Assembly: GCA_964648775.1 (NCBI GenBank)
Contig: CAZYNA010000003.1
Location: forward strand, 18,807 to 82,806
Reading direction: 5' to 3'
Source of the DNA: an uncultured Proteiniphilum sp.
Lineage (GTDB): Bacteria; Bacteroidota; Bacteroidia; Bacteroidales; Dysgonomonadaceae
Length of the DNA stretch: 64,000 bases
Of the stretch, positions 1 to 64,000 are shown piece after piece; the stretch's first letter is position 1; the number at the start of each line of letters is the position of its first letter. The notes beneath the pieces are model-generated. The model had not been told where the DNA came from. It saw only the letters and a list, made by a program, of their open reading frames with translations, and searched no databases. The position numbers were made by a program, and so were the translations under genes.

Positions 1-627
1 ACCAACTACATAATTAAGGTATGCGCTATAGCTCTCACTTCTTTGCTTAATCTCCTCTACCTCAGGTGTGATGTATGGGAATCGGTATTCAGGTACAAAC
101 AGATCAGGAAGTACTTTTGGGTTCATCACCAAAACGGGTAGATTATCGAGACAGTCGGCACAACCGATCACCTTTGTCTGAAAAATTAAACTGGCATCTC
201 TCTGCCAATCACTATAAGGCACTGTTGTTTGATAGTGAATAGATTGGCTCGCATTATTATCTCTTACAATTTGATATTCTTCAGGAATGTTAAGCACAGG
301 CTTGCCTTCCCACTCAAACAGTCTGTTAAGAATACGGTTTCTTAGTTTTCCCTTCACTGCAAAAGGTTCAAGTTTTACAGAAGCCTCAGAGTTGTTTGAT
401 GTTATTACAGGTGTAATAAAAAGCATATCGTTTTTATTCAGGTTCAGTTGCGAAAGATTGATATCCATTTCAACTGTGGTCATTCCTTCGCTCTTTGATA
501 TGGATTGATTATCAATAGTAATTTGCTCGGAGTAGCTTGTTTGACCAATAAGTGCACTGAATGGCACACCTGTTATAAATACTATTATTAATGCTATGTA
601 GTTGTATCTCTTCATACTGTTTCTCAT
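1..627 (-). CDS. DUF3868-like secreted protein; N-terminal 209 codons present, 3' end runs off the window
   Basis: Minus-strand frame is open from ATG 625-627 (in-frame alternative ATG 613-615) to position 1. It is absent from the ORF track because there is no stop in the window. Hydrophobic N-terminus YNYIALIIVFITGVPFSALIG. The start lies 2 nt after the stop of the upstream DUF3575 gene. The family call is from memory of the common Bacteroidales DUF3575-DUF3868 pairing. Confidence 0.55.
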   Translation of the reverse strand, partial: MRNSMKRYNYIALIIVFITGVPFSALIGQTSYSEQITIDNQSISKSEGMTTVEMDINLSQLNLNKNDMLFITPVITSNNSEASVKLEPFAVKGKLRNRILNRLFEWEGKPVLNIPEEYQIVRDNNASQSIHYQTTVPYSDWQRDASLIFQTKVIGCADCLDNLPVLVMNPKVLPDLFVPEYRFPYITPEVEEIKQRSESYSAYLNYVVG

Positions 628-629
628 AT

Positions 630-1211
630 TTATTTGATTAGATATATAAGTGATATGGCTGCTTTAGTAACTCCAAAATAGTTTGTCTTGGCATCCTCTT
701 CCAACAGTGTTCCGCATTTTACGCAAGGGTATTTATCATAATTAAAATATACATACCCGGCACCAAGGTTAAGCTCAAGGTTCCATTTGCGGGATATTGC
801 CCACTGGTATCCATAACTTACTCCTGCACCAACTCCCCACCCTTCATATCTATAATCTTTCAGATCTTTTAGTCTGCCTAATGGAATATCAACACCACCT
901 ACATTATAAGCACCTGCTAATGCATGTATACCAATAAAATGTCCGTTGAATGTTTCGCATGTCCAGTAACGAAGTTCCGGTTGTGCAATCCAGTGTTGAA
1001 TCTTTTTATTATCTTCGAATTTAAATGGATTAACCCCACCGGTTATGTCGAGGGTGTATTTTCTGTTTAGTGCAAACTCCATTCCTATATTAGGTGTGGT
1101 AGTTGCCCAATGAACCAGATTGGTCTTTATTCCTACACTTTGCGAAAAGGAGATAGAGATGAAAGTGAAGAGGATTAAAATTGTAAAGAATAATCGTTTC
1201 ATACTCGCCAT
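630..1211 (-). CDS. DUF3575-family outer-membrane beta-barrel-like protein
   Basis: 193-aa ORF with a signal peptide (MKRLFFTILILFTFISISFSQ; the likelier start is 1202). Aromatic-rich beta-strand pattern ending in ...ISLIYLIK. The motifs GIKTNLVHWA and HWIAQPELRYW are typical of DUF3575. Confidence 0.7.
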   Translation of the reverse strand: MASMKRLFFTILILFTFISISFSQSVGIKTNLVHWATTTPNIGMEFALNRKYTLDITGGVNPFKFEDNKKIQHWIAQPELRYWTCETFNGHFIGIHALAGAYNVGGVDIPLGRLKDLKDYRYEGWGVGAGVSYGYQWAISRKWNLELNLGAGYVYFNYDKYPCVKCGTLLEEDAKTNYFGVTKAAISLIYLIK

Positions 1212-1497
1212 ATTTTTTCTGTAAAATTATGGTCTTTTTGAGCAAGCTGCTTGTCTTAAATCTGCAATCATTATAACTAAAACGACATTAACCTTAGTTA
1301 AATTATAACTCAATCGGCATTTCAAACTTATATTCAATTTATTATCAGCATTTTAATTAGTCAAATGTTTTCATCATTATTTTCACATACATTAACGCTA
1401 AATTTAACTAAATAATGTATTTTGATATATAATTGTCCTGTTTATGAAACTATTATTGAGAAAAAAACAAGAATTATTTATCAATAAAAGACTAACG

Positions 1498-1570
1498 CAT
1501 GTCCTGTTTTGACAATTCAGGACTGCAAATCATGTCCTATTTTGACAATTCAGGACTGTAAATCATATCC
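1498..1570. repeat. 33-bp tandem direct repeat (2 copies plus a 7-bp partial copy); each copy carries GTCCTG-N11-CAGGAC
   Basis: 1498-1530 is catgtcctgttttgacaattcaggactgcaaat and 1531-1563 is catgtcctattttgacaattcaggactgtaaat (2 mismatches), followed by catatcc. A degenerate GTCCTGTTT lies at 1435, exactly 66 bp upstream. Confidence 0.9.
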
Positions 1571-1644
1571 ATTTCTATTATTTTGTAGTCTGATTGCTGT
1601 GATTATAGTATTTCATGTTAAGGACTTAAATGGATTACTTTTAC

Positions 1645-1652
1645 TATCTTTG
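1645..1652 (+). promoter_or_regulatory. Bacteroidota-type -7 box TATCTTTG upstream of tyrS
   Basis: Exact match to TAnnTTTG, 36 nt before the tyrS ATG. Confidence 0.45.
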
Positions 1653-1687
1653 CAGCTCTTAAATTAAACAGACTCAATAATATTTTT

Positions 1688-2983
1688 ATGATGAATTTTG
1701 TAGAAGAACTACGCTGGAGAGGTATGATTCATGAAATCATGCCGGGTACAGAAGAGAAGTTATTACAAAAACGTACTGCCGGATATCTGGGAATTGATCC
1801 TACGGCAGACTCACTGCACATTGGTCATCTTGTAGGTGTTATGATGCTTAGACATTTTCAACGTGCAGGACACACTCCAATAGCTCTTGTTGGAGGTGCA
1901 ACTGGTATGATTGGCGACCCTTCAATGAAATCTGCGGAAAGGAAACTGCTCGATGAGGAAACTCTACGCCATAATCAGGAAGCAATAAAAAAACAGCTGG
2001 CTAAGTTTCTGGATTTCGAAAGTGATATACCGAACAGGGCACAGCTGGTTAATAACTACGACTGGATGAAGGATTACTCATTCCTTTCATTTATTCGTGA
2101 TATTGGCAAGCATATAACTGTTAACTATATGATGGCTAAAGACTCCGTAAGGAAGCGAATCAGTGGAGATACTGGCGAAGGGATGTCGTTTACAGAATTC
2201 TCATATCAGTTATTACAGGGATACGATTTTCTGCATCTTTATAGAACAATGGATTGCCGCATTCAACTGGGTGGCTCAGATCAGTGGGGTAATATTACCA
2301 CCGGAACGGAGCTTATTCGCCGTGTTGAAGGAGGCGAAGCGTTTGCATTGGTTTGCCCTCTTATTACAAAAGCCGATGGTGGTAAGTTTGGCAAAACAGA
2401 GAGTGGCAACGTTTGGTTAGATCGCAGATACACATCTCCATATAAGTTCTATCAATTCTGGCTCAATGTAAGTGATGATGATGCAGAAAAGTATATAAAG
2501 ATATTTACATCAATGCCTAAAGAGGAAATTGAGGCTATTGTTGATGAACAGACAAAAGCTCCACACCTGCGCCCTTTACAGAGGCGTCTCGCTGAAGAAC
2601 TCACTGTTATGGTTCACTCTAGGGAAGATTATGAAATGGCTGTTGATGCTTCTCAAATACTGTTTGGTCAATCTACTTCGCAGGCACTTCGTTCTATCGA
2701 CGAAGAAACATTTCTGCAGGTGTTTGAAGGTGTTCCTCAATTCTCTGTTTCAAAGGATAAACTTACTGAAGGAGTTAAAGCTGTAGATCTTCTCACAGAA
2801 GAGGCTGCAGTATTTCCATCTAAAGGAGAAATGAGAAAAACTGTACAGTCGGGTGGCGTAATGATTAATAAGGAGAGACTAAATGAATTTGATGAAACTA
2901 TCAATCTCTCCCACCTCATTGCCGGCAAATATATCATAGCTCAACGTGGCAAAAAGAATTATTTCCTTTTAATAGCAGAATAA
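1688..2983 (+). CDS. tyrS: tyrosine--tRNA ligase
   Basis: 431 aa. Class I HIGH motif (SLHIGHLVG), KMSKS-like KFGKT, and a C-terminal S4-like domain. Confidence 0.95.
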
Positions 2984-3049
2984 AAAGTGTAATTGTTACA
3001 ATTTTGATAAATTGGGCACAAAATATTTGGAACGTTAAAACATTTATTA

Positions 3050-3057
3050 TATTTTTG
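3050..3057 (+). promoter_or_regulatory. -7 box TATTTTTG upstream of tRNA-Gln
   Basis: Matches TAnnTTTG, 28 nt before the tRNA 5' end. Confidence 0.4.
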
Positions 3058-3085
3058 CACTGCTTTTCACGAAGCACATAAGGAT

Positions 3086-3156
3086 TGTCCCATGGTGTAA
3101 TGGTAGCACATCTGATTTTGGTTCAGCCGGTTGAGGTTCGAGTCCTTGTGGGACAA
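3086..3156 (+). tRNA. tRNA-Gln (anticodon TTG)
   Basis: Manual cloverleaf. Acceptor TGTCCCA/TGGGACA. D arm GTGT-AATGGTA-GCAC. Anticodon stem TCTGA/TCAGC with one mismatch. Loop TTTTGGT with TTG at 3118-3120. T arm TGAGG-TTCGAGT-CCTTG. Discriminator A. No encoded CCA. Confidence 0.85.
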
Positions 3157-3171
3157 CTGAAAACAATTCTG

Positions 3172-3200
3172 AAACCCGTTCTTAGAGCGGGTTTTTCTTT
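3172..3200 (+). terminator. intrinsic terminator after tRNA-Gln
   Basis: AAACCCG (3172-3178) pairs with CGGGTTT (3188-3194), followed by a T-rich tail. Confidence 0.7.
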
Positions 3201-3491
3201 TCTACAAACGGTTTTACCTTTTTCCGCTTTATCCAACTTTATACATTTTTACTTAATTTATCGTATTTATTTCGTACCAATTATTGCTTTTGTGCGAAAA
3301 ATGGTACGAAAATATTAAGAATATAGAATTCTGGGCATTATCAATATGGGAAATTACCCATATGTAAACGACCTAACTAAACATTATATCATCATACCCT
3401 TAACTCAGTGTGGTAAGTATTAGTAATAGGTAATTTTATGGTCTTTTATTTTCAAATCGACTATTTAAGAAAAAAGTAAGATTGCCATTTT

Positions 3492-3881
3492 CTACAGTTC
3501 ATTAAGTTCATCGAAGTATCGATTAAACTCAGTAAATATTTCGTTTCTAAGTGGATTACATCTATAACAAATAATCGAAGAGTAAACATCCTCTGAGCAC
3601 CTGTTGTGTTTAATATAATCTCCTTGAGAATATTTATTATACCACCTTTCAAATAATATATCACGGTATTGATGCTTCTTGTCATAATTGTCGCACGTGA
3701 AAATTAATGCATCGTCATTTTTAGCGAAAAAATCCGAGATAATTTTAGATATAGTGATGGCAACACGTTGATCAAACACCTTCCTTGCACAGACTTTATC
3801 AAAGTTAAAAGAATAAACACGTAAAGATTCAAAGCCAGGTAACTCTATAAAATAAGCGATGTATCTACATCGCTTACAGTT
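3492..3881 (-). pseudogene. 5'-truncated small hypothetical gene (possibly DUF6169-like)
   Basis: The track ORF 3492..3779 starts at a GTG. The frame stays open 34 more codons upstream (…CRYIAYFIELPGFESLRVYSFNFDKVCARK-VFDQRV…) up to a TAA at 3882-3884, with no ATG in that stretch. The family guess is from memory only. Confidence 0.35.
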
Positions 3882-3917
3882 TTAAATCTATATGTGTTTA
3901 AATTATCTGCCGAATAA

Positions 3918-4071
3918 TTATATGGGCTTTGCAAATTTAATTCCTCGCTCATCTGCCAGTTTTTTTTAAATCACCACCGTTTCTAATACATTCGTTTATT
4001 GCCCGTTTATCCTCCAACACCTTATCTATGAAGTTGCGGGCATTTTTCCCTGTTCTTACTTCTGTTTTCAT
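3918..4071 (-). pseudogene. small ORF interrupted by a frameshift in an A8 homopolymer
   Basis: ATG at 4069-4071 gives MKTEVRTGKNARNFIDKVLEDKRAINECIRNGGDLKKTGR*, with the stop at 3949-3951. Removing one A from the A8 run (T8 on the plus strand, 3960-3967) gives ...GGDLKKLADERGIKFAKPI*, ending at 3918-3920. Confidence 0.35.
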
Positions 4072-4388
4072 TTGTTTTAATTTTATGGAGTATAACTACT
4101 TTGTATTGTTTAGACTAATTAATAACCCCAAAGCTACATATTTATAAATAAATAACAAAACAAGCCATATGTTTTGCATCATAATTAGTTCTTTATCACC
4201 AATATACAACCTTAAAACGTGTTACTTGCTACTTTTGTTTTAAAATTTCGGAAAAACATCAGACTGGTTTTTGAACAAGAATATTGTTTTATATGGTAAT
4301 AAATCATGAAACAATTGTTTTATTTATTCTTACCAATTGTTTTGATGTCTTTCCAAAAGGCAGATATAAATGATAGTATCGCAGGGAC

Positions 4389-4421
4389 AAAAAAATCCCC
4401 AGCTTATTATAGCCGGGGATT
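4389..4421 (-). terminator. intrinsic terminator after the TIM-barrel gene (end of the PUL transcript)
   Basis: The minus strand reads AATCCCCGGCTATAATAAGCTGGGGATT followed by T7. Confidence 0.75.
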
Positions 4422-4444
4422 ACAGTATAAAAATTAGTTCTATC

Positions 4445-5335
4445 TTATTTTGAATAGCTTTCTTTTACAAAATCAGCATTGTTCAAATAATCGTAACTTT
4501 CCTGAACTCCTTCAACAGGTGTTCCTGTATATCTTTCAACCTCAACTATCATGTATTTGGCTCCCGACTGACCTACATTGTTATAAATGTTTTCAAAATC
4601 AACTTCACCACTCTTGCCAAGTTCCATCTCATCTTTAATGTGAAGTAACTCAAAGCGGTTAGGATATTTGTTGAAGTATGCAACCGGATCATGTCCTCCT
4701 TGAACTACCCAGTAAACATCCATCTGGTAGAACACTTTTGAAGGATCAGTATTCTCAATCATGTAGTCATACATGATATTACCTTCAACTTCTTCAAATT
4801 CAAATGCGTGATTGTGGTAACCAAACTTAATTCCTGCAGCATTACACTTCTCACCAATTTCATTAAAGTAATCACAGTATGCCTGCAGATCAACCAATGT
4901 TTCTGGTTTTGGAATCCATGCCACAACAAGATACTTCATACCTGCTTCTTTATGAGCTTGTATTGCAGTATCCCACCATGCCCATGTTGCATCCCAATCA
5001 GTATCTGATGCTGGGTTAGCTAATGGTCTTCCTGCGTGAGAAGAAAGAACTTCCATTCCTGCGTCTTCAATAGTTTTTTTGAAGTCGGCCGGAGACATTC
5101 CGTAAAACTGTCCATCATTATAACCGGCAGCCTCAACTCCCGTATAGCCCATCTCAGCTACAGTAGCAATAGTTCCTGCATAGTCGCCCTGAATATCATC
5201 ACGAAGTGAATATAACTGCAAGTAAATATCTTTTGTAGCTTCAGCTTCAGCAGTCTGCTGTCCCTGGCCACATCCGGTAAAAATAAATAGGCAGCTTAAT
5301 AAAACTGCACTAAAAAAAATTGAATGTTTTTGCAT
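4445..5335 (-). CDS. xylose-isomerase-like TIM-barrel protein (sugar phosphate isomerase/epimerase family), lipoprotein
   Basis: 296 aa. Lipobox LFIFTGC. Motifs GYTGVEAAG and FGYHNHAFEF, plus a LHIKD-type metal ligand pattern typical of the AP_endonuc_2 fold. Confidence 0.8.
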   Translation of the reverse strand: MQKHSIFFSAVLLSCLFIFTGCGQGQQTAEAEATKDIYLQLYSLRDDIQGDYAGTIATVAEMGYTGVEAAGYNDGQFYGMSPADFKKTIEDAGMEVLSSHAGRPLANPASDTDWDATWAWWDTAIQAHKEAGMKYLVVAWIPKPETLVDLQAYCDYFNEIGEKCNAAGIKFGYHNHAFEFEEVEGNIMYDYMIENTDPSKVFYQMDVYWVVQGGHDPVAYFNKYPNRFELLHIKDEMELGKSGEVDFENIYNNVGQSGAKYMIVEVERYTGTPVEGVQESYDYLNNADFVKESYSK

Positions 5336-5405
5336 TGTACTTTTGTTTTAAAAAAAAGAATATTTCCACCGGAAGGCAGAAATATTCTTTTAAGATGTTA
5401 TTTTA

Positions 5406-6272
5406 TTAGTCTAAAATTTTAACTCTGATATTGCGATACCATACATCGTCACCATGATCCTGAAGGCCAATATAACCTTCTCTTTCAGGTCCGCCAACAT
5501 TGTTCAGAAGTTCAAAAGCAAGAGGCCATTTATCCTGACTAAACTTACTTTCCTGAAGCATATCTGTCCATTGCTGTGTCCATAAGTGGTATTCAAGAAC
5601 GTTCTCATCATTTTGTCCATGAACAACAGTACCTCTGTAAACCATAATTGAAGTAGTATTCCACTCATCAAAAGGGTTCTGATTTTGAGGAACTGCAGGT
5701 ATCATATCATACAATGAAGCAGACATTCTGTTATTGTCTTTACCCAATTTAGCATCGGGGTGATTAGCGTTGTCAAGAATCTGATATTCCGGTGAAGAAA
5801 TATAAATTGGCTCATATCTCTCGTTTCCGTCTCTATCAACAGTAGTTACTTCCTGAGCTAAATAAAATATTCCTGAGTTACCGCCTTTTGATACTTTCCA
5901 ATCCAACTTAAGCTCGAAATTTTTAAACTTGTGGCTAAAGATAATATCTCCACCATCTCCATCCTGAGCTTCACCACCACCTGAGCCGTTAAACTTAATT
6001 GCACCATCTTCAATAGTCCATTTACCAGGCACATAGTCTTTTCCATAACCACGCCATCCTGTAAAATCTTCACCATTAAAAATTACGATATAACCCTCAT
6101 CGTCTGTTGGAAATTCTGATAAATCAACCTGAGGATTTTCTACTACTGTATATTGAGGAGTATCAGTAGCAGCCTCTTCTGTTTCTGAATCTTGTGCTTT
6201 TTGTGATGCACCTCCGCAAGCTGTAAAAGTAGCAGCAGCTAAAATTGCAAGTGCGTAAAATAATTTCTTCAT
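5406..6272 (-). CDS. DUF1080 / 3-keto-disaccharide hydrolase family protein, lipoprotein
   Basis: 288 aa. Lipobox ATFTAC. Motifs GNSGIFY, EYQILDN and GYIGLQDHGDDVWYRNIRVK are characteristic of DUF1080. Confidence 0.8.
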   Translation of the reverse strand: MKKLFYALAILAAATFTACGGASQKAQDSETEEAATDTPQYTVVENPQVDLSEFPTDDEGYIVIFNGEDFTGWRGYGKDYVPGKWTIEDGAIKFNGSGGGEAQDGDGGDIIFSHKFKNFELKLDWKVSKGGNSGIFYLAQEVTTVDRDGNERYEPIYISSPEYQILDNANHPDAKLGKDNNRMSASLYDMIPAVPQNQNPFDEWNTTSIMVYRGTVVHGQNDENVLEYHLWTQQWTDMLQESKFSQDKWPLAFELLNNVGGPEREGYIGLQDHGDDVWYRNIRVKILD

Positions 6273-6375
6273 AACTTATTTTCCTTTTAATTAAACTGAT
6301 AATTTAGTTTTATTATTAAATAAAAGAAGGGAATAACAGATCAAACAATCTGATACTCCCTATCTTATGTTGAGA

Positions 6376-7845
6376 TTAAGGCATCTCCGGTAGTTTGAAA
6401 CCGTTCTTATAAGTATGCTTAATCATTTCTTTTGCATATTCCTGAGCATTTACAGGATCCGACCAAGTCTTATCGAATGTTGGGTGACCATCAGTAATTT
6501 TGAAGCCATCTTCAACAATTGTTCTGATAGTAGCATCATTAGGAATATTAGTAAATTCCATATTAGCACCATCCCAATGAAGTTCCTGGTTCAAGCTCTG
6601 TAATCTAACAGCAAGAACACCCATAACAACCATTTCGTTGAAAGGTCCTGCTTCTGAGAAAGGAGATGCAGTTTCAACACGGTTTTCAGGAGATTCTTTA
6701 CATGCACGTACCCAATCCATCTCGTGTGAAAGTGTAACTTCACGCTGAGTTTTTGGAGAATTAGGTTTACGACCCGATACTAACCATGGGTTAACGCCAT
6801 AGCAACCGCAGATAAGAGTATCTTTAGTTCCGTGGAAGATAACACCACCACCCTGATCGTTCAAGTTTTTACCTGCAGGTACTCCTTCAGGACGCATTGG
6901 CTGTAAGCCACCATCGTACCAGTAAACCTCAACTTCAGGCATAGCAACCTTTGGCAGGTTGTCGCGAGCAGGGAATACATATTTAACTTGCTGGGCAACA
7001 GGTGCACAGTCTGTTAATAACATTGTTGAAGAACCTTGTACTTTAGTTGGATATCCAAGATTCAAGCCTTTAAATACCGGATGCAGGATATGACAAGCCA
7101 TATCACCAAGAGCACCTGTACCAAAATCCCACCATCCACGCCAGTTCCATGGGTGATAAATTTCATTGAAAGGACGCTTGTTAGCAGGCCCGATAAAAAG
7201 ATCCCAATCCAATGTTTTTGGAATACGGTGAGTTTCTTTAGGAACATTTAATCCCTGTGGCCAAATAGGACGGTCTGTAAATGCTTCAACTTTTGTAACT
7301 TCACCAATCACGCCATCAGCAATCCAATCGATCACCTGACGAACTCCCGAACCTGATGATCCCTGGTTACCCATACTGGTTGCAATTTTATGTTTCTCGG
7401 CAAGTCTTGTCAACAAACGAGATTCATAAACACTATGTGTTAAAGGCTTCTGAACGTAAACGTGCTTGCCCATAGTCATAGCATCTGCTGCAATAATAGC
7501 GTGTGTATGGTCGGCTGTTGCAACTACAACACCATCTATTGAATTGCCTAACTCCTCATACATTTTTCTGTAATCGTAGTATTTCTTGGCATTGGGATAT
7601 TTCTTAAATACATTTTCGCTGTATCTCCAGTCAACATCACAAAGTCCGATGATATTTTCACTTTGTAACTGGTTAAGGTTTGCATTTCCCATTCCACCTA
7701 CTCCAACACCTACGATGTTAAGTTTATCGCTTGGGGCTTTATAGCCCATGCTTTTCCCTAGTACCGTAGAAGGTACGATAGTTAAACCGGCAGCAGCCAT
7801 AGCACCGGTTCCTAAAAATTTTCTTCTCGAAATGTTTGATGACAT
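6376..7845 (-). CDS. Gfo/Idh/MocA-family oxidoreductase with twin-arginine signal peptide
   Basis: 489 aa. TAT motif SRRKFLGTGAMAAAG. Rossmann motif NIVGVGVGGMG. Confidence 0.85.
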   Translation of the reverse strand: MSSNISRRKFLGTGAMAAAGLTIVPSTVLGKSMGYKAPSDKLNIVGVGVGGMGNANLNQLQSENIIGLCDVDWRYSENVFKKYPNAKKYYDYRKMYEELGNSIDGVVVATADHTHAIIAADAMTMGKHVYVQKPLTHSVYESRLLTRLAEKHKIATSMGNQGSSGSGVRQVIDWIADGVIGEVTKVEAFTDRPIWPQGLNVPKETHRIPKTLDWDLFIGPANKRPFNEIYHPWNWRGWWDFGTGALGDMACHILHPVFKGLNLGYPTKVQGSSTMLLTDCAPVAQQVKYVFPARDNLPKVAMPEVEVYWYDGGLQPMRPEGVPAGKNLNDQGGGVIFHGTKDTLICGCYGVNPWLVSGRKPNSPKTQREVTLSHEMDWVRACKESPENRVETASPFSEAGPFNEMVVMGVLAVRLQSLNQELHWDGANMEFTNIPNDATIRTIVEDGFKITDGHPTFDKTWSDPVNAQEYAKEMIKHTYKNGFKLPEMP

Positions 7846-8075
7846 AAGTACTTTTTTTTTGGTTTAACTTAAGTTAATTATTTATTATTTTACTTGTTGT
7901 ATATCATTCGTTTATGCTTCATTTATTATAGCACAATTTAGAATAATTCTGAAATTTGATTCTTAATAATCCTAATATAGATAAATTACTTCCGTAAAAG
8001 TAAGATAAATATAAATGAAAATGAAATTTTATTGAATGAATAATTTCAATTTATTACAAATATTATGTTTTATCA

Positions 8076-8106
8076 CAAAAAACTCCGGGTTAACCGGAGT
8101 TTTTTG
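8076..8106 (-). terminator. symmetric hairpin terminator between the SusD-family gene and the oxidoreductase gene
   Basis: AAAAAACTCCGG-GTTAA-CCGGAGTTTTTT. It is flanked by an A-run and a T-run, so it could act on either strand. Confidence 0.65.
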
Positions 8107-8126
8107 TGAAATATGTTATTGATAGA

Positions 8127-9761
8127 TTACTGATCGTAGCCCGGATTTTGAACCAGATTAGGATTAGCAGCTATCTGAGTATGAGGAATAGGATACAGTT
8201 CTTTGTTAGGATCGTTACTTGGTGTATGATCCCACCATGTTCCTGTAACATACTTACCAAAACGTATAAGATCAGTACGTCTTTTTCCTTCAAAGATAAA
8301 CTCTCTTCCTCTCTCAGCAAGCATCTCATCCATTGTTAATGTTGAAGTTGTATATCTTGCTGCAGGCCAATCTTCTTCTGTAAACGCACGACTTCTCGAT
8401 GCATTAACCAGGTCTACTGCTTCCTGTGTTGCAACGCCACCATTTTTACGCATTAATGCTTCAGCTTTGTTAAAATAAATTTCTGTCAAGCGATATATCA
8501 TATAGTGGTTTTCATGGAAGTTGTCATCCAATATAGTTCCAGCTACATATTTATTGAAGCGGGCTCCACTATTTTCTTCACCTTGATCCATACCGCCTTC
8601 ACTTGTAAAATCACCTTCACTCTCTCTTCTGATCGAGTTTACATAAACAAAAGGTTCACCATTGTACTCTTCTGTTCCAAGAATAGGTTCTCCTGTTTCG
8701 ATATCGTACTGAGGCCCAAATAAGAACCACTCTTCTTTGCGAAGGTCATTATCATCATATGCATCGAATGCAGAAGGGATTACAACAAATGCGTTCCATC
8801 CGGAAAAGTCAACTCCAAGAGCTCTACTCATATTTGAGTAACCAAAGTAGAAACCTCCCCAGCCAAAAGTGAATCCACCTTGTTTACTGAAAGCAAACTG
8901 AAATAAAGCTTCATCAGCCTCTTGATTAGTATTGGAGAATGTTGAAGTGATATCTTCGGCAAGTTTAGGTGTTCCATTTATACCTCCGGCATTTCCATTG
9001 ATAATCATATCACATGCTGCAATAGCCTCATCATACATTGGTGTACCAATATGATACTCTGCATTCAAATAAAGCTCCGATAGCATAGCATAACCTGCTG
9101 CTTTTGAAACTCTACCTACAAGCTCTTTAGAATATGGCAACAATTGTGGGACATATGTCTCGAGCTCAGTTTTAATAAAATCAAACACCTCTGCTTTTGA
9201 TTGTGAAGGTGGATTCTGTGGCTCACCTACTGTTGTAATAATAGGAACATTACCCCACAGTTCCATAATTTTCATATAATGGAAAGCTCTAAGAACATAT
9301 AGCTCGGCAAGAATAGCAGTCATTTCTGTATCAGAAATGCCAATCGACTGGTTGTCCACATCCTGCAAGTCCATAATAGCAGAGTTAACGTAACCAAGAC
9401 CTGTCCACATTAAAACCCATGCTGTACGCATACGGCTTTCGTTAGCAGTCCAAGTATGATAATGCTGTCTAAAGTGGTCACCACCGTCATATCCGTGTCT
9501 TCCTTTTTGTGGCCATGCAACCTGATCAGATGATAATTCAGAGTGATAATAATAACCATTCTGACCGGTTGGAGCAAGCCATGCCTGCATATGTGTAAAT
9601 GGTCTCAATGCAGCCTGCAAAACTTCAATTTTATTATTGTAGAAGTTCGATTTGTTTAATTCACTATAAACGTTCTCACTTAAATCGGTACAGCTATTAA
9701 GTGTGAAAACCAATACCGCTGTGAAAAACAGACCTATAATTTTATGTATATTTTTTTTCAT
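8127..9761 (-). CDS. SusD/RagB-family outer-membrane lipoprotein
   Basis: 544 aa. Lipobox LNSCTD. Lies directly downstream of a SusC-family gene. Confidence 0.9.
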   Translation of the reverse strand: MKKNIHKIIGLFFTAVLVFTLNSCTDLSENVYSELNKSNFYNNKIEVLQAALRPFTHMQAWLAPTGQNGYYYHSELSSDQVAWPQKGRHGYDGGDHFRQHYHTWTANESRMRTAWVLMWTGLGYVNSAIMDLQDVDNQSIGISDTEMTAILAELYVLRAFHYMKIMELWGNVPIITTVGEPQNPPSQSKAEVFDFIKTELETYVPQLLPYSKELVGRVSKAAGYAMLSELYLNAEYHIGTPMYDEAIAACDMIINGNAGGINGTPKLAEDITSTFSNTNQEADEALFQFAFSKQGGFTFGWGGFYFGYSNMSRALGVDFSGWNAFVVIPSAFDAYDDNDLRKEEWFLFGPQYDIETGEPILGTEEYNGEPFVYVNSIRRESEGDFTSEGGMDQGEENSGARFNKYVAGTILDDNFHENHYMIYRLTEIYFNKAEALMRKNGGVATQEAVDLVNASRSRAFTEEDWPAARYTTSTLTMDEMLAERGREFIFEGKRRTDLIRFGKYVTGTWWDHTPSNDPNKELYPIPHTQIAANPNLVQNPGYDQ

Positions 9762-9798
9762 ATATTTTTTATTTTATTCTGTATGGTATTCATACTAA

Positions 9799-12762
9799 TT
9801 AAAAACTAACATTAACTCCAATTGACCATGACTGAGTGCGTGGGTAGTAATCTCTCTTATCAACACCTGCCTCAAATCCGGTATCCTGTAGTTCAGGATC
9901 TACACCGCTATAACCGGTTAAAGTAAGAATATTTCTTCCGGTAACATAAAATCTCAAGTTTGAAATATAATCAGTTTTTAAAGGAACATTGTACCCAAGT
10001 GTTATATTATCAAGTTTAACAAAACCTCCTTTTTCAAGATAGTAATCTGAGTATTGTGGGTCATCATCTAAATCGCCATGCTCTGTTAAAGCAGATGTTA
10101 ACATGTTGTTAGGCAACCATTTTTGATTTCCAAAATAGAGTTCTTTTAAGTTAAGTATATCGAAACCAAATTTACCTCTGAAAAGAAGTGTCAGATCAAA
10201 ATTCTTATACTGGAAACGATTGTTTAATGACGCCTGTACTTTTGGAACTCCATTTCCAATAATCTTAAGGTCGTCTTCAGAAATTTCAGTAGATCTTACG
10301 GCTTCTCCTTCTGCATTGTAAAATAACCATTTTCCATCTTCTGTAAATCCGGCAAACTCTTTACCGTAAAAGTTACCAACTCTACCACCTTCCTCAAGAC
10401 GGAATGCATTACCTAAGTTACCGGGTGAAGGCAGACCGTAGAATGATAGCCAGTTAGCCTTAAATACATCGCTCGAAAGTTTAGTCAATTCGTTTGTTTG
10501 ATAACTTGTTGCCAAATCTATATCCCATCTGAAATCCTGGTTTTGGATCGCTGCAGCAGATAACTGAATCTCAAGACCGGTATTTCTGATAGATCCTACG
10601 TTTGTATAAATAAAGTCTCTAACGTATGGAGGTTGCTGTGCATTATAATTATACAATAAGTCTTTTGTATTTCTATTATATACATCGATAGAACCACTTA
10701 ATCTTCTGTTAAGTAATGAGAAGTCAACCCCAACGTTAAGTTCATGCTTCTGCTCCCAACGAAGATCGGGGTTCGGGTTTCTTGCAGCTCCGTAAGTTTG
10801 GTAATAAACACCATCTTGTGGATAAACACCTCCAGTACTTAGTGTTACAAGAGACTGGTAGTTAGGTATTCCCTGGTTACCGGTTACTCCATAACCAACT
10901 CTTAGTTTTAACTCATCAATTACATCTGCATCATACATAAAGCCTTCTTCAGAAATAGTCCAACCTGCCGAAATTGCAGGGAATGTACCCCATTTGTGAT
11001 TTGCACCAAATCTGGAAGATCCTTCGTGACGAACAATTGCCTGTAGGTAATATCTGTGATCAAAAGAGTAGTTTACACGACCAAAGAAGGCAACAAGTGT
11101 ATTATCATTCTTGCTGCTACCCATTCCCGGGCGAGGTAATCTTGTGTTTTGAATTGCACTACCTGCACCTAAATTCCAATCAAGAAAAGCATCAGTTGTA
11201 AAACCGTTGTTGTTAACATTAAATCTCTCTTCAGTATCATACTGATAACTGTATCCTAAAAGTCCGGTTAATGTGTGAACATCATTAAACGTTCTTTTGT
11301 AGTCTGTTGTAGCTTCAAATGTTTTACTCCACGATAAGAAGTTTTCTTTTGAAGCATAACCCATACCCTGATAAGAAGTTCCGGGTCTGTTATCCCAGTC
11401 TGTTGAAGCGCGGTAATATCTGTCGTTGTATGTATTACGAAGATAAGAACCAAATCCTGAAACAGACCAGTGATCGGTAAGTTGTACCTGCAAACGTAAA
11501 TCTGCAGATGTTGTTTGCTGATCTCTTTCTGAGATTCTATTAGCTAAGCGTGACAACGGATTGTAGTTGTTAAACGCTGTAGTTTCATAGAATGTACCAT
11601 CTTCATTATATAGAGGAGCTGTTGGGTTTCTTTGAATCGCTTGCTCAAAGTCACCTGATCCTCCACCAAGCATATTTGCTTTATTAAAGTTTGTTGCAAG
11701 GTTGAATGACATAGTTAATCTATCGTTCAAACCTTTTTGGTTAACATTCACACGTCCACCAAATTGCTCACGAGCATTTTCTTTTGCAATTCCTTCAAGA
11801 CTGCTGTAGAACACAGAAGCTCTGTAGTTAGTATTTTCTGTTCCACCTGATGCTGAAAAATTGTGATAATGGCTTAAGTTGTTATTATTTATCAGCTCAT
11901 CAAATAGATTAGTATCAGCACCAAAGTCCTGATTAGCATTTACAATTCCTTGAGAAATAAGATCTCTCCATCCTGCTGCATCAAATACTTTAGGACGCTC
12001 ACTTAGTATCTCACGCTGTGCATAAGATGAATAGTTAAACTGTGGTGCACCTGCACGCCCTTTCTTTGTGGTAATAAGAATTACACCGGCATTACCACGT
12101 GTACCATAAATAGCAGCTGCTGATCCGTCTTTCAAAATATTGAACGACTCTATATCATCCGGTTGCAAAAGATCAAGGCTACCTCCGGGTATACCATCAA
12201 TTACAATTAACGGAGAACGAGTTCCCGAAAGTGAAGCAATACCACGAAGCTGAATATCCATACCTGAGTTAGGGTTACTGCCATTAACTCTTGTCATATT
12301 CAATCCGGCAACTTTACCCTGAATAAGGTCCATTGCGTTACGGGTACCTCCCTGATTAAAGTCGGCAGCAGTAATAGTCTCAATAGACGATGTAACCTCT
12401 CTTCTGTCCATCGTACCATATCCAACAACTACAACCTCTTCAAGCATTTCAGAGTCTTCAGTTAGGCTAATATTAATAATAGTTCTTCCATTTACTTGCA
12501 CATTCTGAGATTGCATTCCTACATACGAAACCTCCAGTACACCACTCGACGGTACATTATTTAATGTGTATTCTCCATCAATATTGGTTACTGTACCGTT
12601 CGTTGTTCCTTGAACAAGGAGGGTAACCCCAATCAGTGGTTCACCGTTAACATCAGAAACAATACCTCTTACGGTAGTGCCCTGAGCAAACAACCCCAGT
12701 GATAGAATCCACACAAAAGCAGACAATATCACTCTCATTTGATTTGTTTTTACTTTTTTCAT
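9799..12762 (-). CDS. SusC/RagA-family TonB-dependent transporter
   Basis: 987 aa. Carboxypeptidase-regulatory-like N-terminus (GIVSDVNGEPLIGVTLLVQGT). Plug motif AAIYGTRGNAGVILITTKKG. C-terminal ...SIGVNVSF. I did not notice an STN/anti-sigma signalling extension. Confidence 0.9.
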   Translation of the reverse strand: MKKVKTNQMRVILSAFVWILSLGLFAQGTTVRGIVSDVNGEPLIGVTLLVQGTTNGTVTNIDGEYTLNNVPSSGVLEVSYVGMQSQNVQVNGRTIINISLTEDSEMLEEVVVVGYGTMDRREVTSSIETITAADFNQGGTRNAMDLIQGKVAGLNMTRVNGSNPNSGMDIQLRGIASLSGTRSPLIVIDGIPGGSLDLLQPDDIESFNILKDGSAAAIYGTRGNAGVILITTKKGRAGAPQFNYSSYAQREILSERPKVFDAAGWRDLISQGIVNANQDFGADTNLFDELINNNNLSHYHNFSASGGTENTNYRASVFYSSLEGIAKENAREQFGGRVNVNQKGLNDRLTMSFNLATNFNKANMLGGGSGDFEQAIQRNPTAPLYNEDGTFYETTAFNNYNPLSRLANRISERDQQTTSADLRLQVQLTDHWSVSGFGSYLRNTYNDRYYRASTDWDNRPGTSYQGMGYASKENFLSWSKTFEATTDYKRTFNDVHTLTGLLGYSYQYDTEERFNVNNNGFTTDAFLDWNLGAGSAIQNTRLPRPGMGSSKNDNTLVAFFGRVNYSFDHRYYLQAIVRHEGSSRFGANHKWGTFPAISAGWTISEEGFMYDADVIDELKLRVGYGVTGNQGIPNYQSLVTLSTGGVYPQDGVYYQTYGAARNPNPDLRWEQKHELNVGVDFSLLNRRLSGSIDVYNRNTKDLLYNYNAQQPPYVRDFIYTNVGSIRNTGLEIQLSAAAIQNQDFRWDIDLATSYQTNELTKLSSDVFKANWLSFYGLPSPGNLGNAFRLEEGGRVGNFYGKEFAGFTEDGKWLFYNAEGEAVRSTEISEDDLKIIGNGVPKVQASLNNRFQYKNFDLTLLFRGKFGFDILNLKELYFGNQKWLPNNMLTSALTEHGDLDDDPQYSDYYLEKGGFVKLDNITLGYNVPLKTDYISNLRFYVTGRNILTLTGYSGVDPELQDTGFEAGVDKRDYYPRTQSWSIGVNVSF

Positions 12763-13174
12763 TCTTCAATTTTTAAGTTAATCGTTTAAATAGTTGTTAA
12801 GCACATTATCATGTTGTGATATAAGTTTTATTATAATGATAAATTAATTTAAGTAAGATATCATATTTGTTTCATCGTTAATAAATGTCACAAAAAAACA
12901 CGTTATTTTATTAAATTAAACGTATTAGCAATATTTAAATTTCACATTTTATGGTACATAATAGCATATAAAATTCAAAGATAGTTGTTGTAAGTTAAAT
13001 TACAAACTTTTTATATCAAAATCCTATTTTTTACTACAATTTTAACAATTAAATTAATACACTTAATTGCATTTAAACGTTCTATCACACATAACCCAAA
13101 ACAATCAAATTTAAAATCCACAAATATTTTTGTTTCTCTTTATAAATGAAGTAACTTTATGTCGTTAACATCAA

Positions 13175-14860
13175 ATGTTTGAAATGTTGATAACAAATAG
13201 GACTATGAACCAGAACAGTTTTTTAGCAATAATTGAACAGAGTTTCCGAAACAATTGGGAAAGACCTGCACTAACGGAAATAGACAGCAGAACTCTTTTA
13301 TATAAAGATTTTGCAATGGAAATAGATAAATTACATGATCTTTTTGATAAGGCAGGTGTTAAAAGAGGTGATAAAATATCTATATGCGGTAAGAACTCAG
13401 CCAATTGGGCTATATCATTCTTCTCAATACTTTCATATGGCGCAGTTGCGGTCAGCATTCTTCACGAGTTCGATAATAGTAGTGTTCAATTTATTGTTGA
13501 TCACTCAGATTCAATTATGTTTTTTGCAGATAAGAAAATTTGGGAGAAAGTAAACGAAACAACTGTTCCAAAAATAACGTCTGTAATTTCACTTGATGAT
13601 TTTTCTCTTCTTAAATCTGAATCGGAGAGCCTTAAAGAGTTTGCTGATGGCTCAGAAGTTTATTTTGAAGAAAAATACAAAAACGGGTTCTTTGTTAACG
13701 ATCTTACTTTCAGAACAGATAAACCGGAAGAGCTTGCCGTAATAAACTATACTTCAGGAACAACAAGTAGTCCTAAAGGTGTTATGATTCCCTACCGGAG
13801 CTTATGGTCGAATACCAAGTATGCCAACGAGAATGTAGGTTTTATGAATCCCGGTGATGGCATTTTATGCATGTTGCCAATGGCGCATACATACGGACTG
13901 GCTTTCGAAATTCTCAACTCAATTTCACTGGGTTGCAATGTCTATTTTCTTGATAAGTCGCCATCCCCAAAGGTTTTGCTCGATGCTTTCAAAGTAGTTA
14001 AACCCAAGCTGGTTTTGGCTGTACCGCTTATTCTTGAAAAAATTGTTACTAAGAATGTTTTCCCAAAGCTTAAGCAAGGCTCTGCCAAATATTTATCTAA
14101 AATTCCATTACTTAACTCTGTTGTTCACAAAAAGGTGCGCGACACGCTTATTGAGTTCTTCGGAGGAAATTTGGTTGAAGTGGTAATTGGTGGTGCTGCA
14201 CTTAATTCAGATGTGGAGAACTTCCTCAAAAAGATAAAATTTCCGTTTACTGTTGGATACGGAATGACTGAAACCGGACCGCTTATTTCTTATGCATACT
14301 GGACTGAGTACAAGAAGCGTTCGTCGGGTAAAGTGGTTGACAGGATGCGTGCTAAAATAGATTCTGAAGATGCCGAAAATGTTGTGGGCGAAATTCTTGT
14401 GAAAGGTTCAAACCTGATGTTAGGATATTATAAGAATGAGGAGGCTACAAAAGAAACATTTACCGACAATGGCTGGTTTAAAACTGGTGATCTGGGTACA
14501 TTGGATAGTGATAATTTCGTCTTCATTAAGGGAAGAAACAAGAATTTGTTGCTTGGACCATCCGGACAAAATATTTATCCTGAAGATATTGAAGAGCGAC
14601 TTAATTCATCTGATTATGTAAGTGAATCGCTTGCAATTGGTGAGGATAAAAAAATTGTTGCGCTTATATTTCCGGACTTCGATACGCTTAAACAAGAAAA
14701 AATTCCGGAAAGCGAAGTTGATTCACTGTTCCGGAAAATTATTGATGATATAAATTCAAATCTACCTACTTATAGCCAAATTGCTTCTTTCAGAATTCAA
14801 AATAAAGATTTTGAGAAAACACCAAAAAGAAGCATTAAACGCTTTAAATATCAGAAGTAG
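13175..14860 (+). CDS. AMP-dependent synthetase/ligase (long-chain acyl-CoA synthetase-like)
   Basis: 561 aa. AMP-binding motifs YTSGTTSSPKGV and GYGMTETG. The exact start is uncertain (several Met codons in the first 12). Confidence 0.8.
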   Translation: MFEMLITNRTMNQNSFLAIIEQSFRNNWERPALTEIDSRTLLYKDFAMEIDKLHDLFDKAGVKRGDKISICGKNSANWAISFFSILSYGAVAVSILHEFDNSSVQFIVDHSDSIMFFADKKIWEKVNETTVPKITSVISLDDFSLLKSESESLKEFADGSEVYFEEKYKNGFFVNDLTFRTDKPEELAVINYTSGTTSSPKGVMIPYRSLWSNTKYANENVGFMNPGDGILCMLPMAHTYGLAFEILNSISLGCNVYFLDKSPSPKVLLDAFKVVKPKLVLAVPLILEKIVTKNVFPKLKQGSAKYLSKIPLLNSVVHKKVRDTLIEFFGGNLVEVVIGGAALNSDVENFLKKIKFPFTVGYGMTETGPLISYAYWTEYKKRSSGKVVDRMRAKIDSEDAENVVGEILVKGSNLMLGYYKNEEATKETFTDNGWFKTGDLGTLDSDNFVFIKGRNKNLLLGPSGQNIYPEDIEERLNSSDYVSESLAIGEDKKIVALIFPDFDTLKQEKIPESEVDSLFRKIIDDINSNLPTYSQIASFRIQNKDFEKTPKRSIKRFKYQK

Positions 14861-14866
14861 TTGGGA

Positions 14867-17800
14867 TTAATATTCATCCCAACTCTTTATTTCTACATCC
14901 TCTAAATCCATCGTGCAAAAGGCAGTGATAAATGCACTTGCAAGTCTTGCATTGGTAATAAGCGGAATATTGTAGTCTATTGCTCCCCTGCGAATAATGT
15001 ATCCGTTGGTTAGCTCTCTGCGTGTTACATCTTTAGGAATGTTTATTATCAAGTCGAATTCCTTATTGGCAATCATTTGCTTAATGTTGTTCTCACCATC
15101 TTCATCGGGCCAGTTTACATCGGTTGCAGCAATGCCGTTGTCTTGTAGAAATTTTTGAGTGCCATGACTTGCAAAGAGTTTATAACCCTTCTTGCTAAGC
15201 AATTTACAAGCGTCAAGGAGGTCTACTTTCGACTTCATTTCTCCTGATGATATAAGAATTCCTTTCTTAGGGATATCATAGCCCACCGATAGCATCGATT
15301 TTAAAATTGCATCCGAAAAGTCCTCCCCTATACAGCCCACTTCGCCGGTTGACGACATATCAACCCCCAGTACAGGATCCGCATTCTGAAGTCGGGAGAA
15401 TGAGAATTGCGACGCTTTAACACCAATATAATCAAGGTCGAATACCGAGCTATCGGGTTTGTCATACTCTGCTCCCAGCATTATTCGAGTGGCAGTTTCA
15501 ATAAAATTATGCTTCAATACTTTAGAAACAAACGGAAATGATCGTGATGCTCTCACATTACATTCAATCACCTTTATCTCATTATTTTTAGCAAGATACT
15601 GTATATTAAAAGGACCACTTATATTAAGCTCTTTAGCAATTATCTTTGAAATTTTCTTCACCCTGCGCATAGTCTCGAAGTATATCTTCTGAGCAGGAAA
15701 TACAAGCGTTGCATCTCCGGAGTGAACCCCGGCAAATTCAACATGTTCTGATATTGCATACTCTACTACTTCTCCTTCTTTAGCAACAGCATCAAACTCA
15801 ATCTCTTTGGCATTTTGCATGAAGCTGGATACTACAACCGGATGCTCTTTCGAAACATTCACTGCCATTTTCAGGAATGTCTCCATCTGGTCTCTGTTAT
15901 AGCATACATTCATAGCAGCACCCGAAAGCACATAAGAAGGACGAATTAAAAGTGGAAATCCTACCTCATTAATAAATGAGTCGATCTCCTCCAGACTGCT
16001 TGCTTCTGTCCAGCGCGGCTGATCAATCTCCAGCTCGTCGAGCATTGCCGAGAATTTATTACGGTTTTCGGCTCTGTCAATCGACAATGGCTGTGTTCCC
16101 AAAACAGGCACATCTTGTCTGTGCAGCTTCATTGCCAGGTTATTAGGAATCTGACCACCCATCGATAAAATAACACCTTTTGGCTGTTCCAGATCAACTA
16201 CATCCAGCACACGCTCAAAAGTAAGCTCATCAAAGTAGAGCCTGTCGCACATATCATAGTCGGTAGAAACAGTCTCAGGGTTATAATTTATCATCACAGA
16301 TGCATAACCCAAATCCCTTGCGGTCTGTACGGCATTAACCGAACACCAGTCGAATTCTACCGACGAGCCAATCCTGTATGCTCCTGACCCTAATACTATA
16401 ACCGACTCTCTTTCGTCTTTTCTTGGCACATAGGCCTCTTCATCACCATAAGTAAAGTACAGATAGTTCGTATCGTCGGGATTTTCTGAAGCTACTGTAT
16501 TAATTCTACGTATCTTAGGTGTTAAACCTAAACTCTTTCGATGACCTCTTACTCTATTTTGTTCATTTTCAAGATTCCCGTCCGGCTCTTCCACAAAGCG
16601 CGCTATCTGGAAATCTGAGAAACCAAGCCTTTTAGCCTCTTTAAGCACATCGGCAGGCAGATCTTCAATCTTGTTATATCCCGAAATTACTTTAGAGTAG
16701 TTGTATATATTTTCGAGCTTCCCTAAAAACCAGGGGTCAATTTTTGTCAGTTCTTCAATCTTCTCAACAGTATAGCCTTTATAAAAGGCGTCGGCAATGG
16801 CAAATATGCGAAGATCGGTAGGGTTGGAAAGCGATTCCTCAACATTATCAAAGGTGATTTCCCTGTTTCCTACAAACCCGTGCATTCCCTGCCCTATCAT
16901 GCGCAATCCTTTCTGAATAATCTCTTCAAACGACTGCCCAATTGACATTACTTCACCAACCGACTTCATAGATGAGCCAATCTCATGACTTACTCCATAG
17001 AATTTATTTAAATCCCATCTCGGAATCTTAACAATCATATAATCTACTTTCGGAGCATAATATGCTGAGTTTGATGTTCCCATCTCGCCAATCTGATCAA
17101 GAGTATATCCCAGAGCAAGTTTAGTAGCAACAAATGCCAGCGGATATCCCGATGCTTTTGATGCTAGTGCGGAAGAACGGCTCAGTCTGGCGTTTATCTC
17201 TATAATTCTGTAATCGTTGGTCTCTGCGTTAAAAGCATACTGTATGTTGCACTCTCCAACTATTCCTATATGACGTACAACCTTTTGTGCAACATCTTCA
17301 AGCAACTCTACCTGATCGTCACTTAAAGTGATAATTGGTGCAACCACAATACTTTCTCCGGTATGAATGCCAAGCGGATCGAAGTTCTCCATTGGAACAA
17401 CAGTAAAGCAGTGATCGTTTGCATCGCGTATAACCTCAAACTCAATTTCTTTCCACCCTTTCAGGCTCTCTTCAACAAGAATCTGATTTGAAAATGAGAG
17501 TGCACTTTTACATAATTCCTTAAACTCATCCTCGTTATCACATATGCCCGATCCCTGACCCCCAAGAGCATACGCAGAGCGTACCATAATAGGGAATCCT
17601 ATCTCATTTGCTGCTTTTAACGCATCTTCCAAACTCCCAACAGCTATAGATTGAGGTGTTTTAGCTTCTATTTCATCAAGTTTCTTTACAAACAGATCAC
17701 GATCTTCCGTAATCATTATAGATTCAACTGATGTTCCGAGAACTTTTACATCATATTTATCTAAAACACCCGACTGATATAATTCTGTTCCACAGTTTAA

Positions 17801-18079
17801 TGCTGTTTGTCCACCAAAAGCAAGCAGTATACCATCGGGTTTTTCTTTTGCTATAACTTTTTCTACAAAATAGGGAGTAATTGGCAAAAAATAAACTTTA
17901 TCTGCCACACCTTCAGATGTTTGAACAGTTGCAATATTCGGGTTTATAAGTATCGTTTCTATACCCTCTTCACGCATTGCTTTTAGAGCTTGCGAACCTG
18001 AGTAGTCAAATTCGCCCGCCTGTCCAATTTTCAGGGCACCCGAACCCAGCAAAATAACCTTCTTGATTGATTGATTCAT
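14867..18079 (-). CDS. carB: carbamoyl-phosphate synthase large subunit
   Basis: 1070 aa with duplicated ATP-grasp halves and an MGS-like C-terminus. No carA is adjacent in this window. Confidence 0.95.
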   Translation of the reverse strand: MNQSIKKVILLGSGALKIGQAGEFDYSGSQALKAMREEGIETILINPNIATVQTSEGVADKVYFLPITPYFVEKVIAKEKPDGILLAFGGQTALNCGTELYQSGVLDKYDVKVLGTSVESIMITEDRDLFVKKLDEIEAKTPQSIAVGSLEDALKAANEIGFPIMVRSAYALGGQGSGICDNEDEFKELCKSALSFSNQILVEESLKGWKEIEFEVIRDANDHCFTVVPMENFDPLGIHTGESIVVAPIITLSDDQVELLEDVAQKVVRHIGIVGECNIQYAFNAETNDYRIIEINARLSRSSALASKASGYPLAFVATKLALGYTLDQIGEMGTSNSAYYAPKVDYMIVKIPRWDLNKFYGVSHEIGSSMKSVGEVMSIGQSFEEIIQKGLRMIGQGMHGFVGNREITFDNVEESLSNPTDLRIFAIADAFYKGYTVEKIEELTKIDPWFLGKLENIYNYSKVISGYNKIEDLPADVLKEAKRLGFSDFQIARFVEEPDGNLENEQNRVRGHRKSLGLTPKIRRINTVASENPDDTNYLYFTYGDEEAYVPRKDERESVIVLGSGAYRIGSSVEFDWCSVNAVQTARDLGYASVMINYNPETVSTDYDMCDRLYFDELTFERVLDVVDLEQPKGVILSMGGQIPNNLAMKLHRQDVPVLGTQPLSIDRAENRNKFSAMLDELEIDQPRWTEASSLEEIDSFINEVGFPLLIRPSYVLSGAAMNVCYNRDQMETFLKMAVNVSKEHPVVVSSFMQNAKEIEFDAVAKEGEVVEYAISEHVEFAGVHSGDATLVFPAQKIYFETMRRVKKISKIIAKELNISGPFNIQYLAKNNEIKVIECNVRASRSFPFVSKVLKHNFIETATRIMLGAEYDKPDSSVFDLDYIGVKASQFSFSRLQNADPVLGVDMSSTGEVGCIGEDFSDAILKSMLSVGYDIPKKGILISSGEMKSKVDLLDACKLLSKKGYKLFASHGTQKFLQDNGIAATDVNWPDEDGENNIKQMIANKEFDLIINIPKDVTRRELTNGYIIRRGAIDYNIPLITNARLASAFITAFCTMDLEDVEIKSWDEY

Positions 18080-18164
18080 TTATGTATAATTTCAAATAGT
18101 TTGAGTTGTCCTTTAACCTGCTGTATATTGTATACTTCTTACATCAGAATCTTGATTCAGGACT

Positions 18165-18223
18165 CAAAAAAAATCGGAAATCCCGTTTGTTTAGCTTTTA
18201 GCTTTAACTCCGAAATTTCCGAT
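18165..18223 (-). terminator. intrinsic terminator inside the carB 5' leader (candidate attenuator)
   Basis: Minus strand: AUCGGAAAUUUCG (18223-18211) pairs with CGGGAUUUCCGAU (18185-18173). This is 13 bp including two G-U pairs, with a 25-nt loop, followed by U8 (18172-18165). It lies ~85 nt upstream of the carB ATG. Confidence 0.65.
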
Positions 18224-18266
18224 CTCTGTACATTTGAGCGTAATAAAAACGTGCTGCATTCTGCAT
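18204..18266 (-). CDS. candidate carB leader peptide MQNAARFYYAQMYRDRKFRS
   Basis: A 20-codon ORF on the minus strand. Its last 7 codons (GAT CGG AAA TTT CGG AGT TAA) overlie the 5' arm of the leader terminator. 4 of 20 residues are Arg. An alternative ATG 7 nt downstream opens a different frame, MQHVFITLKCTEIGNFGVKAKS. Confidence 0.3.
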   Translation of the reverse strand: MQNAARFYYAQMYRDRKFRS

Positions 18267-18283
18267 ACAATATTTTTAGAACA

Positions 18284-18291
18284 CAAAGATA
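18284..18291 (-). promoter_or_regulatory. -7 box TATCTTTG (minus strand), candidate carB promoter
   Basis: Exact TAnnTTTG match, ~18 nt upstream of the leader ORF ATG. Confidence 0.45.
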
Positions 18292-18343
18292 GAAAAAAAT
18301 AACCGAAACTTTACTCATATTTATCACTTATTTAAAACGTATA

Positions 18344-18443
18344 TTATTCATACATTATTCGGGTTTGTTCGAACAAGGTTCGAACAAGGTACGAATCAGG
18401 TATGAACCAGGTATGAATAAAATATGAATAAATTACGAACAGA
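18344..18443 (+). repeat. phased-repeat module, copy A: one inverted unit, a 13-bp spacer, then 7 direct 11-bp units (GTAYGAAY core)
   Basis: 18367-18443 reads GTTCGAACAAG GTTCGAACAAG GTACGAATCAG GTATGAACCAG GTATGAATAAA ATATGAATAAA TTACGAACAGA in exact 11-bp register. TTATTCATAC lies at 18344-18353. The module is homologous to the reverse complement of 49470-49569. Confidence 0.9.
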
Positions 18444-18562
18444 TATCGGGTTTGCAACAATCAAAAAAAACCAAAATCGCGCAATAATAACACAAGAGTC
18501 ATTTGATTTGCATTTCTCATAAATATTGATTATAATATCTATATATAGTTGAAGAGGGTTTG

Positions 18563-18599
18563 CCGGAATAGACTTATTGTCTTTATCCGGGTTTTTTTT
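18563..18599 (+). terminator. orphan intrinsic terminator in the leader of the GT4-GH130-GT4 operon
   Basis: CCGGAATAGAC (18563-18573), loop TTATT, GTCTTTATCCGG (18579-18590; one bulge and one mismatch), then G and T8 (18592-18599). There is no plus-strand gene upstream. The operon ATG is 55 nt downstream. Confidence 0.6.
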
Positions 18600-18654
18600 G
18601 AATATACAGACCTTTGGATTAACACTAAACAATCGACATAACAAATAAGTAAAT

Positions 18655-20889
18655 ATGAAAAAAATTGCAATTATAGGTAATTACCCTCCGCGAAAATGTG
18701 GTATAGCTACGTTTACGAACGACCTGAATGAAGGGTTTAAGGTTAATAATGCCAACACAGCAGTTATAGCTATGAATGATGGCTTAAATAGCTATAACTA
18801 CTCGTCTGATGTTGTTTTTGAAATTGAACAAAATGATATACTGTCATATATTAATGCTGCTGAGTATCTGCATACCAACAAGTTTGATGCAGTGATTTTA
18901 CAGCATGAGTTCGGAATATTTGGCGGCAGAGACGGAAAACATATATTGCAACTGCTTAAACGGCTTCGTATGCCGGTTATCACCACTTTACATACAATTC
19001 TTGATAATCCGTCGGAGCATCAAAGACGTGTGGTAAATGAGCTGGCGCAATTGTCGCATCGGTTAGTTAGCATATCAGTGAAGGGAGTGGAACTGCTGAC
19101 TTCAATATATAATGTTCCTAAGGATAAATGTACTCATATTCATCATGGTGTACATGAAATTGGGGAACCGAATATTGATGGATTGAAAAAGAAGCTGGGG
19201 GTTGAAAACAAAAAAGTGATACTTACATTCGGACTTCTTTCAAAAAACAAATCTATTGAGGTGGTAATTAATGCATTGCCCGAAGTTGTTAAAAAACATA
19301 AAGATATTGTATATATTGTGCTGGGGGCAACACACCCGCATGTGCTGAAGCATGAGGGTGAGGATTACAGACATTCACTTATAAGGCTGGCAACTAAACT
19401 TGGTCTTGATAAAAATGTGATTTTTATTAACCGTTTTGTTAGTAATGAGGAGCTTTTTAACTACCTAAAGATGTGTGATATATATGTAATTCCTTATTTA
19501 GGTGAGAAACAAATCTCATCGGGTACATTGATATATACAATGGGGGCGGCAAAACCAATTATATCTACTCCATTTTGGTATGCAAAGGAAATGCTGGCAG
19601 ATAACAGGGGATTACTCTTCGATTTTAAAGACTCAAAACAATTGAGTGAAAAAATAAACAGCTTGCTTGATGATACCCAAAAAAGTGAATCTATTGCAAT
19701 GAATGCATTTGAATTAGCAAAGGATTGTTATTGGCCAAAAATTAGTAGTCAATATAATAGTATGGTTACAAAATTGGTTGAAGAAGAGGGAGTTATTAAA
19801 ACTGAGTATGAGCTGGCGGATGAGAGTGAATTGAAGTTTACATTGCCTCCGATAAGTTTAAGTCACCTGCAACTTATGACGGATAATACCGGACTGCTTC
19901 AACATGCCAGGTATAGTATTCCTGACAGGGCTCATGGTTACTGCAGCGACGATAATGCGCGTGCATTGCTATTGTCGGTTATGCTTCAGAATGATGTGCA
20001 GGATGTGGATGAACTTAAAAGATTAACAAGCATTTATCTGTCTTATCTTGATTTTGCTTTTAATCAGAAGAATAGTAAGTTCAGGAATTTTATGAGCTAT
20101 TCGAGAGAGTGGCTCGATAATTCCGGTACTGAGGATAGTAATGGCAGAACTCTATGGGCTTTGGGTTATGCAGCTTCTCATACAAATAACAGTAATTTGT
20201 ATCTTCACTCAAACGGACTATTCAGAAGGGGATTAGAGGCAGCACGAGATATTTCGCACCCTCGCTCATTGGCTTATACCATACTCGGACTGGTTTATCA
20301 TGCAAAAGCAGAAGGTGTGCCTGAAGTGATTGAATTGCTTAAGAATAAGTCGGCCCAATTATTCGATATTTATAGTAAAACTATTGATGACAACTGGATA
20401 TGGCACGACAATAAGGTAACTTATGGTAATAGCAGAATTCCTCAGGCTCTGATTTTTGCGGGTTGGTATTTAAAAGATGATATAATGGCTAAAAGGGGAT
20501 TAAAGATTCTGAACTGGCTAATTGACAAGCAGTTTACGGATGGCATATTCTCTCCAATTGGAAATGAGGGCTGGCTGACACCCGAAGGGAAAGCTAAGTT
20601 TGATCAGCAGCCACTTGAAGCTAATGGTATGATTGATGCATGTTTGCAAGCCGAAGAATACAGCAATGACAAGAAATATGGCTCTTATGCTATGAAGGCT
20701 TTTTCGTGGTTTACTGGTGATAATATAATTGGTGAAACTATTTATGACTTTTCTACAGGAGGGTGCCGCGACGGATTAATGACGAGTGGAGTAAATATGA
20801 ATCAGGGAGCTGAGTCTACTCTTTCGTGGCTTATGTCGTTGCTGAATATTTCACTATATCTGCGCGAAACCAAAAATGTAAGTATATGA
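18655..20889 (+). CDS. GT4-family glycosyltransferase fused to a ~360-aa C-terminal domain of unknown function
   Basis: 744 aa with no signal peptide. The N-terminal half has the Glycos_transf_1 pattern (…LTFGLLSKNKSIEVVI…IPYLGEKQISSGTLIYTMGAAKPIISTP). The C-terminal half (LQLMTDNTGLLQHARYSIPDRAHGYCSDDNARALL…) looks helical-repeat-like. Confidence 0.7.
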   Translation: MKKIAIIGNYPPRKCGIATFTNDLNEGFKVNNANTAVIAMNDGLNSYNYSSDVVFEIEQNDILSYINAAEYLHTNKFDAVILQHEFGIFGGRDGKHILQLLKRLRMPVITTLHTILDNPSEHQRRVVNELAQLSHRLVSISVKGVELLTSIYNVPKDKCTHIHHGVHEIGEPNIDGLKKKLGVENKKVILTFGLLSKNKSIEVVINALPEVVKKHKDIVYIVLGATHPHVLKHEGEDYRHSLIRLATKLGLDKNVIFINRFVSNEELFNYLKMCDIYVIPYLGEKQISSGTLIYTMGAAKPIISTPFWYAKEMLADNRGLLFDFKDSKQLSEKINSLLDDTQKSESIAMNAFELAKDCYWPKISSQYNSMVTKLVEEEGVIKTEYELADESELKFTLPPISLSHLQLMTDNTGLLQHARYSIPDRAHGYCSDDNARALLLSVMLQNDVQDVDELKRLTSIYLSYLDFAFNQKNSKFRNFMSYSREWLDNSGTEDSNGRTLWALGYAASHTNNSNLYLHSNGLFRRGLEAARDISHPRSLAYTILGLVYHAKAEGVPEVIELLKNKSAQLFDIYSKTIDDNWIWHDNKVTYGNSRIPQALIFAGWYLKDDIMAKRGLKILNWLIDKQFTDGIFSPIGNEGWLTPEGKAKFDQQPLEANGMIDACLQAEEYSNDKKYGSYAMKAFSWFTGDNIIGETIYDFSTGGCRDGLMTSGVNMNQGAESTLSWLMSLLNISLYLRETKNVSI

Positions 20890-22337
20890 TAAAAGTAAAA
20901 CGACAATCAATTAAAATTCTTCCCTCATCAATGAGAACGCTGGTGAGACCATTTGTTCCGGGAAGTGAATCTCAGGTTGAACATATTCTTTTCAGAATAT
21001 TCTCAACTCCTAAGAGCGACAGAAAAAAAATTGTAGAGAGATTGCATAAGCGACTTGAAATGCCTCATGATACATCTAAGACCATATTTATGAGGCACTT
21101 CGAAAATATTAAGCCTCGAATTCCTTCAAACATGGAGCTTTCTGATACAGACAAACAGTTTATTGGTGCCTGTTTCACACAACAGTATGCACTGGAATCT
21201 ACTGCTTTGTTTAACCCATCTATTGTTCCACACCCAATTCAGGACAAAGAGGATGTTACCCGTTTTATAATCAGTTTAAGAGCCATTGGTGAAGGGCATA
21301 TTTCTTCGATAACCTTTATGGAAGGGGAGATTGATAAGAATTTTAATATTAAGGTAGGTAAAAACTCACCGGTTATTTATGAGCCTGAAAGAACAGATCA
21401 TATTTATGAAAAAAAGGTTATCATTAAAAAAGCAAATGAACATAAACTTCTTTCGGATTTAAATAAACCTGTGTTTAATCTGTTGACCGAGAGTTTTAAT
21501 TTGGATGAGCTGAATCTTGCAATCAATAAAGTTATTAATGAAAACATTGATAATGATAGAGATGAGTTGATCAGTTCGGTGGAAAGTATTAGAATGCTTG
21601 CACTATCAAATTTTTCTTTACAGTTTAATACTGATGATATCACAGAAAGGGCAATTTACCCCGCATCGCCCAGCCAGAGCAACGGATTAGAAGACGCACG
21701 CTTTGTTAAGTTCAGGCATGACGACGGCAGTGATACGTATTATGCTACTTTTACAGCTTATGACGGACATAAGATTATGCCTGAAATGCTTGAGACAAAG
21801 GACTTCAAAAAGTTTAAAGTTTCAACTCTAAGCGGTGATGCTGCAAAGAACAAAGGTATGGCACTTTTTCCACGAAAGGTGAATGGAAAGTATATGATGC
21901 TGGGCCGACAGGATAATGAGTCGCTTTATATTATGCAGTCTGACAATCTCTACTTCTGGCATGATTACCAGCCTCTTATTAAGCCTACGCATGATTGGGA
22001 AATGATGCAGATTGGAAACGGAGGTTCTCCAATTGAAATTGAGGAGGGATGGTTAGTTATTACACATGGTGTGGGCCCGGTGCGTACCTACTCTCTTGGA
22101 GCGGCTTTATTGGATAAAGAGAATCCTCAAAAAGTGATTGGAAGGTTGGACAAACCTTTACTGACTCCTGCAAAGAATGAGAGTTCGGGCTATGTGCCTA
22201 ACGTAATCTATACTTGTGGAGCAATGGTTATTGACAGAACTTTGGTTCTGCCCTACGCTATTTCTGATGTGGTGACCAAGTTTGCAACTGTTAGCGTGGA
22301 TGAGATTATTAATCATATGATAAAATTTAAGTTTTAA
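20886..22337 (+). CDS. GH130-family (DUF377, PH1107-related glycosidase/phosphorylase) protein with an N-terminal extension
   Basis: The preferred start MIKVKRQ at 20886 overlaps the upstream stop (ATGA). The C-terminal ~300 aa carry GLEDARFV, YYATFTAYDG, GMALFPRKVNGKYMMLGR and GGSPIEIEEGWLVITHGVG, typical of GH130. There is no signal peptide. Confidence 0.75.
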   Translation: MIKVKRQSIKILPSSMRTLVRPFVPGSESQVEHILFRIFSTPKSDRKKIVERLHKRLEMPHDTSKTIFMRHFENIKPRIPSNMELSDTDKQFIGACFTQQYALESTALFNPSIVPHPIQDKEDVTRFIISLRAIGEGHISSITFMEGEIDKNFNIKVGKNSPVIYEPERTDHIYEKKVIIKKANEHKLLSDLNKPVFNLLTESFNLDELNLAINKVINENIDNDRDELISSVESIRMLALSNFSLQFNTDDITERAIYPASPSQSNGLEDARFVKFRHDDGSDTYYATFTAYDGHKIMPEMLETKDFKKFKVSTLSGDAAKNKGMALFPRKVNGKYMMLGRQDNESLYIMQSDNLYFWHDYQPLIKPTHDWEMMQIGNGGSPIEIEEGWLVITHGVGPVRTYSLGAALLDKENPQKVIGRLDKPLLTPAKNESSGYVPNVIYTCGAMVIDRTLVLPYAISDVVTKFATVSVDEIINHMIKFKF

Positions 22338-23360
22338 ATGAAAATTGCAATGTTATCTCCTATTGCATGGCGAACACCGCCAATGCATTATGGACCGTGG
22401 GAACTGGTTACATCTCTGTTAACAGAGGAATTGGTGAAAAAAGGTGTTGATGTTACTTTGTTTGCTACAGAAAATTCTATTACAGAAGCGAAGCTCAGAT
22501 CTGTTGCGCCAAAAGGATATGAAGAAGATAAGGATATTGATGCTAAAGTATATGAGTCCCTGCATATCTCAGAGTGTTTCGAACAATCGGGGGAATTTGA
22601 TATAATTCACAACCAGTTTGATTTTTTACCTCTCACATACTCCAGATTAATTGACACACCTTTAGTTACTACTATTCACGGCTTTTCTTCTTCGAAAATA
22701 TTGCCGGTATATAAAAAGTATAATCTCAATACTCATTATATATCAATAAGTGACGCCGACAGATCGTCTGAATTAGATTATCTTGCAACTGTGTATCATG
22801 GAATTGATTTGAGTCAGTTTACTTTTAACCCTAACCCAAAGGGCGATTATATTTTATACTTTGGCAGAGTACATCATGATAAAGGAACAAAAGAAGCGGT
22901 TGAGATTGCAAGGGCTCTTGAAATGCGATTAGTAATTGCCGGAATAATACAGGATCAGGGCTATTTTGATGAATATGTGAAGCCCTTTCTAAAAGAGGGA
23001 AAGGTGGAATATGTAGGTAATGTTGGTCCGAAAGACCGTGACAAGCTGCTGGGAAATGCTAAACTTTTGCTTCACCCAATAAACTTTAGTGAGCCATTCG
23101 GACTCTCTATTGTTGAGTCAATGGCTTGTGGTACTCCTGTTGTAGCCTTTAACAAAGGGAGTATGCCTGAATTAATTACCGATGGAGTGAATGGATTTTT
23201 AACTACAAACGCCGAAGAGGCAATTGAAAAAATAAAAAATATTGATAAGATTGAAAGAAGTGACTGCCGGGATGTGGTAGAACAAAGATTCACTAAAGAG
23301 ATTATGGCAGAAAACTATATAGATGTTTACAAAAGAATTTTGGACCGAAGAATTAAGTAG
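22338..23360 (+). CDS. GT4-family glycosyltransferase
   Basis: 340 aa. The ATG directly follows the TAA of the GH130 gene. It has the EPFGLSIVESMACGTPVVA motif (E-x7-E type). Confidence 0.8.
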   Translation: MKIAMLSPIAWRTPPMHYGPWELVTSLLTEELVKKGVDVTLFATENSITEAKLRSVAPKGYEEDKDIDAKVYESLHISECFEQSGEFDIIHNQFDFLPLTYSRLIDTPLVTTIHGFSSSKILPVYKKYNLNTHYISISDADRSSELDYLATVYHGIDLSQFTFNPNPKGDYILYFGRVHHDKGTKEAVEIARALEMRLVIAGIIQDQGYFDEYVKPFLKEGKVEYVGNVGPKDRDKLLGNAKLLLHPINFSEPFGLSIVESMACGTPVVAFNKGSMPELITDGVNGFLTTNAEEAIEKIKNIDKIERSDCRDVVEQRFTKEIMAENYIDVYKRILDRRIK

Positions 23361-23459
23361 TATCTCTAAGTCTTTTTATAAACGTATATTATATTGTCTG
23401 TATGAGTGAGGAACCTATCGAGACTAATTATATTAAATTTGAATGCTTATTGCATAAAT

Positions 23460-24152
23460 CTATAAAGAGAAACGTTTGCCTTGCTTTAAGAATGCATTAT
23501 ATTTTTTAGTGTTGAATTTATAATAAAATGCACCTCTTTTGGAGCTCTCTTTTTCTTTTTCATCCAGTTTATCAAGTATATCCATTGAAGCAAGTCTTTT
23601 ACGGAAATTCCTTTTATCTAAAGGCATTTGATAAATTGCTTCATACAGATCCTGTAGAGCCGGCATAGTAAACTTGTCATTAAAGAAGTGAAATGCAATT
23701 GGTTGAAAAGAAACTTTATACTGAAGAAGTTTTTTTGCATCCTCTACCATCTCGTTATGGTCGAATACAAGTTTAGGGAGATGCTTTATATTTATCCATT
23801 TGGCATCAAATTTCTTGGCAAGCGATGTGTTGAATTTTTCTGTCTGAACTAATGCATAAAAAGCAACGGATACCACCCTGCCTCCTGCATCTCGTTCTAT
23901 TTCTCCGTATGCACCAACCTGTTCCATGTATACATCTTTTTGCTGAGTATAACGGTAAAGTACTTTTGCAGCTGCCTGATTCAAGCTTTCGCCGGCTTCC
24001 ATAAATCCACCCATTAGCGACCACTCATTTTTCATTGGTTCTACCGGTCTTCTTGTAAGTAATACATGTAATTCCTTATCATGAAAACCAAATATAATAC
24101 AATCTACAGCTACAAGAAATAGATCATTATTATTGTAATATGTCTCTAACAT
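23460..24152 (-). CDS. Nudix-domain protein with C-terminal winged-helix (NrtR-like transcriptional regulator)
   Basis: 230 aa. Nudix fold region WSLMGGFMEAGESLNQAAAKVL. The C-terminal ~80 aa resemble the NrtR wHTH (…LQDLYEAIYQMPLDKRNFRKRL…). Confidence 0.65.
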   Translation of the reverse strand: MLETYYNNNDLFLVAVDCIIFGFHDKELHVLLTRRPVEPMKNEWSLMGGFMEAGESLNQAAAKVLYRYTQQKDVYMEQVGAYGEIERDAGGRVVSVAFYALVQTEKFNTSLAKKFDAKWINIKHLPKLVFDHNEMVEDAKKLLQYKVSFQPIAFHFFNDKFTMPALQDLYEAIYQMPLDKRNFRKRLASMDILDKLDEKEKESSKRGAFYYKFNTKKYNAFLKQGKRFSL

Positions 24153-24183
24153 AGTATATAAGGTAAAGTGTTTGATTAAATAA

Positions 24184-24227
24184 AGTTGGAAGCTGGTAAC
24201 ACCATGTGGCGAACCGGGCTTCCAACT
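24184..24227 (-). terminator. hairpin downstream of galK
   Basis: AGTTGGAAGC (24184-24193) pairs with GCTTCCAACT (24218-24227). The stem is 10 bp with a 24-nt loop and is followed by a T-rich tail on the minus strand. Confidence 0.4.
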
Positions 24228-24243
24228 CGGTATATGTTATTAA

Positions 24244-25392
24244 TTAAAGTTTACGGGCGCCATTGCTTATAACAACGTCGTACACCTTCGGTTCGTGGCC
24301 AAATTTAGCCTTAAACTGTTCCTTTGCATCCTTAATAAACGAATCATATAGTTCATCTTTTACAAGGTTTATGGTACAGCCACCAAAGCCACCACCCATA
24401 ACTCGAGAGCCGGTTACACCGTGCTCACGGGCAACATCATTCAGGAAATCAAGCTCCTCGCAGCTCACTTCGTAAAGTTTGCTCATTCCGTGGTGAGTTT
24501 CATACATCTTTTCACCAACAGTTTCGTAGTCGCCTCTCTCTAATGCATCACTCACATCTCTTACACGCTGAGTTTCCTCAATTACGTATTGAGCACGAAT
24601 GTAATCCTCGTCAGAGACAACGTCCTTAACTTCGTTGAGCATTTCTATAGTTGCATCACGCAGGAACTCAACTTCAGGATGACGTTCTGCTATTTTGGCA
24701 GCAGCATTCTCGCACGACTCTCTACGCTTGTTGTAAGCAGAGGAAGCCAGTTCATGCTTAACAAGTGTGTCAAGCAATACAAGCTTATAACCTTTAGGAT
24801 CAAATGGGAAGTACTCATACTCCATTGATTTGGTATCAAGCCTTATTAAGTGCCCCTCTTTACCAAATAATGAGGCGAACTGGTCCATTATACCACATTT
24901 TACACCAACATAATTATGTTCTGTAGATTGACCAATTCGAGCCAGCTCAAATTTATCTATTCCCAAGTTAAGCATATCGTTTAGTGCAAAAGCATATGTG
25001 CTTTCTAATGCAGCTGATGATGACATGCCGGCTCCAAGTGGAACATCACCCGAAAAGACGGTATCGAAGGCTTTCACTTCGCCACCTCTTTTAATGATCT
25101 CGCGACATACACCAAAGATGTATTTTGCCCAACCTTCTTTAGGAAGATCCTCTTCATTTAGTCCGAATTCTGAACTCTCGTCTAAGTCTATTGCATAAGC
25201 TCTTACTTTGTCTGTTCCGTTTAAACGGATTGCAGCTGTCATTCCTTTATCAATAGCACCCGGAAACACAAAACTTCCGTTATAATCTGTATGCTCACCA
25301 ATGAGGTTTACACGTCCGGGGGACGCGTAAACTTCAGGTGTTTCATTTCCAAATTGTTCTTGAAATATTTTTTTTACTTCTTCTTTAGTCAT
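24244..25392 (-). CDS. galK: galactokinase
   Basis: 382 aa. Signature GRVNLIGEHTDYNG and GHMP kinase motif PLGAGMSSSAA. Confidence 0.95.
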   Translation of the reverse strand: MTKEEVKKIFQEQFGNETPEVYASPGRVNLIGEHTDYNGSFVFPGAIDKGMTAAIRLNGTDKVRAYAIDLDESSEFGLNEEDLPKEGWAKYIFGVCREIIKRGGEVKAFDTVFSGDVPLGAGMSSSAALESTYAFALNDMLNLGIDKFELARIGQSTEHNYVGVKCGIMDQFASLFGKEGHLIRLDTKSMEYEYFPFDPKGYKLVLLDTLVKHELASSAYNKRRESCENAAAKIAERHPEVEFLRDATIEMLNEVKDVVSDEDYIRAQYVIEETQRVRDVSDALERGDYETVGEKMYETHHGMSKLYEVSCEELDFLNDVAREHGVTGSRVMGGGFGGCTINLVKDELYDSFIKDAKEQFKAKFGHEPKVYDVVISNGARKL

Positions 25393-25430
25393 ATTATTAA
25401 TTCACAATGAGTAATTGTTTCATATAAGTT

Positions 25431-26759
25431 TTACTCTTCTGTTGGAAGACTGCCTGTTGCTAATTCAACCGGAATTTCTTCTTCATCAGAGGTAATAATA
25501 TCAGCATTCACGTTCTTTGATCCTGTAAGGGCATAGAACAACAGATAAGCAAGACCTGCAATTACTAACCAGTAGCTATTCATGAATCCTGCATTGTCGG
25601 CAATAAGTCCCTGGAAATATGGAAGTATTCCACCACCACAAACCATCACCATGAAAATACCTGATGCCATTTCTGTATACTTACCAAGTCCTTCAACCGC
25701 AAGGTTAAAGATACTACCCCACATAATTGAGGTACATAGACCGCCAAGTACAAGGAAGAATACTTTAATTGGAACAACAGCGCCAAAAAGCGTAATTGAA
25801 ATAGTAGTTGGAAGGAAGATTGCTAAGAGAACAAGTAATATACCTAAGGTTGATGTTGTAGTTAGCATAGATTTACTTGAAACTTTTGCACCAATTGAAC
25901 CACCTACAAGACGACCAGCAAGCATTAACAGCCAGTAAAGACCAACAATTGATCCTGCAACTCCACCTGCCATACCAAGACCACCACCTGTGGCATCAGT
26001 CGTCATATACAAGTTAGCAATATTAGGTATACCAACCTCAACTCCTACGTATATGAAAATAGCTACAATACCAAGTATAAAGTGGCGGAAAGATAGTGCA
26101 CTGTGCTTATCTTTTACTTTTTCTTTTTTAACCTGATTACGTGTTATATCTAAACGTGGCTCAGGAATCTTTACAACTAAGAGTACAATAAATGCAAAAG
26201 CAAATATACCCATTGCAAGGAATAATGCGGGGTTTGCATCACTGATGGTTGCCTGAGCAACATTACCCATTAGATAACCTACAAGAACAGGAACTATTGT
26301 TGCACCTATTGAGTTGATGGCTCCACCAAACTGAATTAGCTGGTTACCTTTATTACCTCCACCTCCTAATGTATTCAACATAGGATTAACCACTGTATTA
26401 AGGATACACATTGAGAATCCTGAGATAAAAGCACCTGTTAGATATACACCAAAGCTTGCTACAGTTCCTGAAAGATAGGTGATTGTTACACCAATAAATC
26501 CTACAATAACAGCTGTTAGAGCTGTGAATTTGTAACCTTTTCTTTCGAGTAATATACCAGCGGGAATACCCATAAATGCATAAGCTATAAAATTGGCAAG
26601 GTTTCCTAACTGCGACATGGCATTGCTAGCCCCGAACTGATTTTTAACGATAACTCCCATTGGGTTCTGTAGCCCTGTTACAAAGGAGATCATGAAAAAC
26701 AATAAGAACATTACCGCTATAGGTAATGCATAGTTTTTCTTTTGAGTTGTTGCATTCAT
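25431..26759 (-). CDS. MFS glucose/galactose (FucP-type) transporter
   Basis: 442 aa with ~12 predicted TM helices. It sits between galM and galK, as in other Bacteroidota gal clusters. Confidence 0.8.
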   Translation of the reverse strand: MNATTQKKNYALPIAVMFLLFFMISFVTGLQNPMGVIVKNQFGASNAMSQLGNLANFIAYAFMGIPAGILLERKGYKFTALTAVIVGFIGVTITYLSGTVASFGVYLTGAFISGFSMCILNTVVNPMLNTLGGGGNKGNQLIQFGGAINSIGATIVPVLVGYLMGNVAQATISDANPALFLAMGIFAFAFIVLLVVKIPEPRLDITRNQVKKEKVKDKHSALSFRHFILGIVAIFIYVGVEVGIPNIANLYMTTDATGGGLGMAGGVAGSIVGLYWLLMLAGRLVGGSIGAKVSSKSMLTTTSTLGILLVLLAIFLPTTISITLFGAVVPIKVFFLVLGGLCTSIMWGSIFNLAVEGLGKYTEMASGIFMVMVCGGGILPYFQGLIADNAGFMNSYWLVIAGLAYLLFYALTGSKNVNADIITSDEEEIPVELATGSLPTEE

Positions 26760-26892
26760 ACTTTAAAAAATTAATGTTTTACTTTTTGAATTTTATTTAA
26801 TTTGTACTATTTCTTTTTTTAATATTATATTGCTATATATTTTGTTTTGTACTACACATCCACGCATTATATTATAGGATAAAACCTATTTG

Positions 26893-27969
26893 CTAATCGG
26901 TTGTGAAGACGAAACTTGTTCTTGAGTAAAAACCCTCTCCAGGCTTCAAAACAACTGAAGGATATTCGGGTTTATTAATACTATCGGGATAATGTTGTGT
27001 TTCAAAACATACAGCTGATCTTTCAGGATAGCGATTGCCATTCTTTGCAGAAAAACCACCGGTCATCCAGTTACCGGTATAAAGCTGTAAACCCGGTTCG
27101 GTTGTGTACATTTCCATCTTTATTCCGGTTTTGGGAGATATACAATAGCCTGCGAAACTGTATTCATCTTCACTTTTCTTATTCAGTACATATGTATGAT
27201 CATAACCTTTGCCAAAATGGAGTTGCTGAAAATCGTCATTAATGCGCTCCCCTATTTCATGAGGTTCAGTAAAATCCATAGGAGTACCCTTTACTGATTC
27301 AGGCTTACCATATGGGATAGCTGTTTCATCAGTAGGCAGGTAATTATCTGCATTGAGCACCAGCAGATGATCTGCTATACTTGGATCTCCTTCTCCTGAG
27401 AGATTAAAATAAGAGTGATTAGTGAGATTAAGAATGGTGGTTTTATCTGTCTCAGCACGATATGTTATATCAAGCGTATTTTCATCAGTTAGTTTATATG
27501 TAACCCAAACCGATAGATTTCCGGGGAATCCCTCTTCACCATCTTTGGATAGATAAAATAGTTCAATACTGTTGTCAGTAACTTCTTTTACGTCCCATAC
27601 CACTGCATTAAAGCCTTTTATACCTCCATGCAGAGAATTTGGGCCATTATTAATGGCAAGTTGATATTCTTGGTTATCTAAAATGAAACGGCCGTTTGCA
27701 ATTCTGTTTGCAGTACGACCGCATATAGCTCCAAAATATGGTTCTTCGGAAGATAAATACTCATCGATTGTTGAGTGCCCCAAAACAGTGTCTACTAACT
27801 TGTTATTTTTATCAGGAACCATTAATGAAACAATTTTGGCTCCATAATTTGTTATTGTAACTTCACTTCCAACCTTGTTGGTTAGAATGTATAATCCGGT
27901 TTGCTTGCCTTCAATAATTAAATTAAAATCTTCAACCAACAAACCGGATTTGCTATACATTTTACTCAT
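26893..27969 (-). CDS. galM: aldose 1-epimerase (galactose mutarotase)
   Basis: Motifs GGIKGFNAVVW, NLTNHSYFNL and FETQHYPDS. The start is placed at MSKMYSK (27967-27969) rather than the longer track ORF. Confidence 0.85.
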   Translation of the reverse strand: MSKMYSKSGLLVEDFNLIIEGKQTGLYILTNKVGSEVTITNYGAKIVSLMVPDKNNKLVDTVLGHSTIDEYLSSEEPYFGAICGRTANRIANGRFILDNQEYQLAINNGPNSLHGGIKGFNAVVWDVKEVTDNSIELFYLSKDGEEGFPGNLSVWVTYKLTDENTLDITYRAETDKTTILNLTNHSYFNLSGEGDPSIADHLLVLNADNYLPTDETAIPYGKPESVKGTPMDFTEPHEIGERINDDFQQLHFGKGYDHTYVLNKKSEDEYSFAGYCISPKTGIKMEMYTTEPGLQLYTGNWMTGGFSAKNGNRYPERSAVCFETQHYPDSINKPEYPSVVLKPGEGFYSRTSFVFTTD

Positions 27970-28135
27970 GTTATTCTTTTGGTTTTTTAAATTAAGATAT
28001 TGATGAAGACTGATCTTATAAAATTGGTGTAAAATTAACACAGAATTTTGTAAAGTCCTAAAATTATTTTGTGTTATAAAACATAAATCTAATTTATTAA
28101 CACTCAGTTTTATCTATAACAATCTTCCAGAAAAA

Positions 28136-29446
28136 TCAAATAGTAGCTTCGCTCAACTCTATTTTTCTATTTACCAACACCTTATCTATTTTATTTCCAT
28201 CAACATCCACTATTTCAAAAAGTAGATTGTCGTATTCAAACTTATCTCCAATACTCGGTATTTTGTTTATACATGCAAAAACAAAGCCTGCAACCGTTGA
28301 GTAATCAATTTTATCGAAATCAACAATGAAGTTTTCATCATACTGAGTTAAAATTTCAATTGGAGCTTCACCACTTACAAGTGCCGAATTATCATCTCTA
28401 ATAAATATAAGCGGTTCAGTAGATTCTGCATCAGTTTCTTCCGGCACATTGCCTACCAGATTTTCAAAAATATCATGAATGGTTATAATTCCGTCTAAAC
28501 TGCCGTACTCATCCACCACTACAGCAATAAACTTATAGCTGTTTTTGAAGTTTTCAAGTACTTTGTGTGCACGAACAGTATTTGGAATAATTATAGGCTC
28601 CTGTATTAATTCCTCTATTGCAAAATCTTCTCTCTTATTCAAACGTAAGAGGAAATCTCTCATGGATATAACACCAATAAAATCGTCAATCTTTTTCTTA
28701 CAAACCAATATTTTACTATGTTTTGTATTAAGCAAATCTACGATGATTTCTTCCTTGGATTTACTAATATCCACCCACTCAATATCTGTACGGTGGGTCA
28801 TTAAATGCCTTGCCCTCTTATCAGAGAAATAAAATACCTGCTCATGAATTATGTTTTCTTCAACATCAATTACGCCTTCATGTGATGCTGTTTTAAGCAT
28901 TGCACGAAGCTCCATTTCGGATATAATATCATCCTTAGGCTTTAGTCCTATTAGCCTGTTAATGAATCGTGTGGAGAATGCTAGAAGTTTTACAAACGGA
29001 TAGAATATTATGCTTACAACATGAACAGTTGGTGCTGCAAATATTGCCATCTTCTCAGAATTATTTAAAGCGATGGATTTAGGCACCAACTCTCCGATTA
29101 CAATTGATACATAAGTTATCAGAAATACTACAACTACCATTGATATTGCATCTGCAAATGGTGCTGTAATATCGAACTGAAGGAAAAAAGGCACAAGTCT
29201 TCCTGCAAAGGCCTGACCACCATAGGCTCCGTTAATAATTCCTATCAGAGTAATACCTACCTGAATAGATGACAGAAAATTATCGGAATCTGATTGTAAA
29301 GCAAGCGCACGCGCCGCACCTTTAGATCCTTTTTTTCTCTCTGCATCAAGTTTACTCTTTTTTGCAGATACTATAGCAATTTCTGAAAGTGCAAAGAAAC
29401 CATTTAGAAGTATAAGCAAAAGAATGATCAGAACATCAATCCACAT
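28136..29446 (-). CDS. CNNM/TlyC-family membrane protein (DUF21 + CBS pair + CorC_HlyC)
   Basis: 436 aa. N-terminal TM domain with the SEIAIVSA motif, then CBS-like repeats and a C-terminal transporter-associated domain. Confidence 0.8.
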   Translation of the reverse strand: MWIDVLIILLLILLNGFFALSEIAIVSAKKSKLDAERKKGSKGAARALALQSDSDNFLSSIQVGITLIGIINGAYGGQAFAGRLVPFFLQFDITAPFADAISMVVVVFLITYVSIVIGELVPKSIALNNSEKMAIFAAPTVHVVSIIFYPFVKLLAFSTRFINRLIGLKPKDDIISEMELRAMLKTASHEGVIDVEENIIHEQVFYFSDKRARHLMTHRTDIEWVDISKSKEEIIVDLLNTKHSKILVCKKKIDDFIGVISMRDFLLRLNKREDFAIEELIQEPIIIPNTVRAHKVLENFKNSYKFIAVVVDEYGSLDGIITIHDIFENLVGNVPEETDAESTEPLIFIRDDNSALVSGEAPIEILTQYDENFIVDFDKIDYSTVAGFVFACINKIPSIGDKFEYDNLLFEIVDVDGNKIDKVLVNRKIELSEATI

Positions 29447-29478
29447 ATTCTATTTGTTGCAGTATATTATTAACTATA

Positions 29479-30381
29479 TTACCAAAGTGGTGAAGGATAA
29501 ATATTGTCTTCTTTTAGCTGATTAAGCTTTTCAACTACTTCGGGACGATCTTCAGCATATGTTACGCCAAACCATTTTGAAGGTGTATCCAACACTTTTA
29601 CTGTTGCTTCTCCACTAACTGTTAAATGATTAACAAGTAGAGGTATAAAAAACTCAGCTTTTAAGTTTTCTTGATTATCTTTTAAAAATTGAACAAAATA
29701 ATCATCAGAATATTTAAAATAGTCGGGGGTAAATCCCCACATATTCATAGAAACGGGTGTATTATCATCAATCACAACCCAGCTTCCTTCTTCATCTTTA
29801 TAACTTACATCTCCATTGATACGTTTAATTTCTGTACGCTCTACAACACCTGTAAGATTTCCCTCTGCATCTGTTTCACAAATTCCTCTTGCTACAGTGC
29901 CACTTTCTGAAAGAGTGTTTCCTACGCGATATCCTACCATACAATATTTTCTCTCACTATTATCAAGTGTTTTAAGAAAATCGCCTAAAATATGAAAGCT
30001 CTCTCGTCCGTAGAAGTCATCAGCATTAATTACAGCAAAAGGTTCATTAATCACTTCTTTACCCATCATTACGGCATGGTTGGTTCCCCATGGCTTTACC
30101 CTGTCGGGATGTGGTGCAAAGCCTTCAGGAAGATAATCAAGCTCCTGAAATACTAACTCTACGGGAATCTTTTTCTCGTATTTCTTAACTATCTTTTCTT
30201 TAAAATCTTTTTCAAATGATTTACGTATTACAAAAACCAGTTTACCAAAACCGGCATTTACAGCGTCGTAAATTGAGTAATCCATGATAGTTTCGCCATT
30301 AGGCCCCACTCCATCCAATTGTTTGAGTCCGCCATATCGACTACCCATTCCTGCTGCTAAAACAAATAATGTAGGTTTCAT
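29479..30381 (-). CDS. sugar-phosphate nucleotidyltransferase-family protein
   Basis: 300 aa. N-terminal LAAGMGSRYGGLKQL pyrophosphorylase signature. Confidence 0.65.
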   Translation of the reverse strand: MKPTLFVLAAGMGSRYGGLKQLDGVGPNGETIMDYSIYDAVNAGFGKLVFVIRKSFEKDFKEKIVKKYEKKIPVELVFQELDYLPEGFAPHPDRVKPWGTNHAVMMGKEVINEPFAVINADDFYGRESFHILGDFLKTLDNSERKYCMVGYRVGNTLSESGTVARGICETDAEGNLTGVVERTEIKRINGDVSYKDEEGSWVVIDDNTPVSMNMWGFTPDYFKYSDDYFVQFLKDNQENLKAEFFIPLLVNHLTVSGEATVKVLDTPSKWFGVTYAEDRPEVVEKLNQLKEDNIYPSPLW

Positions 30382-30581
30382 CTAATTATAATTCTTAAAT
30401 TGTTATCTCTACAAATGTAAGATTATTTAATAATATGAGAAAAATTAAGAGTGAAAAAAACACGATAAATTGTAACATTTTTATTAAATTTTGAATGATT
30501 ATAAACATATTTGAAAGTTGATACGTTATAGAATATTATAAAAGGGTCATATAAACTATAAAAAAACAAACTTTTTAAATT

Positions 30582-30926
30582 ATGGAGACTGAAATTACTG
30601 GTAACACTCAGAAAACACAAGACAAAACAATTGCTATTGTAGCTTATCTAACGCTAATTGGGCTGATAATAGCTTTTGTGATGAACAACGAGAAGAAAGA
30701 TCCTTTCTCAAGCTTTCATATTAGGCAATCGTTGGGCTTGACGCTAACCAGCCTGGTATTAAGTTTGATTAACATTATTCCGGTGCTTGGATGGATTGTT
30801 AGTCTCGTTGGTTATTTTGTTTTACTGTACATGTGGATTATGGGACTTTTAAATGCTATTAACGGCAGAAGAAAAGTAGTTCCTATACTTGGCGATAAGT
30901 ATGAGGAATGGTTTAAATCAATTTGA
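30582..30926 (+). CDS. small integral membrane protein (DUF4870-like)
   Basis: 114 aa with 3 hydrophobic helices and the FHIRQSLGL motif. Confidence 0.5.
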   Translation: METEITGNTQKTQDKTIAIVAYLTLIGLIIAFVMNNEKKDPFSSFHIRQSLGLTLTSLVLSLINIIPVLGWIVSLVGYFVLLYMWIMGLLNAINGRRKVVPILGDKYEEWFKSI

Positions 30927-30962
30927 GTTTTTTATTATTCACAGCTTAACAATTTAAAGACA

Positions 30963-31766
30963 ATGAAATCAATGAAATTCATCGTTACCTTCGTTGTGCT
31001 CTTTTGTATCACATTTAGTGCAGAGGCGCAATTTTTAAACAGGTTGAAAGATAAGGTTATTGAGAGAACCACTAATGTGGTTATAGACAAAACAGCAGAT
31101 AAAGCTGCTGATGAAGCGAGCAAAGCAATGGAGGGCATTCTTAACCCGAATTTAGATGGTTTGTTTAATTTTGGCACTTCATCTATGGATGTAAGTAATT
31201 TACCAGCTTCGTATAATTTCAGTTACAGCTATAAAGTAAGGATGAAAAGCCAAGGTGAGGAAATAGACATGGAGTATCTTTTGAGCCAAAATGAGCCCTA
31301 CTTTGGTGCTAAAGCAGAGATGGCCCCTGATATGCTTATGATTTTTGACACTGATAATAACGCTATTGTAATAAAATCAGGGGATGCCGTTTTTGCAAGA
31401 GCACTTCCTGAAGATACAGACATAGACTCAGAGGAAATAGATATTTATTCTAAATACTCTTTTAGCGAGCTGCCCGATAGAACCTTTCTGGGATATAATT
31501 GCAAGGGTTATCTGATGGAAGATGATGAGAATTCATTTAAGGTGTATATAGCTCCCGGTGTTGGTGTTAGTTTTGCCAGCTTCGACAGTGAGAAAGGGTT
31601 GCCTGCAAATATGCCCAAAGAAATGGCCGAGTTTGCAAAAAGATATGAAAACGGACTTATGATGTTTATGGAGATGGAGGATAAACAAAGCAATAGGAGT
31701 GACAGGATTACTACTATGGAATGTATCTCCTTTAATGAATCGGATGTTTCTGTAAAAATCAGATAA
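30963..31766 (+). CDS. secreted hypothetical protein (possibly DUF4412-like)
   Basis: 267 aa. Signal peptide ending SAEAQ. Confidence 0.45.
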   Translation: MKSMKFIVTFVVLFCITFSAEAQFLNRLKDKVIERTTNVVIDKTADKAADEASKAMEGILNPNLDGLFNFGTSSMDVSNLPASYNFSYSYKVRMKSQGEEIDMEYLLSQNEPYFGAKAEMAPDMLMIFDTDNNAIVIKSGDAVFARALPEDTDIDSEEIDIYSKYSFSELPDRTFLGYNCKGYLMEDDENSFKVYIAPGVGVSFASFDSEKGLPANMPKEMAEFAKRYENGLMMFMEMEDKQSNRSDRITTMECISFNESDVSVKIR

Positions 31767-32430
31767 ATTCAAAAGATTGCCAAAGTATATCATTTGGCAC
31801 AGGTGCAGTTATATCTATAGTTTTCAAGGAAACGGGATGTACGAAGGTTATTGTTCTTGCATGCAGGCTGATGCTTCCATCAGGGTTTGAGCGTTTAGCG
31901 CCATACTTGAGATCTCCCTTAATAGGACAACCTATTTTTGACAACTGAACTCGTATTTGGTGGTGTCTGCCTGTTTCAAGTGACACTTCCAGAAGATTAT
32001 AGTTCTGAGATTTTGAAATCAACTTATAATCAAGAACTGCTTTTTTACTGCCTTTGACTTCTTTGTCATAGGCTGTTGATTTGTTTTTTTTCTCGTCCTT
32101 TTTAAGCCAATGAACTAATCGGCCTTCAATATCAGAGGGCGTGTCTTTTGTTATTGCCCAGTAGGTTTTTTCAACTTTGTTGTCACGAAACATTTCATTT
32201 AATCTGGTTAATGCTTTGCTGGTTTTAGCAAAAACCAGAACTCCTGTTGTTGGTCTGTCTAAACGATGCGTAACACCACAAAAAACGTTGCCGGGCTTGT
32301 TATACTTATCCTTAAGATACTCTTTAACAATGTCCGACAACGGTTTATCTCCGGTTTTGTCTCCCTGAACTATCTCACCGGAGGCTTTATTTACTATTAT
32401 TATATGATTGTCTTCGTATAAAACTGTCAT
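31759..32430 (-). CDS. RluA-family pseudouridine synthase
   Basis: 223 aa. Catalytic motif HRLDRPTTGVLVFAK. Confidence 0.85.
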   Translation of the reverse strand: MTVLYEDNHIIIVNKASGEIVQGDKTGDKPLSDIVKEYLKDKYNKPGNVFCGVTHRLDRPTTGVLVFAKTSKALTRLNEMFRDNKVEKTYWAITKDTPSDIEGRLVHWLKKDEKKNKSTAYDKEVKGSKKAVLDYKLISKSQNYNLLEVSLETGRHHQIRVQLSKIGCPIKGDLKYGAKRSNPDGSISLHARTITFVHPVSLKTIDITAPVPNDILWQSFEFI

Positions 32431-32431
32431 A

Positions 32432-33178
32432 TCAGGTATTCATACCTCCACAGACATTTATTACCTGACCGCTTACATATGAGGATAAATCTGAGGCAAG
32501 ATAGAGTGCAGCATTAGCAACATCATCCGGTGTTCCGCCTCGGCGAAGAGGTATTTGTTTTGCCCATTCGTTGCGCACTTCTTCTGACAACTGACCAGTC
32601 ATATCAGTAATAATGAATCCGGGGGCAATTGAGTTGGCACGTATTCCTCTGGAGCCTAATTCTTTGGCAGTAGACTTAGCTAACCCAATCATACCTGCTT
32701 TTGAAGCTGAGTAGTTTGACTGACCGGCATTACCGGAAACTCCTACTACTGAGCTCATATTTATAATACTGCCTGATTTTTGACGCATCATTACAGGTGT
32801 AACAGCGTGTATAAAATTGAAAGCTGATTTCAGGTTAACATTGATAACTGCATCCCATTGTTGCTCACTCATTCTCATAAGGAGACCATCTTTGGTGATA
32901 CCTGCGTTATTAACAAGAATATCTATTCTTCCAAAATCTTTCATTATCTCCTCAACAACACTGTGACTTTCATCAAAGTTTGCTGCATTTGAAGCGTATC
33001 CTTTGCATTTTACACCAAGAGCAGTGATCTCTTTTTCTGTTTCTTTTCCTGACTCATCAATTGTTAAATCAGTAAATGCAATATTTGCACCTTCGGTAGC
33101 GAACTTTACAGCTATTGCTTTCCCAATTCCTCGGGCAGCACCGGTTATTAGTGCGGTTTTACCTTCCAATAATTTCAT
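32432..33178 (-). CDS. fabG: 3-oxoacyl-ACP reductase
   Basis: 248 aa. SDR motifs TGAARGIG, NNAG and YSASKAG. Confidence 0.9.
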   Translation of the reverse strand: MKLLEGKTALITGAARGIGKAIAVKFATEGANIAFTDLTIDESGKETEKEITALGVKCKGYASNAANFDESHSVVEEIMKDFGRIDILVNNAGITKDGLLMRMSEQQWDAVINVNLKSAFNFIHAVTPVMMRQKSGSIINMSSVVGVSGNAGQSNYSASKAGMIGLAKSTAKELGSRGIRANSIAPGFIITDMTGQLSEEVRNEWAKQIPLRRGGTPDDVANAALYLASDLSSYVSGQVINVCGGMNT

Positions 33179-33236
33179 ATAATTTTAATTTGTTGTTCAA
33201 TATTTATTTTAAATCTATATATTGTAATAAAATGAG

Positions 33237-33839
33237 TTACTTCGAATAAATACCTTTAAACACCAGATTAGATATCAAGTCTCTATCTTCTTTTTTGCTG
33301 TAATCTAACTTCAAAACACCTCTTATTGCGGGTACTTCAAGTCCTTTAAATGCATAATGAAGGATTTCAGCAGTCTGTTTTATCTCTTTTAAATCGAAGA
33401 TACCTTTCTCGCAACCATCTTTAATAATAGTCTCAAGATAATGTATCTCTTTCCGGTCGAATATTTTTCTTACTGTTTCTACTTCCCAGATATCTCTGAA
33501 AAAATCTGCTTTTAATGTTCCATTGCGGGTTACAACATCTTTTATAGCATTGAGTCTTGTGAAAGCAAGCATTAATAATTTTTCATCGGCAGGAATATCA
33601 CGTTTTACTACATCCTCAAGCTTTTTGTATAGTAAATCAAGCTCAGACTCAATTACAGCTTTATAAATTTCATTTTTACTGCTAAAATAGGTATAAAGTG
33701 TTCGTCTGCCACGTTTAGACGCCATGGCAATATCGTTCATGGTGGTATTCTCAACGCCATTCTTTGCGAAAAGCTGTCGAGCCACATCTATTAAATTTGT
33801 CTTTGTTTTTGAAATTGCTGAAGCCACTCTTTCTTGCAC
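33237..33839 (-). CDS. TetR/AcrR-family transcriptional regulator
   Basis: 200 aa. N-terminal HTH region (ARQLFAKNGVENTTMNDIAMASKRGRRTLYTYF). Confidence 0.8.
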   Translation of the reverse strand: MQERVASAISKTKTNLIDVARQLFAKNGVENTTMNDIAMASKRGRRTLYTYFSSKNEIYKAVIESELDLLYKKLEDVVKRDIPADEKLLMLAFTRLNAIKDVVTRNGTLKADFFRDIWEVETVRKIFDRKEIHYLETIIKDGCEKGIFDLKEIKQTAEILHYAFKGLEVPAIRGVLKLDYSKKEDRDLISNLVFKGIYSK

Positions 33840-33908
33840 ATTTTATTAATATATGTGCAAAAATATAACAAACATTTCAAATTTCATAGGTTAATCAAAT
33901 ATTTTTTG

Positions 33909-34484
33909 CTATTCAGACTTATTTAAAAGGTTTGCTGCTTCACAAACTTGAGCATACCACTCTTCTCCAAATTTTCTGATTAACGGTTCTTTGAGGAAAC
34001 GGTAAAGTGGCACTCCATTTCTATTGCCAAGCTCAATAGCAGGCTCACATATCGACCATCTGTGATAGTTTACAGCAGTGAAGTCTTTATACTCTGTAAG
34101 TCTTATTGGGTAAAGATGACAAGATATTGGTTTTTGAACTGATATTCTACCTTCTCTGAATGCATTATCAATTGCGCATTTACAAATTCCATTTTCATCA
34201 AAAAACGTAAACACACACTCTTCACCTTTAATTATTGAGGTTACGAGCTCACCATCATAATCGGTATAAGCAATTCCTTGCTTATTTATCACCTCCTGCG
34301 CTTTAGGTGAAAGATCATTCCATATCTCCGGTAGTATCTCGTTTATCTGCTTCACTTCTTCTGCTGTTACAGGCGCCCCCGATTCGCCATCAACACAGCA
34401 CTGACCTTTACATTTACATAAGTCGCAAATAAATTTCTCTTCAAATATTTCGTCGGAGATTAATGTATTTTGAATTTCTATCAT
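33909..34484 (-). CDS. DUF3109-family Cys-rich protein
   Basis: 191 aa. CDLCKCKGQCCVDGESGAP cluster. The start codon overlaps the stop of the upstream CPBP gene (TAATG). Confidence 0.65.
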   Translation of the reverse strand: MIEIQNTLISDEIFEEKFICDLCKCKGQCCVDGESGAPVTAEEVKQINEILPEIWNDLSPKAQEVINKQGIAYTDYDGELVTSIIKGEECVFTFFDENGICKCAIDNAFREGRISVQKPISCHLYPIRLTEYKDFTAVNYHRWSICEPAIELGNRNGVPLYRFLKEPLIRKFGEEWYAQVCEAANLLNKSE

Positions 34485-35446
34485 TATGCTTTTAATTTAT
34501 TCACATCTGTTTCAATGTTATATACTCTCTTTTTATATGAGACAAAAAGTGCAATTGTAAGCGCTAAACTTGTTAAAGCAAGTACTATATATGAAAAAGT
34601 AACAGGCGCTTCGTCAATATTTTTGTACCAATCTGTATCACTCCAAAAGAAATAAACTACAATTACAGATGCGTTATTTATAAAATGAAAAATTATTGGC
34701 ACCCACAGGTTGCGAGTGTAAAAATATAGATATCCAAGTATAGCTCCAAGAAAAAGTCGCGGTAAGAATCCATAAAACTGAAAATGTATAAAACTAAAAA
34801 CAAAAGCAGCCAACCAAACGGATAAATGTATATTCTTGAATTTCTCCTGAATAAACTGTTGTATTGCGCCACGGAAAAACATCTCTTCTGAGAGTGCTGC
34901 CAAACCTGCTACTACCAATATATTTAATATTAAAAACCAAAAAGTATCGCTCGAAAGCAACAAATTAGTTGTTTCCATTGCAGCATTCTCCATTGAACGA
35001 GCAACTTCCTCTAATCCACTCAATGATTTTGGGAATATAAATCTCTTATTAAGTTGTCCAATAAATGAGGTAAAAGTGTATGAAAAAATAAATACTAATA
35101 CAGCAAACAGGGTATCCACTCCAATATTTTTAGAACTGTTAGTCATTTTAATATATTGAAATGGCCTGGGATTTGTCCATGCCACTATTAAATATGATGG
35201 TATTGCAATTGCAAATACTGACTGAGTTATTGTATTAACATATAATTCTGTCAACTGATTATCTGCACTAATACCCGGAATCAAAAATATTATTTTGGAA
35301 ATTGCTGTAGATATAAATAACCCAATAAGCAAGAAAAGAAAAAGATATGCTATTTTGAATCCGGGAGATGCTGTAGTAAGTAGAGGAATTCTTTTCACTT
35401 TATCTATTTTTTCACAAAGATACTCTATTATTTCTAACTGTGCCAT
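34484..35446 (-). CDS. CPBP (CAAX) family intramembrane metalloprotease
   Basis: 320 aa, polytopic. Motifs EEMFFRG and HFINN. Confidence 0.8.
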   Translation of the reverse strand: MAQLEIIEYLCEKIDKVKRIPLLTTASPGFKIAYLFLFLLIGLFISTAISKIIFLIPGISADNQLTELYVNTITQSVFAIAIPSYLIVAWTNPRPFQYIKMTNSSKNIGVDTLFAVLVFIFSYTFTSFIGQLNKRFIFPKSLSGLEEVARSMENAAMETTNLLLSSDTFWFLILNILVVAGLAALSEEMFFRGAIQQFIQEKFKNIHLSVWLAAFVFSFIHFQFYGFLPRLFLGAILGYLYFYTRNLWVPIIFHFINNASVIVVYFFWSDTDWYKNIDEAPVTFSYIVLALTSLALTIALFVSYKKRVYNIETDVNKLKA

Positions 35447-35576
35447 GCGATTTTAAAGCATATTTGCAGTTGTTATTTTTGCAAATTGAAAGAATAAGAT
35501 TAATTTTGCACACTTAATAAAAAAAATGATTCAATCGGTTGAATTTAACCGACTTTGAAAAAAACAATCCATATAA

Positions 35577-37046
35577 ATGAAGTCAACGCTAAATAAAAAA
35601 GACGAGGTTAACGGAACCATCGTCATTGAGCTTGAAAAAGCTGATTATCAGGAGCAAGTTAACAAATCGTTAAATCAACTACGTCTAAGAGCCGACATTC
35701 CTGGTTTTCGTCAGGGTAAAGTACCTAAAGGTGTGATCCAGAAGCTTTATGGCAAATCTGTACTTGTTGATGAGCTAAATAAGATAGTGACTGAAGAAGT
35801 CTCTAATTTTATACGTGAAAACAATTTAAAAGTTCTTGGAGAACCTCTTCCCGATAATAGTGAAGACAAACAGGTGGATCTGGATAAAGATGAAAATTTT
35901 GTGTTTTATTTTGATGTAGGTCTTACCCCTGAGTTTGATACAGTAGTAGATAAGAGTATCGAACTCACATACTATAACGTTGAACTGGAAGCGGATTTAC
36001 TTGAAAAACAAATAGATTCTTATAAACAAAACTATGGAACATACCTGACAGTTGAGGAAGAGTCTATTGAAACCGACTTATTAAAAGGCACTTTAACCGA
36101 AATTGAAAATGGTGAAGTTAAAGAGAACGGAAGTGTTATTGAAAACGCTGTTCTTATGCCTTCATACTTAAAAGATGAGCAAATTAAGAAACAGTTTGTG
36201 GGAGCAAAAGTAGGCGAAAGTGTTGTCTTTAACCCTAAAACTGCATACGATAATAATGAAGCTGAAGTAGCATCACTTTTACAAACTACAAAAGAAGATG
36301 TTGCAGATATAAATAGTGATTTTCGTTTTGATATAAACGAAGTAACACGATATAAGGAAGCTGAACTCAATCAGGAACTTTTCGATAAAGTTTTTGGTGA
36401 AGGTGCAGTTAAAACAGAGGAGGAGTTCAAGGAAAAGATTCAGAAAGATATTGAGTCGCAATTTAAACCGAATGCCGATCATCTCATTATTCATGAAGCA
36501 AGAGATATAATTGTGGAAAAAATGAGTGATATTCAATTTCCTGATGAATTTCTTAAACGTTGGCTAAAAGAAACAAACGAAGGAAGATCTCCTGAAGAAA
36601 TAGATGAGGATTATCCAAAAATTCTCGAAGATCTTAAGTTTCATGTTGCAAGACAAAAAATTGTTGAGGACAATGATATTAAGGTGGAGTTCACAGATGT
36701 TGAGGAATTAGCTATTGAGGTTGCAAAAGCGCAGTTTGCTCAATATGGCATGACAAACCTTCCTGCCGATGTATTACAGAATTATGCCAAAACTCTTCTT
36801 GAGAAGCAGGAAACCGTACAAAATCTATTTGAAAGAGCAACTGAAAACAAGGTTATTGATTGGCTTAAAGAAAATGTAACTCTTATTGAAAAACAGGTTT
36901 CAACAAAAGAGTTTAACGAAATAATGTCTGAGCATTCTCATGAGCATGGTGAACATGATGAGCATGAGCACAATGAGGAATTTAGTATAGAAGAAGAACA
37001 ACAGGAAGAAAGCTCCTCAACTGCAGATGAAAACATTACTGAATAA
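35577..37046 (+). CDS. tig: trigger factor with an acidic/His-rich C-terminal tail
   Basis: 489 aa. Lies upstream of clpP-clpX and has the FRQGKVP motif. The tail is SEHSHEHGEHDEHEHNEEFSIEEEQQEE... Confidence 0.9.
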   Translation: MKSTLNKKDEVNGTIVIELEKADYQEQVNKSLNQLRLRADIPGFRQGKVPKGVIQKLYGKSVLVDELNKIVTEEVSNFIRENNLKVLGEPLPDNSEDKQVDLDKDENFVFYFDVGLTPEFDTVVDKSIELTYYNVELEADLLEKQIDSYKQNYGTYLTVEEESIETDLLKGTLTEIENGEVKENGSVIENAVLMPSYLKDEQIKKQFVGAKVGESVVFNPKTAYDNNEAEVASLLQTTKEDVADINSDFRFDINEVTRYKEAELNQELFDKVFGEGAVKTEEEFKEKIQKDIESQFKPNADHLIIHEARDIIVEKMSDIQFPDEFLKRWLKETNEGRSPEEIDEDYPKILEDLKFHVARQKIVEDNDIKVEFTDVEELAIEVAKAQFAQYGMTNLPADVLQNYAKTLLEKQETVQNLFERATENKVIDWLKENVTLIEKQVSTKEFNEIMSEHSHEHGEHDEHEHNEEFSIEEEQQEESSSTADENITE

Positions 37047-37188
37047 GAGCTAATATACTAAAACTGATGTTTTAGTTTTGTTTTAGCTTTGATATTCAAT
37101 TAATAGTTTTTAAATTTGTTACGTTTCTGGCATTTTATTTGCAGTAGTTGTATTGACAGCTTATGTTGAACGAATCAAAAGACAATTT

Positions 37189-37863
37189 ATGAACAACGAA
37201 TTTAGAAATTATGCCGTAAAGCATTTAGGCATGAATGGCTCCAGACTAGACAGTTATATGAATTTAACAAGTCAGGGCGGAGGCTATATTTCACCAACAA
37301 TTATTGAAGAGCGCAGACTTAATGTAGCGCAAATGGATGTTTTTTCGCGTCTAATGATGGACCGAATAATATTCCTTGGAACAGCTATTGATGATTACAC
37401 TGCAAACGTGATACAAGCTCAGCTCTTATATCTTGACTCAGCTGATCCCGGCAAAGATATTTCTATATACATTAATTCTCCCGGGGGATCTGTTTATGCA
37501 GGCTTGGGAATTTATGATACAATGCAGTTTATTTCAAGCGACATCTCAACAATCTGTACCGGAATTGCAGCCTCAATGGCAGCCATTCTCCTCGTAGCAG
37601 GAACAGAGAAGAAACGTTATGCGCTTACACACTCAAGAGTTATGATTCATCAGCCAATGGGTGGCGTACAAGGTCAAGCATCGGATATAGAAATAACTGC
37701 CAGGGAAATTGCTAAGATAAAGCAAGAATTATATACTATTATTTCAAAGCATTCAGGCAAACCAATAGAAGACATCAGCCGTGATTCGGATCGTGACTTC
37801 TGGATGACTGCATCTGAAGCTAAAAATTATGGTATGGTAGATGATGTATTGGTGAAGAAATAA
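37189..37863 (+). CDS. clpP: ATP-dependent Clp protease proteolytic subunit
   Basis: The start is placed at MNNEFRNYAVKHLGMNG. It has the catalytic-Ser context GIAASMAA and HQP. Confidence 0.9.
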   Translation: MNNEFRNYAVKHLGMNGSRLDSYMNLTSQGGGYISPTIIEERRLNVAQMDVFSRLMMDRIIFLGTAIDDYTANVIQAQLLYLDSADPGKDISIYINSPGGSVYAGLGIYDTMQFISSDISTICTGIAASMAAILLVAGTEKKRYALTHSRVMIHQPMGGVQGQASDIEITAREIAKIKQELYTIISKHSGKPIEDISRDSDRDFWMTASEAKNYGMVDDVLVKK

Positions 37864-37875
37864 TAACCCCTAAAT

Positions 37876-39117
37876 ATGGCTAAAAAATCAAACAGCAGTA
37901 ACCATTGTAGTTTTTGTGGCAGAAGTGAGAAGGAGGTTAACCTTCTCATTTCGGGTGTAACCGGATTTATATGTGAAATGTGTACTGAACAGGCACATGA
38001 AATTGTAAACGATACATTTAAAAGCAACGACAAATCTGATATTGGTTTAAATTTTGCATCTTTACCTAAACCGGCACAAATCAAAGAGTTTCTGGATCAA
38101 TATGTTATTAAACAAGATAACGCTAAGCGCTTCTTGTCTGTAGCAGTTTACAATCACTACAAACGTATTTTACAGAAAACCGGCAAGGATGATGTTGAAA
38201 TAGAAAAGTCGAATATTATTATGGTTGGCGCAACCGGAACAGGAAAGACTCTGCTTGCAAGAACCATTGCCAAAATGTTGAAAGTGCCTTTTACTATTGT
38301 GGATGCTACTGTTTTAACTGAAGCCGGATATGTGGGTGAAGATATTGAAAGTATTCTTACCAGACTTCTTCATGTAGCTGATTATAATGTTGGTGCTGCC
38401 GAAAGAGGTATTGTATTTATTGATGAAATAGATAAAATTGCGCGTAAGAGCGACAATCCTTCTATTACACGTGATGTAAGTGGCGAAGGTGTACAACAGG
38501 GTCTTCTTAAGTTACTTGAAGGATCTACAATCAATGTTCCGCCTCAGGGAGGAAGAAAACATCCTGAACAAAGAATGATTTCTGTTAATACAAAGAATAT
38601 CTTGTTTATCTGTGGTGGTGCATTTGATGGTATCGATAAAAAGATTGCACAAAGACTAAATACCCGTGTTGTTGGCTATGCTGCCAGCCACGACAATGCA
38701 AATATCGACAGAGATAATATATTGAAATATATAACACCTCTCGATCTTAAGTCATTTGGATTAATTCCGGAGATAATTGGTCGTTTACCTATTCTAACAT
38801 ATCTTGAACCACTCGACAGAGAGGCTCTATTAAGAATATTAATTGAACCTAAAAATTCAATCATTAAGCAATATCAGAAACTATTCAGTATGGATGGTGT
38901 TACTCTAACCTTCGAGAACGGAGCATATGAGTACATTGTAGATAAAGCAATTGAGTTTAAATTAGGTGCGAGGGGATTACGGTCTATCGTAGAAGCTATA
39001 ATGATAGATGCTATGTTTACTCTTCCTTCGGGTGAAAAGAAAAAATTGCATGTAACACGAAAATATGCAACTGAACAGTTAGAGAATTCAGATCTTCATC
39101 ATTTACGTGTAGCATAA
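37876..39117 (+). CDS. clpX: ATP-dependent Clp protease ATP-binding subunit ClpX
   Basis: 413 aa. Zinc-finger motifs CSFCGR and CEMC. Walker A GATGTGKT. Confidence 0.95.
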
Positions 39118-39176
39118 AATAATGATGAAGATTAATTATACTTAGGCCTGAGTTTATCAGCCTGATTCAAAATATT

Positions 39177-39207
39177 AAAAACGCATGGTTCAAACCTGCG
39201 TTTTTTT
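39177..39207 (+). terminator. intrinsic terminator after clpX
   Basis: AAAAACGCATGGTTCAAACCTGCG followed by T7. Confidence 0.65.
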
Positions 39208-39378
39208 AATGAAAAAAAATGACTAAACTTGCAACTAATGTATTTTTAATTTAACTTAGAAGTGGATTTTATTTCTCACAATAAAATGTTTCTATTTAAT
39301 TGACTGTAAATATGAAATACTTTTTTAAATTTGTGAGAAGCTTATGCTGTTACATTTTTATGAAGGGTGATTCGCTCA

Positions 39379-41580
39379 ATGACTAAACAAGATTTTTTAT
39401 TTAAAGGACTTAAGAAGTATTTCGGATTTGACACATTTAAAGGCAACCAGGAAGCCATAATAAACAGTGTGTTATCCGACAATGACACTTTTGTGTTAAT
39501 GCCTACAGGAGGGGGTAAATCGCTCTGTTATCAGCTACCTGCACTACTATCAGAGGGCACAGCAATTGTTATTTCGCCTCTTATCGCATTAATGAAGAAT
39601 CAGGTTGATGCAATGCGAAATTATAGTGAGGAGGATGGCATAGCACATTTCTTAAACTCTTCTCTTACTAAAAATGAAATTGAAGATGTAAAAAGAGATG
39701 TTGTTTCAGGAAAGACTAAAATGCTGTATGTAGCTCCTGAATCTCTCACTAAACAGGATAATATTGAATTTCTCCGCTCAGTAAAAATATCATTTTATGC
39801 TGTTGATGAAGCGCACTGTATATCTGAGTGGGGCCACGATTTCCGTCCGGAGTACCGAAGGATAAGACCAATTATTAATGAAATTTGCCCCAGACCAATA
39901 ATTGCACTTACCGCAACTGCAACACCAAAAGTTCAGCACGACATTCAGAAAAACCTGGGAATGAATGATGCAATAGTTTATAAGTCGTCATTTAATAGAC
40001 CTAACCTACAATATGAGGTTAGAAATAAAACTGATCTGATAGATAAAGAAATCATCAAGTTTATTTTATCGCAAGGCAGAAAATCAGGAATAGTATATTG
40101 TCTCAGCAGAAAGAAAGTTGATGATTTTGCCCAAATCCTACAAGCAAATGAAATTAGAGCTCTGCCCTATCACGCTGGTATGGATGCGGTTACCAGAAGC
40201 ACCAATCAAGACGCTTTCCTGATGGAAAAGGTGGAAGTAATTGTTGCTACAATTGCATTTGGTATGGGTATCGATAAACCAGATGTAAGATATGTGATAC
40301 ATTACAATATACCAAAAAGTCTTGAAGGCTATTACCAGGAAACAGGTCGTGCCGGAAGAGATGGTGGTGAAGGGAGATGCATTGCCTTTTACTCAAAGAA
40401 AGACCTACAAAAATTAGAGAGATTCATGCAAGGGAAGCCTGTTTCAGAACAAGAAATTGGCAAACAACTGTTAATTGAAACAGCTTCATATGCAGAAACA
40501 AATATATGTCGAAGGAAAGTTTTACTACATTACTTCGGCGAAGATTATAATATCTCAAACTGTGAACATTGTGATAATTGTATAAATCCAAAAATTAAAG
40601 TGGAAGCAAAGGAACTATTAATTACTGTACTAGAAGCTATTGTCGTATTAAAAGAAAAACAAAAGACAGAGTATTTAATCGATTTTCTAATCGGAAAAGA
40701 GACTTCTGATATTGAAACATATGGACATAATGAATTAGAAGAGTTTGGCTCAGGAACTGATGAAGAAGGGAGCACATGGGAAGCAATTATTCGTCAGGCA
40801 TTGCTTGATAACTACCTGAAAAAGGATATTGAGAATTATGGAATTCTAAAAATCACTAAAAAAGGAAAGGACTTCCTGAAAAAACCAACCTCATTTATGG
40901 TTATAAAAAATGATGAGGATGAAGATGATATTACGGATCTTGATGCTGAAGATTCTGATATTATTGCAGGTGGAGTATCAAGTGGTGGTGCAGCAGATCC
41001 TGTACTGTTCTCAATGATGAAGGACCTGAGAAAAAAGATTTCTAAAAAACTTAATGTTCCTCCATATGTTATTTTTCAGCCATCTTCTCTTGAAGCAATG
41101 GCAACATCCTACCCCATCACCATTGAAGAACTTCAAAATATTCCAGGTGTTGGCGCAGGCAAAGCTAAACGATATGGCAAAGAATTCCTGGATCTTATTA
41201 AGACCCATGTTGAAGAGAATGACATTACCCGCCCCGAAGACTTGCGCGTTAAGACTGTTCCTAACAAATCAAAACTGAAAGTCTCTATTGTGCAGGCAAT
41301 CGACAGGAAAGTTGCTCTTGATGACCTGGCTGAGTCTAAAGGAATAGCTTTTGATGAGATGCTTGATGAGGTTGAAGCAATTGTTTATTCAGGTACAAAA
41401 ATCAATATCGACTATTTCCTTAACGAGATAATGTCTCAGGATGTAATTGATGATATATACGCTTATTTTAAAGAAGCCGAGACTGACAATTTAATAAAGG
41501 CACTAGAGGAAATTCCAGAGTATGAAGAAACTGAAATAAGACTGGTGCGTATTAAATTTTTCTCAGAAATGGCAAATTAA
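39379..41580 (+). CDS. recQ: ATP-dependent DNA helicase RecQ
   Basis: DEAH-box motif (VDEAHCISEWGHDFRPEY), zinc-binding Cys cluster and a C-terminal HRDC region. The start is placed at MTKQDFLF. Confidence 0.9.
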   Translation: MTKQDFLFKGLKKYFGFDTFKGNQEAIINSVLSDNDTFVLMPTGGGKSLCYQLPALLSEGTAIVISPLIALMKNQVDAMRNYSEEDGIAHFLNSSLTKNEIEDVKRDVVSGKTKMLYVAPESLTKQDNIEFLRSVKISFYAVDEAHCISEWGHDFRPEYRRIRPIINEICPRPIIALTATATPKVQHDIQKNLGMNDAIVYKSSFNRPNLQYEVRNKTDLIDKEIIKFILSQGRKSGIVYCLSRKKVDDFAQILQANEIRALPYHAGMDAVTRSTNQDAFLMEKVEVIVATIAFGMGIDKPDVRYVIHYNIPKSLEGYYQETGRAGRDGGEGRCIAFYSKKDLQKLERFMQGKPVSEQEIGKQLLIETASYAETNICRRKVLLHYFGEDYNISNCEHCDNCINPKIKVEAKELLITVLEAIVVLKEKQKTEYLIDFLIGKETSDIETYGHNELEEFGSGTDEEGSTWEAIIRQALLDNYLKKDIENYGILKITKKGKDFLKKPTSFMVIKNDEDEDDITDLDAEDSDIIAGGVSSGGAADPVLFSMMKDLRKKISKKLNVPPYVIFQPSSLEAMATSYPITIEELQNIPGVGAGKAKRYGKEFLDLIKTHVEENDITRPEDLRVKTVPNKSKLKVSIVQAIDRKVALDDLAESKGIAFDEMLDEVEAIVYSGTKINIDYFLNEIMSQDVIDDIYAYFKEAETDNLIKALEEIPEYEETEIRLVRIKFFSEMAN

Positions 41581-41647
41581 GTAAATCATAAATTTTAAAC
41601 TATTTCAGTGCCTTATCGTTATTATTTAGACGAAAGGTATATAGATC

Positions 41648-43579
41648 ATGAAATATTTGCAAGATATTAGTAATCCCAAAGACCTCAAAAGCCTCAGCTT
41701 AGAACAGTTGGAGGCGGTGTGCGATGATCTCAGGGAGTTTATAATAGAACAACTTTCACATAACCCGGGACACTTCGGTTCGAGCCTGGGTACTGTGGAG
41801 CTTACTGTGGCACTTCATTATCTTTATAATACTCCATATGACAGAATTGTATGGGATGTGGGTCATCAGGCTTATGGGCATAAAATACTGACCGGACGAA
41901 GAGATAAATTCCATACAAATCGTAAATTAGGAGGGTTATCGGGTTTCACCACACCTTCAGAAAGTGAATATGATACTTTTGCCGTTGGGCATGCTTCAAC
42001 ATCTATTTCGGCTGCCCTTGGAATGGCAGTTTCTGCAGCATTAAAAAATGAAGACCGCCATATTGTTGCTGTAATTGGTGATGGTGCAATGACAGGGGGG
42101 CTTGCATATGAGGGGCTCAACAACGCTTGTTCTCAACCAAATAATTTGCTTGTTATTCTAAACGACAACAATATGTCAATCGATAATAATGTTGGTGGCA
42201 TACAGGATTACCTGGTAAAACTAAATACCTCAACAAAGTATAATCGATTTAGAAACAACGTATATCAAGGATTTAAAAGAAGAAAACTTATCTCTGAAAA
42301 CGAGAAAAATCTGGTATTGCGATTCAATAACAGTATGAAATCTCTCATTACCAGAGAGCAAAACCTGTTTGAGGGATTTAATATTCGTTATTTTGGTCCG
42401 GTTGATGGACACGATTTGCCGGGATTAATCCGTATTCTAAGGAACATAAAGGATATGGAGGGTCCTAAACTACTACACATTAAAACCGTTAAGGGCAAAG
42501 GGTTTAAACCGGCAGAGAAATCGGCTACCGTTTGGCATGCACCGGGACTGTTTAATATTGAAACCGGTGAACGTGTTATTAAAGATAAAACCAATCAGCC
42601 TCCACTTTATCAAGATGTTTTTGGGCACACTTTAGTAGAGTTAGCTGAGAAGAATGATAAAATTGTTGGCGTCACACCTGCTATGCCCACAGGTTCTTCA
42701 ATGATATATATGATGGAGAAGTTTCCTGAAAGAGCTTTTGATGTTGGCATTGCAGAGGCTCATGCAGTTACTTTCTCGGCAGGAATGGCAAAAGAGGGAT
42801 TAATACCGTTTTGCAACATATACTCTTCATTTATGCAAAGAGCATACGATCAGGTAATACATGATGTGGCACTTCAAAATTTGAAGGTAATCATGTGTTT
42901 AGACAGAGCGGGACTGGTCGGCCCCGATGGACCAACCCATCACGGCGTATTCGATTTAGCTTACATGCGACCAATTCCGAATCTGGTAATTTCGGCACCC
43001 ATAGATGAGCATGAATTGCGAAACTTAATGTATACTGCTGTTTACGCAAATGATGGTCCTTTTGTAATAAGATATCCAAGAGGAAATGGTGTTAAGGTAG
43101 ATTGGAAAAACGAGCCTAAGACTATAAAAATTGGTAAGGGAAGAGAGCTGAAATCAGGAAAAGATATTGCGCTATTATCCTTAGGTACCATAGGCAATAA
43201 TGCATCTAAAGCTATTCTGGAAGCAGAGAAACTGGGAATAAGTGTTGCGCATTACGATATGGTTTTCCTAAAACCTATTGATGAAAAACTTCTTACAAAA
43301 ATCATTAAGAACTTCAAGAATATCATCACTGTAGAAGATGGCACAATTAAAGGTGGATTAGGTAGTGCCGTACTTGAGTTTATAGGAGATAACCATTACA
43401 CCGACATACAAGTCAATCGCATAGGCATATCAGATAATTTTGTAACGCATGGCTCAATTGATGAACTTCAGCATATTGTTGAAATTGACACTGACAGCAT
43501 TCTTAAAGAGATAGTGAAAGTGTACACTGAAAATATTGTTCCATCTGTTACTCCAATAGAACTGATACGAAACAAATAA
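41648..43579 (+). CDS. dxs: 1-deoxy-D-xylulose-5-phosphate synthase
   Basis: 643 aa. GHFGSSLG motif and the TPP-binding motif GDGAMTGG. Confidence 0.95.
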
Positions 43580-43607
43580 ACCAGCAGCTGATAACTGATA
43601 ACTGTCA

Positions 43608-44945
43608 ATGAAAATTTTAATTGCCGGTGCAGGCGCCGTGGGTACACACCTTGCAAAATTACTCGGTCAGGAAAATCACGACATCACATTAATGGACAGT
43701 GACAAAGATCGTCTTTTCATGATTCAGGATAACTCTGATGTACTAACTTATGTTGGTAATTGTACTTCTATTAAAGATTTAACTGAATCTAATGTTGCAA
43801 AAGCAGATCTGTTTATTGGAGTCACGCCCGAAGAATCGAGAAATATCACCTCATGCATGCTCGCCGCAAACTTAGGAGCAAAAAAAACTGTAGCACGTAT
43901 TGATAATTATGAGTATTTACTTCCAAAGAACCTTGAGTTCTTTGATAAGTTGGGCATTCACTCTATGATATACCCCGAACTGATGGCAGCCCGTGAAATT
44001 GCAATGGCAATAAAAACCCCGTGGTCGCGGTTCTGGTGGGAACTATGTAATGGAACCATTATACTCATCGGTGCTAAAATCAGAGATAATGCTCCAATAG
44101 TAAATAAATACCTATATGAATTAACGCAGGAGAGCAAAAAGTTTCACTTTGTAGCTATAAAAAGGAATAATCAAACAATTATTCCAAAGGGCGACGACCA
44201 GATCAGGGATAATGATATCCTATATATTACCACTTTACGAAAGCATTTAGAGATATTGCCTGAGTTATTAGGAAAGAAATCGTTTGAAACAAAGCGACTT
44301 ATGTTTATGGGTGGTAGTAAAATAGCAGTTCGCACAATTCAACAACTCCCTCATAATATTGATATAAAAATTATTGAACAGGATAGAGAACGAGCAAAAA
44401 TTCTGGTAGAAAAGTTACCATCTAATGTTACCGTTTTTGTGGAGGATGCACGTAATGCAGAGTTTCTTGTGCGTGAAGGAATAGCTGAAACAGATGCATT
44501 TCTGGCGCTTACAGACAATTCAGAGGCAAATATACTTAGTTGTATGATGGCAAAGCAACATGGCGTAAAAAAGACTGTTGCTGAGGTTGAAAATATCGAC
44601 TTCATAACAATGGCCGAACAACTTGATATTGGCACAGTTATAAATAAAAAACTGATAACGGCCAGCAAGATTTATGAGTTATTGCTAAAGGCAGATGCTT
44701 CTAACATCAAAAGTCTTACTTTTGCCGATGCTAATGTAGGAGAGATTATTGCTCAGCCAAAATCCAAAATAACAAAAAAACTTATCAAGGATTTAAAATT
44801 ACCTGACGACATTACATTAGGTGCATTAATCAGAGATGGGGAGCCATTATTAATTGATGGAAATACTAAAGTTGAGCCAAATGATCGTGTTGTAGTGTTT
44901 TTCCTCAACAGTTCGCTGAAAAAGATTGAAAACCTCTTCAATTAA
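43608..44945 (+). CDS. trkA: Trk potassium uptake system NAD-binding subunit
   Basis: 445 aa with two RCK/TrkA-N repeats. It starts MKILIAGAGAVG. Confidence 0.9.
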   Translation: MKILIAGAGAVGTHLAKLLGQENHDITLMDSDKDRLFMIQDNSDVLTYVGNCTSIKDLTESNVAKADLFIGVTPEESRNITSCMLAANLGAKKTVARIDNYEYLLPKNLEFFDKLGIHSMIYPELMAAREIAMAIKTPWSRFWWELCNGTIILIGAKIRDNAPIVNKYLYELTQESKKFHFVAIKRNNQTIIPKGDDQIRDNDILYITTLRKHLEILPELLGKKSFETKRLMFMGGSKIAVRTIQQLPHNIDIKIIEQDRERAKILVEKLPSNVTVFVEDARNAEFLVREGIAETDAFLALTDNSEANILSCMMAKQHGVKKTVAEVENIDFITMAEQLDIGTVINKKLITASKIYELLLKADASNIKSLTFADANVGEIIAQPKSKITKKLIKDLKLPDDITLGALIRDGEPLLIDGNTKVEPNDRVVVFFLNSSLKKIENLFN

Positions 44946-44987
44946 TAAGTCATACTACCCAAATCCATTTCTTAAAATAACAGGGAA

Positions 44988-46454
44988 ATGAGTAAATTTA
45001 ATTTTAGATTCGTTTTAAGTACCGTAGGACTGGTATTGTTGGTAGAGGCAGTCCTGATGCTTTTTTCAGGTTTCGTAGGCGAGTATTATCATGAAGATGC
45101 TACCATCAGTATATATATTTCTTCTATAATAACTGTCTTGTCTGGTGCCGTTCTTATATTTATCGGTAGAAGAAAAAAAACACAGACCAAAAATATCACT
45201 AAACGCGAAGTATTTATTACTGTTACCTCAGTCTGGCTAACACTTGCTCTTTTTGGCACTTTACCATATCTGCTAAGCGGCGCAATACCCTCCTTTTCCA
45301 ATGCATTTTTTGAAAGTATATGCGGATTTACTACAACAGGCAGTTCAACTTTATTAAATATAGAAGCTTTTCCTAAATCACTTCACTTTTGGCGAAGTTT
45401 CACTCAATGGATTGGTGGCGTTGGAATAATTATTTTCGTTCTCTCCTTTATGCCAATATTTGGTGGAGTATCCGGCCATTTTTATGATGCAGAAGCAACA
45501 GGTATAGCTGAAGATATGTTCAGACCAAGAATTAAAGAAATAACTAAAAATATTGCATTTACATATCTCGCACTAACTATTGTTGGGTTCCTCTTTTTAA
45601 TAGCCGGACCAATGGATGCATTTGATGCGGCATGTCACACATTTTCAGCAATCTCAACAGGTGGCTTTTCTACAAAACAGGCCAGTATTGCTCATTTCAA
45701 TTCTCCATATATTGAGTATGTAATTACAGTTTTGATGTTTTTTGGAGGAACCAATTTCCTTCTGATATCTGCTCTTTTCACAAAACTATCAACCAAAATA
45801 TTTAAGAATGAAGAATTCAGATGGTATTTTGGAATAATAGTATTGCTAACTATTGGAATCTCAGCTACCCTTATGGCTACAGGCCAGATGAGCGGATTAG
45901 AAAAAACCTTTAGAACGGTACTGTTTCAGGTAGTTGCAGCAGTAACAACAACTGGTTATGTAACGGCAGATTTTGTGTCGTGGGGGCCATTCTACTGGTT
46001 ACTCTTTATGTCTATGATTCTCTTCTGTGGGTGCGAAGGTTCAACTTCAGGGGGTATGAAAGTATCACGTCTCATTGTTCTGTTCAAAAACTCAGTGTTA
46101 GTTTTTAAGAGACAGGTGCATCCAAATGCACTTTACCTAGTTAAAATGAATAATAAAGTTATTTCAAACGATGCACTATCTAAAGTTATAGCTTTTGTCT
46201 TTTTATATACTGCCCTGGCAATAATCAGCGCAACAATACTTAGCTTAACCGGACTCACTTTCGAGGAATCCATAAGCGTATCGCTATCTTCTTTAAGCAA
46301 TTATGGATTCGGACTCGGATCGTTTGGTCCAAGCGGAACATTTGAGTCGGCCTCAAGCATTACCAAATATTTCCTCGCATTTCTTATGTTGGTTGGCAGA
46401 TTAGAAATTTTCACCGTGCTATCTCTTTTCGTTCCGGGATTCTGGAAAAGATAA
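44988..46454 (+). CDS. trkH: TrkH-family potassium transporter
   Basis: 488 aa, polytopic. Selectivity-filter-like TTTG and STGG motifs. Confidence 0.9.
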   Translation: MSKFNFRFVLSTVGLVLLVEAVLMLFSGFVGEYYHEDATISIYISSIITVLSGAVLIFIGRRKKTQTKNITKREVFITVTSVWLTLALFGTLPYLLSGAIPSFSNAFFESICGFTTTGSSTLLNIEAFPKSLHFWRSFTQWIGGVGIIIFVLSFMPIFGGVSGHFYDAEATGIAEDMFRPRIKEITKNIAFTYLALTIVGFLFLIAGPMDAFDAACHTFSAISTGGFSTKQASIAHFNSPYIEYVITVLMFFGGTNFLLISALFTKLSTKIFKNEEFRWYFGIIVLLTIGISATLMATGQMSGLEKTFRTVLFQVVAAVTTTGYVTADFVSWGPFYWLLFMSMILFCGCEGSTSGGMKVSRLIVLFKNSVLVFKRQVHPNALYLVKMNNKVISNDALSKVIAFVFLYTALAIISATILSLTGLTFEESISVSLSSLSNYGFGLGSFGPSGTFESASSITKYFLAFLMLVGRLEIFTVLSLFVPGFWKR

Positions 46455-46496
46455 TTCCCCATATTTCAAAAGTATAATCTATTGAAATATAGGGAA
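46455..46496. terminator. hairpin between convergent trkH and clpB
   Basis: TTCCCCATATTTCAA (46455-46469) pairs with TTGAAATATAGGGAA (46482-46496). The stem is 15 bp with 1 mismatch. Confidence 0.55.
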
Positions 46497-46569
46497 TCTA
46501 TCAACTTGTATAGTTATATTACAGAATCATGTTCTATTATAAGACCAAATATAATGCTATCGCTCATCA

Positions 46570-49158
46570 TTAATTATGGAAGAAAACAGTATCATCAATT
46601 GCATCAATTGTTATAGGTTTAGCTCTATCAATCTTACCAGATAGCAAATCTTTAGATAACTGATTCAGTACTTTTCTCTGTATAACCCGCTTAACCGGTC
46701 GTGCACCAAACTCAGGATCAAACCCCACAATAGAAATACTTCTTACTGCTTCATCGCTATATCTCAGATCGATACCAGACTCAGCCAAAGATTTGGCAAC
46801 ATTATTAAGTTGCATTTTCACAACCTCTGCAATTTCACTTTCACTAAGCGGAGAAAACATAATTATCTCATCAATACGATTTAAAAACTCAGGTCTTATA
46901 GTTTTCTTCATCATATCCATAACCAGATTTTTTGTTTTCTCTATAATATCCTCCCTGTTAGATGGCGTAATCCTTTCAAAATTCTCACGAATCATGCTAG
47001 ACCCCATGTTAGAAGTCATAATAATAATCGTATTCTTAAAATTCACCACCCTACCCTTGTTATCCGTCAAACGCCCATCGTCTAACACCTGAAGAAGAAT
47101 ATTAAATACATCAGGGTGCGCCTTCTCTATCTCATCAAAAAGCACCACTGAGTATGGTTTACGACGGATAGCTTCAGTAAGCTGACCACCCTCATCATAC
47201 CCAACATACCCGGGAGGCGCACCAATCAGTCGGGTTGCACTAAATTTCTCCTGATACTCACTCATATCAATGCGAGTCATCATATTTTCATCATCAAATA
47301 AATACTCTGCAAGCGCCTTAGCCAATTCTGTTTTTCCAACACCTGTTGTGCCAAGAAAAATAAACGAACCGATAGGACGCTTTGGATCACTCAGTCCGGC
47401 GCGACTACGTCTTACTGCATCTGCAACGGCAGTAATTGCCTCATCCTGACCAACCACTCGTTTGTGCAATTCATCTTCAAGATTGAGCAACTTCTCACGC
47501 TCACTCTGCATCATCTTACTCACAGGAATACCGGTCCAGCGAGAAACCACATCTGCAATATCCTCAGCATCAACCTCCTCCTTAATCATTGCACGACTAC
47601 CCTGCCTTACATGAAGCTCAGTCTGAAGCGCATCTATCTCATTCTCTTTCTCCTTAATTTTGCCATATCTGAGTTCAGCTACTTTTCCATAATCGCCCTC
47701 ACGCTCAGCACGATCAGCCTCAAACTTAGCATCTTCAATATCTATTTTAGCTTGCTGAATTTTGTTGATTAGTTCCTTCTCCGACTGCCACTTAGCCCTG
47801 TAATCAGCCTCCTCTTCTTTCAGCTCTTCAATCTGCTTAGTGAGTACATCCACCTTTGCCTGATCATTTTCACGCTTAATAGCCTCACGTTCAATCTCCA
47901 ACTGCTTAACTTTCCTTATCAGCTCATCAAGCTCTTCGGGAACAGAATCCACCTCCATACGCAGTTTTGCTGCAGCCTCATCCATTAAGTCGATTGCCTT
48001 ATCCGGCAAAAACCTGTCGGTGATATACCTGCTCGAGAGCTGAACCGAAGCAATAATTGCCTCATCTTTAATTCTCACTTTATGGTGATTTTCATAACGC
48101 TCCTTCAATCCTCTTAAAATTGAAATACTATCAGCTTCTGAGGGTTCATTCACCATAACCATCTGAAAACGACGCTCAAGCGCTTTATCCTTTTCGAAAT
48201 ATTTCTGATACTCATCAAGAGTTGTTGCACCAATTGCTCTTAACTCACCCCTTGCAAGCGCAGGCTTTAGAATGTTGGCTGCATCCATAGAGCCTTCAGA
48301 TTTTCCGGCACCCACAAGAGTATGAATCTCATCAATAAACAAAATTATCTCACCATCCGATTTGGTAACCTCATTGATAACCGATTTTAGTCGCTCTTCA
48401 AACTCACCCTTATACTTAGCACCTGCAATCAAGGCCCCCATATCAAGCGAATAAACCTGCTTACTTTTAAGATTCTCAGGTACATCACCCCTCACAATTC
48501 TATAGGCCAAACCCTCTGCAATAGCAGTTTTACCCGTTCCGGGCTCACCAATTAAAATGGGGTTATTTTTTGTTCTCCTACTCAATATCTGCAGAACCCT
48601 TCTGATTTCTTCGTCCCTGCCAATTACCGGATCAAGCTTACCTTCACGAGCCCTATCAATCAGATTAACAGCATATTTGCTAAGCGACTGATAAGTTTCT
48701 TCGGCAGTCTGACTTGTTACCTTTTCTCCTTTTCTCAGATCAGTAATTGCTGCTTGCAGCTGATTTAATGAAATACCTGAATCCATCATCATTTTAGATG
48801 CACTATTTTTTTCATCGAGTATCCCCAATAAAAGATGCTCAACCGACACAAACTGATCGCCCATTTTATTAGTAAAATCGGCTGCTTTCTGAAAAACAGC
48901 ATTAGTATCTCTACTCAACATCGGATCTCCTCCCGAAACACGCGGAAGAGATTCAATTTCAGCATCAAGCACTGTTTCTAAGTTCTGGGCATTAACTCCA
49001 AGCTTGTTGAAAAGGAAGCTCACAATATTATCACCCACAATCATAACACCTTTAAGTATGTGAGTAGGCTCAATCATTTGCTGACTATTACCCTGTGCAA
49101 TTTCAATGGCTTTTTGTACAGCTTCCTGTGCTTTTATTGTAAAATTATTAAAATTCAT
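46570..49158 (-). CDS. clpB: ATP-dependent chaperone ClpB
   Basis: 862 aa. Two AAA+ modules (GEPGTGKT and GTTGVGKT) with a long coiled-coil middle domain. Confidence 0.95.
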
Positions 49159-49469
49159 ATTCTTGTTATTTCTTTATTTAAAAATCTAATATCTCTTTTT
49201 GCATAATTCCATTCTCAAGATTGATTCACTTATAAAACAATAATAAATGAACTATAGTTGAGAATTTATGAATCATTTACCGTATGTAATAAACTTCATT
49301 ATCCCTATCAGTCTGAAAACACCATTAGTCTCAGATTCACAACAATATAAAGTCAAAATCTTTGCCAATCGCAAAATGTGACGTTTTGTCATACCACAAT
49401 GCTAATACAAATGTTTTTTGAGACTCAGGCTTACATTATGTCTATTATTTATTGATACATTCTTCGCGT

Positions 49470-49569
49470 TTGATTCATATTTCATTCATATTTGGTTCAT
49501 ACCTCGTTCATACCTCGTTCATACCTCGTTCGTACATGGTTCGAACAAGCATAAATAAAGAATGAATAA
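49470..49569 (-). repeat. phased-repeat module, copy B (inverted relative to copy A)
   Basis: The RTTCRWA cores on the plus strand start at 49473, 49484, 49495, 49506, 49517, 49528 and 49539, spaced exactly 11 bp apart. The reverse complement reads TTATTCATTC-N13-GTTCGAACCAT GTACGAACGAG GTATGAACGAG GTATGAACGAG GTATGAACCAA ATATGAATGAA ATATGAATCAA. Confidence 0.9.
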
Positions 49570-49647
49570 GGTAAGTAATAACATAGAGTAATGTACCACT
49601 CAATTAAGTGTTAAGTTTGGTATGATAAAGAGAAGACAAAAATTTAT

Positions 49648-49655
49648 TATCTTTG
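49648..49655 (+). promoter_or_regulatory. -7 box TATCTTTG upstream of proS
   Basis: Exact TAnnTTTG match, 30 nt before the preferred proS ATG (49685). Confidence 0.45.
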
Positions 49656-49684
49656 CATCTTCAATAAAAAAATTAATTCAGGTA

Positions 49685-51166
49685 ATGGCAAAAGAATTGA
49701 AAGAGCTCACACCCAGGAGCAAAGATTTTTCTCAATGGTATCAGGATTTGGTTATCAAAGCAGATTTAGCTGAGAACTCGGCTGTTCGCGGATGCATGGT
49801 TATAAAACCCTATGGTTACGCCATTTGGGAGAAGATGCAGCGTCAACTCGACGATATGTTTAAGGAGACGGGGCATATGAACGCCTATTTCCCTCTGTTT
49901 ATACCCAAATCATACTTGAGTCGCGAAGCCGACCATGTGGAGGGTTTTGCAAAAGAGTGTGCGGTGGTAACGCATTATCGACTAAAAAATGACCCTAACG
50001 GAGGTGGTGTTATTGTTGATCCTACTGCAAAACTGGAAGAAGAGCTTGTTGTCAGACCAACTTCAGAAACTATAATCTGGAGTACATATAAAAACTGGAT
50101 ACAATCGTACCGCGATTTGCCTTTACTCATTAATCAGTGGGCCAACGTGGTTCGCTGGGAGATGCGCACACGTCTGTTTCTTCGCACAACCGAGTTTTTA
50201 TGGCAAGAAGGGCATACTGCTCACGCTACCAGAGAAGAGGCTATCGAAGAAACTGAGAAGATGATAAATGTATACGCCGAATTTGCCGAAAAGCATATGG
50301 CAATGCCTGTTATAAAAGGATTTAAATCTGAATCGGAACGTTTTGCCGGAGCAATAGATACCTATACCATCGAAGCGCTTATGCAAGATGGTAAAGCATT
50401 GCAATCGGGTACTTCGCATTTTCTCGGACAGAATTTCGCCAAAGCATTTGATGTGCAGTTTGCCGATAAAAATGGTAAGCTTGAATATGTTTGGGCTACC
50501 TCATGGGGAGTTTCAACCCGTTTGATTGGTGCACTTATAATGACCCACTCTGATGATAACGGACTGGTGCTTCCGCCTAAACTTGCTCCTTATCAAGTTG
50601 TTATTGTACCTATTTACAAAAACGACGAACAACTTCAGCAGGTTAATGAAAAAGTGGCCGGTATTGTTGCTCGTTTGAAAGCATTGGGTATTAGTGTTAA
50701 GTACGACAATGCTGATAATAAGAAACCCGGATGGAAATTCTCTGAATACGAATTAAAAGGAGTGCCTATCAGACTTGCAATGGGTGCCCGCGATCTTGAA
50801 AATAATACCGTTGAGGTTGCCCGACGCGATACTCTTACTAAAGAAACACTCTCTTGCGATGGTATTGAAGAGTATATAAAGAACCTTCTCGATGATATTC
50901 AGGATAATATCTATAAGAAAGCATCTGATTTCAGGGCATCTCAAACGCGTGAGGTCGACAGTTATGAGGAGTTTAAGACAGAGATTGAAAAGGGTGGATT
51001 TCTGCTCTGCCACTGGGATGGTACTCCCGAAACTGAAGAGCTGATTAAGAATGACACAAAAGCTACTATACGCTGTATTCCACTTGATGGAGACAAAACT
51101 CCCGGAAAGTGTATAGTTACCGGTAAACCGTCGGCACAAAGGGTTATCTTTGCAAGATCTTATTAA
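49685..51166 (+). CDS. proS: proline--tRNA ligase (archaeal/eukaryote-like class II form)
   Basis: The start is placed at [12 protein letters not shown]. It has class II aaRS motifs and the C-terminal ...VIFARSY typical of this ProRS type. Confidence 0.9.
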
Positions 51167-51180
51167 TTAACTGATAAATA

Positions 51181-51222
51181 ATATTGTTACAGCTACATCT
51201 CAGGGTGTAGCTGTAACAATAT
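51181..51222. terminator. 17-bp perfect inverted repeat between convergent proS and the 218-aa gene
   Basis: atattgttacagctaca (51181-51197), loop tctcaggg, tgtagctgtaacaatat (51206-51222). The stop codon of the minus-strand gene (51200-51202) lies in the loop. Confidence 0.5.
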
Positions 51223-51856
51223 GTTCAATTAGCTTTGTAATAGACTCAGGATTATCAAAGTCCACATTGTTTTCCTTTGCATAGTTGTTATATTCTTTCC
51301 TATCCTTCCTGTAAAATCTACGAAGGCTGCTTATTGTACGAAACTCTTTCCAGCCCGAACCATCATTAAGCCAGTAGATGAAATAGGGCTTAACCGTGAA
51401 ATCATCAGGCAATTCAAGTTCATACATTTGTCCCCCCATCGATAAGCTTGAATAGCTGCTAATTGCCGAAGTTTGCGAAGTTCCCCCGTATCCCGATGGC
51501 TTTCCCGGAGCAAGCACTCTGCACTTATGCTCAATGAGCAATGTATAATCGTTGTCGTGAATAACTTCAGCAAATTTATTATTTTGCAACACAAATTTTC
51601 TCCCTTCAATAAATACGGTATCCAGTTGACTTAATGTGATTTCAGCTAAAGCCAAAACCTGTTCGCCCTGCATAAACACCATCTCTTCGGTGGCTGAGTT
51701 ATAATTTAATTGTGCGGGGTTTTCGGTACCGCTTTTCATCAAAACCACTCCGTTTTTAAATTCAGGAAACAGGTAGTGCGAAATTTCTTTCAACTGCTGT
51801 GCATTAAGTCCTGTTGCAATAGTAAAAAACAGGAATATAAATAAATAGAGTTTCAT
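51200..51856 (-). CDS. secreted hypothetical protein
   Basis: 218 aa. Signal peptide MKLYLFIFLFFTIATGLNAQ. I recognise no family. Confidence 0.5.
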   Translation of the reverse strand: MKLYLFIFLFFTIATGLNAQQLKEISHYLFPEFKNGVVLMKSGTENPAQLNYNSATEEMVFMQGEQVLALAEITLSQLDTVFIEGRKFVLQNNKFAEVIHDNDYTLLIEHKCRVLAPGKPSGYGGTSQTSAISSYSSLSMGGQMYELELPDDFTVKPYFIYWLNDGSGWKEFRTISSLRRFYRKDRKEYNNYAKENNVDFDNPESITKLIEHIVTATP

Positions 51857-51975
51857 CGGATATGTTTTTATATTTGTTTTAGATTACGTAAAGTTAAACT
51901 TTAATCTTTGTAAGTGAAAAGAAATAAAAGAATTGTTTAACTTTGTTCAAATAATAAACCTAAATTCTTAACAAT

Positions 51976-53514
51976 ATGTTCGACAATAGCAAGCGTGCAT
52001 TTATTGCCATAAATGATGAAGCAGAGGTGTGTCTGATACCAAAAATGGCCAATCGGCATGGGTTAATTACCGGAGCAACGGGAACCGGTAAGACTGTAAC
52101 TCTTCAAACTCTTTCTGAGACTTTCAGTGAAATGGGAGTTCCTGTTTTTGCTGCGGATATGAAGGGTGATCTATCGGGTGTCGCCAATATTGGCGGCAAT
52201 AAAGAGAGTGTGGTAAAACGGGTTGATGGTTATAAATTAGCGGAGAAAGGCTTTGAGTATAAGTCGTTTCCCGTAAGGTTCTGGGATGTATTTGGCGAAC
52301 AGGGGCATCCGGTAAGAACAACAGTTACTTCAATGGGCCCCCTGCTGCTTGAGCGTCTTCTTAACCTTAATGAAACTCAGGGAGCTATTCTTACAATGGC
52401 TTTTAAAATTGCCGACGATAACAATTTATTGATTCTCGATCTTAAGGATTTGCAGAAGATGCTGCAGTTTGTGGGTGATAACAGAAAAGAATTTACAACC
52501 AAGTATGGAAATATTTCTCCGGCAAGTATTGGTGCTATTCAACGTGGATTAATGCGACTAGAGAGCGAGGGAGCCGACAGGTTTTTTGGGGAGCCGGACC
52601 TTGAGATTACAGATTTTATACAAACAGAGCAAGGTAAGGGTGTCATCAATATTCTTGCAGCAGACAAGCTGATGAATTCGCCACGGGTTTATACTACTTT
52701 TTTATTGTGGCTGCTTGATGATCTTTATGAAACACTGCCCGAAGTGGGTGATTTAGATAAACCCAAACTGGTTTTCTTCTTTGATGAAGCTCATTTACTA
52801 TTTAATGATATGTCGCCCTCGCTACTTGAAAAAGTGGAGCAGATTGTAAGACTTATAAGGTCTAAGGGCGTTGGTGTATATTTCTGTACACAGAATCCGG
52901 CAGATATCCCAAACACTATTTTAGGGCAGTTAGGCAATCGTGTTCAGCATGCTCTTCGCGCATATACTCCCAACGATCAAAAAGCCGTTAGAGTTGCTGC
53001 AAATACGTTTAGAGCCAATCCTAAATTCAACACAGAGGAAGCTATTACTCAACTTAATACCGGAGAGGCCCTTGTATCGTTTCTTGATGAAAAGGGAGCC
53101 CCCCAGATGGTGGAAAGGGCAAATATTTTACCTCCGCAGGGGCAAATTGGTCCCATTACCCTTGGAGAAAGGGATAAGGCTATAAAAGGTTCGCTTATTT
53201 ATGGCGTTTATGAAGATATAATTGACAGGGAATCTGCTTTTGAAATTTTATCACGTAAACAGGAGCTACTTGAAGAAGAGCGAAGGTTTGCAGCTGAAGA
53301 GAAGGAGAAGGCCCGACTAAAGAAAGAGGCCGAAAAGGAAGCAAGGGAGGCCGAAAGGGCTGAACGGGCTGCTGCCAGAAAGAAAAAGGAGGAGCAGGGA
53401 ATTTTGGGCGATCTGCTTGATCAGGTAGGAAAAAGCACAAAGAGACAGATTAGCTACCAGCTGGGAAAAACAATTACAAGAGGTATATTTGGGGGACTGT
53501 TTGGAATGAAATAG
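51976..53514 (+). CDS. DUF853 / HerA-like P-loop ATPase (YjgR-like)
   Basis: 512 aa. N-terminus [21 protein letters not shown] closely resembles E. coli YjgR. The C-terminal tail is rich in Lys, Glu and Arg. Confidence 0.8.
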
Positions 53515-53561
53515 TTTTAAATATTAAGTGTTTATGCTTTTTTATTTGACCTGTAAAGATG

Positions 53562-53569
53562 TATCTTTG
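53562..53569 (+). promoter_or_regulatory. -7 box TATCTTTG upstream of the DUF368 gene
   Basis: Exact match, 26 nt before the ATG at 53595. Confidence 0.4.
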
Positions 53570-53594
53570 CGCTTTCTCAAAATATTTATATAAG

Positions 53595-54545
53595 ATGAGC
53601 GAGCAGAAAGAGGTAAATTCCAAGGAGTTGACAAATAAAGAGAGTAATATTAAAACCGCCGAAGCTAAACCAATTAACCCTTTGGTTGATTGGTTTGTGC
53701 GACTAATTAAAGGTGCTTTTGTTGGAATTGGCTTTATTCTTCCGGGACTTTCGGGCGGAGTTCTTGCAGTTATTTTTGGTATTTACGACCCGCTTATCAG
53801 GTTTCTGGCTAATATCCGTAAGAATTTCATAAAGAACGTACTCTATTTTATTCCTGTTGCCATTGGAGCTGCAATTGGCATCGTACTTTTTGCTGTTGTG
53901 GTGGAAAAAGCTTTTGGAAAATATGCTGCTCAGTTTGTATGCCTTTTTGTGGGATTCGTTGCAGGCACTTTTCCATCGCTATATAAAACTGCCGGTAAAC
54001 AGGGAAGGGGCTCATCAGATATATGGATTCTGATTATTACAACCATTGCTTTATTTTCGTCAATGCTTGTTGGAGGACAACAACTTACAGAGGTTACTCC
54101 CAACATTATGGTTTGGTTAGGCTCGGGACTATTAATGGGATTGGGTTTAATTGTACCGGGTATGAGTCCCTCTAATTTCCTGATATACTTTGGGCTTTAC
54201 GATAAGATGGCAATAGGAATTAAAGATTTTGACTTTGCCGTAATCATACCGCTTATAATAGGATTTGTTGTTTGTATCCTGCTCTTTGCAAAAATAGCTT
54301 CATGGTTTTTCCGTAAATACTATTCCGGGATGTATCATTTTATTCTGGGAATGGTTATAGGATCATCATTAGCAATATTCCCAACAGTGGTATTCCCTGC
54401 ATTTACTGCCGAAAACCTTGCATTGGCAGACCTTAGTTTTGCAGGATCACTAATATTCTGTGTTGTTTTGTTTATAATTGGTACACTCCTATCGTATCAG
54501 TTTAGTAAGGTTGAGGAGAAATATCCGAGAGAAGAGATGTTTTAG
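53595..54545 (+). CDS. DUF368-family membrane protein
   Basis: The start is placed at MSEQKE. Polytopic, with the LPGLSGGVLAVIFG motif. Confidence 0.7.
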   Translation: MSEQKEVNSKELTNKESNIKTAEAKPINPLVDWFVRLIKGAFVGIGFILPGLSGGVLAVIFGIYDPLIRFLANIRKNFIKNVLYFIPVAIGAAIGIVLFAVVVEKAFGKYAAQFVCLFVGFVAGTFPSLYKTAGKQGRGSSDIWILIITTIALFSSMLVGGQQLTEVTPNIMVWLGSGLLMGLGLIVPGMSPSNFLIYFGLYDKMAIGIKDFDFAVIIPLIIGFVVCILLFAKIASWFFRKYYSGMYHFILGMVIGSSLAIFPTVVFPAFTAENLALADLSFAGSLIFCVVLFIIGTLLSYQFSKVEEKYPREEMF

Positions 54546-54560
54546 GGTATGATTGAGGTG

Positions 54561-54998
54561 TTATTCAGGCATTTTAATTCTGGGATTGCGATCAATGAGC
54601 TCCGCAATTAGTGAATCAATATCTGATTCTTTAACTCTCAGTACTTCAAACCCTCTTACCAAATCTATGCGTAGCTGATTGTTTTTCACCTTTTTCAATC
54701 CAATAATATCACCTATTGCTATACGTCTTTTTTTAGCAAACAGCTTTATTACAAACCTTATTTCCAAAAAATTAAGCTCAGTTATTACGTACTCTTTAAC
54801 GGTTACGGATAAAACAAATAAGGTGTAAATAGAAATAGGAAGTATATAAGACCATGTGTTTGACGACTCTACATATTTATATACAACCAAGGCAAGCAAA
54901 ATAAGAGCTGCAATTGTCCAGTAAAAATTATCAAATCCGTTATCTGCTTTGAACTTCTTTTCCATTATACATACAACTTTATTGCTATTACTCTTCAA
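54561..54998 (-). CDS. small membrane protein, hypothetical
   Basis: 145 aa. Two hydrophobic helices followed by a soluble C-terminal domain. The start could be the internal MEKKF. Confidence 0.45.
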   Translation of the reverse strand: MKSNSNKVVCIMEKKFKADNGFDNFYWTIAALILLALVVYKYVESSNTWSYILPISIYTLFVLSVTVKEYVITELNFLEIRFVIKLFAKKRRIAIGDIIGLKKVKNNQLRIDLVRGFEVLRVKESDIDSLIAELIDRNPRIKMPE

Positions 54999-55246
54999 AG
55001 ATACATTTTTATATGCAATTATTGTTAATTAGTTTAAACAAAATGAGTATAGACTAACAACTGATTTTTATCGACTAAAAAGGGTTATTTATCCACAAAC
55101 AACTAAATCAGACCTCTAAATACTTATATATTTGCGCTTTAGATAATTAAAACTTGGTTAAACTCAGCAATAAGTATTAAACATTTGTAGCTCCCACTTG
55201 TCATAGAAGCAGATATATTTATTATTCATGTTTTAAATTTCACATT

Positions 55247-55681
55247 ATGAAAAAGTATTCTTTAATGGTTTTAATTGCCATTTTCACTATCAGCTTTAGT
55301 GCCACTGCTCAAAACCGACAAGAAAGAAGGGCAAACACACAGCGTGCAGAAACCTCTGTGAGGTGGAATGCAAAGGAGAGGGCCGAAAATATGGCTAAAC
55401 AACTCGAACTGACTGATGCTCAGAAGGCTGAAGTTGAGGCTTTATTCGAGAAGCAGGATAAGGAGCGTGAGGCTCAGGTTGCAGAGCATAGAGCTAAAAG
55501 AGAAGAGTTAAAAAACAACAGAGAGGCACAAAGGGCCGAAATGATGGAGCTCAGAAATAAAGAGGTAGAAAAGAATGAGGCTGAGTTACAAAAGATTATA
55601 GGTAATGACAAGCTCGAGCAATGGAAGAAATATCGCGAAGATAATCGTAGAGGAAGACGTCAGCCAAGCGGCAGACGATAA
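55247..55681 (+). CDS. secreted helical, charged protein (Spy/CpxP-like, DUF4890-like)
   Basis: 144 aa. Signal peptide ending SATAQ. Low-complexity coiled region rich in Glu, Lys, Arg and Ala. Confidence 0.5.
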   Translation: MKKYSLMVLIAIFTISFSATAQNRQERRANTQRAETSVRWNAKERAENMAKQLELTDAQKAEVEALFEKQDKEREAQVAEHRAKREELKNNREAQRAEMMELRNKEVEKNEAELQKIIGNDKLEQWKKYREDNRRGRRQPSGRR

Positions 55682-55698
55682 GGTATTGGTCTTTTAGA

Positions 55699-56538
55699 CT
55701 AATTGTTTAAATAGTAATTATTATAAATGGTTTTGTACTCATCGGTACTCTTGAAATGCTTAAACCAACTGTTAAGGCTATCAAGCAGTACCGGTGAATT
55801 TTTTCTTAATGCCCACGACTCAATCTGAGTGAAACTGATATCGGTGCCTGTGTCAATCTCGGGCAGCGCTTCTGATAAACGTTTTGCCATCACTTCATCA
55901 CTAGCCGTAAAATCGATATCTCCGGATGCAACCATCATTACAAGCTGTTCCGACTCATATACAGGGTCTTCTACTATGTAAATTGTATCTCCTATTTCGT
56001 GTGAGAGATTATTAATTCTCATAATTGCAGGTGATTCGGCAGGTACATGTATTGTCTTTTGTGCCAGGTTTAGGTGCTGTCGAATGGGTTCAATGCTATC
56101 GTTATACTCAGTTTTACGCTGAACCAAAACCAATTTATTATAAGTGATGGGATCTGTAAAAATCAACATTTCCCTAAGCTGTGTGTTTACAGGTATATTT
56201 CTTGCAATTATATCATATTTTTGTTCTTGCAAACCTTCCAGATTGTCATCAAGACTATTCTCAAGATAAATATTTACTTTAATTCCCCAATCTTTCTCAA
56301 GTGCTCTGATAATTTCAAGTTGAAACCCTTGTGTTGAATCACCTGAAACATAATAACCAACAGGGTTGTAATCTGTTACAACATTCAATTCGCCCAATTC
56401 AAAAATCTGCTGATAATCTCTTACGCCCAATTCTTTATCACTGCTATTAAGAAATCTCCAGATAAGAATCATTGTTCCCACCGAAATAATCAGCAAAAAC
56501 AGATAGGTTATAAGTTGTTTTCGGAATTTTATGAGCAC
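55699..56538 (-). CDS. family-3 solute-binding-domain protein (MltF N-terminal-like), membrane anchored
   Basis: 279 aa with an N-terminal TM helix. The GFQLEIIRAL and YDIIARNIPV patterns fit SBP_bac_3. Confidence 0.6.
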   Translation of the reverse strand: MLIKFRKQLITYLFLLIISVGTMILIWRFLNSSDKELGVRDYQQIFELGELNVVTDYNPVGYYVSGDSTQGFQLEIIRALEKDWGIKVNIYLENSLDDNLEGLQEQKYDIIARNIPVNTQLREMLIFTDPITYNKLVLVQRKTEYNDSIEPIRQHLNLAQKTIHVPAESPAIMRINNLSHEIGDTIYIVEDPVYESEQLVMMVASGDIDFTASDEVMAKRLSEALPEIDTGTDISFTQIESWALRKNSPVLLDSLNSWFKHFKSTDEYKTIYNNYYLNN

Positions 56539-56543
56539 TTAAT

Positions 56544-58610
56544 TTAATTATGAAGGTTTATTGAAACTCCAAGTTTAAATATAAAAGGATTCACCGGATA
56601 ACCGGGTATTGTGAAGTATTCCTGAGGTTTAATAACCTGCGAACCAATATTATAAAACATTACAAAGAAGCGGGTCTGCTTTAAATGCATATTGGCATAT
56701 GCGGTTGCTATAGGATAATTTCCTATCTCTTTTTCAGTTTGATTATAGAATTGCAAAAGTGCCGGTTCATATCCCTGCACATAGTATTTAGTATGATAAT
56801 GAGCATCAACACCCAATTGCAGAGTAAGCTCATCCACAATCTTTGTTTTCAGATACATGTTTGAATATATGCTAAGCGTGGGCAACGGAATCACATCCTG
56901 GTTGCTTGATACCTGATATACAATCTGATTATCCCAGTTGAAGATACCAAATCTTATATTTTGGTCTAATCTTGCCGATAACACCTGAATATTCTCACTC
57001 TCCTGAGAAATAATCTTATCCTGATTGAAGTATATCCAGTTTTGCACATTTTCTACACCCGCACTAATTGTTGTGTTTGTGAAAGGTATAAAAATCTTAC
57101 CTCCGGCATATACGCGACGAGTATCTCCAAAGTTATTATTCCACTTAAAGTACTTCGAGTAGTAGTTGTCCTGAAGATATTTCGGTCGCAGGTTTTTAAT
57201 ATAAGCTTCTGCAGATAAGGTGGTTCGTCTATCGGCTATATCAAATCCGGTCTCAACATCCCCCATCACTCTAAACTCTCCAAGGTTAACACCCAAAACT
57301 CCAATATCGGCACGAACATTAAAGAGCAGGTTTTCGCCCTGTTGCTTATTCAGAACACCTCCAAGCGTAACAGAGCTCTCTCTGTGATTCATAAAGCCTG
57401 TGCCGGTGGTATCTCTCATTGAATAGTTACGTAAATCGTATTCAAGAAATGCGGTTAATCCAAATTTCACCCAATCCTTAAAACCTTCGCGCATACTAAG
57501 AGAAACCGAATTTTTAAATGAAGAGAAACGAATGCTGTCATCTACTGCTTCGCCATAATATCTGTTCTGATAGAACTGATCTATATTCTGCATTTGAACC
57601 CCATCAACATTTACATATAATGTGTCGTACGAAAGGAACCTGCGATGTTGTTGAGTATACTGCGATGAGAAACCAATGCTTGCTACAGGAACAAACTCAC
57701 GGGTGCCCTGATGTAGCGAGTCGCCCGGCACATCAAAGTAACCCAGATTATAACGCCCCGATAGAAAAAACCGATTATTCTTTACTGAGTTCCACGTATC
57801 CTTAAACTTAATAGGTATATCACGGGGAGTAAAATTTTGCTGAATAGATTCCGGATCGGTTATAAAGCTCTCATCGGTTATACCTCCGTTTTCCACATTG
57901 GTGATATTGCCTAAATTCATGAAGGCATGCCCCTCAATTCTGTCAGAAATATAATTTCCAAAGAGGCTAAAGTTGTTATGTCTCACTGCCTGAGAATTAT
58001 AGAAGCCCTTAGTATTAATTAGATCGATGTCCATACCAACATTCAGACTTTTACCAAAATTTGAAGTAAGCCTTGCATCAAGTCGCTCTTCTCTGGTCTG
58101 TTTATTACCACTTCTATGATAATTTATGCGCGAGTACGGCACTCTTGTATTCACAAATAAGAGCTCTTCGGCCCTCTTTATATAGGGGTTATAGGGTGTG
58201 TTAAAAACAAAATGCTCCTCTTCTTTTGTATCAAAGAAAATTTTCGAAAATGAAGGAGATCCAAGCGGCCCGAGGAATCCTGTGGCAACATATTCTCCAT
58301 CGGGAAGTGTTGTATGCTGAAAATTGTAAAGCAGTGTATCCGAAATAGCAGGGAGGCGGTCGCCGGTGCGACTGTCAATTGTCCATATAACCATCCTCGC
58401 CAGCTCCTGCAACGAGTCCGCTTCCGCTCCATGATCATGTAAAAGATGATCCAGGTGCGACCTTTGATCTGTTTGTGGTGGCAACAAATCAAGCGAGTCG
58501 GGATTAGTGGTAATTTGCGATGAGTCGGGCATTATTATATGCGCTTGCGAGAATAGCGCTCCCATGCAAAATATCCAAACAAATATCGTAAAAATCAGCT
58601 TAGCTTTCAT
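56544..58610 (-). CDS. large outer-membrane beta-barrel protein (putative porin family)
   Basis: The start is placed at MKAKLIFTIFVWIF (58608-58610). It has alternating beta-strand patterns and the C-terminal ...FKLGVSINLHN. The stop-to-start gap to the downstream SBP gene is 5 nt. Confidence 0.5.
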   Translation of the reverse strand: MKAKLIFTIFVWIFCMGALFSQAHIIMPDSSQITTNPDSLDLLPPQTDQRSHLDHLLHDHGAEADSLQELARMVIWTIDSRTGDRLPAISDTLLYNFQHTTLPDGEYVATGFLGPLGSPSFSKIFFDTKEEEHFVFNTPYNPYIKRAEELLFVNTRVPYSRINYHRSGNKQTREERLDARLTSNFGKSLNVGMDIDLINTKGFYNSQAVRHNNFSLFGNYISDRIEGHAFMNLGNITNVENGGITDESFITDPESIQQNFTPRDIPIKFKDTWNSVKNNRFFLSGRYNLGYFDVPGDSLHQGTREFVPVASIGFSSQYTQQHRRFLSYDTLYVNVDGVQMQNIDQFYQNRYYGEAVDDSIRFSSFKNSVSLSMREGFKDWVKFGLTAFLEYDLRNYSMRDTTGTGFMNHRESSVTLGGVLNKQQGENLLFNVRADIGVLGVNLGEFRVMGDVETGFDIADRRTTLSAEAYIKNLRPKYLQDNYYSKYFKWNNNFGDTRRVYAGGKIFIPFTNTTISAGVENVQNWIYFNQDKIISQESENIQVLSARLDQNIRFGIFNWDNQIVYQVSSNQDVIPLPTLSIYSNMYLKTKIVDELTLQLGVDAHYHTKYYVQGYEPALLQFYNQTEKEIGNYPIATAYANMHLKQTRFFVMFYNIGSQVIKPQEYFTIPGYPVNPFIFKLGVSINLHN

Positions 58611-58743
58611 TGGATGCAAATATACATGAAATAATATCATGCTGAGTTAGAGTGGAGCCTTTTTCTGCTGTTTTTGAGAAATTTTAGTATGCTTAAATAA
58701 AAATAATTTGTTCTAATATATATTGCTTTTAAAATTATTCCAT

Positions 58744-58751
58744 TATCTTTG
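58744..58751 (+). promoter_or_regulatory. -7 box TATCTTTG, candidate his operon promoter
   Basis: Exact match, 18 nt before the leader-peptide ATG. Confidence 0.5.
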
Positions 58752-58769
58752 CTGCATAAAACTAAAAAA

Positions 58770-58826
58770 ATGAAAGTAAAAAGGTTTCATCATCATCATT
58801 TTCATACTTGCGATCAGGCGAGGTGA
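58770..58826 (+). CDS. his operon leader peptide MKVKRFHHHHFHTCDQAR
   Basis: An 18-codon ORF with CAT x4, TTT, CAT (5 His in 6 codons). It is followed by alternative pairings and a terminator directly upstream of hisG. Confidence 0.75.
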   Translation: MKVKRFHHHHFHTCDQAR

Positions 58827-58863
58827 GATAGATATAGGTTTACCTAATTACAATATTTATATG

Positions 58864-58893
58864 CCCGTCTGACTGGAATCAGACGGGTTTTTT
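58864..58893 (+). terminator. his attenuator terminator
   Basis: CCCGTCTGA (58864-58872), loop CTGGAA, TCAGACGGG (58879-58887), then T6-G-T6. Confidence 0.8.
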
Positions 58894-58933
58894 GTTTTTT
58901 ATATTGTTACTTTTTGAAAAAAACAGAATAAAA

Positions 58934-59791
58934 ATGGAGAAAATAAAGATAGCTATCCAAAAAAGTGGTCGTTTGAGCGAGAAGTCCATCGAACTCCTTT
59001 CTGAATGTGGAATAAGAATTTCCAACGGTAATCGTAAGCTGAAGACAGAAGCAAGTAATTTCCCTATGGAGATTCTTTTCTTACGCGATGATGATATCCC
59101 ACAATATGTTGAGCAGGGGGTTGCAGATCTGGGAATTCTGGGAGAGAACGAAGTGTGGGAAAAAGATCAGGAGGTAGAAATTGTAGACATGCTTGGGTTT
59201 GCTAAATGCAGAATGTCACTTGCAATACCTAAAGATGAAGTTTATACCGGACTCAACTACTTCGAGGGTAAACGTATAGCAACAAGCTATCCTAAAGTTC
59301 TCGACAAGTTTTTCCAATCTAAAGGAATCAATGTTGAGATTGAGCAGCTGGGTGGCAGCGTTGAAATTGCAACCGGAATTGGTTTAGCAGACGCTATCTT
59401 TGACATAGTGAGCACCGGGAGCACGTTGTTAATGAACGGACTGAAAGAAGCGGAAGTAGTTGTAAGAAGTCAGGCTGTACTTATCAGCAACAAAAACCTG
59501 TCTCCAGTAAAACAAGATTTGCTCAACCAGTTGCTATTCCGTATTAAGGCACAAAAGAATGGACAGGGCAAAAAATATGTGCTTCTTAATGCTCCAAATG
59601 AGGTGATTCCGGATATAATAAAGCTTTTGCCCGGCATGCGCTCTCCAAGCATACTGCCCCTTGCCGATGAAGGCTGGAGCAGTGTTCACTCGGTAATTAA
59701 TGATGATGATTTCTGGGAGGTTATAGATGAGCTTAAACGTCACGGAGCAGAAGGTATTTTAGTAATTCCAATCGAAAAAATGATAACTTGA
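58934..59791 (+). CDS. hisG: ATP phosphoribosyltransferase (long form)
   Basis: The start is placed at MEKIKIAIQKSGRL. 285 aa including the C-terminal regulatory domain. Confidence 0.9.
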   Translation: MEKIKIAIQKSGRLSEKSIELLSECGIRISNGNRKLKTEASNFPMEILFLRDDDIPQYVEQGVADLGILGENEVWEKDQEVEIVDMLGFAKCRMSLAIPKDEVYTGLNYFEGKRIATSYPKVLDKFFQSKGINVEIEQLGGSVEIATGIGLADAIFDIVSTGSTLLMNGLKEAEVVVRSQAVLISNKNLSPVKQDLLNQLLFRIKAQKNGQGKKYVLLNAPNEVIPDIIKLLPGMRSPSILPLADEGWSSVHSVINDDDFWEVIDELKRHGAEGILVIPIEKMIT

Positions 59792-59794
59792 TAT

Positions 59795-61129
59795 ATGAAA
59801 ACAATTTCTAAGCCGTCGCAGGCAAAATGGAAAAAGCTGGCAGAGAGACCGCTCATTAAGCAGCAAAAGCTAATGAGCACGGTGGAAAAGATGTTTTATA
59901 ATATTCACAGAAAAGGTGATAAAGCAGTTCTCCAATACAGTCGGAAGTTTGATTTTGCGCAACAGGAAACGCTGTTAGTAAGTAAAGAAACGATAGATAG
60001 TGCTGAAGAAAAAGTATCTGAGCGATTAAAACAAGCTATTGCTCTGGCTAAAAATAATATCGAAGTTTTTCATAGATCGCAGCAAGAGCAAGTTCTTAAA
60101 GTAGAGACTTCACCCGGAGTTTTTTGCTGGAGAGAATCGCGACCAATTGAGAATGTTGGTATTTATGTGCCCGGGGGTAGTGCCCCACTCTTTTCAACGG
60201 TATTGATGCTTGCCCTTCCTGCACAAATTGCCGGTTGTAAGGAAATTGTACTATGCACCCCCCCTAATGAAGAGGGCGAGATTGATCCGGCAATTCTATA
60301 TACAGCTAAGATTTCGGGAGTCTCTAAAATATTTGCAGTGGGTGGCATTCAGGCTATTGGAGCAATGACTTTCGGAACAGAGACCATTCCTAAAGCAGAT
60401 AAGATATTCGGACCGGGCAATCAGTACGTTATGGCAGCCAAACGTTCAGCGCAGTATTATGGAGTGGCTATTGATATGCCCGCCGGTCCCAGCGAATTGC
60501 TCGTTATTGCTGATGACACCTGCAACCCGTCGTTTGTGGCAGCCGACCTGCTTTCGCAGGCGGAGCACGGACCTGACAGTCAGGTTATTCTCCTTTCAAA
60601 CGATAAGAAAATCATTAAGAATATTAATAAAGAGATTGATCTTCAGCTGGTAAACTTGCCAAGGCAGGATATCGCTCAGCAGGCATTAAAAAACAGTAAA
60701 GCAATCTATTTTAGTGATATTGATGAGTGCATAGAGTTCAGCAACTATTACGCACCTGAGCATCTTATACTTGCAATAGAAAACCCTGCCCTTAACAGCA
60801 GAGGCGTAATGAGCGCAGGATCGGTCTTTCTTGGCAACTGGAGCAGCGAGAGTGCCGGTGATTATGCAAGTGGAACCAACCACACCCTTCCCACCGATGG
60901 AAATGCAAGGGCTTACAGCGGTGTTTCTCTCGACAGCTTTATTAAGAAAATCACTTTCCAGCAAATCGAAGAAGATGGCATTTTAAGCATTGGCAATGCA
61001 GTAGAAACAATGGCGGAAGCAGAACAACTCTATGCACATAAAAATGCTATGACACTACGCATGGGAGCCGTTACAGGTATAAGAATACAATCTGAAGAGT
61101 CAACTGATACAACTTATGAGCAACTTTAA
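59795..61129 (+). CDS. hisD: histidinol dehydrogenase
   Basis: 444 aa. Motifs QAEHGPDSQ and AGDYASGTNHTLPT. Confidence 0.95.
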   Translation: MKTISKPSQAKWKKLAERPLIKQQKLMSTVEKMFYNIHRKGDKAVLQYSRKFDFAQQETLLVSKETIDSAEEKVSERLKQAIALAKNNIEVFHRSQQEQVLKVETSPGVFCWRESRPIENVGIYVPGGSAPLFSTVLMLALPAQIAGCKEIVLCTPPNEEGEIDPAILYTAKISGVSKIFAVGGIQAIGAMTFGTETIPKADKIFGPGNQYVMAAKRSAQYYGVAIDMPAGPSELLVIADDTCNPSFVAADLLSQAEHGPDSQVILLSNDKKIIKNINKEIDLQLVNLPRQDIAQQALKNSKAIYFSDIDECIEFSNYYAPEHLILAIENPALNSRGVMSAGSVFLGNWSSESAGDYASGTNHTLPTDGNARAYSGVSLDSFIKKITFQQIEEDGILSIGNAVETMAEAEQLYAHKNAMTLRMGAVTGIRIQSEESTDTTYEQL

Positions 61130-62138
61130 TTTAAAATCACTTGTACGCACAAACATCTGGGAACTGAAACCCTACTCAAGTGCACGTGACGAGTTTTCGG
61201 GTGATGAGGGAGTTTTTCTTGATGCAAACGAAAATCCTTTTGGAGAAAATAATCGTTACCCCGATCCGCACCAGAGAAGATTAAAAAAAGCGTTGTCGGA
61301 CAGGGATAATGTACCGGTTGATAATATATTTATTGGCAATGGCAGTGATGAAGTAATCGATCTTGTTTACCGTGTTTTCTGTGAACCTCAGAAAGATAGC
61401 GTAATAATTTGTCCACCAACCTACGGAATGTATGAAGTATCGGCAAACATCAACAATATAAATATTATAAATATTCCTTTAAACGACAATTTTGAGCTTA
61501 ATCACTCAGAGATTCTCTCAAACACGGCCAAATGCCTTTTCATTTGCTCGCCCAACAACCCCACTGCCAATATATTAAAAGATGTGGACAGTCTGATTAG
61601 CAACTTTAAAGGAATTGTTATTGTAGATGAGGCTTATATTGATTTCAGTGAGTCGGTTAGTTACTCAAAAAGGCTCGCTGAATTCCCTAACCTGATTGTT
61701 ATGCAAACGTTTAGTAAGGCATGGGGATTAGCCTCAGCTCGTGTGGGCATCGCTTACGCAAGTAAAGAAATAATCAGCCTGATGGATAAAGCCAAACCTC
61801 CCTACAATGTAAGCAAGCTAAATCAGGAAGCTGCTATTCAAGCTCTTTCTCAATCAGATCTGTTTGAGCAGCAACTCAAAACCATCCTCCAACAGCGTTC
61901 TCAATTAGCAAAAGAGTTATCACAACTTCCAATCGTTAAGCACATCTATCCTTCAGATGCAAACTTCCTGCTTGTAAAAGTGGATAACGCCAACAGGGTT
62001 TATAACTATCTGGTTTCAAAGAAAGTGATTATCCGTAATCGCAACTCTGTTATAAACAACTGTATCCGTATTACTGTTGGTACGCCCCGGGAGAACCAAA
62101 TATTAATTGATGAGCTGAAAAAATATTCAGCCAACTGA
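61116..62138 (+). CDS. hisC: histidinol-phosphate aminotransferase
   Basis: 340 aa. PLP lysine context [10 protein letters not shown]. Overlaps the end of hisD by 14 nt. Confidence 0.9.
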
Positions 62139-62157
62139 TAAAAACATAAATAATAAA

Positions 62158-63246
62158 ATGAAAAAAGTACTTTTTATTGATAGAGACGGAACTCTGATTA
62201 TTGAACCAAACGATGAGCAAATTGATAGTTTAGAAAAACTGGAGTACTACCCAAAAGTATTTCAGTCACTTTCTAAAATAGCAAGGGAGCTTGAGTATGA
62301 ACTGGTTATGGTTACTAATCAGGATGGATTGGGTACCGACTCATACCCGGAGGATACATTCTGGCCAACTCATAATAAAATTATTAAAGCATTCGAAAAC
62401 GAAGGTGTCTTTTTCAGTGAAATACTTATCGATAAATCATTCCCGCACGAGAATCTACCAACAAGAAAACCGGGTACTGCAATGTTAACCCACTACATCA
62501 AAGGAGATTATGATTTAAGTAACTCTTTTGTTATTGGCGACAGAATTACAGACGTGGAACTGGCTGATAATATGAATTGTAAGTCCATTTTAATAAGTAA
62601 AGATTTATATCCTGCAGCCGATTTATGTACAACTGACTGGGAGGAGATTTACAGATTTTTGAAATCACAACCCCGCGTTGGCAAGGTTAAAAGAAAAACC
62701 AACGAGACTGATATTGAAGTGGAAATTAATTTAGACGGTACAGGAAAAAGTGATATTAATACCGGTATCGCATTCTTCGATCATATGCTTGATCAGATTG
62801 CCCGACACGGAGGTTTGGATTTGATTATTAATGTAAACGGCGACTTAGATGTCGACGAGCACCACACAATCGAGGATGTAGGGATATCTCTGGGCGAAGC
62901 GTTTCTGCAAGCATTAGGAAAGAAAAAAGGCGTTGAGCGATATGGCTTCCTGCTGCCAATGGACGACTGCCTTGCGCAAGTCGCAATTGATTTTGGAGGC
63001 CGCCCCTGGTTAGTTTGGGATGCCGATTTCAAAAGAGAATTTATAGGTGAAATGCCTACTGAAATGTTTATGCACTTCTTTAAATCATTTAGCGACAATG
63101 CAAAATGCAATTTAAATATGAAAGCAGAGGGAGACAATGAACATCATAAAATTGAAGCGCTGTTCAAGGCATTTGCAAGAGCCATTAAAATGGCAGTTAA
63201 GGTGGGCGAAGGCGGTGCAATACCAAGTACAAAAGGAACGCTCTAA
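62158..63246 (+). CDS. hisB: bifunctional histidinol-phosphatase / imidazoleglycerol-phosphate dehydratase
   Basis: 362 aa. HAD motif FIDRDGTLI at the N-terminus and IGPD motifs ([21 protein letters not shown]) in the C-terminal half. Confidence 0.9.
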
Positions 63247-63291
63247 GCGTCTTAAAACAAACATCAATTGCTTTACAACTAAAGATATATA

Positions 63292-64000
63292 ATGAGAATA
63301 ATTCCTGCAATAGATATTATAAATGGGAAGTGTGTGCGACTAACCAAAGGCGACTACAACACTAAAATAATCTACAACGAGAATCCTCTCGAAGTGGCTA
63401 AGGAGTTTGAGGCTAATGGAATTAAGTATCTGCATCTAGTAGATCTGGATGGGGCTAAATCCAAACAGATTATCAACCATAAAGTACTGTATGATATTGC
63501 TTCAAATACGTCGCTTAGTATCGACTTCGGCGGTGGCATTAAATCTAAAAAAGATGTTGAAACAGCTTTTGAGAATGGTGCAAAACAGATTACGGGAGGT
63601 AGTATTGCTGTCGACTCTCCCACTCTTTTCAACGAGCTATTAAACACCTATGGCGCGGAAAGAATTATTCTTGGCGCCGACAGTCACAATGACAAAATAG
63701 CAACACACGGATGGCAAAAGCACTCCGATATAAATCTTATTGATTTCATTAAAGAGTACAAAAACAAAGGAGTAAAATATGTAATATGCACAGATATTTC
63801 TAAGGATGGTATGCTCGAAGGACCTTCAACCGATTTATACGAGAAGATTCTTGAGTTAATTGATATTCAACTGATTGCGAGTGGTGGAATTACTTCAATA
63901 AATGATTTGACTGCACTAAAGGAAATTGGTTGTGAAGGAGCAATAATCGGCAAAGCTATTTATGAGGGCAAGATAAAACTCCATGAGTTGCAGGAGTTCA
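63292..64000 (+). CDS. hisA: 1-(5-phosphoribosyl)-5-[(5-phosphoribosylamino)methylideneamino]imidazole-4-carboxamide isomerase, 3' end off the window
   Basis: ATG at 63292 gives [22 protein letters not shown]… and stays open to the window end (…[17 protein letters not shown]). It is absent from the ORF track because there is no stop. Confidence 0.85.

Follow-up and report, generated by a model that had tools for sequence, protein, structure and literature searches.

A SusC/SusD pair beside a 3-keto-glycoside pathway in an uncultured Proteiniphilum sp.: probable partners in glycoside import and non-Koshland cleavage

Gene content of the locus and the three enzymes

Five co-oriented genes on the minus strand of the window (the whole 64,000-nucleotide stretch of DNA that was analysed) encode SusC-family, SusD-family, Gfo/Idh/MocA, DUF1080 and TIM-barrel proteins; all five open reading frames given in a preliminary description of this DNA were recovered with the same boundaries. 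The SusC-family TonB-dependent transporter (9799..12762, minus strand, 987 aa) scored 755 bits on TIGR04056 (cutoff 368), carries the TIGR04057 signature and is composed of CarboxypepD_reg, Plug and barrel domains; the domain search detected no STN domain, in keeping with the preliminary description. The adjacent, co-oriented gene, separated by 37 bp, encodes a SusD-family surface lipoprotein (8127..9761, minus strand, 544 aa) with SusD_RagB (PF07980, 100 bits) and SusD-like_3 (PF14322) domains.

The Gfo/Idh/MocA protein (6376..7845, minus strand, 489 aa; 74.7% identical to PDB 8TDF) is a predicted glycoside 3-dehydrogenase orthologous to BT2158/AL3, and scored 905.8 bits over residues 6-489 on the NCBIfam equivalog model NF058561 (BT_2158_fam, cutoff 750). 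Its N-terminus reads MSSNISRRKFLGTGAMAAAGLTIVPSTVLG, with a twin-arginine motif (SRRKFLG) followed by a hydrophobic stretch and a weak match to Pfam TAT_signal (17 bits, cutoff 22.7), and all six sugar- and NAD-site residues of AL3 (Q161, R192, W195, D248, H252 and Y349) are present with the same numbering. The DUF1080 lipoprotein (5406..6272, minus strand, 288 aa; PF06439, 3keto-disac_hyd, E = 2.9e-46; lipobox FTAC), a BT2157/AL2 orthologue 77.6% identical to PDB 8TDA, is predicted to be both a 3-keto-alpha-glycoside 1,2-lyase and a 2-hydroxy-3-keto-glycal hydratase, and the BT2 channel residues E103, N134, E164, Q166, Y190, K245, Q273 and H275 are all retained (8/8), with positions shifted by 2. 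The xylose-isomerase-like TIM-barrel lipoprotein (4445..5335, minus strand, 296 aa; AP_endonuc_2, PF01261; lipobox FTGC), a BT2156/AL1 orthologue 52.6% identical to PDB 8TCD, is a predicted 3-keto-beta-glycoside 1,2-lyase, in which H174, H176, D206, W209, H232, E267 and H100 align with H182, H184, D214, W217, H240, E275 and H107 of BT1, the published metal, substrate and catalytic positions (His/Asp/His metal site, catalytic Glu). The residue lists were those of Nasseri et al. 2024 (bioRxiv 10.1101/2024.03.25.586180), and every residue named there is conserved across the three enzymes of the window.

The twin-arginine motif and the two lipoboxes agree with the earlier prediction that all three enzymes are periplasmic. 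The earlier assignment to the BT2156-BT2160 pathway was likewise borne out by the NF058561 score, the solved homologues and the conserved catalytic residues, and in the synteny comparison with BT2156-BT2160-like loci the order oxidoreductase, DUF1080, TIM barrel (the triad) was retained in the majority of the 80 related loci compared. The enzymes are thus ordinary orthologues of those in the 3-keto-glycoside pathway characterised by Liou 2020, Liu 2021 (PMC8121099) and Nasseri et al. 2024 and not novel; because such an enzyme module has been characterised before and a curated annotation model exists, any novelty is narrower than had been implied.

Pfam searches of the five proteins and the immediate flanks revealed no GH, PL or CE domain, as had been supposed, the three enzymes included, and the catalytic motif of GH16 is absent from the DUF1080 protein. 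The reported lack of an adjacent HTCS, SusR or ECF/anti-sigma gene also stood, and neither these nor DUF6377 genes were found by Pfam among open reading frames of at least 120 aa across the 64-kb window. The same set contained no BT2159/AL4-type enzyme and no SusR-like BT2160 or DUF6377 AL5 regulator, and tblastn of the window with AL4-like and AL5-like queries from a related locus (L039) detected no homologue of the cytoplasmic oxidoreductase or of the DUF6377 regulator. Of the four enzymes of the pathway the locus encodes just three, the BT2159/AL4-type being missing; AL4/BT4 is dispensable in vitro (bioRxiv 10.1101/2024.03.25.586180).

Candidate transcription signals and the site of the SusCD genes

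A hairpin between the SusCD genes and the enzyme genes, previously placed at 8076-8106, proved to be real and terminator-like and occupies 8073..8109 (minus strand), where it ends the SusCD unit. Its 16 perfect base pairs are preceded by an A-run and followed by a U-run, it folds at -24.6 kcal/mol (z = -8.0; 0 of 200 shuffles folded equally well) and it was also picked up by the terminator scan; hairpins of differing sequence occur at the same location 3' of SusD in three other loci (L083, L084 and L087). At the end of the enzyme operon lies another terminator-like hairpin (4394..4421, minus strand; -19.3 kcal/mol, z = -3.9), with an 11-bp stem and then TTTTTTT. Upstream of the oxidoreductase gene, a conserved block (7994..8030, minus strand), TTTC-N20-TACTTTTA within an invariant TTTATCTTACTTTTAC, is a candidate promoter by the Bacteroides -33/-7 consensus. 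This block is invariant in the window, L087, L001, L006 and L010, the remaining spacer being ~59% conserved, and L001, L002, L006 and L010, all of which lack SusCD at this site, have exact copies 143-160 nt 5' of the start codon of the oxidoreductase gene. From the SusCD-terminal hairpin and the triad's own promoter-like block we infer two transcription units in a two-promoter layout; the strong SusCD terminator and the conserved block upstream of the triad weigh in favour of two units, with co-regulation at most possible.

In the closest relatives the flanks and the triad are as in the window, but no SusCD lies beside them: L001, L006 and L010 carry CarB, the AMP-binding gene, a spacer of ~350 bp and then the triad. 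In L010, whose contig alone extends far enough to cover this flank, the gene for tyrosyl-tRNA synthetase (TyrRS) comes next. In the window and in L087, SusCD sits within the spacer between the AMP-binding gene and the triad, and both old spacer ends are kept. The upstream junction falls in the divergent intergenic region from SusC to the AMP-binding gene (12763..13174), where the ATAAAGTTAC...AAACAAA block beside the AMP-binding gene is common to the window and the SusCD-less relatives and the rest is common to L087 alone. By this pattern SusCD is a two-gene cassette inserted in an old intergenic region 5' of the triad. The enzyme module had earlier been described as wired directly to SusCD; the position directly 5' of the triad stands, but the wording overstated the link. 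The pair forms a cassette that is complete in itself, ends in a terminator of its own and is missing in the closest relatives, and it lies 5' of a triad whose ancestral promoter-like region is retained. Among the 78 loci with a BT2158 orthologue and sufficient upstream sequence to judge, a SusCD lay directly upstream in only one, and that pair was non-orthologous and partly decayed.

The SusCD orthogroup, its neighbours and alternative readings

SusC orthologues in 26 other fetched loci were 62-89% identical to the window protein, and collapsing near-duplicates left 23 non-redundant loci with orthologous SusCD, in which SusD was 69-88% identical across four orders. Every one of the best 120 SusD homologues, from Bacteroidales, Marinilabiliales, Sphingobacteriales and Flavobacteriales, was at least 70% identical, which places the window pair in an unusually conserved orthogroup.

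Genes for glycoside 3-oxidation (BT2158-superfamily, DUF1080 or FAD-type) neighbour SusCD in 12 of these 23 loci. In 11, SusCD has a gene for a BT2158-superfamily TAT oxidoreductase, a DUF1080 gene or both no more than 600 bp away on the same strand, while in the twelfth (L111, Galbibacter) a GH92 gene, a GMC oxidoreductase and a Gluconate_2-dh3 subunit stand beside SusCD, the latter two being an FAD-type glycoside 3-dehydrogenase unrelated to the BT2158 type. The adjacencies take at least five architectures across Bacteroidales, Sphingobacteriales and Flavobacteriales; in an Arenibacter locus (L085) the SusCD orthologue adjoins a ThuA-domain fusion protein and DUF1080, and the version in L093 adds an ECF sigma factor, an anti-sigma factor (FecR) and an STN-SusC, and is therefore a regulated PUL. 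Alpha-mannosidases neighbour SusCD in 4-5 loci, with the pair set among GH38, GH92 and GH125 genes in Marinilabilia and Thermophagus. On these comparative data, functional coupling of importer and enzymes is likely, and we consider the locus to be a pair of neighbouring transcription units that probably cooperate in glycoside import and non-Koshland cleavage.

It is nevertheless conceivable, if unlikely, that the neighbours are coincidental, an autonomous two-gene 'minimal PUL' having landed 5' of a 3-keto-glycoside operon that is unrelated to it and independently expressed. The cargo of the PUL, alpha-manno-oligosaccharides for instance, would then be processed by GH92, GH38 and GH125 enzymes whose genes lie at other sites. 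The SusCD terminator, the separate promoter-like region of the triad and the lack of the cassette at the same site in the nearest relatives are all compatible with this, as are SusCD orthologues that lie beside alpha-mannosidases or have no informative neighbours (L107, L101 and L088). The cassette also occurs in at least three contexts among Proteiniphilum-like genomes, and in five relatives (L082, L083, L088, L090 and L109) those contexts have no pathway genes adjacent. Against coincidence stands the recurrence of the link, with two unrelated enzyme families and several architectures, in 12 of 23 loci, where the rough expectation is below 1% if a genome has about 10 such genes among 4000; the window and L087, moreover, keep the arrangement despite only ~79% DNA identity.

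An atypical or non-carbohydrate ligand (a peptide, glycopeptide or phospho-inositol compound, as for ButCD, RagAB and PusCD), with the high conservation reflecting a housekeeping nutrient, seems improbable. It would suit the unusual conservation of SusD and the many copies that are stand-alone two-gene units, and non-glycan SusCD systems are documented (PMC11467351; bioRxiv 10.64898/2026.09.03.749221), but the informative neighbours are all carbohydrate-active (BT2158-type oxidoreductases, DUF1080, GH92, GH38, GH125, GH43 and GMC oxidoreductase), and the closest solved SusC is the glycan transporter 8AA4 (E = 2e-121), with ButC (8YPU/8YPT) and RagA more distant. We regard as most improbable that the enzymes perform IolG/IolE-like inositol or free-sugar interconversion instead of cleaving glycosidic bonds: matches to the myo-inositol 2-dehydrogenase and inosose dehydratase models were weak (TIGR04380, 51 bits, cutoff 355; TIGR04379, 53 bits, cutoff 290), whereas the BT_2158 equivalog was passed (906 bits against 750), the proteins are 53-78% identical to characterised enzymes with all catalytic residues kept, and inositol catabolism takes place in the cytoplasm, whereas all three proteins are exported.

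Proposed pathway and relation to known systems

In the cooperative arrangement that we favour, the SusC/SusD unit would capture its ligand, a small glycoside or an oligosaccharide, at the cell surface and import it in a TonB-dependent manner to the periplasm, where the three enzymes of the second unit would carry out a non-Koshland cleavage; the activities are predicted from the orthologues. The oxidoreductase, exported by the TAT route and carrying tightly bound NAD, would oxidise the C3 hydroxyl of the non-reducing-end sugar, after which the aglycone would be eliminated from 3-keto-beta-glycosides by the TIM-barrel lyase and from 3-keto-alpha-glycosides by the DUF1080 protein. The latter would also hydrate the 2-hydroxy-3-keto-glycal to the 3-keto-sugar, which the oxidoreductase would reduce to the sugar, so regenerating NAD. 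A gluco- or manno-configured ligand is most likely, an alpha-mannoside being one possibility. It is possible, although on balance doubtful, that the orthogroup is a dedicated outer-membrane gate for one conserved class of small gluco- or manno-glycosides, plausibly alpha-manno-oligosaccharides, partnered interchangeably in different Bacteroidota with classical alpha-mannosidases (GH92, GH38, GH125), the NAD-dependent BT2158-type pathway or an FAD-type glycoside 3-dehydrogenase.

Oxidative glycoside cleavage is a recently described route, and the published work considered here leaves its natural substrates open and does not treat their entry into the periplasm. For Bacteroides thetaiotaomicron, which uses the route, no SusCD dedicated to it is described (PMC8121099), the preprint of Nasseri et al. 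names neither SusC nor an outer membrane nor any transporter in connection with the AL and BT clusters, and a 2026 review of glycoside transporters leaves the oxidative pathway unmentioned. The enzymes being already known, the new element seems to be the recurring SusCD link, which is apparently undescribed. The recurrence of a conserved SusCD next to glycoside 3-dehydrogenases of two unrelated types offers a handle on the pathway as a possible replacement for glycoside hydrolases as the degradative arm of a PUL, and is a caution for PUL prediction in which loci are scored solely on their CAZymes. Should the pair prove to be such a shared gate, the oxidative pathway would be a true alternative PUL 'cargo module' and the SusD ligand could reveal the natural substrate; were the adjacency coincidental, the locus would be merely another orthologue of a known operon.

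Canonical Sus-like PULs and the 'minimal' PULs BT3567-3569 (laminaribiose) and BT1439-1440 (two-gene; bioRxiv 10.1101/573055) share with the window susC and susD beside periplasmic sugar-processing enzymes and a hairpin 3' of susD. The locus differs from Sus-like PULs in the absence of a cognate regulator and of any GH, PL or CE, in degradative enzymes that are redox and lyase types, and in SusCD and enzymes that appear as separate transcription units. Caulobacter LacABC and Agrobacterium/Sinorhizobium ThuAB (FAD/cytochrome-type, clustered with DUF1080 and IolE-like genes; PMC8121099) likewise combine periplasmic C3 oxidation with subsequent DUF1080 and TIM-barrel steps, whereas the window has an NAD-bound Gfo/Idh/MocA enzyme and no GMC, ThuA or cytochrome component. 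BT2156-BT2160 of B. thetaiotaomicron and AL1-AL5 of Alistipes resemble the window in their orthologous triad, in the same order, and in the kinds of export signal, the active sites and the predicted oxidation-elimination-hydration-reduction chemistry; in place of their BT2159/AL4 oxidoreductase and SusR-like or DUF6377 regulator, the window has SusC/SusD in the upstream position. The TIM-barrel protein of the window bears a lipoprotein signal, whereas AL1 was reported with a plain secretion signal.

Five co-oriented genes and their predicted enzymes

The five co-oriented ORFs of the preliminary description were recovered at exactly the same coordinates, all on the minus strand: SusC (9799-12762, 987 aa; TIGR04056, 755 bits; CarboxypepD_reg, Plug and barrel domains without STN), SusD (8127-9761, 544 aa), the Gfo/Idh/MocA oxidoreductase (6376-7845, N-terminus MSSNISRRKFLGTG), the DUF1080 protein (Pfam 3keto-disac_hyd; 5406-6272, lipobox FTAC) and the AP_endonuc_2 TIM-barrel protein (4445-5335, lipobox FTGC). 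The claim that the locus carries no glycoside hydrolase also stood, as domain-model searches found no GH, PL or CE domain in the five proteins, and the GH16 catalytic motif was absent from the DUF1080 protein. The residues following the lipid-anchor Cys were GGASQ and GQGQQ in the two enzyme lipoproteins, none of them acidic, and TDLSE in SusD; read against the known surface-export signals of Bacteroidota, these would fit periplasm-facing enzymes and a surface-exposed SusD.

The oxidoreductase scored 905.8 bits against the NCBIfam equivalog NF058561 ('BT_2158_fam, glycoside 3-dehydrogenase'; cutoff 750), while the NCBIfam inositol, levoglucosan and BT_2159 models were rejected with scores far under their cutoffs. 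Identity to PDB entries was 74.7% for the oxidoreductase (8TDF), 77.6% for the DUF1080 protein (8TDA) and 52.6% for the TIM barrel (8TCD). In the B. thetaiotaomicron (BT) and Alistipes (AL) systems, BT3/AL3 carries out C3 oxidation, the TIM barrel BT1/AL1 is a 3-keto-beta-glycoside 1,2-lyase, the DUF1080 protein BT2/AL2 is both 3-keto-alpha-glycoside lyase and glycal hydratase, and the final 3-keto-sugar reduction is performed by BT3 (Nasseri et al., bioRxiv 10.1101/2024.03.25.586180). All residues named by those authors are kept in the window proteins (six of AL3, eight of BT2 and those of BT1/AL1 that serve metal binding, substrate binding and catalysis). Together with the NF058561 score and the PDB identities, this bears out the suggested relationship to the BT2156-BT2160 pathway, and the three enzyme genes (the triad) can be assigned from sequence as a further example of a pathway already known, with solved structures and a curated annotation model. 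The order oxidoreductase-DUF1080-TIM barrel was kept in most of 80 genome loci (oxidoreductase 69-91% identical), among which the best matches were from Proteiniphilum, placing the window in a Proteiniphilum-like lineage of the Dysgonomonadaceae.

Compared with the BT2156-2160 cluster, the window locus is incomplete, lacking both a BT2159 homologue and a regulator: searches of the 64 kb found neither a BT2159/AL4-like cytoplasmic oxidoreductase nor a regulator of the SusR-like or DUF6377 type, and further oxidoreductase or TIM-barrel genes were likewise absent. Unlike a canonical PUL, it has neither CAZyme nor regulator, and its transporter and enzymes are probably carried on separate transcripts.

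Genomic setting and probable transcription units

In the loci most closely related to the window (L001, L006 and L010; oxidoreductase identity 86-90%), CarB and an AMP-binding gene on the opposite strand are followed by a spacer of ~350 bp and the triad, with no SusCD; the tyrosyl-tRNA synthetase gene (TyrRS) was seen after the triad in L010, the only one of the three contigs long enough. The flanks of the triad in these relatives are those of the window minus SusCD. A metagenome contig of ~79% DNA identity (L087) has the same arrangement as the window, and alignments showed that the blocks beside the AMP-binding gene and beside the oxidoreductase gene are both kept, one on each side of SusCD. 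The same SusCD pair (75-80% identical) lies elsewhere in other Proteiniphilum-like genomes: it follows DUF1015 and AsnC genes in L082, L083, L090 and L109, and L088 has it in a different setting again. These comparisons indicate that the pair has moved as a unit and forms an inserted cassette at the window site. The window SusC is intact, its 987 aa matching the length of the P. saccharofermentans SusC; the L087 orthologue (6999-9963) is broken into two overlapping ORFs of 260 and 734 aa, reflecting either a frameshift or a misassembly. SusCD is bracketed by an inverted repeat of 24 nt (8100-8123 and 12874-12897; 79% complementary), with one arm directly next to the terminator hairpin and the other ~110 nt before SusC begins. 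L087 conserves this repeat poorly, and in such AT-rich DNA it is probably due to chance.

The block proximal to the oxidoreductase holds an invariant TTTATCTTACTTTTAC, readable as TTTC-N20-TACTTTTA, which closely resembles the Bacteroides -33/-7 promoter consensus and is thus promoter-like. The conserved 16-mer of this block was found exactly in L001, L002, L006 and L010, lying 143-160 nt before the start codon of the oxidoreductase gene; an operator shared by SusC and the triad was rejected, as the window holds one exact copy and near-matches occur at chance level. Alignment found no block common to the window/L087 and the other Proteiniphilum-like SusC upstream regions, and the cassette therefore seems to carry no recognisable common promoter. 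The hairpin noted previously between SusD and the enzyme genes ends the SusCD unit (8073-8109, 16 bp, -24.6 kcal/mol, z = -8), and hairpins of different sequence occupy the same place after SusD in L087, P. saccharofermentans and Parapedobacter. Because this terminator is combined with a retained promoter-like block and a second terminator 3' of the TIM-barrel gene, we infer that SusCD and the triad form two transcription units, with read-through possible. Rfam models (E <= 1 over 4000-13400, gathering thresholds over the whole window) matched only a tRNA-Gln, and these scans found no riboswitch or leader in the ~140-nt 5' region of the oxidoreductase gene.

Probable coupling of SusCD to glycoside-3-oxidation genes

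The best 120 database matches to SusD all showed full-length identity of 70% or more and came from Proteiniphilum, Thermophagus, Marinilabilia, Parapedobacter, Albibacterium, Arenibacter, Sinomicrobium and Galbibacter, pointing to unusually high conservation of this protein. The Parapedobacter SusD and SusC are 77% and 68% identical to those of the window, whereas the neighbouring oxidoreductase is just 42% identical. Across 23 non-redundant loci with orthologous SusCD, whose neighbours were typed by Pfam and NCBIfam, 11 had a TAT oxidoreductase (best model BT_2158_fam) and/or a DUF1080 gene no more than 600 bp away on the same strand. BT_2158_fam scores of these SusCD-adjacent oxidoreductases were ~490 bits in the 42% clade and 880 bits in L093, where the full locus reads ECF sigma, FecR, STN-SusC, SusD, oxidoreductase, DUF1080 and GH43. 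An extra convergent pair of TAT oxidoreductase and TAT TIM barrel was present in L092, L094 and L095; in L100 an oxidoreductase and DUF1080 lie upstream, and downstream come a larger DUF1080-domain protein and then one with a cytochrome c domain. The Arenibacter locus L085 carries DUF1080 together with a ThuA/GSDH/cytochrome c fusion protein. In Galbibacter sp. EGI 63066 (L111, 5039-14591), the genes after orthologous SusCD encode GH92, then a GMC oxidoreductase with a Gluconate_2-dh3 small subunit, the last two predicted to be an FAD-type glycoside 3-dehydrogenase unrelated to the BT2158 type; a classical alpha-mannosidase and this dehydrogenase apparently share one operon.

That SusCD stands beside the triad by coincidence would agree with the two promoters inferred for them, with the nearest relatives that lack SusCD at the triad site, and with the roughly one third of orthologous SusCD loci that have no informative neighbour. 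Moreover, SusCD lies upstream in just one of the 78 BT2158-orthologue loci whose upstream sequence was long enough to judge, and no dedicated SusCD has been described as needed for the pathway in B. thetaiotaomicron. Coincidence is nonetheless rather unlikely, since one SusCD orthogroup recurs beside two unrelated types of glycoside 3-dehydrogenase. The adjacency is probably not accidental, and functional coupling of SusCD to glycoside-3-oxidation enzymes appears moderately probable, the strongest argument for coupling being that SusCD is repeatedly paired with two enzymes that share a reaction but no homology. In the literature searched, only the papers of Liu et al. came up on DUF1080/3-keto chemistry together with SusC, SusD or PUL, and they draw no link between them; the recurrent tie of a conserved SusCD orthogroup to such genes appears to be undescribed. 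Based on the 23 loci, it would offer a testable route to the natural substrate of the pathway and its entry through the outer membrane.

In all Parapedobacter-like loci (L084, L089, L092, L094, L095 and L110), orthologous SusCD is preceded, ~400-600 bp upstream of SusC, by a conserved ORF of 239 aa that matches no Pfam model (MQTLNANWFIEVPIDFEHKQYQLLAYLQQ); its product could be a regulator or an accessory protein.

Candidate ligand and other genes of the window

Alpha-mannosidase-type genes adjoin orthologous SusCD in Marinilabilia (GH38, GH92, GH43), Thermophagus (GH38 and GH125) and Galbibacter (GH92), and in P. saccharofermentans a GH125/GH92 PUL lies immediately downstream. GH92 genes are also present in L013 (uncultured Bacteroidales), the sole BT2158-orthologue locus with a SusD, here non-orthologous, directly upstream. 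The Alistipes cluster was first found as an alpha-thiomannosidase (bioRxiv 10.1101/2024.03.25.586180). Given these observations, an alpha-mannoside is a reasonable guess for the SusCD ligand. The genes before the L013 triad (3365-9674) comprise a full GH92, a 410-aa truncated GH92, a SusC C-terminal-barrel fragment and an intact SusD 33% identical to that of the window, representing an alpha-mannoside PUL, either decayed or misassembled, that adjoins the 3-keto operon. Identity of the window SusCD with ButCD, RagAB or PusCD was rejected, PDB sequence searches having given only distant matches, with 8AA4 the closest SusC. A two-gene PUL, BT1439-1440, is known from vancomycin susceptibility (bioRxiv 10.1101/573055).

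The remaining window genes are housekeeping (TyrRS, CarB, AMP-binding ligase, Clp proteins, RecQ, Dxs, Trk, ProRS, his genes and a galactose operon). The tRNA-Gln(ttg) (3086-3157) lies directly downstream of the TyrRS gene, and the 1.2-kb gap from it to the triad terminator (3158-4393) contains only a 95-aa DUF6169 ORF (3492-3779, minus strand); L087 has a 290-aa DUF805 gene at this spot, which is therefore variable between species. The galactose cluster (23460-28041, minus strand), comprising a NUDIX/NrtR-AraR-type regulator, galactokinase, MFS transporter and aldose 1-epimerase, appears unrelated to SusCD and the triad. On the plus strand, three consecutive genes (18655-23360) encode a 744-aa GT4/GT1-domain protein, a 503-aa protein with a GH130 match (beta-mannoside phosphorylase family) in its C-terminal half, and a 340-aa GT4; the ORFs of the first two overlap. 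A GH130 flanked by two glycosyltransferases suggests mannoside synthesis or remodelling.

Follow-up and report, generated by a model that had tools for sequence, protein, structure and literature searches.

Two bipartite arrays of 11-bp units in an uncultured Proteiniphilum: candidate copies of a dispersed intergenic repeat of Bacteroidota

Introduction

Several bacterial systems place short DNA units at about one helical turn. Plasmid centromeres include parC/ParR of plasmid R1, with ten 11-bp repeats, tubC/TubR, with seven 12-bp repeats, and the omega heptad arrays. At Escherichia coli oriC, opposed arrays of low-affinity DnaA 9-mers are spaced 2 bp apart, giving an 11-bp period and outward oligomerisation. 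Operators of OmpR/PhoB-type regulators, such as the pho, ArcA and TorR boxes, are built from 6-7-bp direct repeats 10-11 bp apart on one DNA face. ArcA sites hold two to five direct repeats at 11 bp (PMC3798270). RprY of Porphyromonas gingivalis shifts the promoters of clpB, groES and dnaK in EMSA (PMC3646045).

Other repeats are dispersed through intergenic DNA. REPs are G+C-rich single hairpins of 20-40 bp that carry GTAG or CGTC tags (PMC3733652). BrickBuilt, a minisatellite-MITE of P. gingivalis, is always intergenic and has 19 copies, one of them beside clpB; its units are 23 nt long, number 1-23 and share a single orientation (PMC4596501). Here we describe two modules of 11-bp units in a 64-kb window (the whole stretch of DNA that we analysed) from an uncultured Proteiniphilum sp., a member of the Dysgonomonadaceae close to Fermentimonas, and compare them with these systems.

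Results

Two homologous modules of inverted and direct units

A sequence-only reading of the window had claimed seven contiguous 11-bp direct units with the core TWYGAAY at one place (copy A) and again, inverted, at a second (copy B). Both arrays read exactly as claimed, with seven units each at 18367-18443 on the plus strand and 49470-49546 on the minus strand. Three consecutive TWYGAAY cores at 11-bp spacing are matched 11 times in the window, always inside arrays A and B, and never in 100 shuffles, while the two-core pattern is matched 13 times against 0.11 expected. TRF and a separate repeat search also recovered both arrays, and an HMM built from modules A and B found no third module copy in the 64-kb window. 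That the two are homologous modules is borne out by a gap-free alignment of 107 nt at 77% identity and by a common period, arm order and gradient of units from centre to distal end; they stand 31 kb apart in unrelated spacers. The arrays are non-coding, as had been claimed, and an independent assembly has no gene call over either module; the view of the 11-bp period as one helical turn is upheld.

The lead-in to the direct units had been described as one inverted unit and a 13-bp spacer. We find instead that in both modules the lead-in is a decayed array of inverted units in 11-bp register with the direct units, and therefore that each module is bipartite. The innermost lead-in units are two contiguous inverted units (TTATTCATACA and TTATTCGGGTT in A, TTATTCATTCT and TTATTTATGCT in B). 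Two or three further decayed slots lie outside this pair (18311-18343 in A, 49570-49591 in B) and can be aligned between the copies given one whole-unit indel, the short arms of A and B differing by one whole unit. A degenerate eighth direct unit follows 3' of the array in both copies. The resulting module measures ~135-145 bp and has four to five inverted and seven to eight direct units diverging from the centre. Its parts in the two copies are as follows.

Copy A short arm, 18311..18365, minus strand: five 11-bp slots, TTACTCATATT, TATCACTTATT, TAAAACGTATA, TTATTCATACA and TTATTCGGGTT; slots 1, 4 and 5 can be recognised as inverted units (their reverse complements being ..ATATGAGTAA, TGTATGAATAA and AACCCGAATAA); based on the register display, slot-by-slot identity to B with one whole-unit indel, and the inverted-repeat pairs I1, I2 and I4.
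Copy A long arm, 18366..18443, plus strand: seven units from 18367, GTTCGAACAAG (twice), GTACGAATCAG, GTATGAACCAG, GTATGAATAAA, ATATGAATAAA and TTACGAACAGA.
Copy A degenerate eighth slot, 18444..18454, plus strand: ATATCGGGTTT, a weak assignment with 3/11 positions matching the slot in B.
Copy B degenerate eighth unit, 49459..49469, minus strand: ACGCGAAGAAT, with CGAA kept; the direct-repeat family D1 reaches 49452.
Copy B long arm, 49470..49546, minus strand: seven units, GTTCGAACCAT, GTACGAACGAG, GTATGAACGAG (twice), GTATGAACCAA, ATATGAATGAA and ATATGAATCAA.
Copy B short arm, 49548..49591, plus strand: four 11-bp slots, in minus-strand reading TTACTCTATGT, TATTACTTACC, TTATTCATTCT and TTATTTATGCT.

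In strain L132, the last slot of the copy B short arm reads TTATTCATGCT, a better inverted unit. The only inverted repeats in the modules are the units themselves (83% and 73%). Copy A had also been described as bracketed by a direct repeat, CGGGTTTG. The repeat is real, though it actually reads TCGGGTTTG; it is absent from B and at chance level, an exact 9-mer pair at this distance being found in 42% of spacer shuffles.

The differences between the copies are unevenly distributed along the unit. Position 9 differs in 7/7 A/B unit pairs and T2, G5, A6 and A7 in none (permutation P = 4e-5), the core-sparing pattern that would be expected of a protein-recognition motif. Adjacent units are identical in two places (A1 = A2 and B3 = B4), which together with the whole-unit indel shows slippage. 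The modules could accordingly be read as a neutral minisatellite, a slippage-born array copied once by accidental duplication and having neither binding protein nor function, and such a reading would also fit the lack of conservation of the array in sister genera and the generic 11-bp tandem repeats matching the pattern that are common in unrelated genomes and viruses. We consider it improbable. The units are imperfect, yet they have invariant positions common to copies that differ at 23% of sites, and seven units, arm order and gradient are kept in both; the length is constant between two strains, the phased inverted arm is specific to Bacteroidota, and arrays whose units are all identical are rarer in Bacteroidota (9/63) than elsewhere (28/61 and 47/63).

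Genomic setting

Copy A lies in the spacer between carB and a GT4-GH130-GT4 operon and copy B in that between proS and clpB. Both are divergent promoter spacers, and the long arms point toward GT4 (A) and clpB (B), that of copy B ending about 100 bp upstream of a conserved clpB promoter block. By our reading of the sequence, a distance of ~20-60 bp separates the short arms from the carB and proS -7 boxes (TAnnTTTG). Because both copies occupy divergent promoter spacers near these boxes, the modules may still have a regulatory role here.

One such role would be as the operator of an OmpR/PhoB winged-helix regulator, for example an RprY-like stress regulator, whose head-to-tail dimers would sit on the direct repeats, one turn apart, and control clpB and GT4 and perhaps carB and proS. 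The 7-bp cores at 11 bp centre to centre in both copies fit the geometry of such sites, as had been pointed out, and the operator would account for substitutions that spare the core and for the placement of both copies between divergent promoters with long arms toward clpB and GT4; the clpB promoter is also a target of RprY in P. gingivalis (PMC3646045). However, the number of units is odd and an inverted arm is added, the array is at least 100 bp distal to the conserved clpB promoter, and the literature searched did not contain a published RprY motif. Furthermore, no gene for an OmpR-type regulator (Response_reg/Trans_reg_C) is present among the 29 window ORFs scanned, with the 19 ORFs beyond 35.5 kb partly covered, and no response-regulator gene was found among the array neighbours checked in other genomes.

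ArgR had been suggested as a second regulator on account of the TGAAT half-sites and the adjacent carB. We took an ARG box to be an 18-bp imperfect palindrome with TGAAT-N4-ATTCA, usually paired. No TGAATWWWWATTCA-like palindrome (at most 2 mismatches) occurs in either module (18300-18460 and 49450-49600), the window-wide palindrome count is at chance (17 observed versus 15.7 expected), copy B sits at clpB/proS and not at carB, and the array that relatives carry by carA-carB has a TATAAG core. An ArgR operator linked to carB is effectively refuted by these results.

We also considered readings in which the nucleic acid itself is the active form. In the first, a transcribed small RNA or leader, or a cruciform, would act through a hairpin. 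Copy A folds far better than shuffles (z = -6.0 and -6.7 for the two strands) and the Prolixibacteraceae versions described below are long near-perfect palindromes, but copy B gives z = -0.6 on one strand and a marginal -2.1 on the other, and there is no Rfam match at the gathering score in the window and 10 related loci, matches at E<=1 being chance-level. The modules lie upstream of the -7 boxes and the clpB promoter, so they are probably untranscribed spacer, and we regard a hairpin-based role as very unlikely. In the second, intrinsic curvature or anisotropic flexibility, arising from phased TA/CG/TG steps and A-runs, would make the module an upstream promoter element or a wrapping site. 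T-A-Y-G, with its two flexible pyrimidine-purine steps, is conserved in every unit at 11-bp phasing, and two or three short phased A-runs are found at the distal end. The A-runs, however, are confined to the last two or three units, and curvature alone leaves the invariant G5-A6-A7, the lineage-specific cores (TATGAA versus TATAAG) and the inverted arm unexplained, making this reading highly improbable.

Two further candidates were rejected. DnaA-box clusters are not present: TTATCCACA-like 9-mers (at most 1 mismatch) are absent from the modules and number 22 in the window against 21.5 expected, and GC skew tracks gene orientation without an origin-like switch. Nor do A and B mark off a mobile or invertible segment of 31 kb: core genes lie between them, including tig, clpP, clpX, recQ, dxs, trkAH and clpB. 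A second assembly has the same A-to-B arrangement on one contig. No partition or replication-initiator genes adjoin the modules, whose neighbours are chromosomal housekeeping genes.

Conservation in close relatives

In a second strain (99.5-99.8% identical), both modules are present with seven units each and unchanged long arms; the flanks differ by 44 and 118 substitutions per 22 kb (0.2-0.5%). Unit number thus does not vary, in the manner of a VNTR or contingency locus, between the two strains compared. With seven units constant in both copies of both strains, the VNTR reading fails, as do the ArgR, DnaA and RNA readings. Both copies are filled and identical in this sole other strain and absent in other genera, whose spacers are unalignable.

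An operator specific to carB and proS, or to clpB and GT4, is not supported by comparison with sister species. Fermentimonas caenicola, Fermentimonas sp. and Proteiniphilum saccharofermentans (L120-L126) lack an array, or so much as a two-unit site, upstream of clpB, yet all three keep the proximal clpB promoter, and one relative (L135) has no array upstream of the GT4 operon. In Fermentimonas loci L137-L141, the GT4 spacer by carA-carB holds a different inverted-plus-direct 11-bp array with the core TATAAG. The same core, with different spacers, recurs downstream of an HlyIII-family gene in two Fermentimonas species, a position that in L124 is a convergent spacer. There are no TATAAG arrays in the window and no TWYGAAY arrays at the Fermentimonas loci.

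Related arrays across Bacteroidota

A genome scan shows that TWYGAAY-core 11-bp arrays occur in many Bacteroidota, in convergent, tandem and divergent spacers and beside unrelated neighbours. Of 61 Bacteroidota arrays, 30 have two or more inverted cores no farther than 66 bp away on the 5' side and 2 have them on the 3' side, compared to 5' counts of 0/58 in other phyla and 2/62 in viral contigs; these bipartite statistics are dominated by ~13 genomes, five Prolixibacteraceae supplying 15/25 bipartite loci. The inverted cores of Bacteroidota arrays are spaced 11, 22, 33 or 44 bp. Two Prolixibacteraceae MAGs have at least six loci per genome, and Puia, Paludibacteraceae and an uncultured Bacteroidia MAG have three to four. 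The units vary by lineage: TATAAG in Fermentimonas, TAYGAATCACC in Paludibacteraceae, TTCGAATAAYC palindromes in Prolixibacteraceae and TACGAACGANA in Puia/Chitinophagaceae. The Prolixibacteraceae versions have several copies per genome, conserved termini and long near-perfect palindromes, and locus L061 shows the inner CGAA / outer GGTATGA order of the window modules. The window element is linked to the arrays of other families by common core, period and polarity, the first of which was dictated by the search pattern. A family-specific scan of metagenomes found no relatives of the window element, its five matches all being unrelated perfect repeats.

The genes beside these arrays point away from a shared regulon. 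No homologues of ClpB, CarB, ProS or GT4/GH130 were found by tblastn at 119 array loci of other genomes, no neighbour family recurs among 218 clustered flanking proteins, and the translations of ten genes downstream of arrays are unrelated (dxs, an endonuclease, tdh, rpsL, NUDIX, truA and others). A heat-shock regulon involving clpB and RprY was rejected on these grounds. Judged by eye and not by family search, ten clustered neighbours resemble ABC ATPases, ECF sigma factors and biotin carriers.

An association with promoters is also not supported, because arrays of the same architecture lie in convergent spacers beside unrelated genes, both in the sister genus and across Bacteroidota; 38 Bacteroidota arrays divide into 12 convergent, 16 co-directional and 10 divergent. 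Of the earlier OmpR/PhoB-type reading, the seven cores at 11 bp stand, while conservation at orthologues and a regulator among the scanned ORFs are both missing. The arrays differ from OmpR/PhoB operators in combining an inverted arm with seven to eight repeats, in being unconserved at orthologues and in having relatives in convergent spacers. We therefore view such an operator as doubtful and as a weaker rival than the dispersed-element reading. The sequence-only reading had looked to further copies and to upstream conservation: related copies do exist elsewhere, and none is conserved at clpB orthologues.

Discussion

Based on these data, we propose that A and B are lineage-specific copies of a dispersed bipartite Bacteroidota intergenic repeat and not a conserved carB/GT4-GH130-GT4/clpB/proS operator, a reading to which we assign a probability of about 0.5. 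Each module is probably a phased protein-docking array. In this model, the recognition core n-T-W-Y-G-A-A-Y-n-A-R would recur in every unit and so at each turn of the helix. A sequence-specific DNA-binding protein would load at GTTCGAAC, the palindromic centre, which is G+C-rich, and oligomerise outward on one DNA face, over progressively weaker A+T-rich units. Array length may change through whole-unit slippage, new copies may come from a transposition-like or recombinational process, and effects on the adjacent divergent promoters would be incidental or secondarily acquired.

As with MITEs, several copies stand at unrelated intergenic loci, two in 64 kb and more in other genomes. For the window element we found no transposase, no empty site, no target-site duplication and no terminal inverted repeats other than the units, and none matching a resident IS. 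An IS5/BrickBuilt-like terminal inverted repeat at 18607 is chance-level and in the wrong orientation, and no such terminus encloses the element.

Among dispersed repeats, BrickBuilt (with PgRS and MITE464) is similar in its Bacteroidales host from a neighbouring family, in its species- or lineage-specific imperfect tandem units with conserved and variable positions, in its multiple copies per genome and in its intergenic location by housekeeping genes unrelated to one another, such as clpB, a glycosyltransferase gene and tRNA synthetase genes (PMC4596501). Compared by unit inspection only, the reverse complement of the 23-nt brick, CATATGAGAGGATACTATGGTCT, contains TAYG twice, with the TATG/TACG polymorphism of the window units; we take this as resemblance only. 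The window element differs in having 11-nt units and two divergent arms, and in lacking a leader, a tail or an IS5-like terminus. With REP, BIME and REPIN sequences it has in common that these are short, lineage-specific, dispersed intergenic repeats, often in convergent spacers, of alternating orientation and bound by a host protein, but REPs are not arrays of 11-bp units.

Plasmid centromeres also have 7-10 contiguous units of about one turn, sometimes of mixed orientation, and theirs are coated by a polymerising protein. They sit beside par genes on plasmids, whereas the window arrays are dispersed among chromosomal housekeeping genes, and blastn found no similarity of the modules to plasmid or phage records. 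The DnaA arrays of oriC likewise have two opposed arms at an 11-bp period from a centre. The modules, in contrast, have no DnaA box (at most 1 mismatch) and no skew switch, they are two copies 31 kb apart, and the T2 that is essential in a DnaA box corresponds to position 9 of the window unit, which varies freely.

A wider reading, which we think unlikely, is that the arrays form an undescribed Bacteroidota-wide class of bipartite CGAA/TAYGA cis-elements, read by a conserved and fast-co-evolving protein, with BrickBuilt as a derived relative. This protein would assemble a nucleoprotein filament or wrap, which may serve chromosome organisation, insulation of transcription units or propagation of the element. 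Its co-evolution with the units would explain the joint genome-wide shift of the core, TATGAA in this species and TATAAG in Fermentimonas.

Gut and anaerobic-digester communities are very rich in Bacteroidota, whose non-coding DNA is poorly charted. For the window, the practical result is that neither a carB/ArgR nor an OmpR-type regulatory site should be annotated at the arrays. If a phylum-wide element with a dedicated binding protein does exist, it would be a new class of dispersed repeat beside REP/BIME and MITEs, would offer a handle on an unrecognised DNA-binding activity, and would account for stretches now passed over by gene finders and regulon reconstructions, or mistaken by them for operators.

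Two bipartite arrays of 11-bp units

Copies A and B, two modules about 31 kb apart and inverted to each other, each carry seven contiguous direct 11-bp units with the core TWYGAAY; re-reading the sequence agrees with the sequence-only reading on this point.

Arms of the two modules in the window
18367-18443, + strand: copy A direct run; units GTTCGAACAAG (twice), GTACGAATCAG, GTATGAACCAG, GTATGAATAAA, ATATGAATAAA, TTACGAACAGA
49470-49546, - strand: copy B direct run; units GTTCGAACCAT, GTACGAACGAG, GTATGAACGAG (twice), GTATGAACCAA, ATATGAATGAA, ATATGAATCAA
18311-18365: copy A short arm in 11-bp register; slots TTACTCATATT, TATCACTTATT, TAAAACGTATA, TTATTCATACA, TTATTCGGGTT
49591-49548: copy B short arm in 11-bp register; slots TTACTCTATGT, TATTACTTACC, TTATTCATTCT, TTATTTATGCT

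The lead-in had been described as one inverted unit plus a 13-bp spacer; instead, it is itself an array in 11-bp register. Its centre-proximal slots are reverse-complement units (TGTATGAATAA, AACCCGAATAA), and the outer slots of A and B align at 7 and 8 of 11 positions, given one whole-unit indel. In both copies the seven are followed by a degenerate eighth direct unit. The modules are therefore bipartite, each with 4-5 inverted units (short arm) and 7-8 direct units (long arm) diverging from a centre marked by the palindrome GTTCGAAC, and span about 135-145 bp. The drift of the core is indeed common to both copies, as an outward gradient TTCGAAC, TACGAAC, TATGAAC, TATGAAT. The repeat TCGGGTTTG bracketing copy A is real, but 42% of shuffles contain a pair of this kind, and copy B lacks the bracket.

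Three TWYGAAY cores at 11-bp spacing match 11 times in the window, always inside copies A and B, and never in 100 shuffles; two cores match 13 times versus 0.11 expected. TRF and a second repeat search report the same arrays, and an HMM built from both modules found no further copies in the window. The arrays are non-coding, as had been argued: an independent assembly has no gene call across either copy, and the only ORF touching copy A (82 codons, TTG start) is on the opposite strand.

Substitution, folding and strain comparison

The 77-nt direct runs of A and B differ at 16 positions. Unit position 9 differs in 7/7 unit pairs (P = 4e-5 for one position being hit seven times), T2, G5, A6 and A7 never differ, and the remaining differences are T/A or C/T at degenerate core positions. 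This core-sparing pattern could reflect purifying selection acting on a recognition core, or else local homogenisation; that the arrays are neutral slippage DNA is a weaker and rather unlikely reading. Hairpin potential relative to shuffles is strong in copy A (z = -6.0 and -6.7) and is not conserved in copy B (-2.1 and -0.6), and Rfam gave no family match; a structured RNA or cruciform is very improbable. Intrinsic DNA curvature, one of the explanations originally offered for the 11-bp units, is equally improbable.

A contig of the same species (NODE_531, ENA, 61.5 kb) contains both modules, arranged as in the window. Copy A is identical there (surrounding 22 kb, 99.47% identity), and copy B is identical except for one SNP in the short arm, TTATTTATGCT to TTATTCATGCT (surrounding 22 kb, 99.8%). 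Unit number is thus constant in the two strains compared, which rules out a hypervariable contingency repeat.

Genomic setting

Copy A lies in a 575-bp spacer between carB (14867-18079, -) and the GT4-GH130-GT4 operon (18655 onwards, +), and copy B between clpB (46570-49158, -) and proS (+). The long arms face GT4 and clpB, the short arms carB and proS. The Bacteroidetes -7 promoter box, known from Bacteroides promoters, is TAnnTTTG; its reverse complement, CAAAGATA, occurs at 18284-18291 and 49648-49655, the predicted -7 boxes of carB and proS, respectively, and the modules therefore appear to sit between divergent promoters. A TAnnTTTG box also precedes carA in relatives. We rejected the 31-kb interval between the copies as a mobile element, since it contains core genes.

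A hairpin (CCGGAATAGAC/GTCTTTATCCGG) followed by T8 at 18563-18599, 56 nt before the start codon of GT4 and absent from the terminator-scan output, may terminate or attenuate a leader, or may mark where a small upstream transcript ends; L135 and L137, two loci from relatives, have an analogous hairpin and T-run at the equivalent place. In relatives (L135-L141), carA and a second carB lie between the 1070-aa carB and the GT4 operon. Both are missing in the window, where a remnant of the carA promoter and 5'-UTR is kept (GTGCTGCATT...CAAAGATA, 18251-18291), so that the carB leader is about 200 nt long (region 18080-18291). A NUDIX plus winged-helix regulator of the NrtR/AraR type (23460-24152, -) adjoins GT4-GH130-GT4 and galK-MFS-galM, likewise in L135 and L137, and is a more plausible dedicated regulator of the GT4/gal cluster than the array.

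Orthologous spacers in relatives

The ClpB protein of the window is 88-90% identical to those of Fermentimonas, Lascolabacillus and Proteiniphilum, an affinity that assigns the organism to Dysgonomonadaceae. We compared clpB loci of Fermentimonas caenicola (L120, L121), Proteiniphilum saccharofermentans (L122, L123) and Fermentimonas sp. (L124-L126), and found neither an array nor a two-unit site upstream of clpB; the upstream neighbour is an HlyIII-family gene or an integrase, not proS. A proximal promoter block is kept in these loci (about 2860-2960) and in the window, across four Dysgonomonadaceae lineages.

The clpB promoter block in the window
49391-49331, - strand: whole block, between the array and clpB
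49391-49379, - strand: inverted repeat TGACAAAACGTCA (TGAC-N5-GTCA)
49368-49352, - strand: TTGGCAAAGATTTTGAC
49345-49331, - strand: TTGTTGTGAATCTGA

In its middle part the block is similar to a sigma-54 -24/-12 element (TGGCA-N6-TTGA) with GA replacing GC. We consider the block a candidate heat-shock control region; heat-shock regulation is poorly known in Bacteroidota.

The upstream neighbour of the GT4 operon in relatives is carA-carB. The 198-bp spacer in L135 (GT4 79% identical) has no array. In Fermentimonas sp. (L137/L138 and L139-L141) the GT4 spacer holds a different 11-bp array laid out as in the window: two inverted and two direct units form a near-perfect palindrome of 50 bp, and two further direct units follow. 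Its unit, T[CG]TATAAG[GC]NA, and the window's [GA][GA]T[AT][TC]GAA[CT]NA align in register, and by reading the freely variable position coincides. Two Fermentimonas species have the TATAAG core again 3' of the HlyIII-family gene, with unrelated spacers and with phased inverted TTACTT units on its 5' side; in L124 the array lies there between convergent genes. No TATAAG array occurs in the window and no TWYGAAY array in the Fermentimonas loci. Each lineage therefore has its own core, at several unrelated loci, and promoters are not the sole setting. As 31 kb separates the window's two copies, and as in Fermentimonas, too, it is the core and not the spacers that the loci have in common, the pattern favours a putative trans-acting reader of the core.

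The regulatory interpretation first proposed is largely unsupported. An OmpR/PhoB-type operator would fit the repeat geometry and the location between promoters, and RprY of P. gingivalis shifts clpB, groES and dnaK promoter fragments (PMC3646045); however, the arrays are not conserved upstream of orthologous genes and related arrays occur at places without a promoter, leaving this explanation doubtful. An ArgR operator, also suggested earlier, is scarcely credible, and no ARG box was found in either module. A DnaA-box cluster or origin was rejected: DnaA boxes are absent from both modules and there is no origin-like skew.

Two other repeats were seen in the window. An intergenic repeat at 55048-55104 (21-bp period, 2.7 copies) has a perfect DnaA box (TTATCCACA) at 55089 and no origin-like GC-skew switch nearby, and a 33-bp tandem repeat (1498-1574; 2.4 copies, 91% identity) lies upstream of tyrS (1688-2983).

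Distribution across Bacteroidota

A search for four TWYGAAY cores at 11-bp spacing, a pattern that imposes the core, gave at least 119 loci when run on a single genome from each species. About half of the matches listed are from Bacteroidota (Prolixibacteraceae, Paludibacteraceae, Puia/Ferruginibacter/Chitinophagaceae, Sphingobacteriales, Tannerella, Parabacteroides, Bacteroides, Salinivirgaceae), with 3-6 loci each from several genomes; in other phyla and in viral contigs, most hits are perfect, microsatellite-like repeats or runs of TTTGAA. Arrays in which every full unit is the same make up 9/63 of the Bacteroidota arrays listed versus 28/61 in other phyla and 47/63 in viral contigs.

Bipartite layout (at least two inverted cores, RTTCR, within 66 bp) among the matches listed
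Bacteroidota: 5' side 30/61, 3' side 2/61
Other phyla: 5' side 0/58, 3' side 3/58
Viral contigs: 5' side 2/62, 3' side 0/62

Among these matches, the bipartite layout is specific to Bacteroidota, where inverted cores are spaced by 11 bp (62 pairs), 22 (46), 33 (27) and 44 (11); about 13 genomes contributed bipartite loci, and five of them, Prolixibacteraceae MAGs, account for 15/25. The Prolixibacteraceae version is a palindrome of units of about 150 bp with conserved termini (GCCGGGTACTTGG...) at unrelated sites. L061 (Prolixibacteraceae UBA6029, 7330-7550) is a nested palindrome of about 220 bp combining two unit types, five TACGAATTTGT units per side in the inner arms and GGTATGACAGT units in the outer, and its centre-to-distal order is that of the window. 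Units of Ferruginibacter (L014) and Sphingobacteriales (L002), GGTWCGAACNA, match those of the window beyond the imposed core too.

Bacteroidota arrays listed lie in 12 convergent, 16 co-directional and 10 divergent contexts and 3 times inside ORFs. Their downstream genes are unrelated, no neighbour family recurs, and homologues of clpB, carB, proS and GT4 are absent from all array loci listed; reading ten clustered neighbour proteins by eye, with no family search, revealed no response regulator. Separately, a 1.2-kb metagenome contig (L130, Ga0114967_10167251, 1-1208) is built nearly throughout from short 11-bp arrays whose GGTAYG/CGTACC cores run in both orientations (GGTATGAACAT and GGTATGGAAAT are among the units) and looks like a satellite-like expansion of this kind of unit.

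Comparison with known systems

The nearest described system is BrickBuilt of P. gingivalis, a species-specific minisatellite within a MITE. All of its 19 copies are intergenic; one neighbours clpB, and others neighbour tRNA-synthetase and glycosyltransferase genes (PMC4596501). Read as its reverse complement (CATATGAGAGGATACTATGGTCT), the 23-nt brick has TAYG twice per 23 nt, and brick and window units share a TATG/TACG polymorphism; this resemblance is a lead, with no evidence of homology. However, BrickBuilt's 23-nt unit, single orientation, long leader and tail, and IS5-type termini were not found in the window element. In the copy A spacer, CAGACCTTTGGA (18607-18618) has 2 mismatches to the IS5/BrickBuilt terminal repeat GAGACCTTTGCA; we rejected it as an element terminus, its window-wide count being at chance and its orientation not enclosing the array. 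In geometry the element also resembles parC/ParR arrays and oriC, with its two opposed arrays of low-affinity DnaA sites. Its geometry is like that of ArcA/PhoB multi-repeat operators (PMC3798270), too. When tested for membership, the element failed for each of these three classes. The literature searched yielded no account of bipartite 11-bp arrays from Bacteroidota; one may exist.

Nature of the element

Based on these data, we propose, at roughly even odds (about 0.5), that copies A and B are lineage-specific copies of a dispersed bipartite repeat element, probably a phased array that docks a putative DNA-binding protein. Such arrays would grow by whole-unit slippage and spread by a transposition-like or recombinational route, and any influence on neighbouring genes would be incidental. 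There is a modest chance that the arrays mark an undescribed protein-DNA system found across the phylum. The finding is real and unusual, and fits best among dispersed repeat elements of intergenic DNA.
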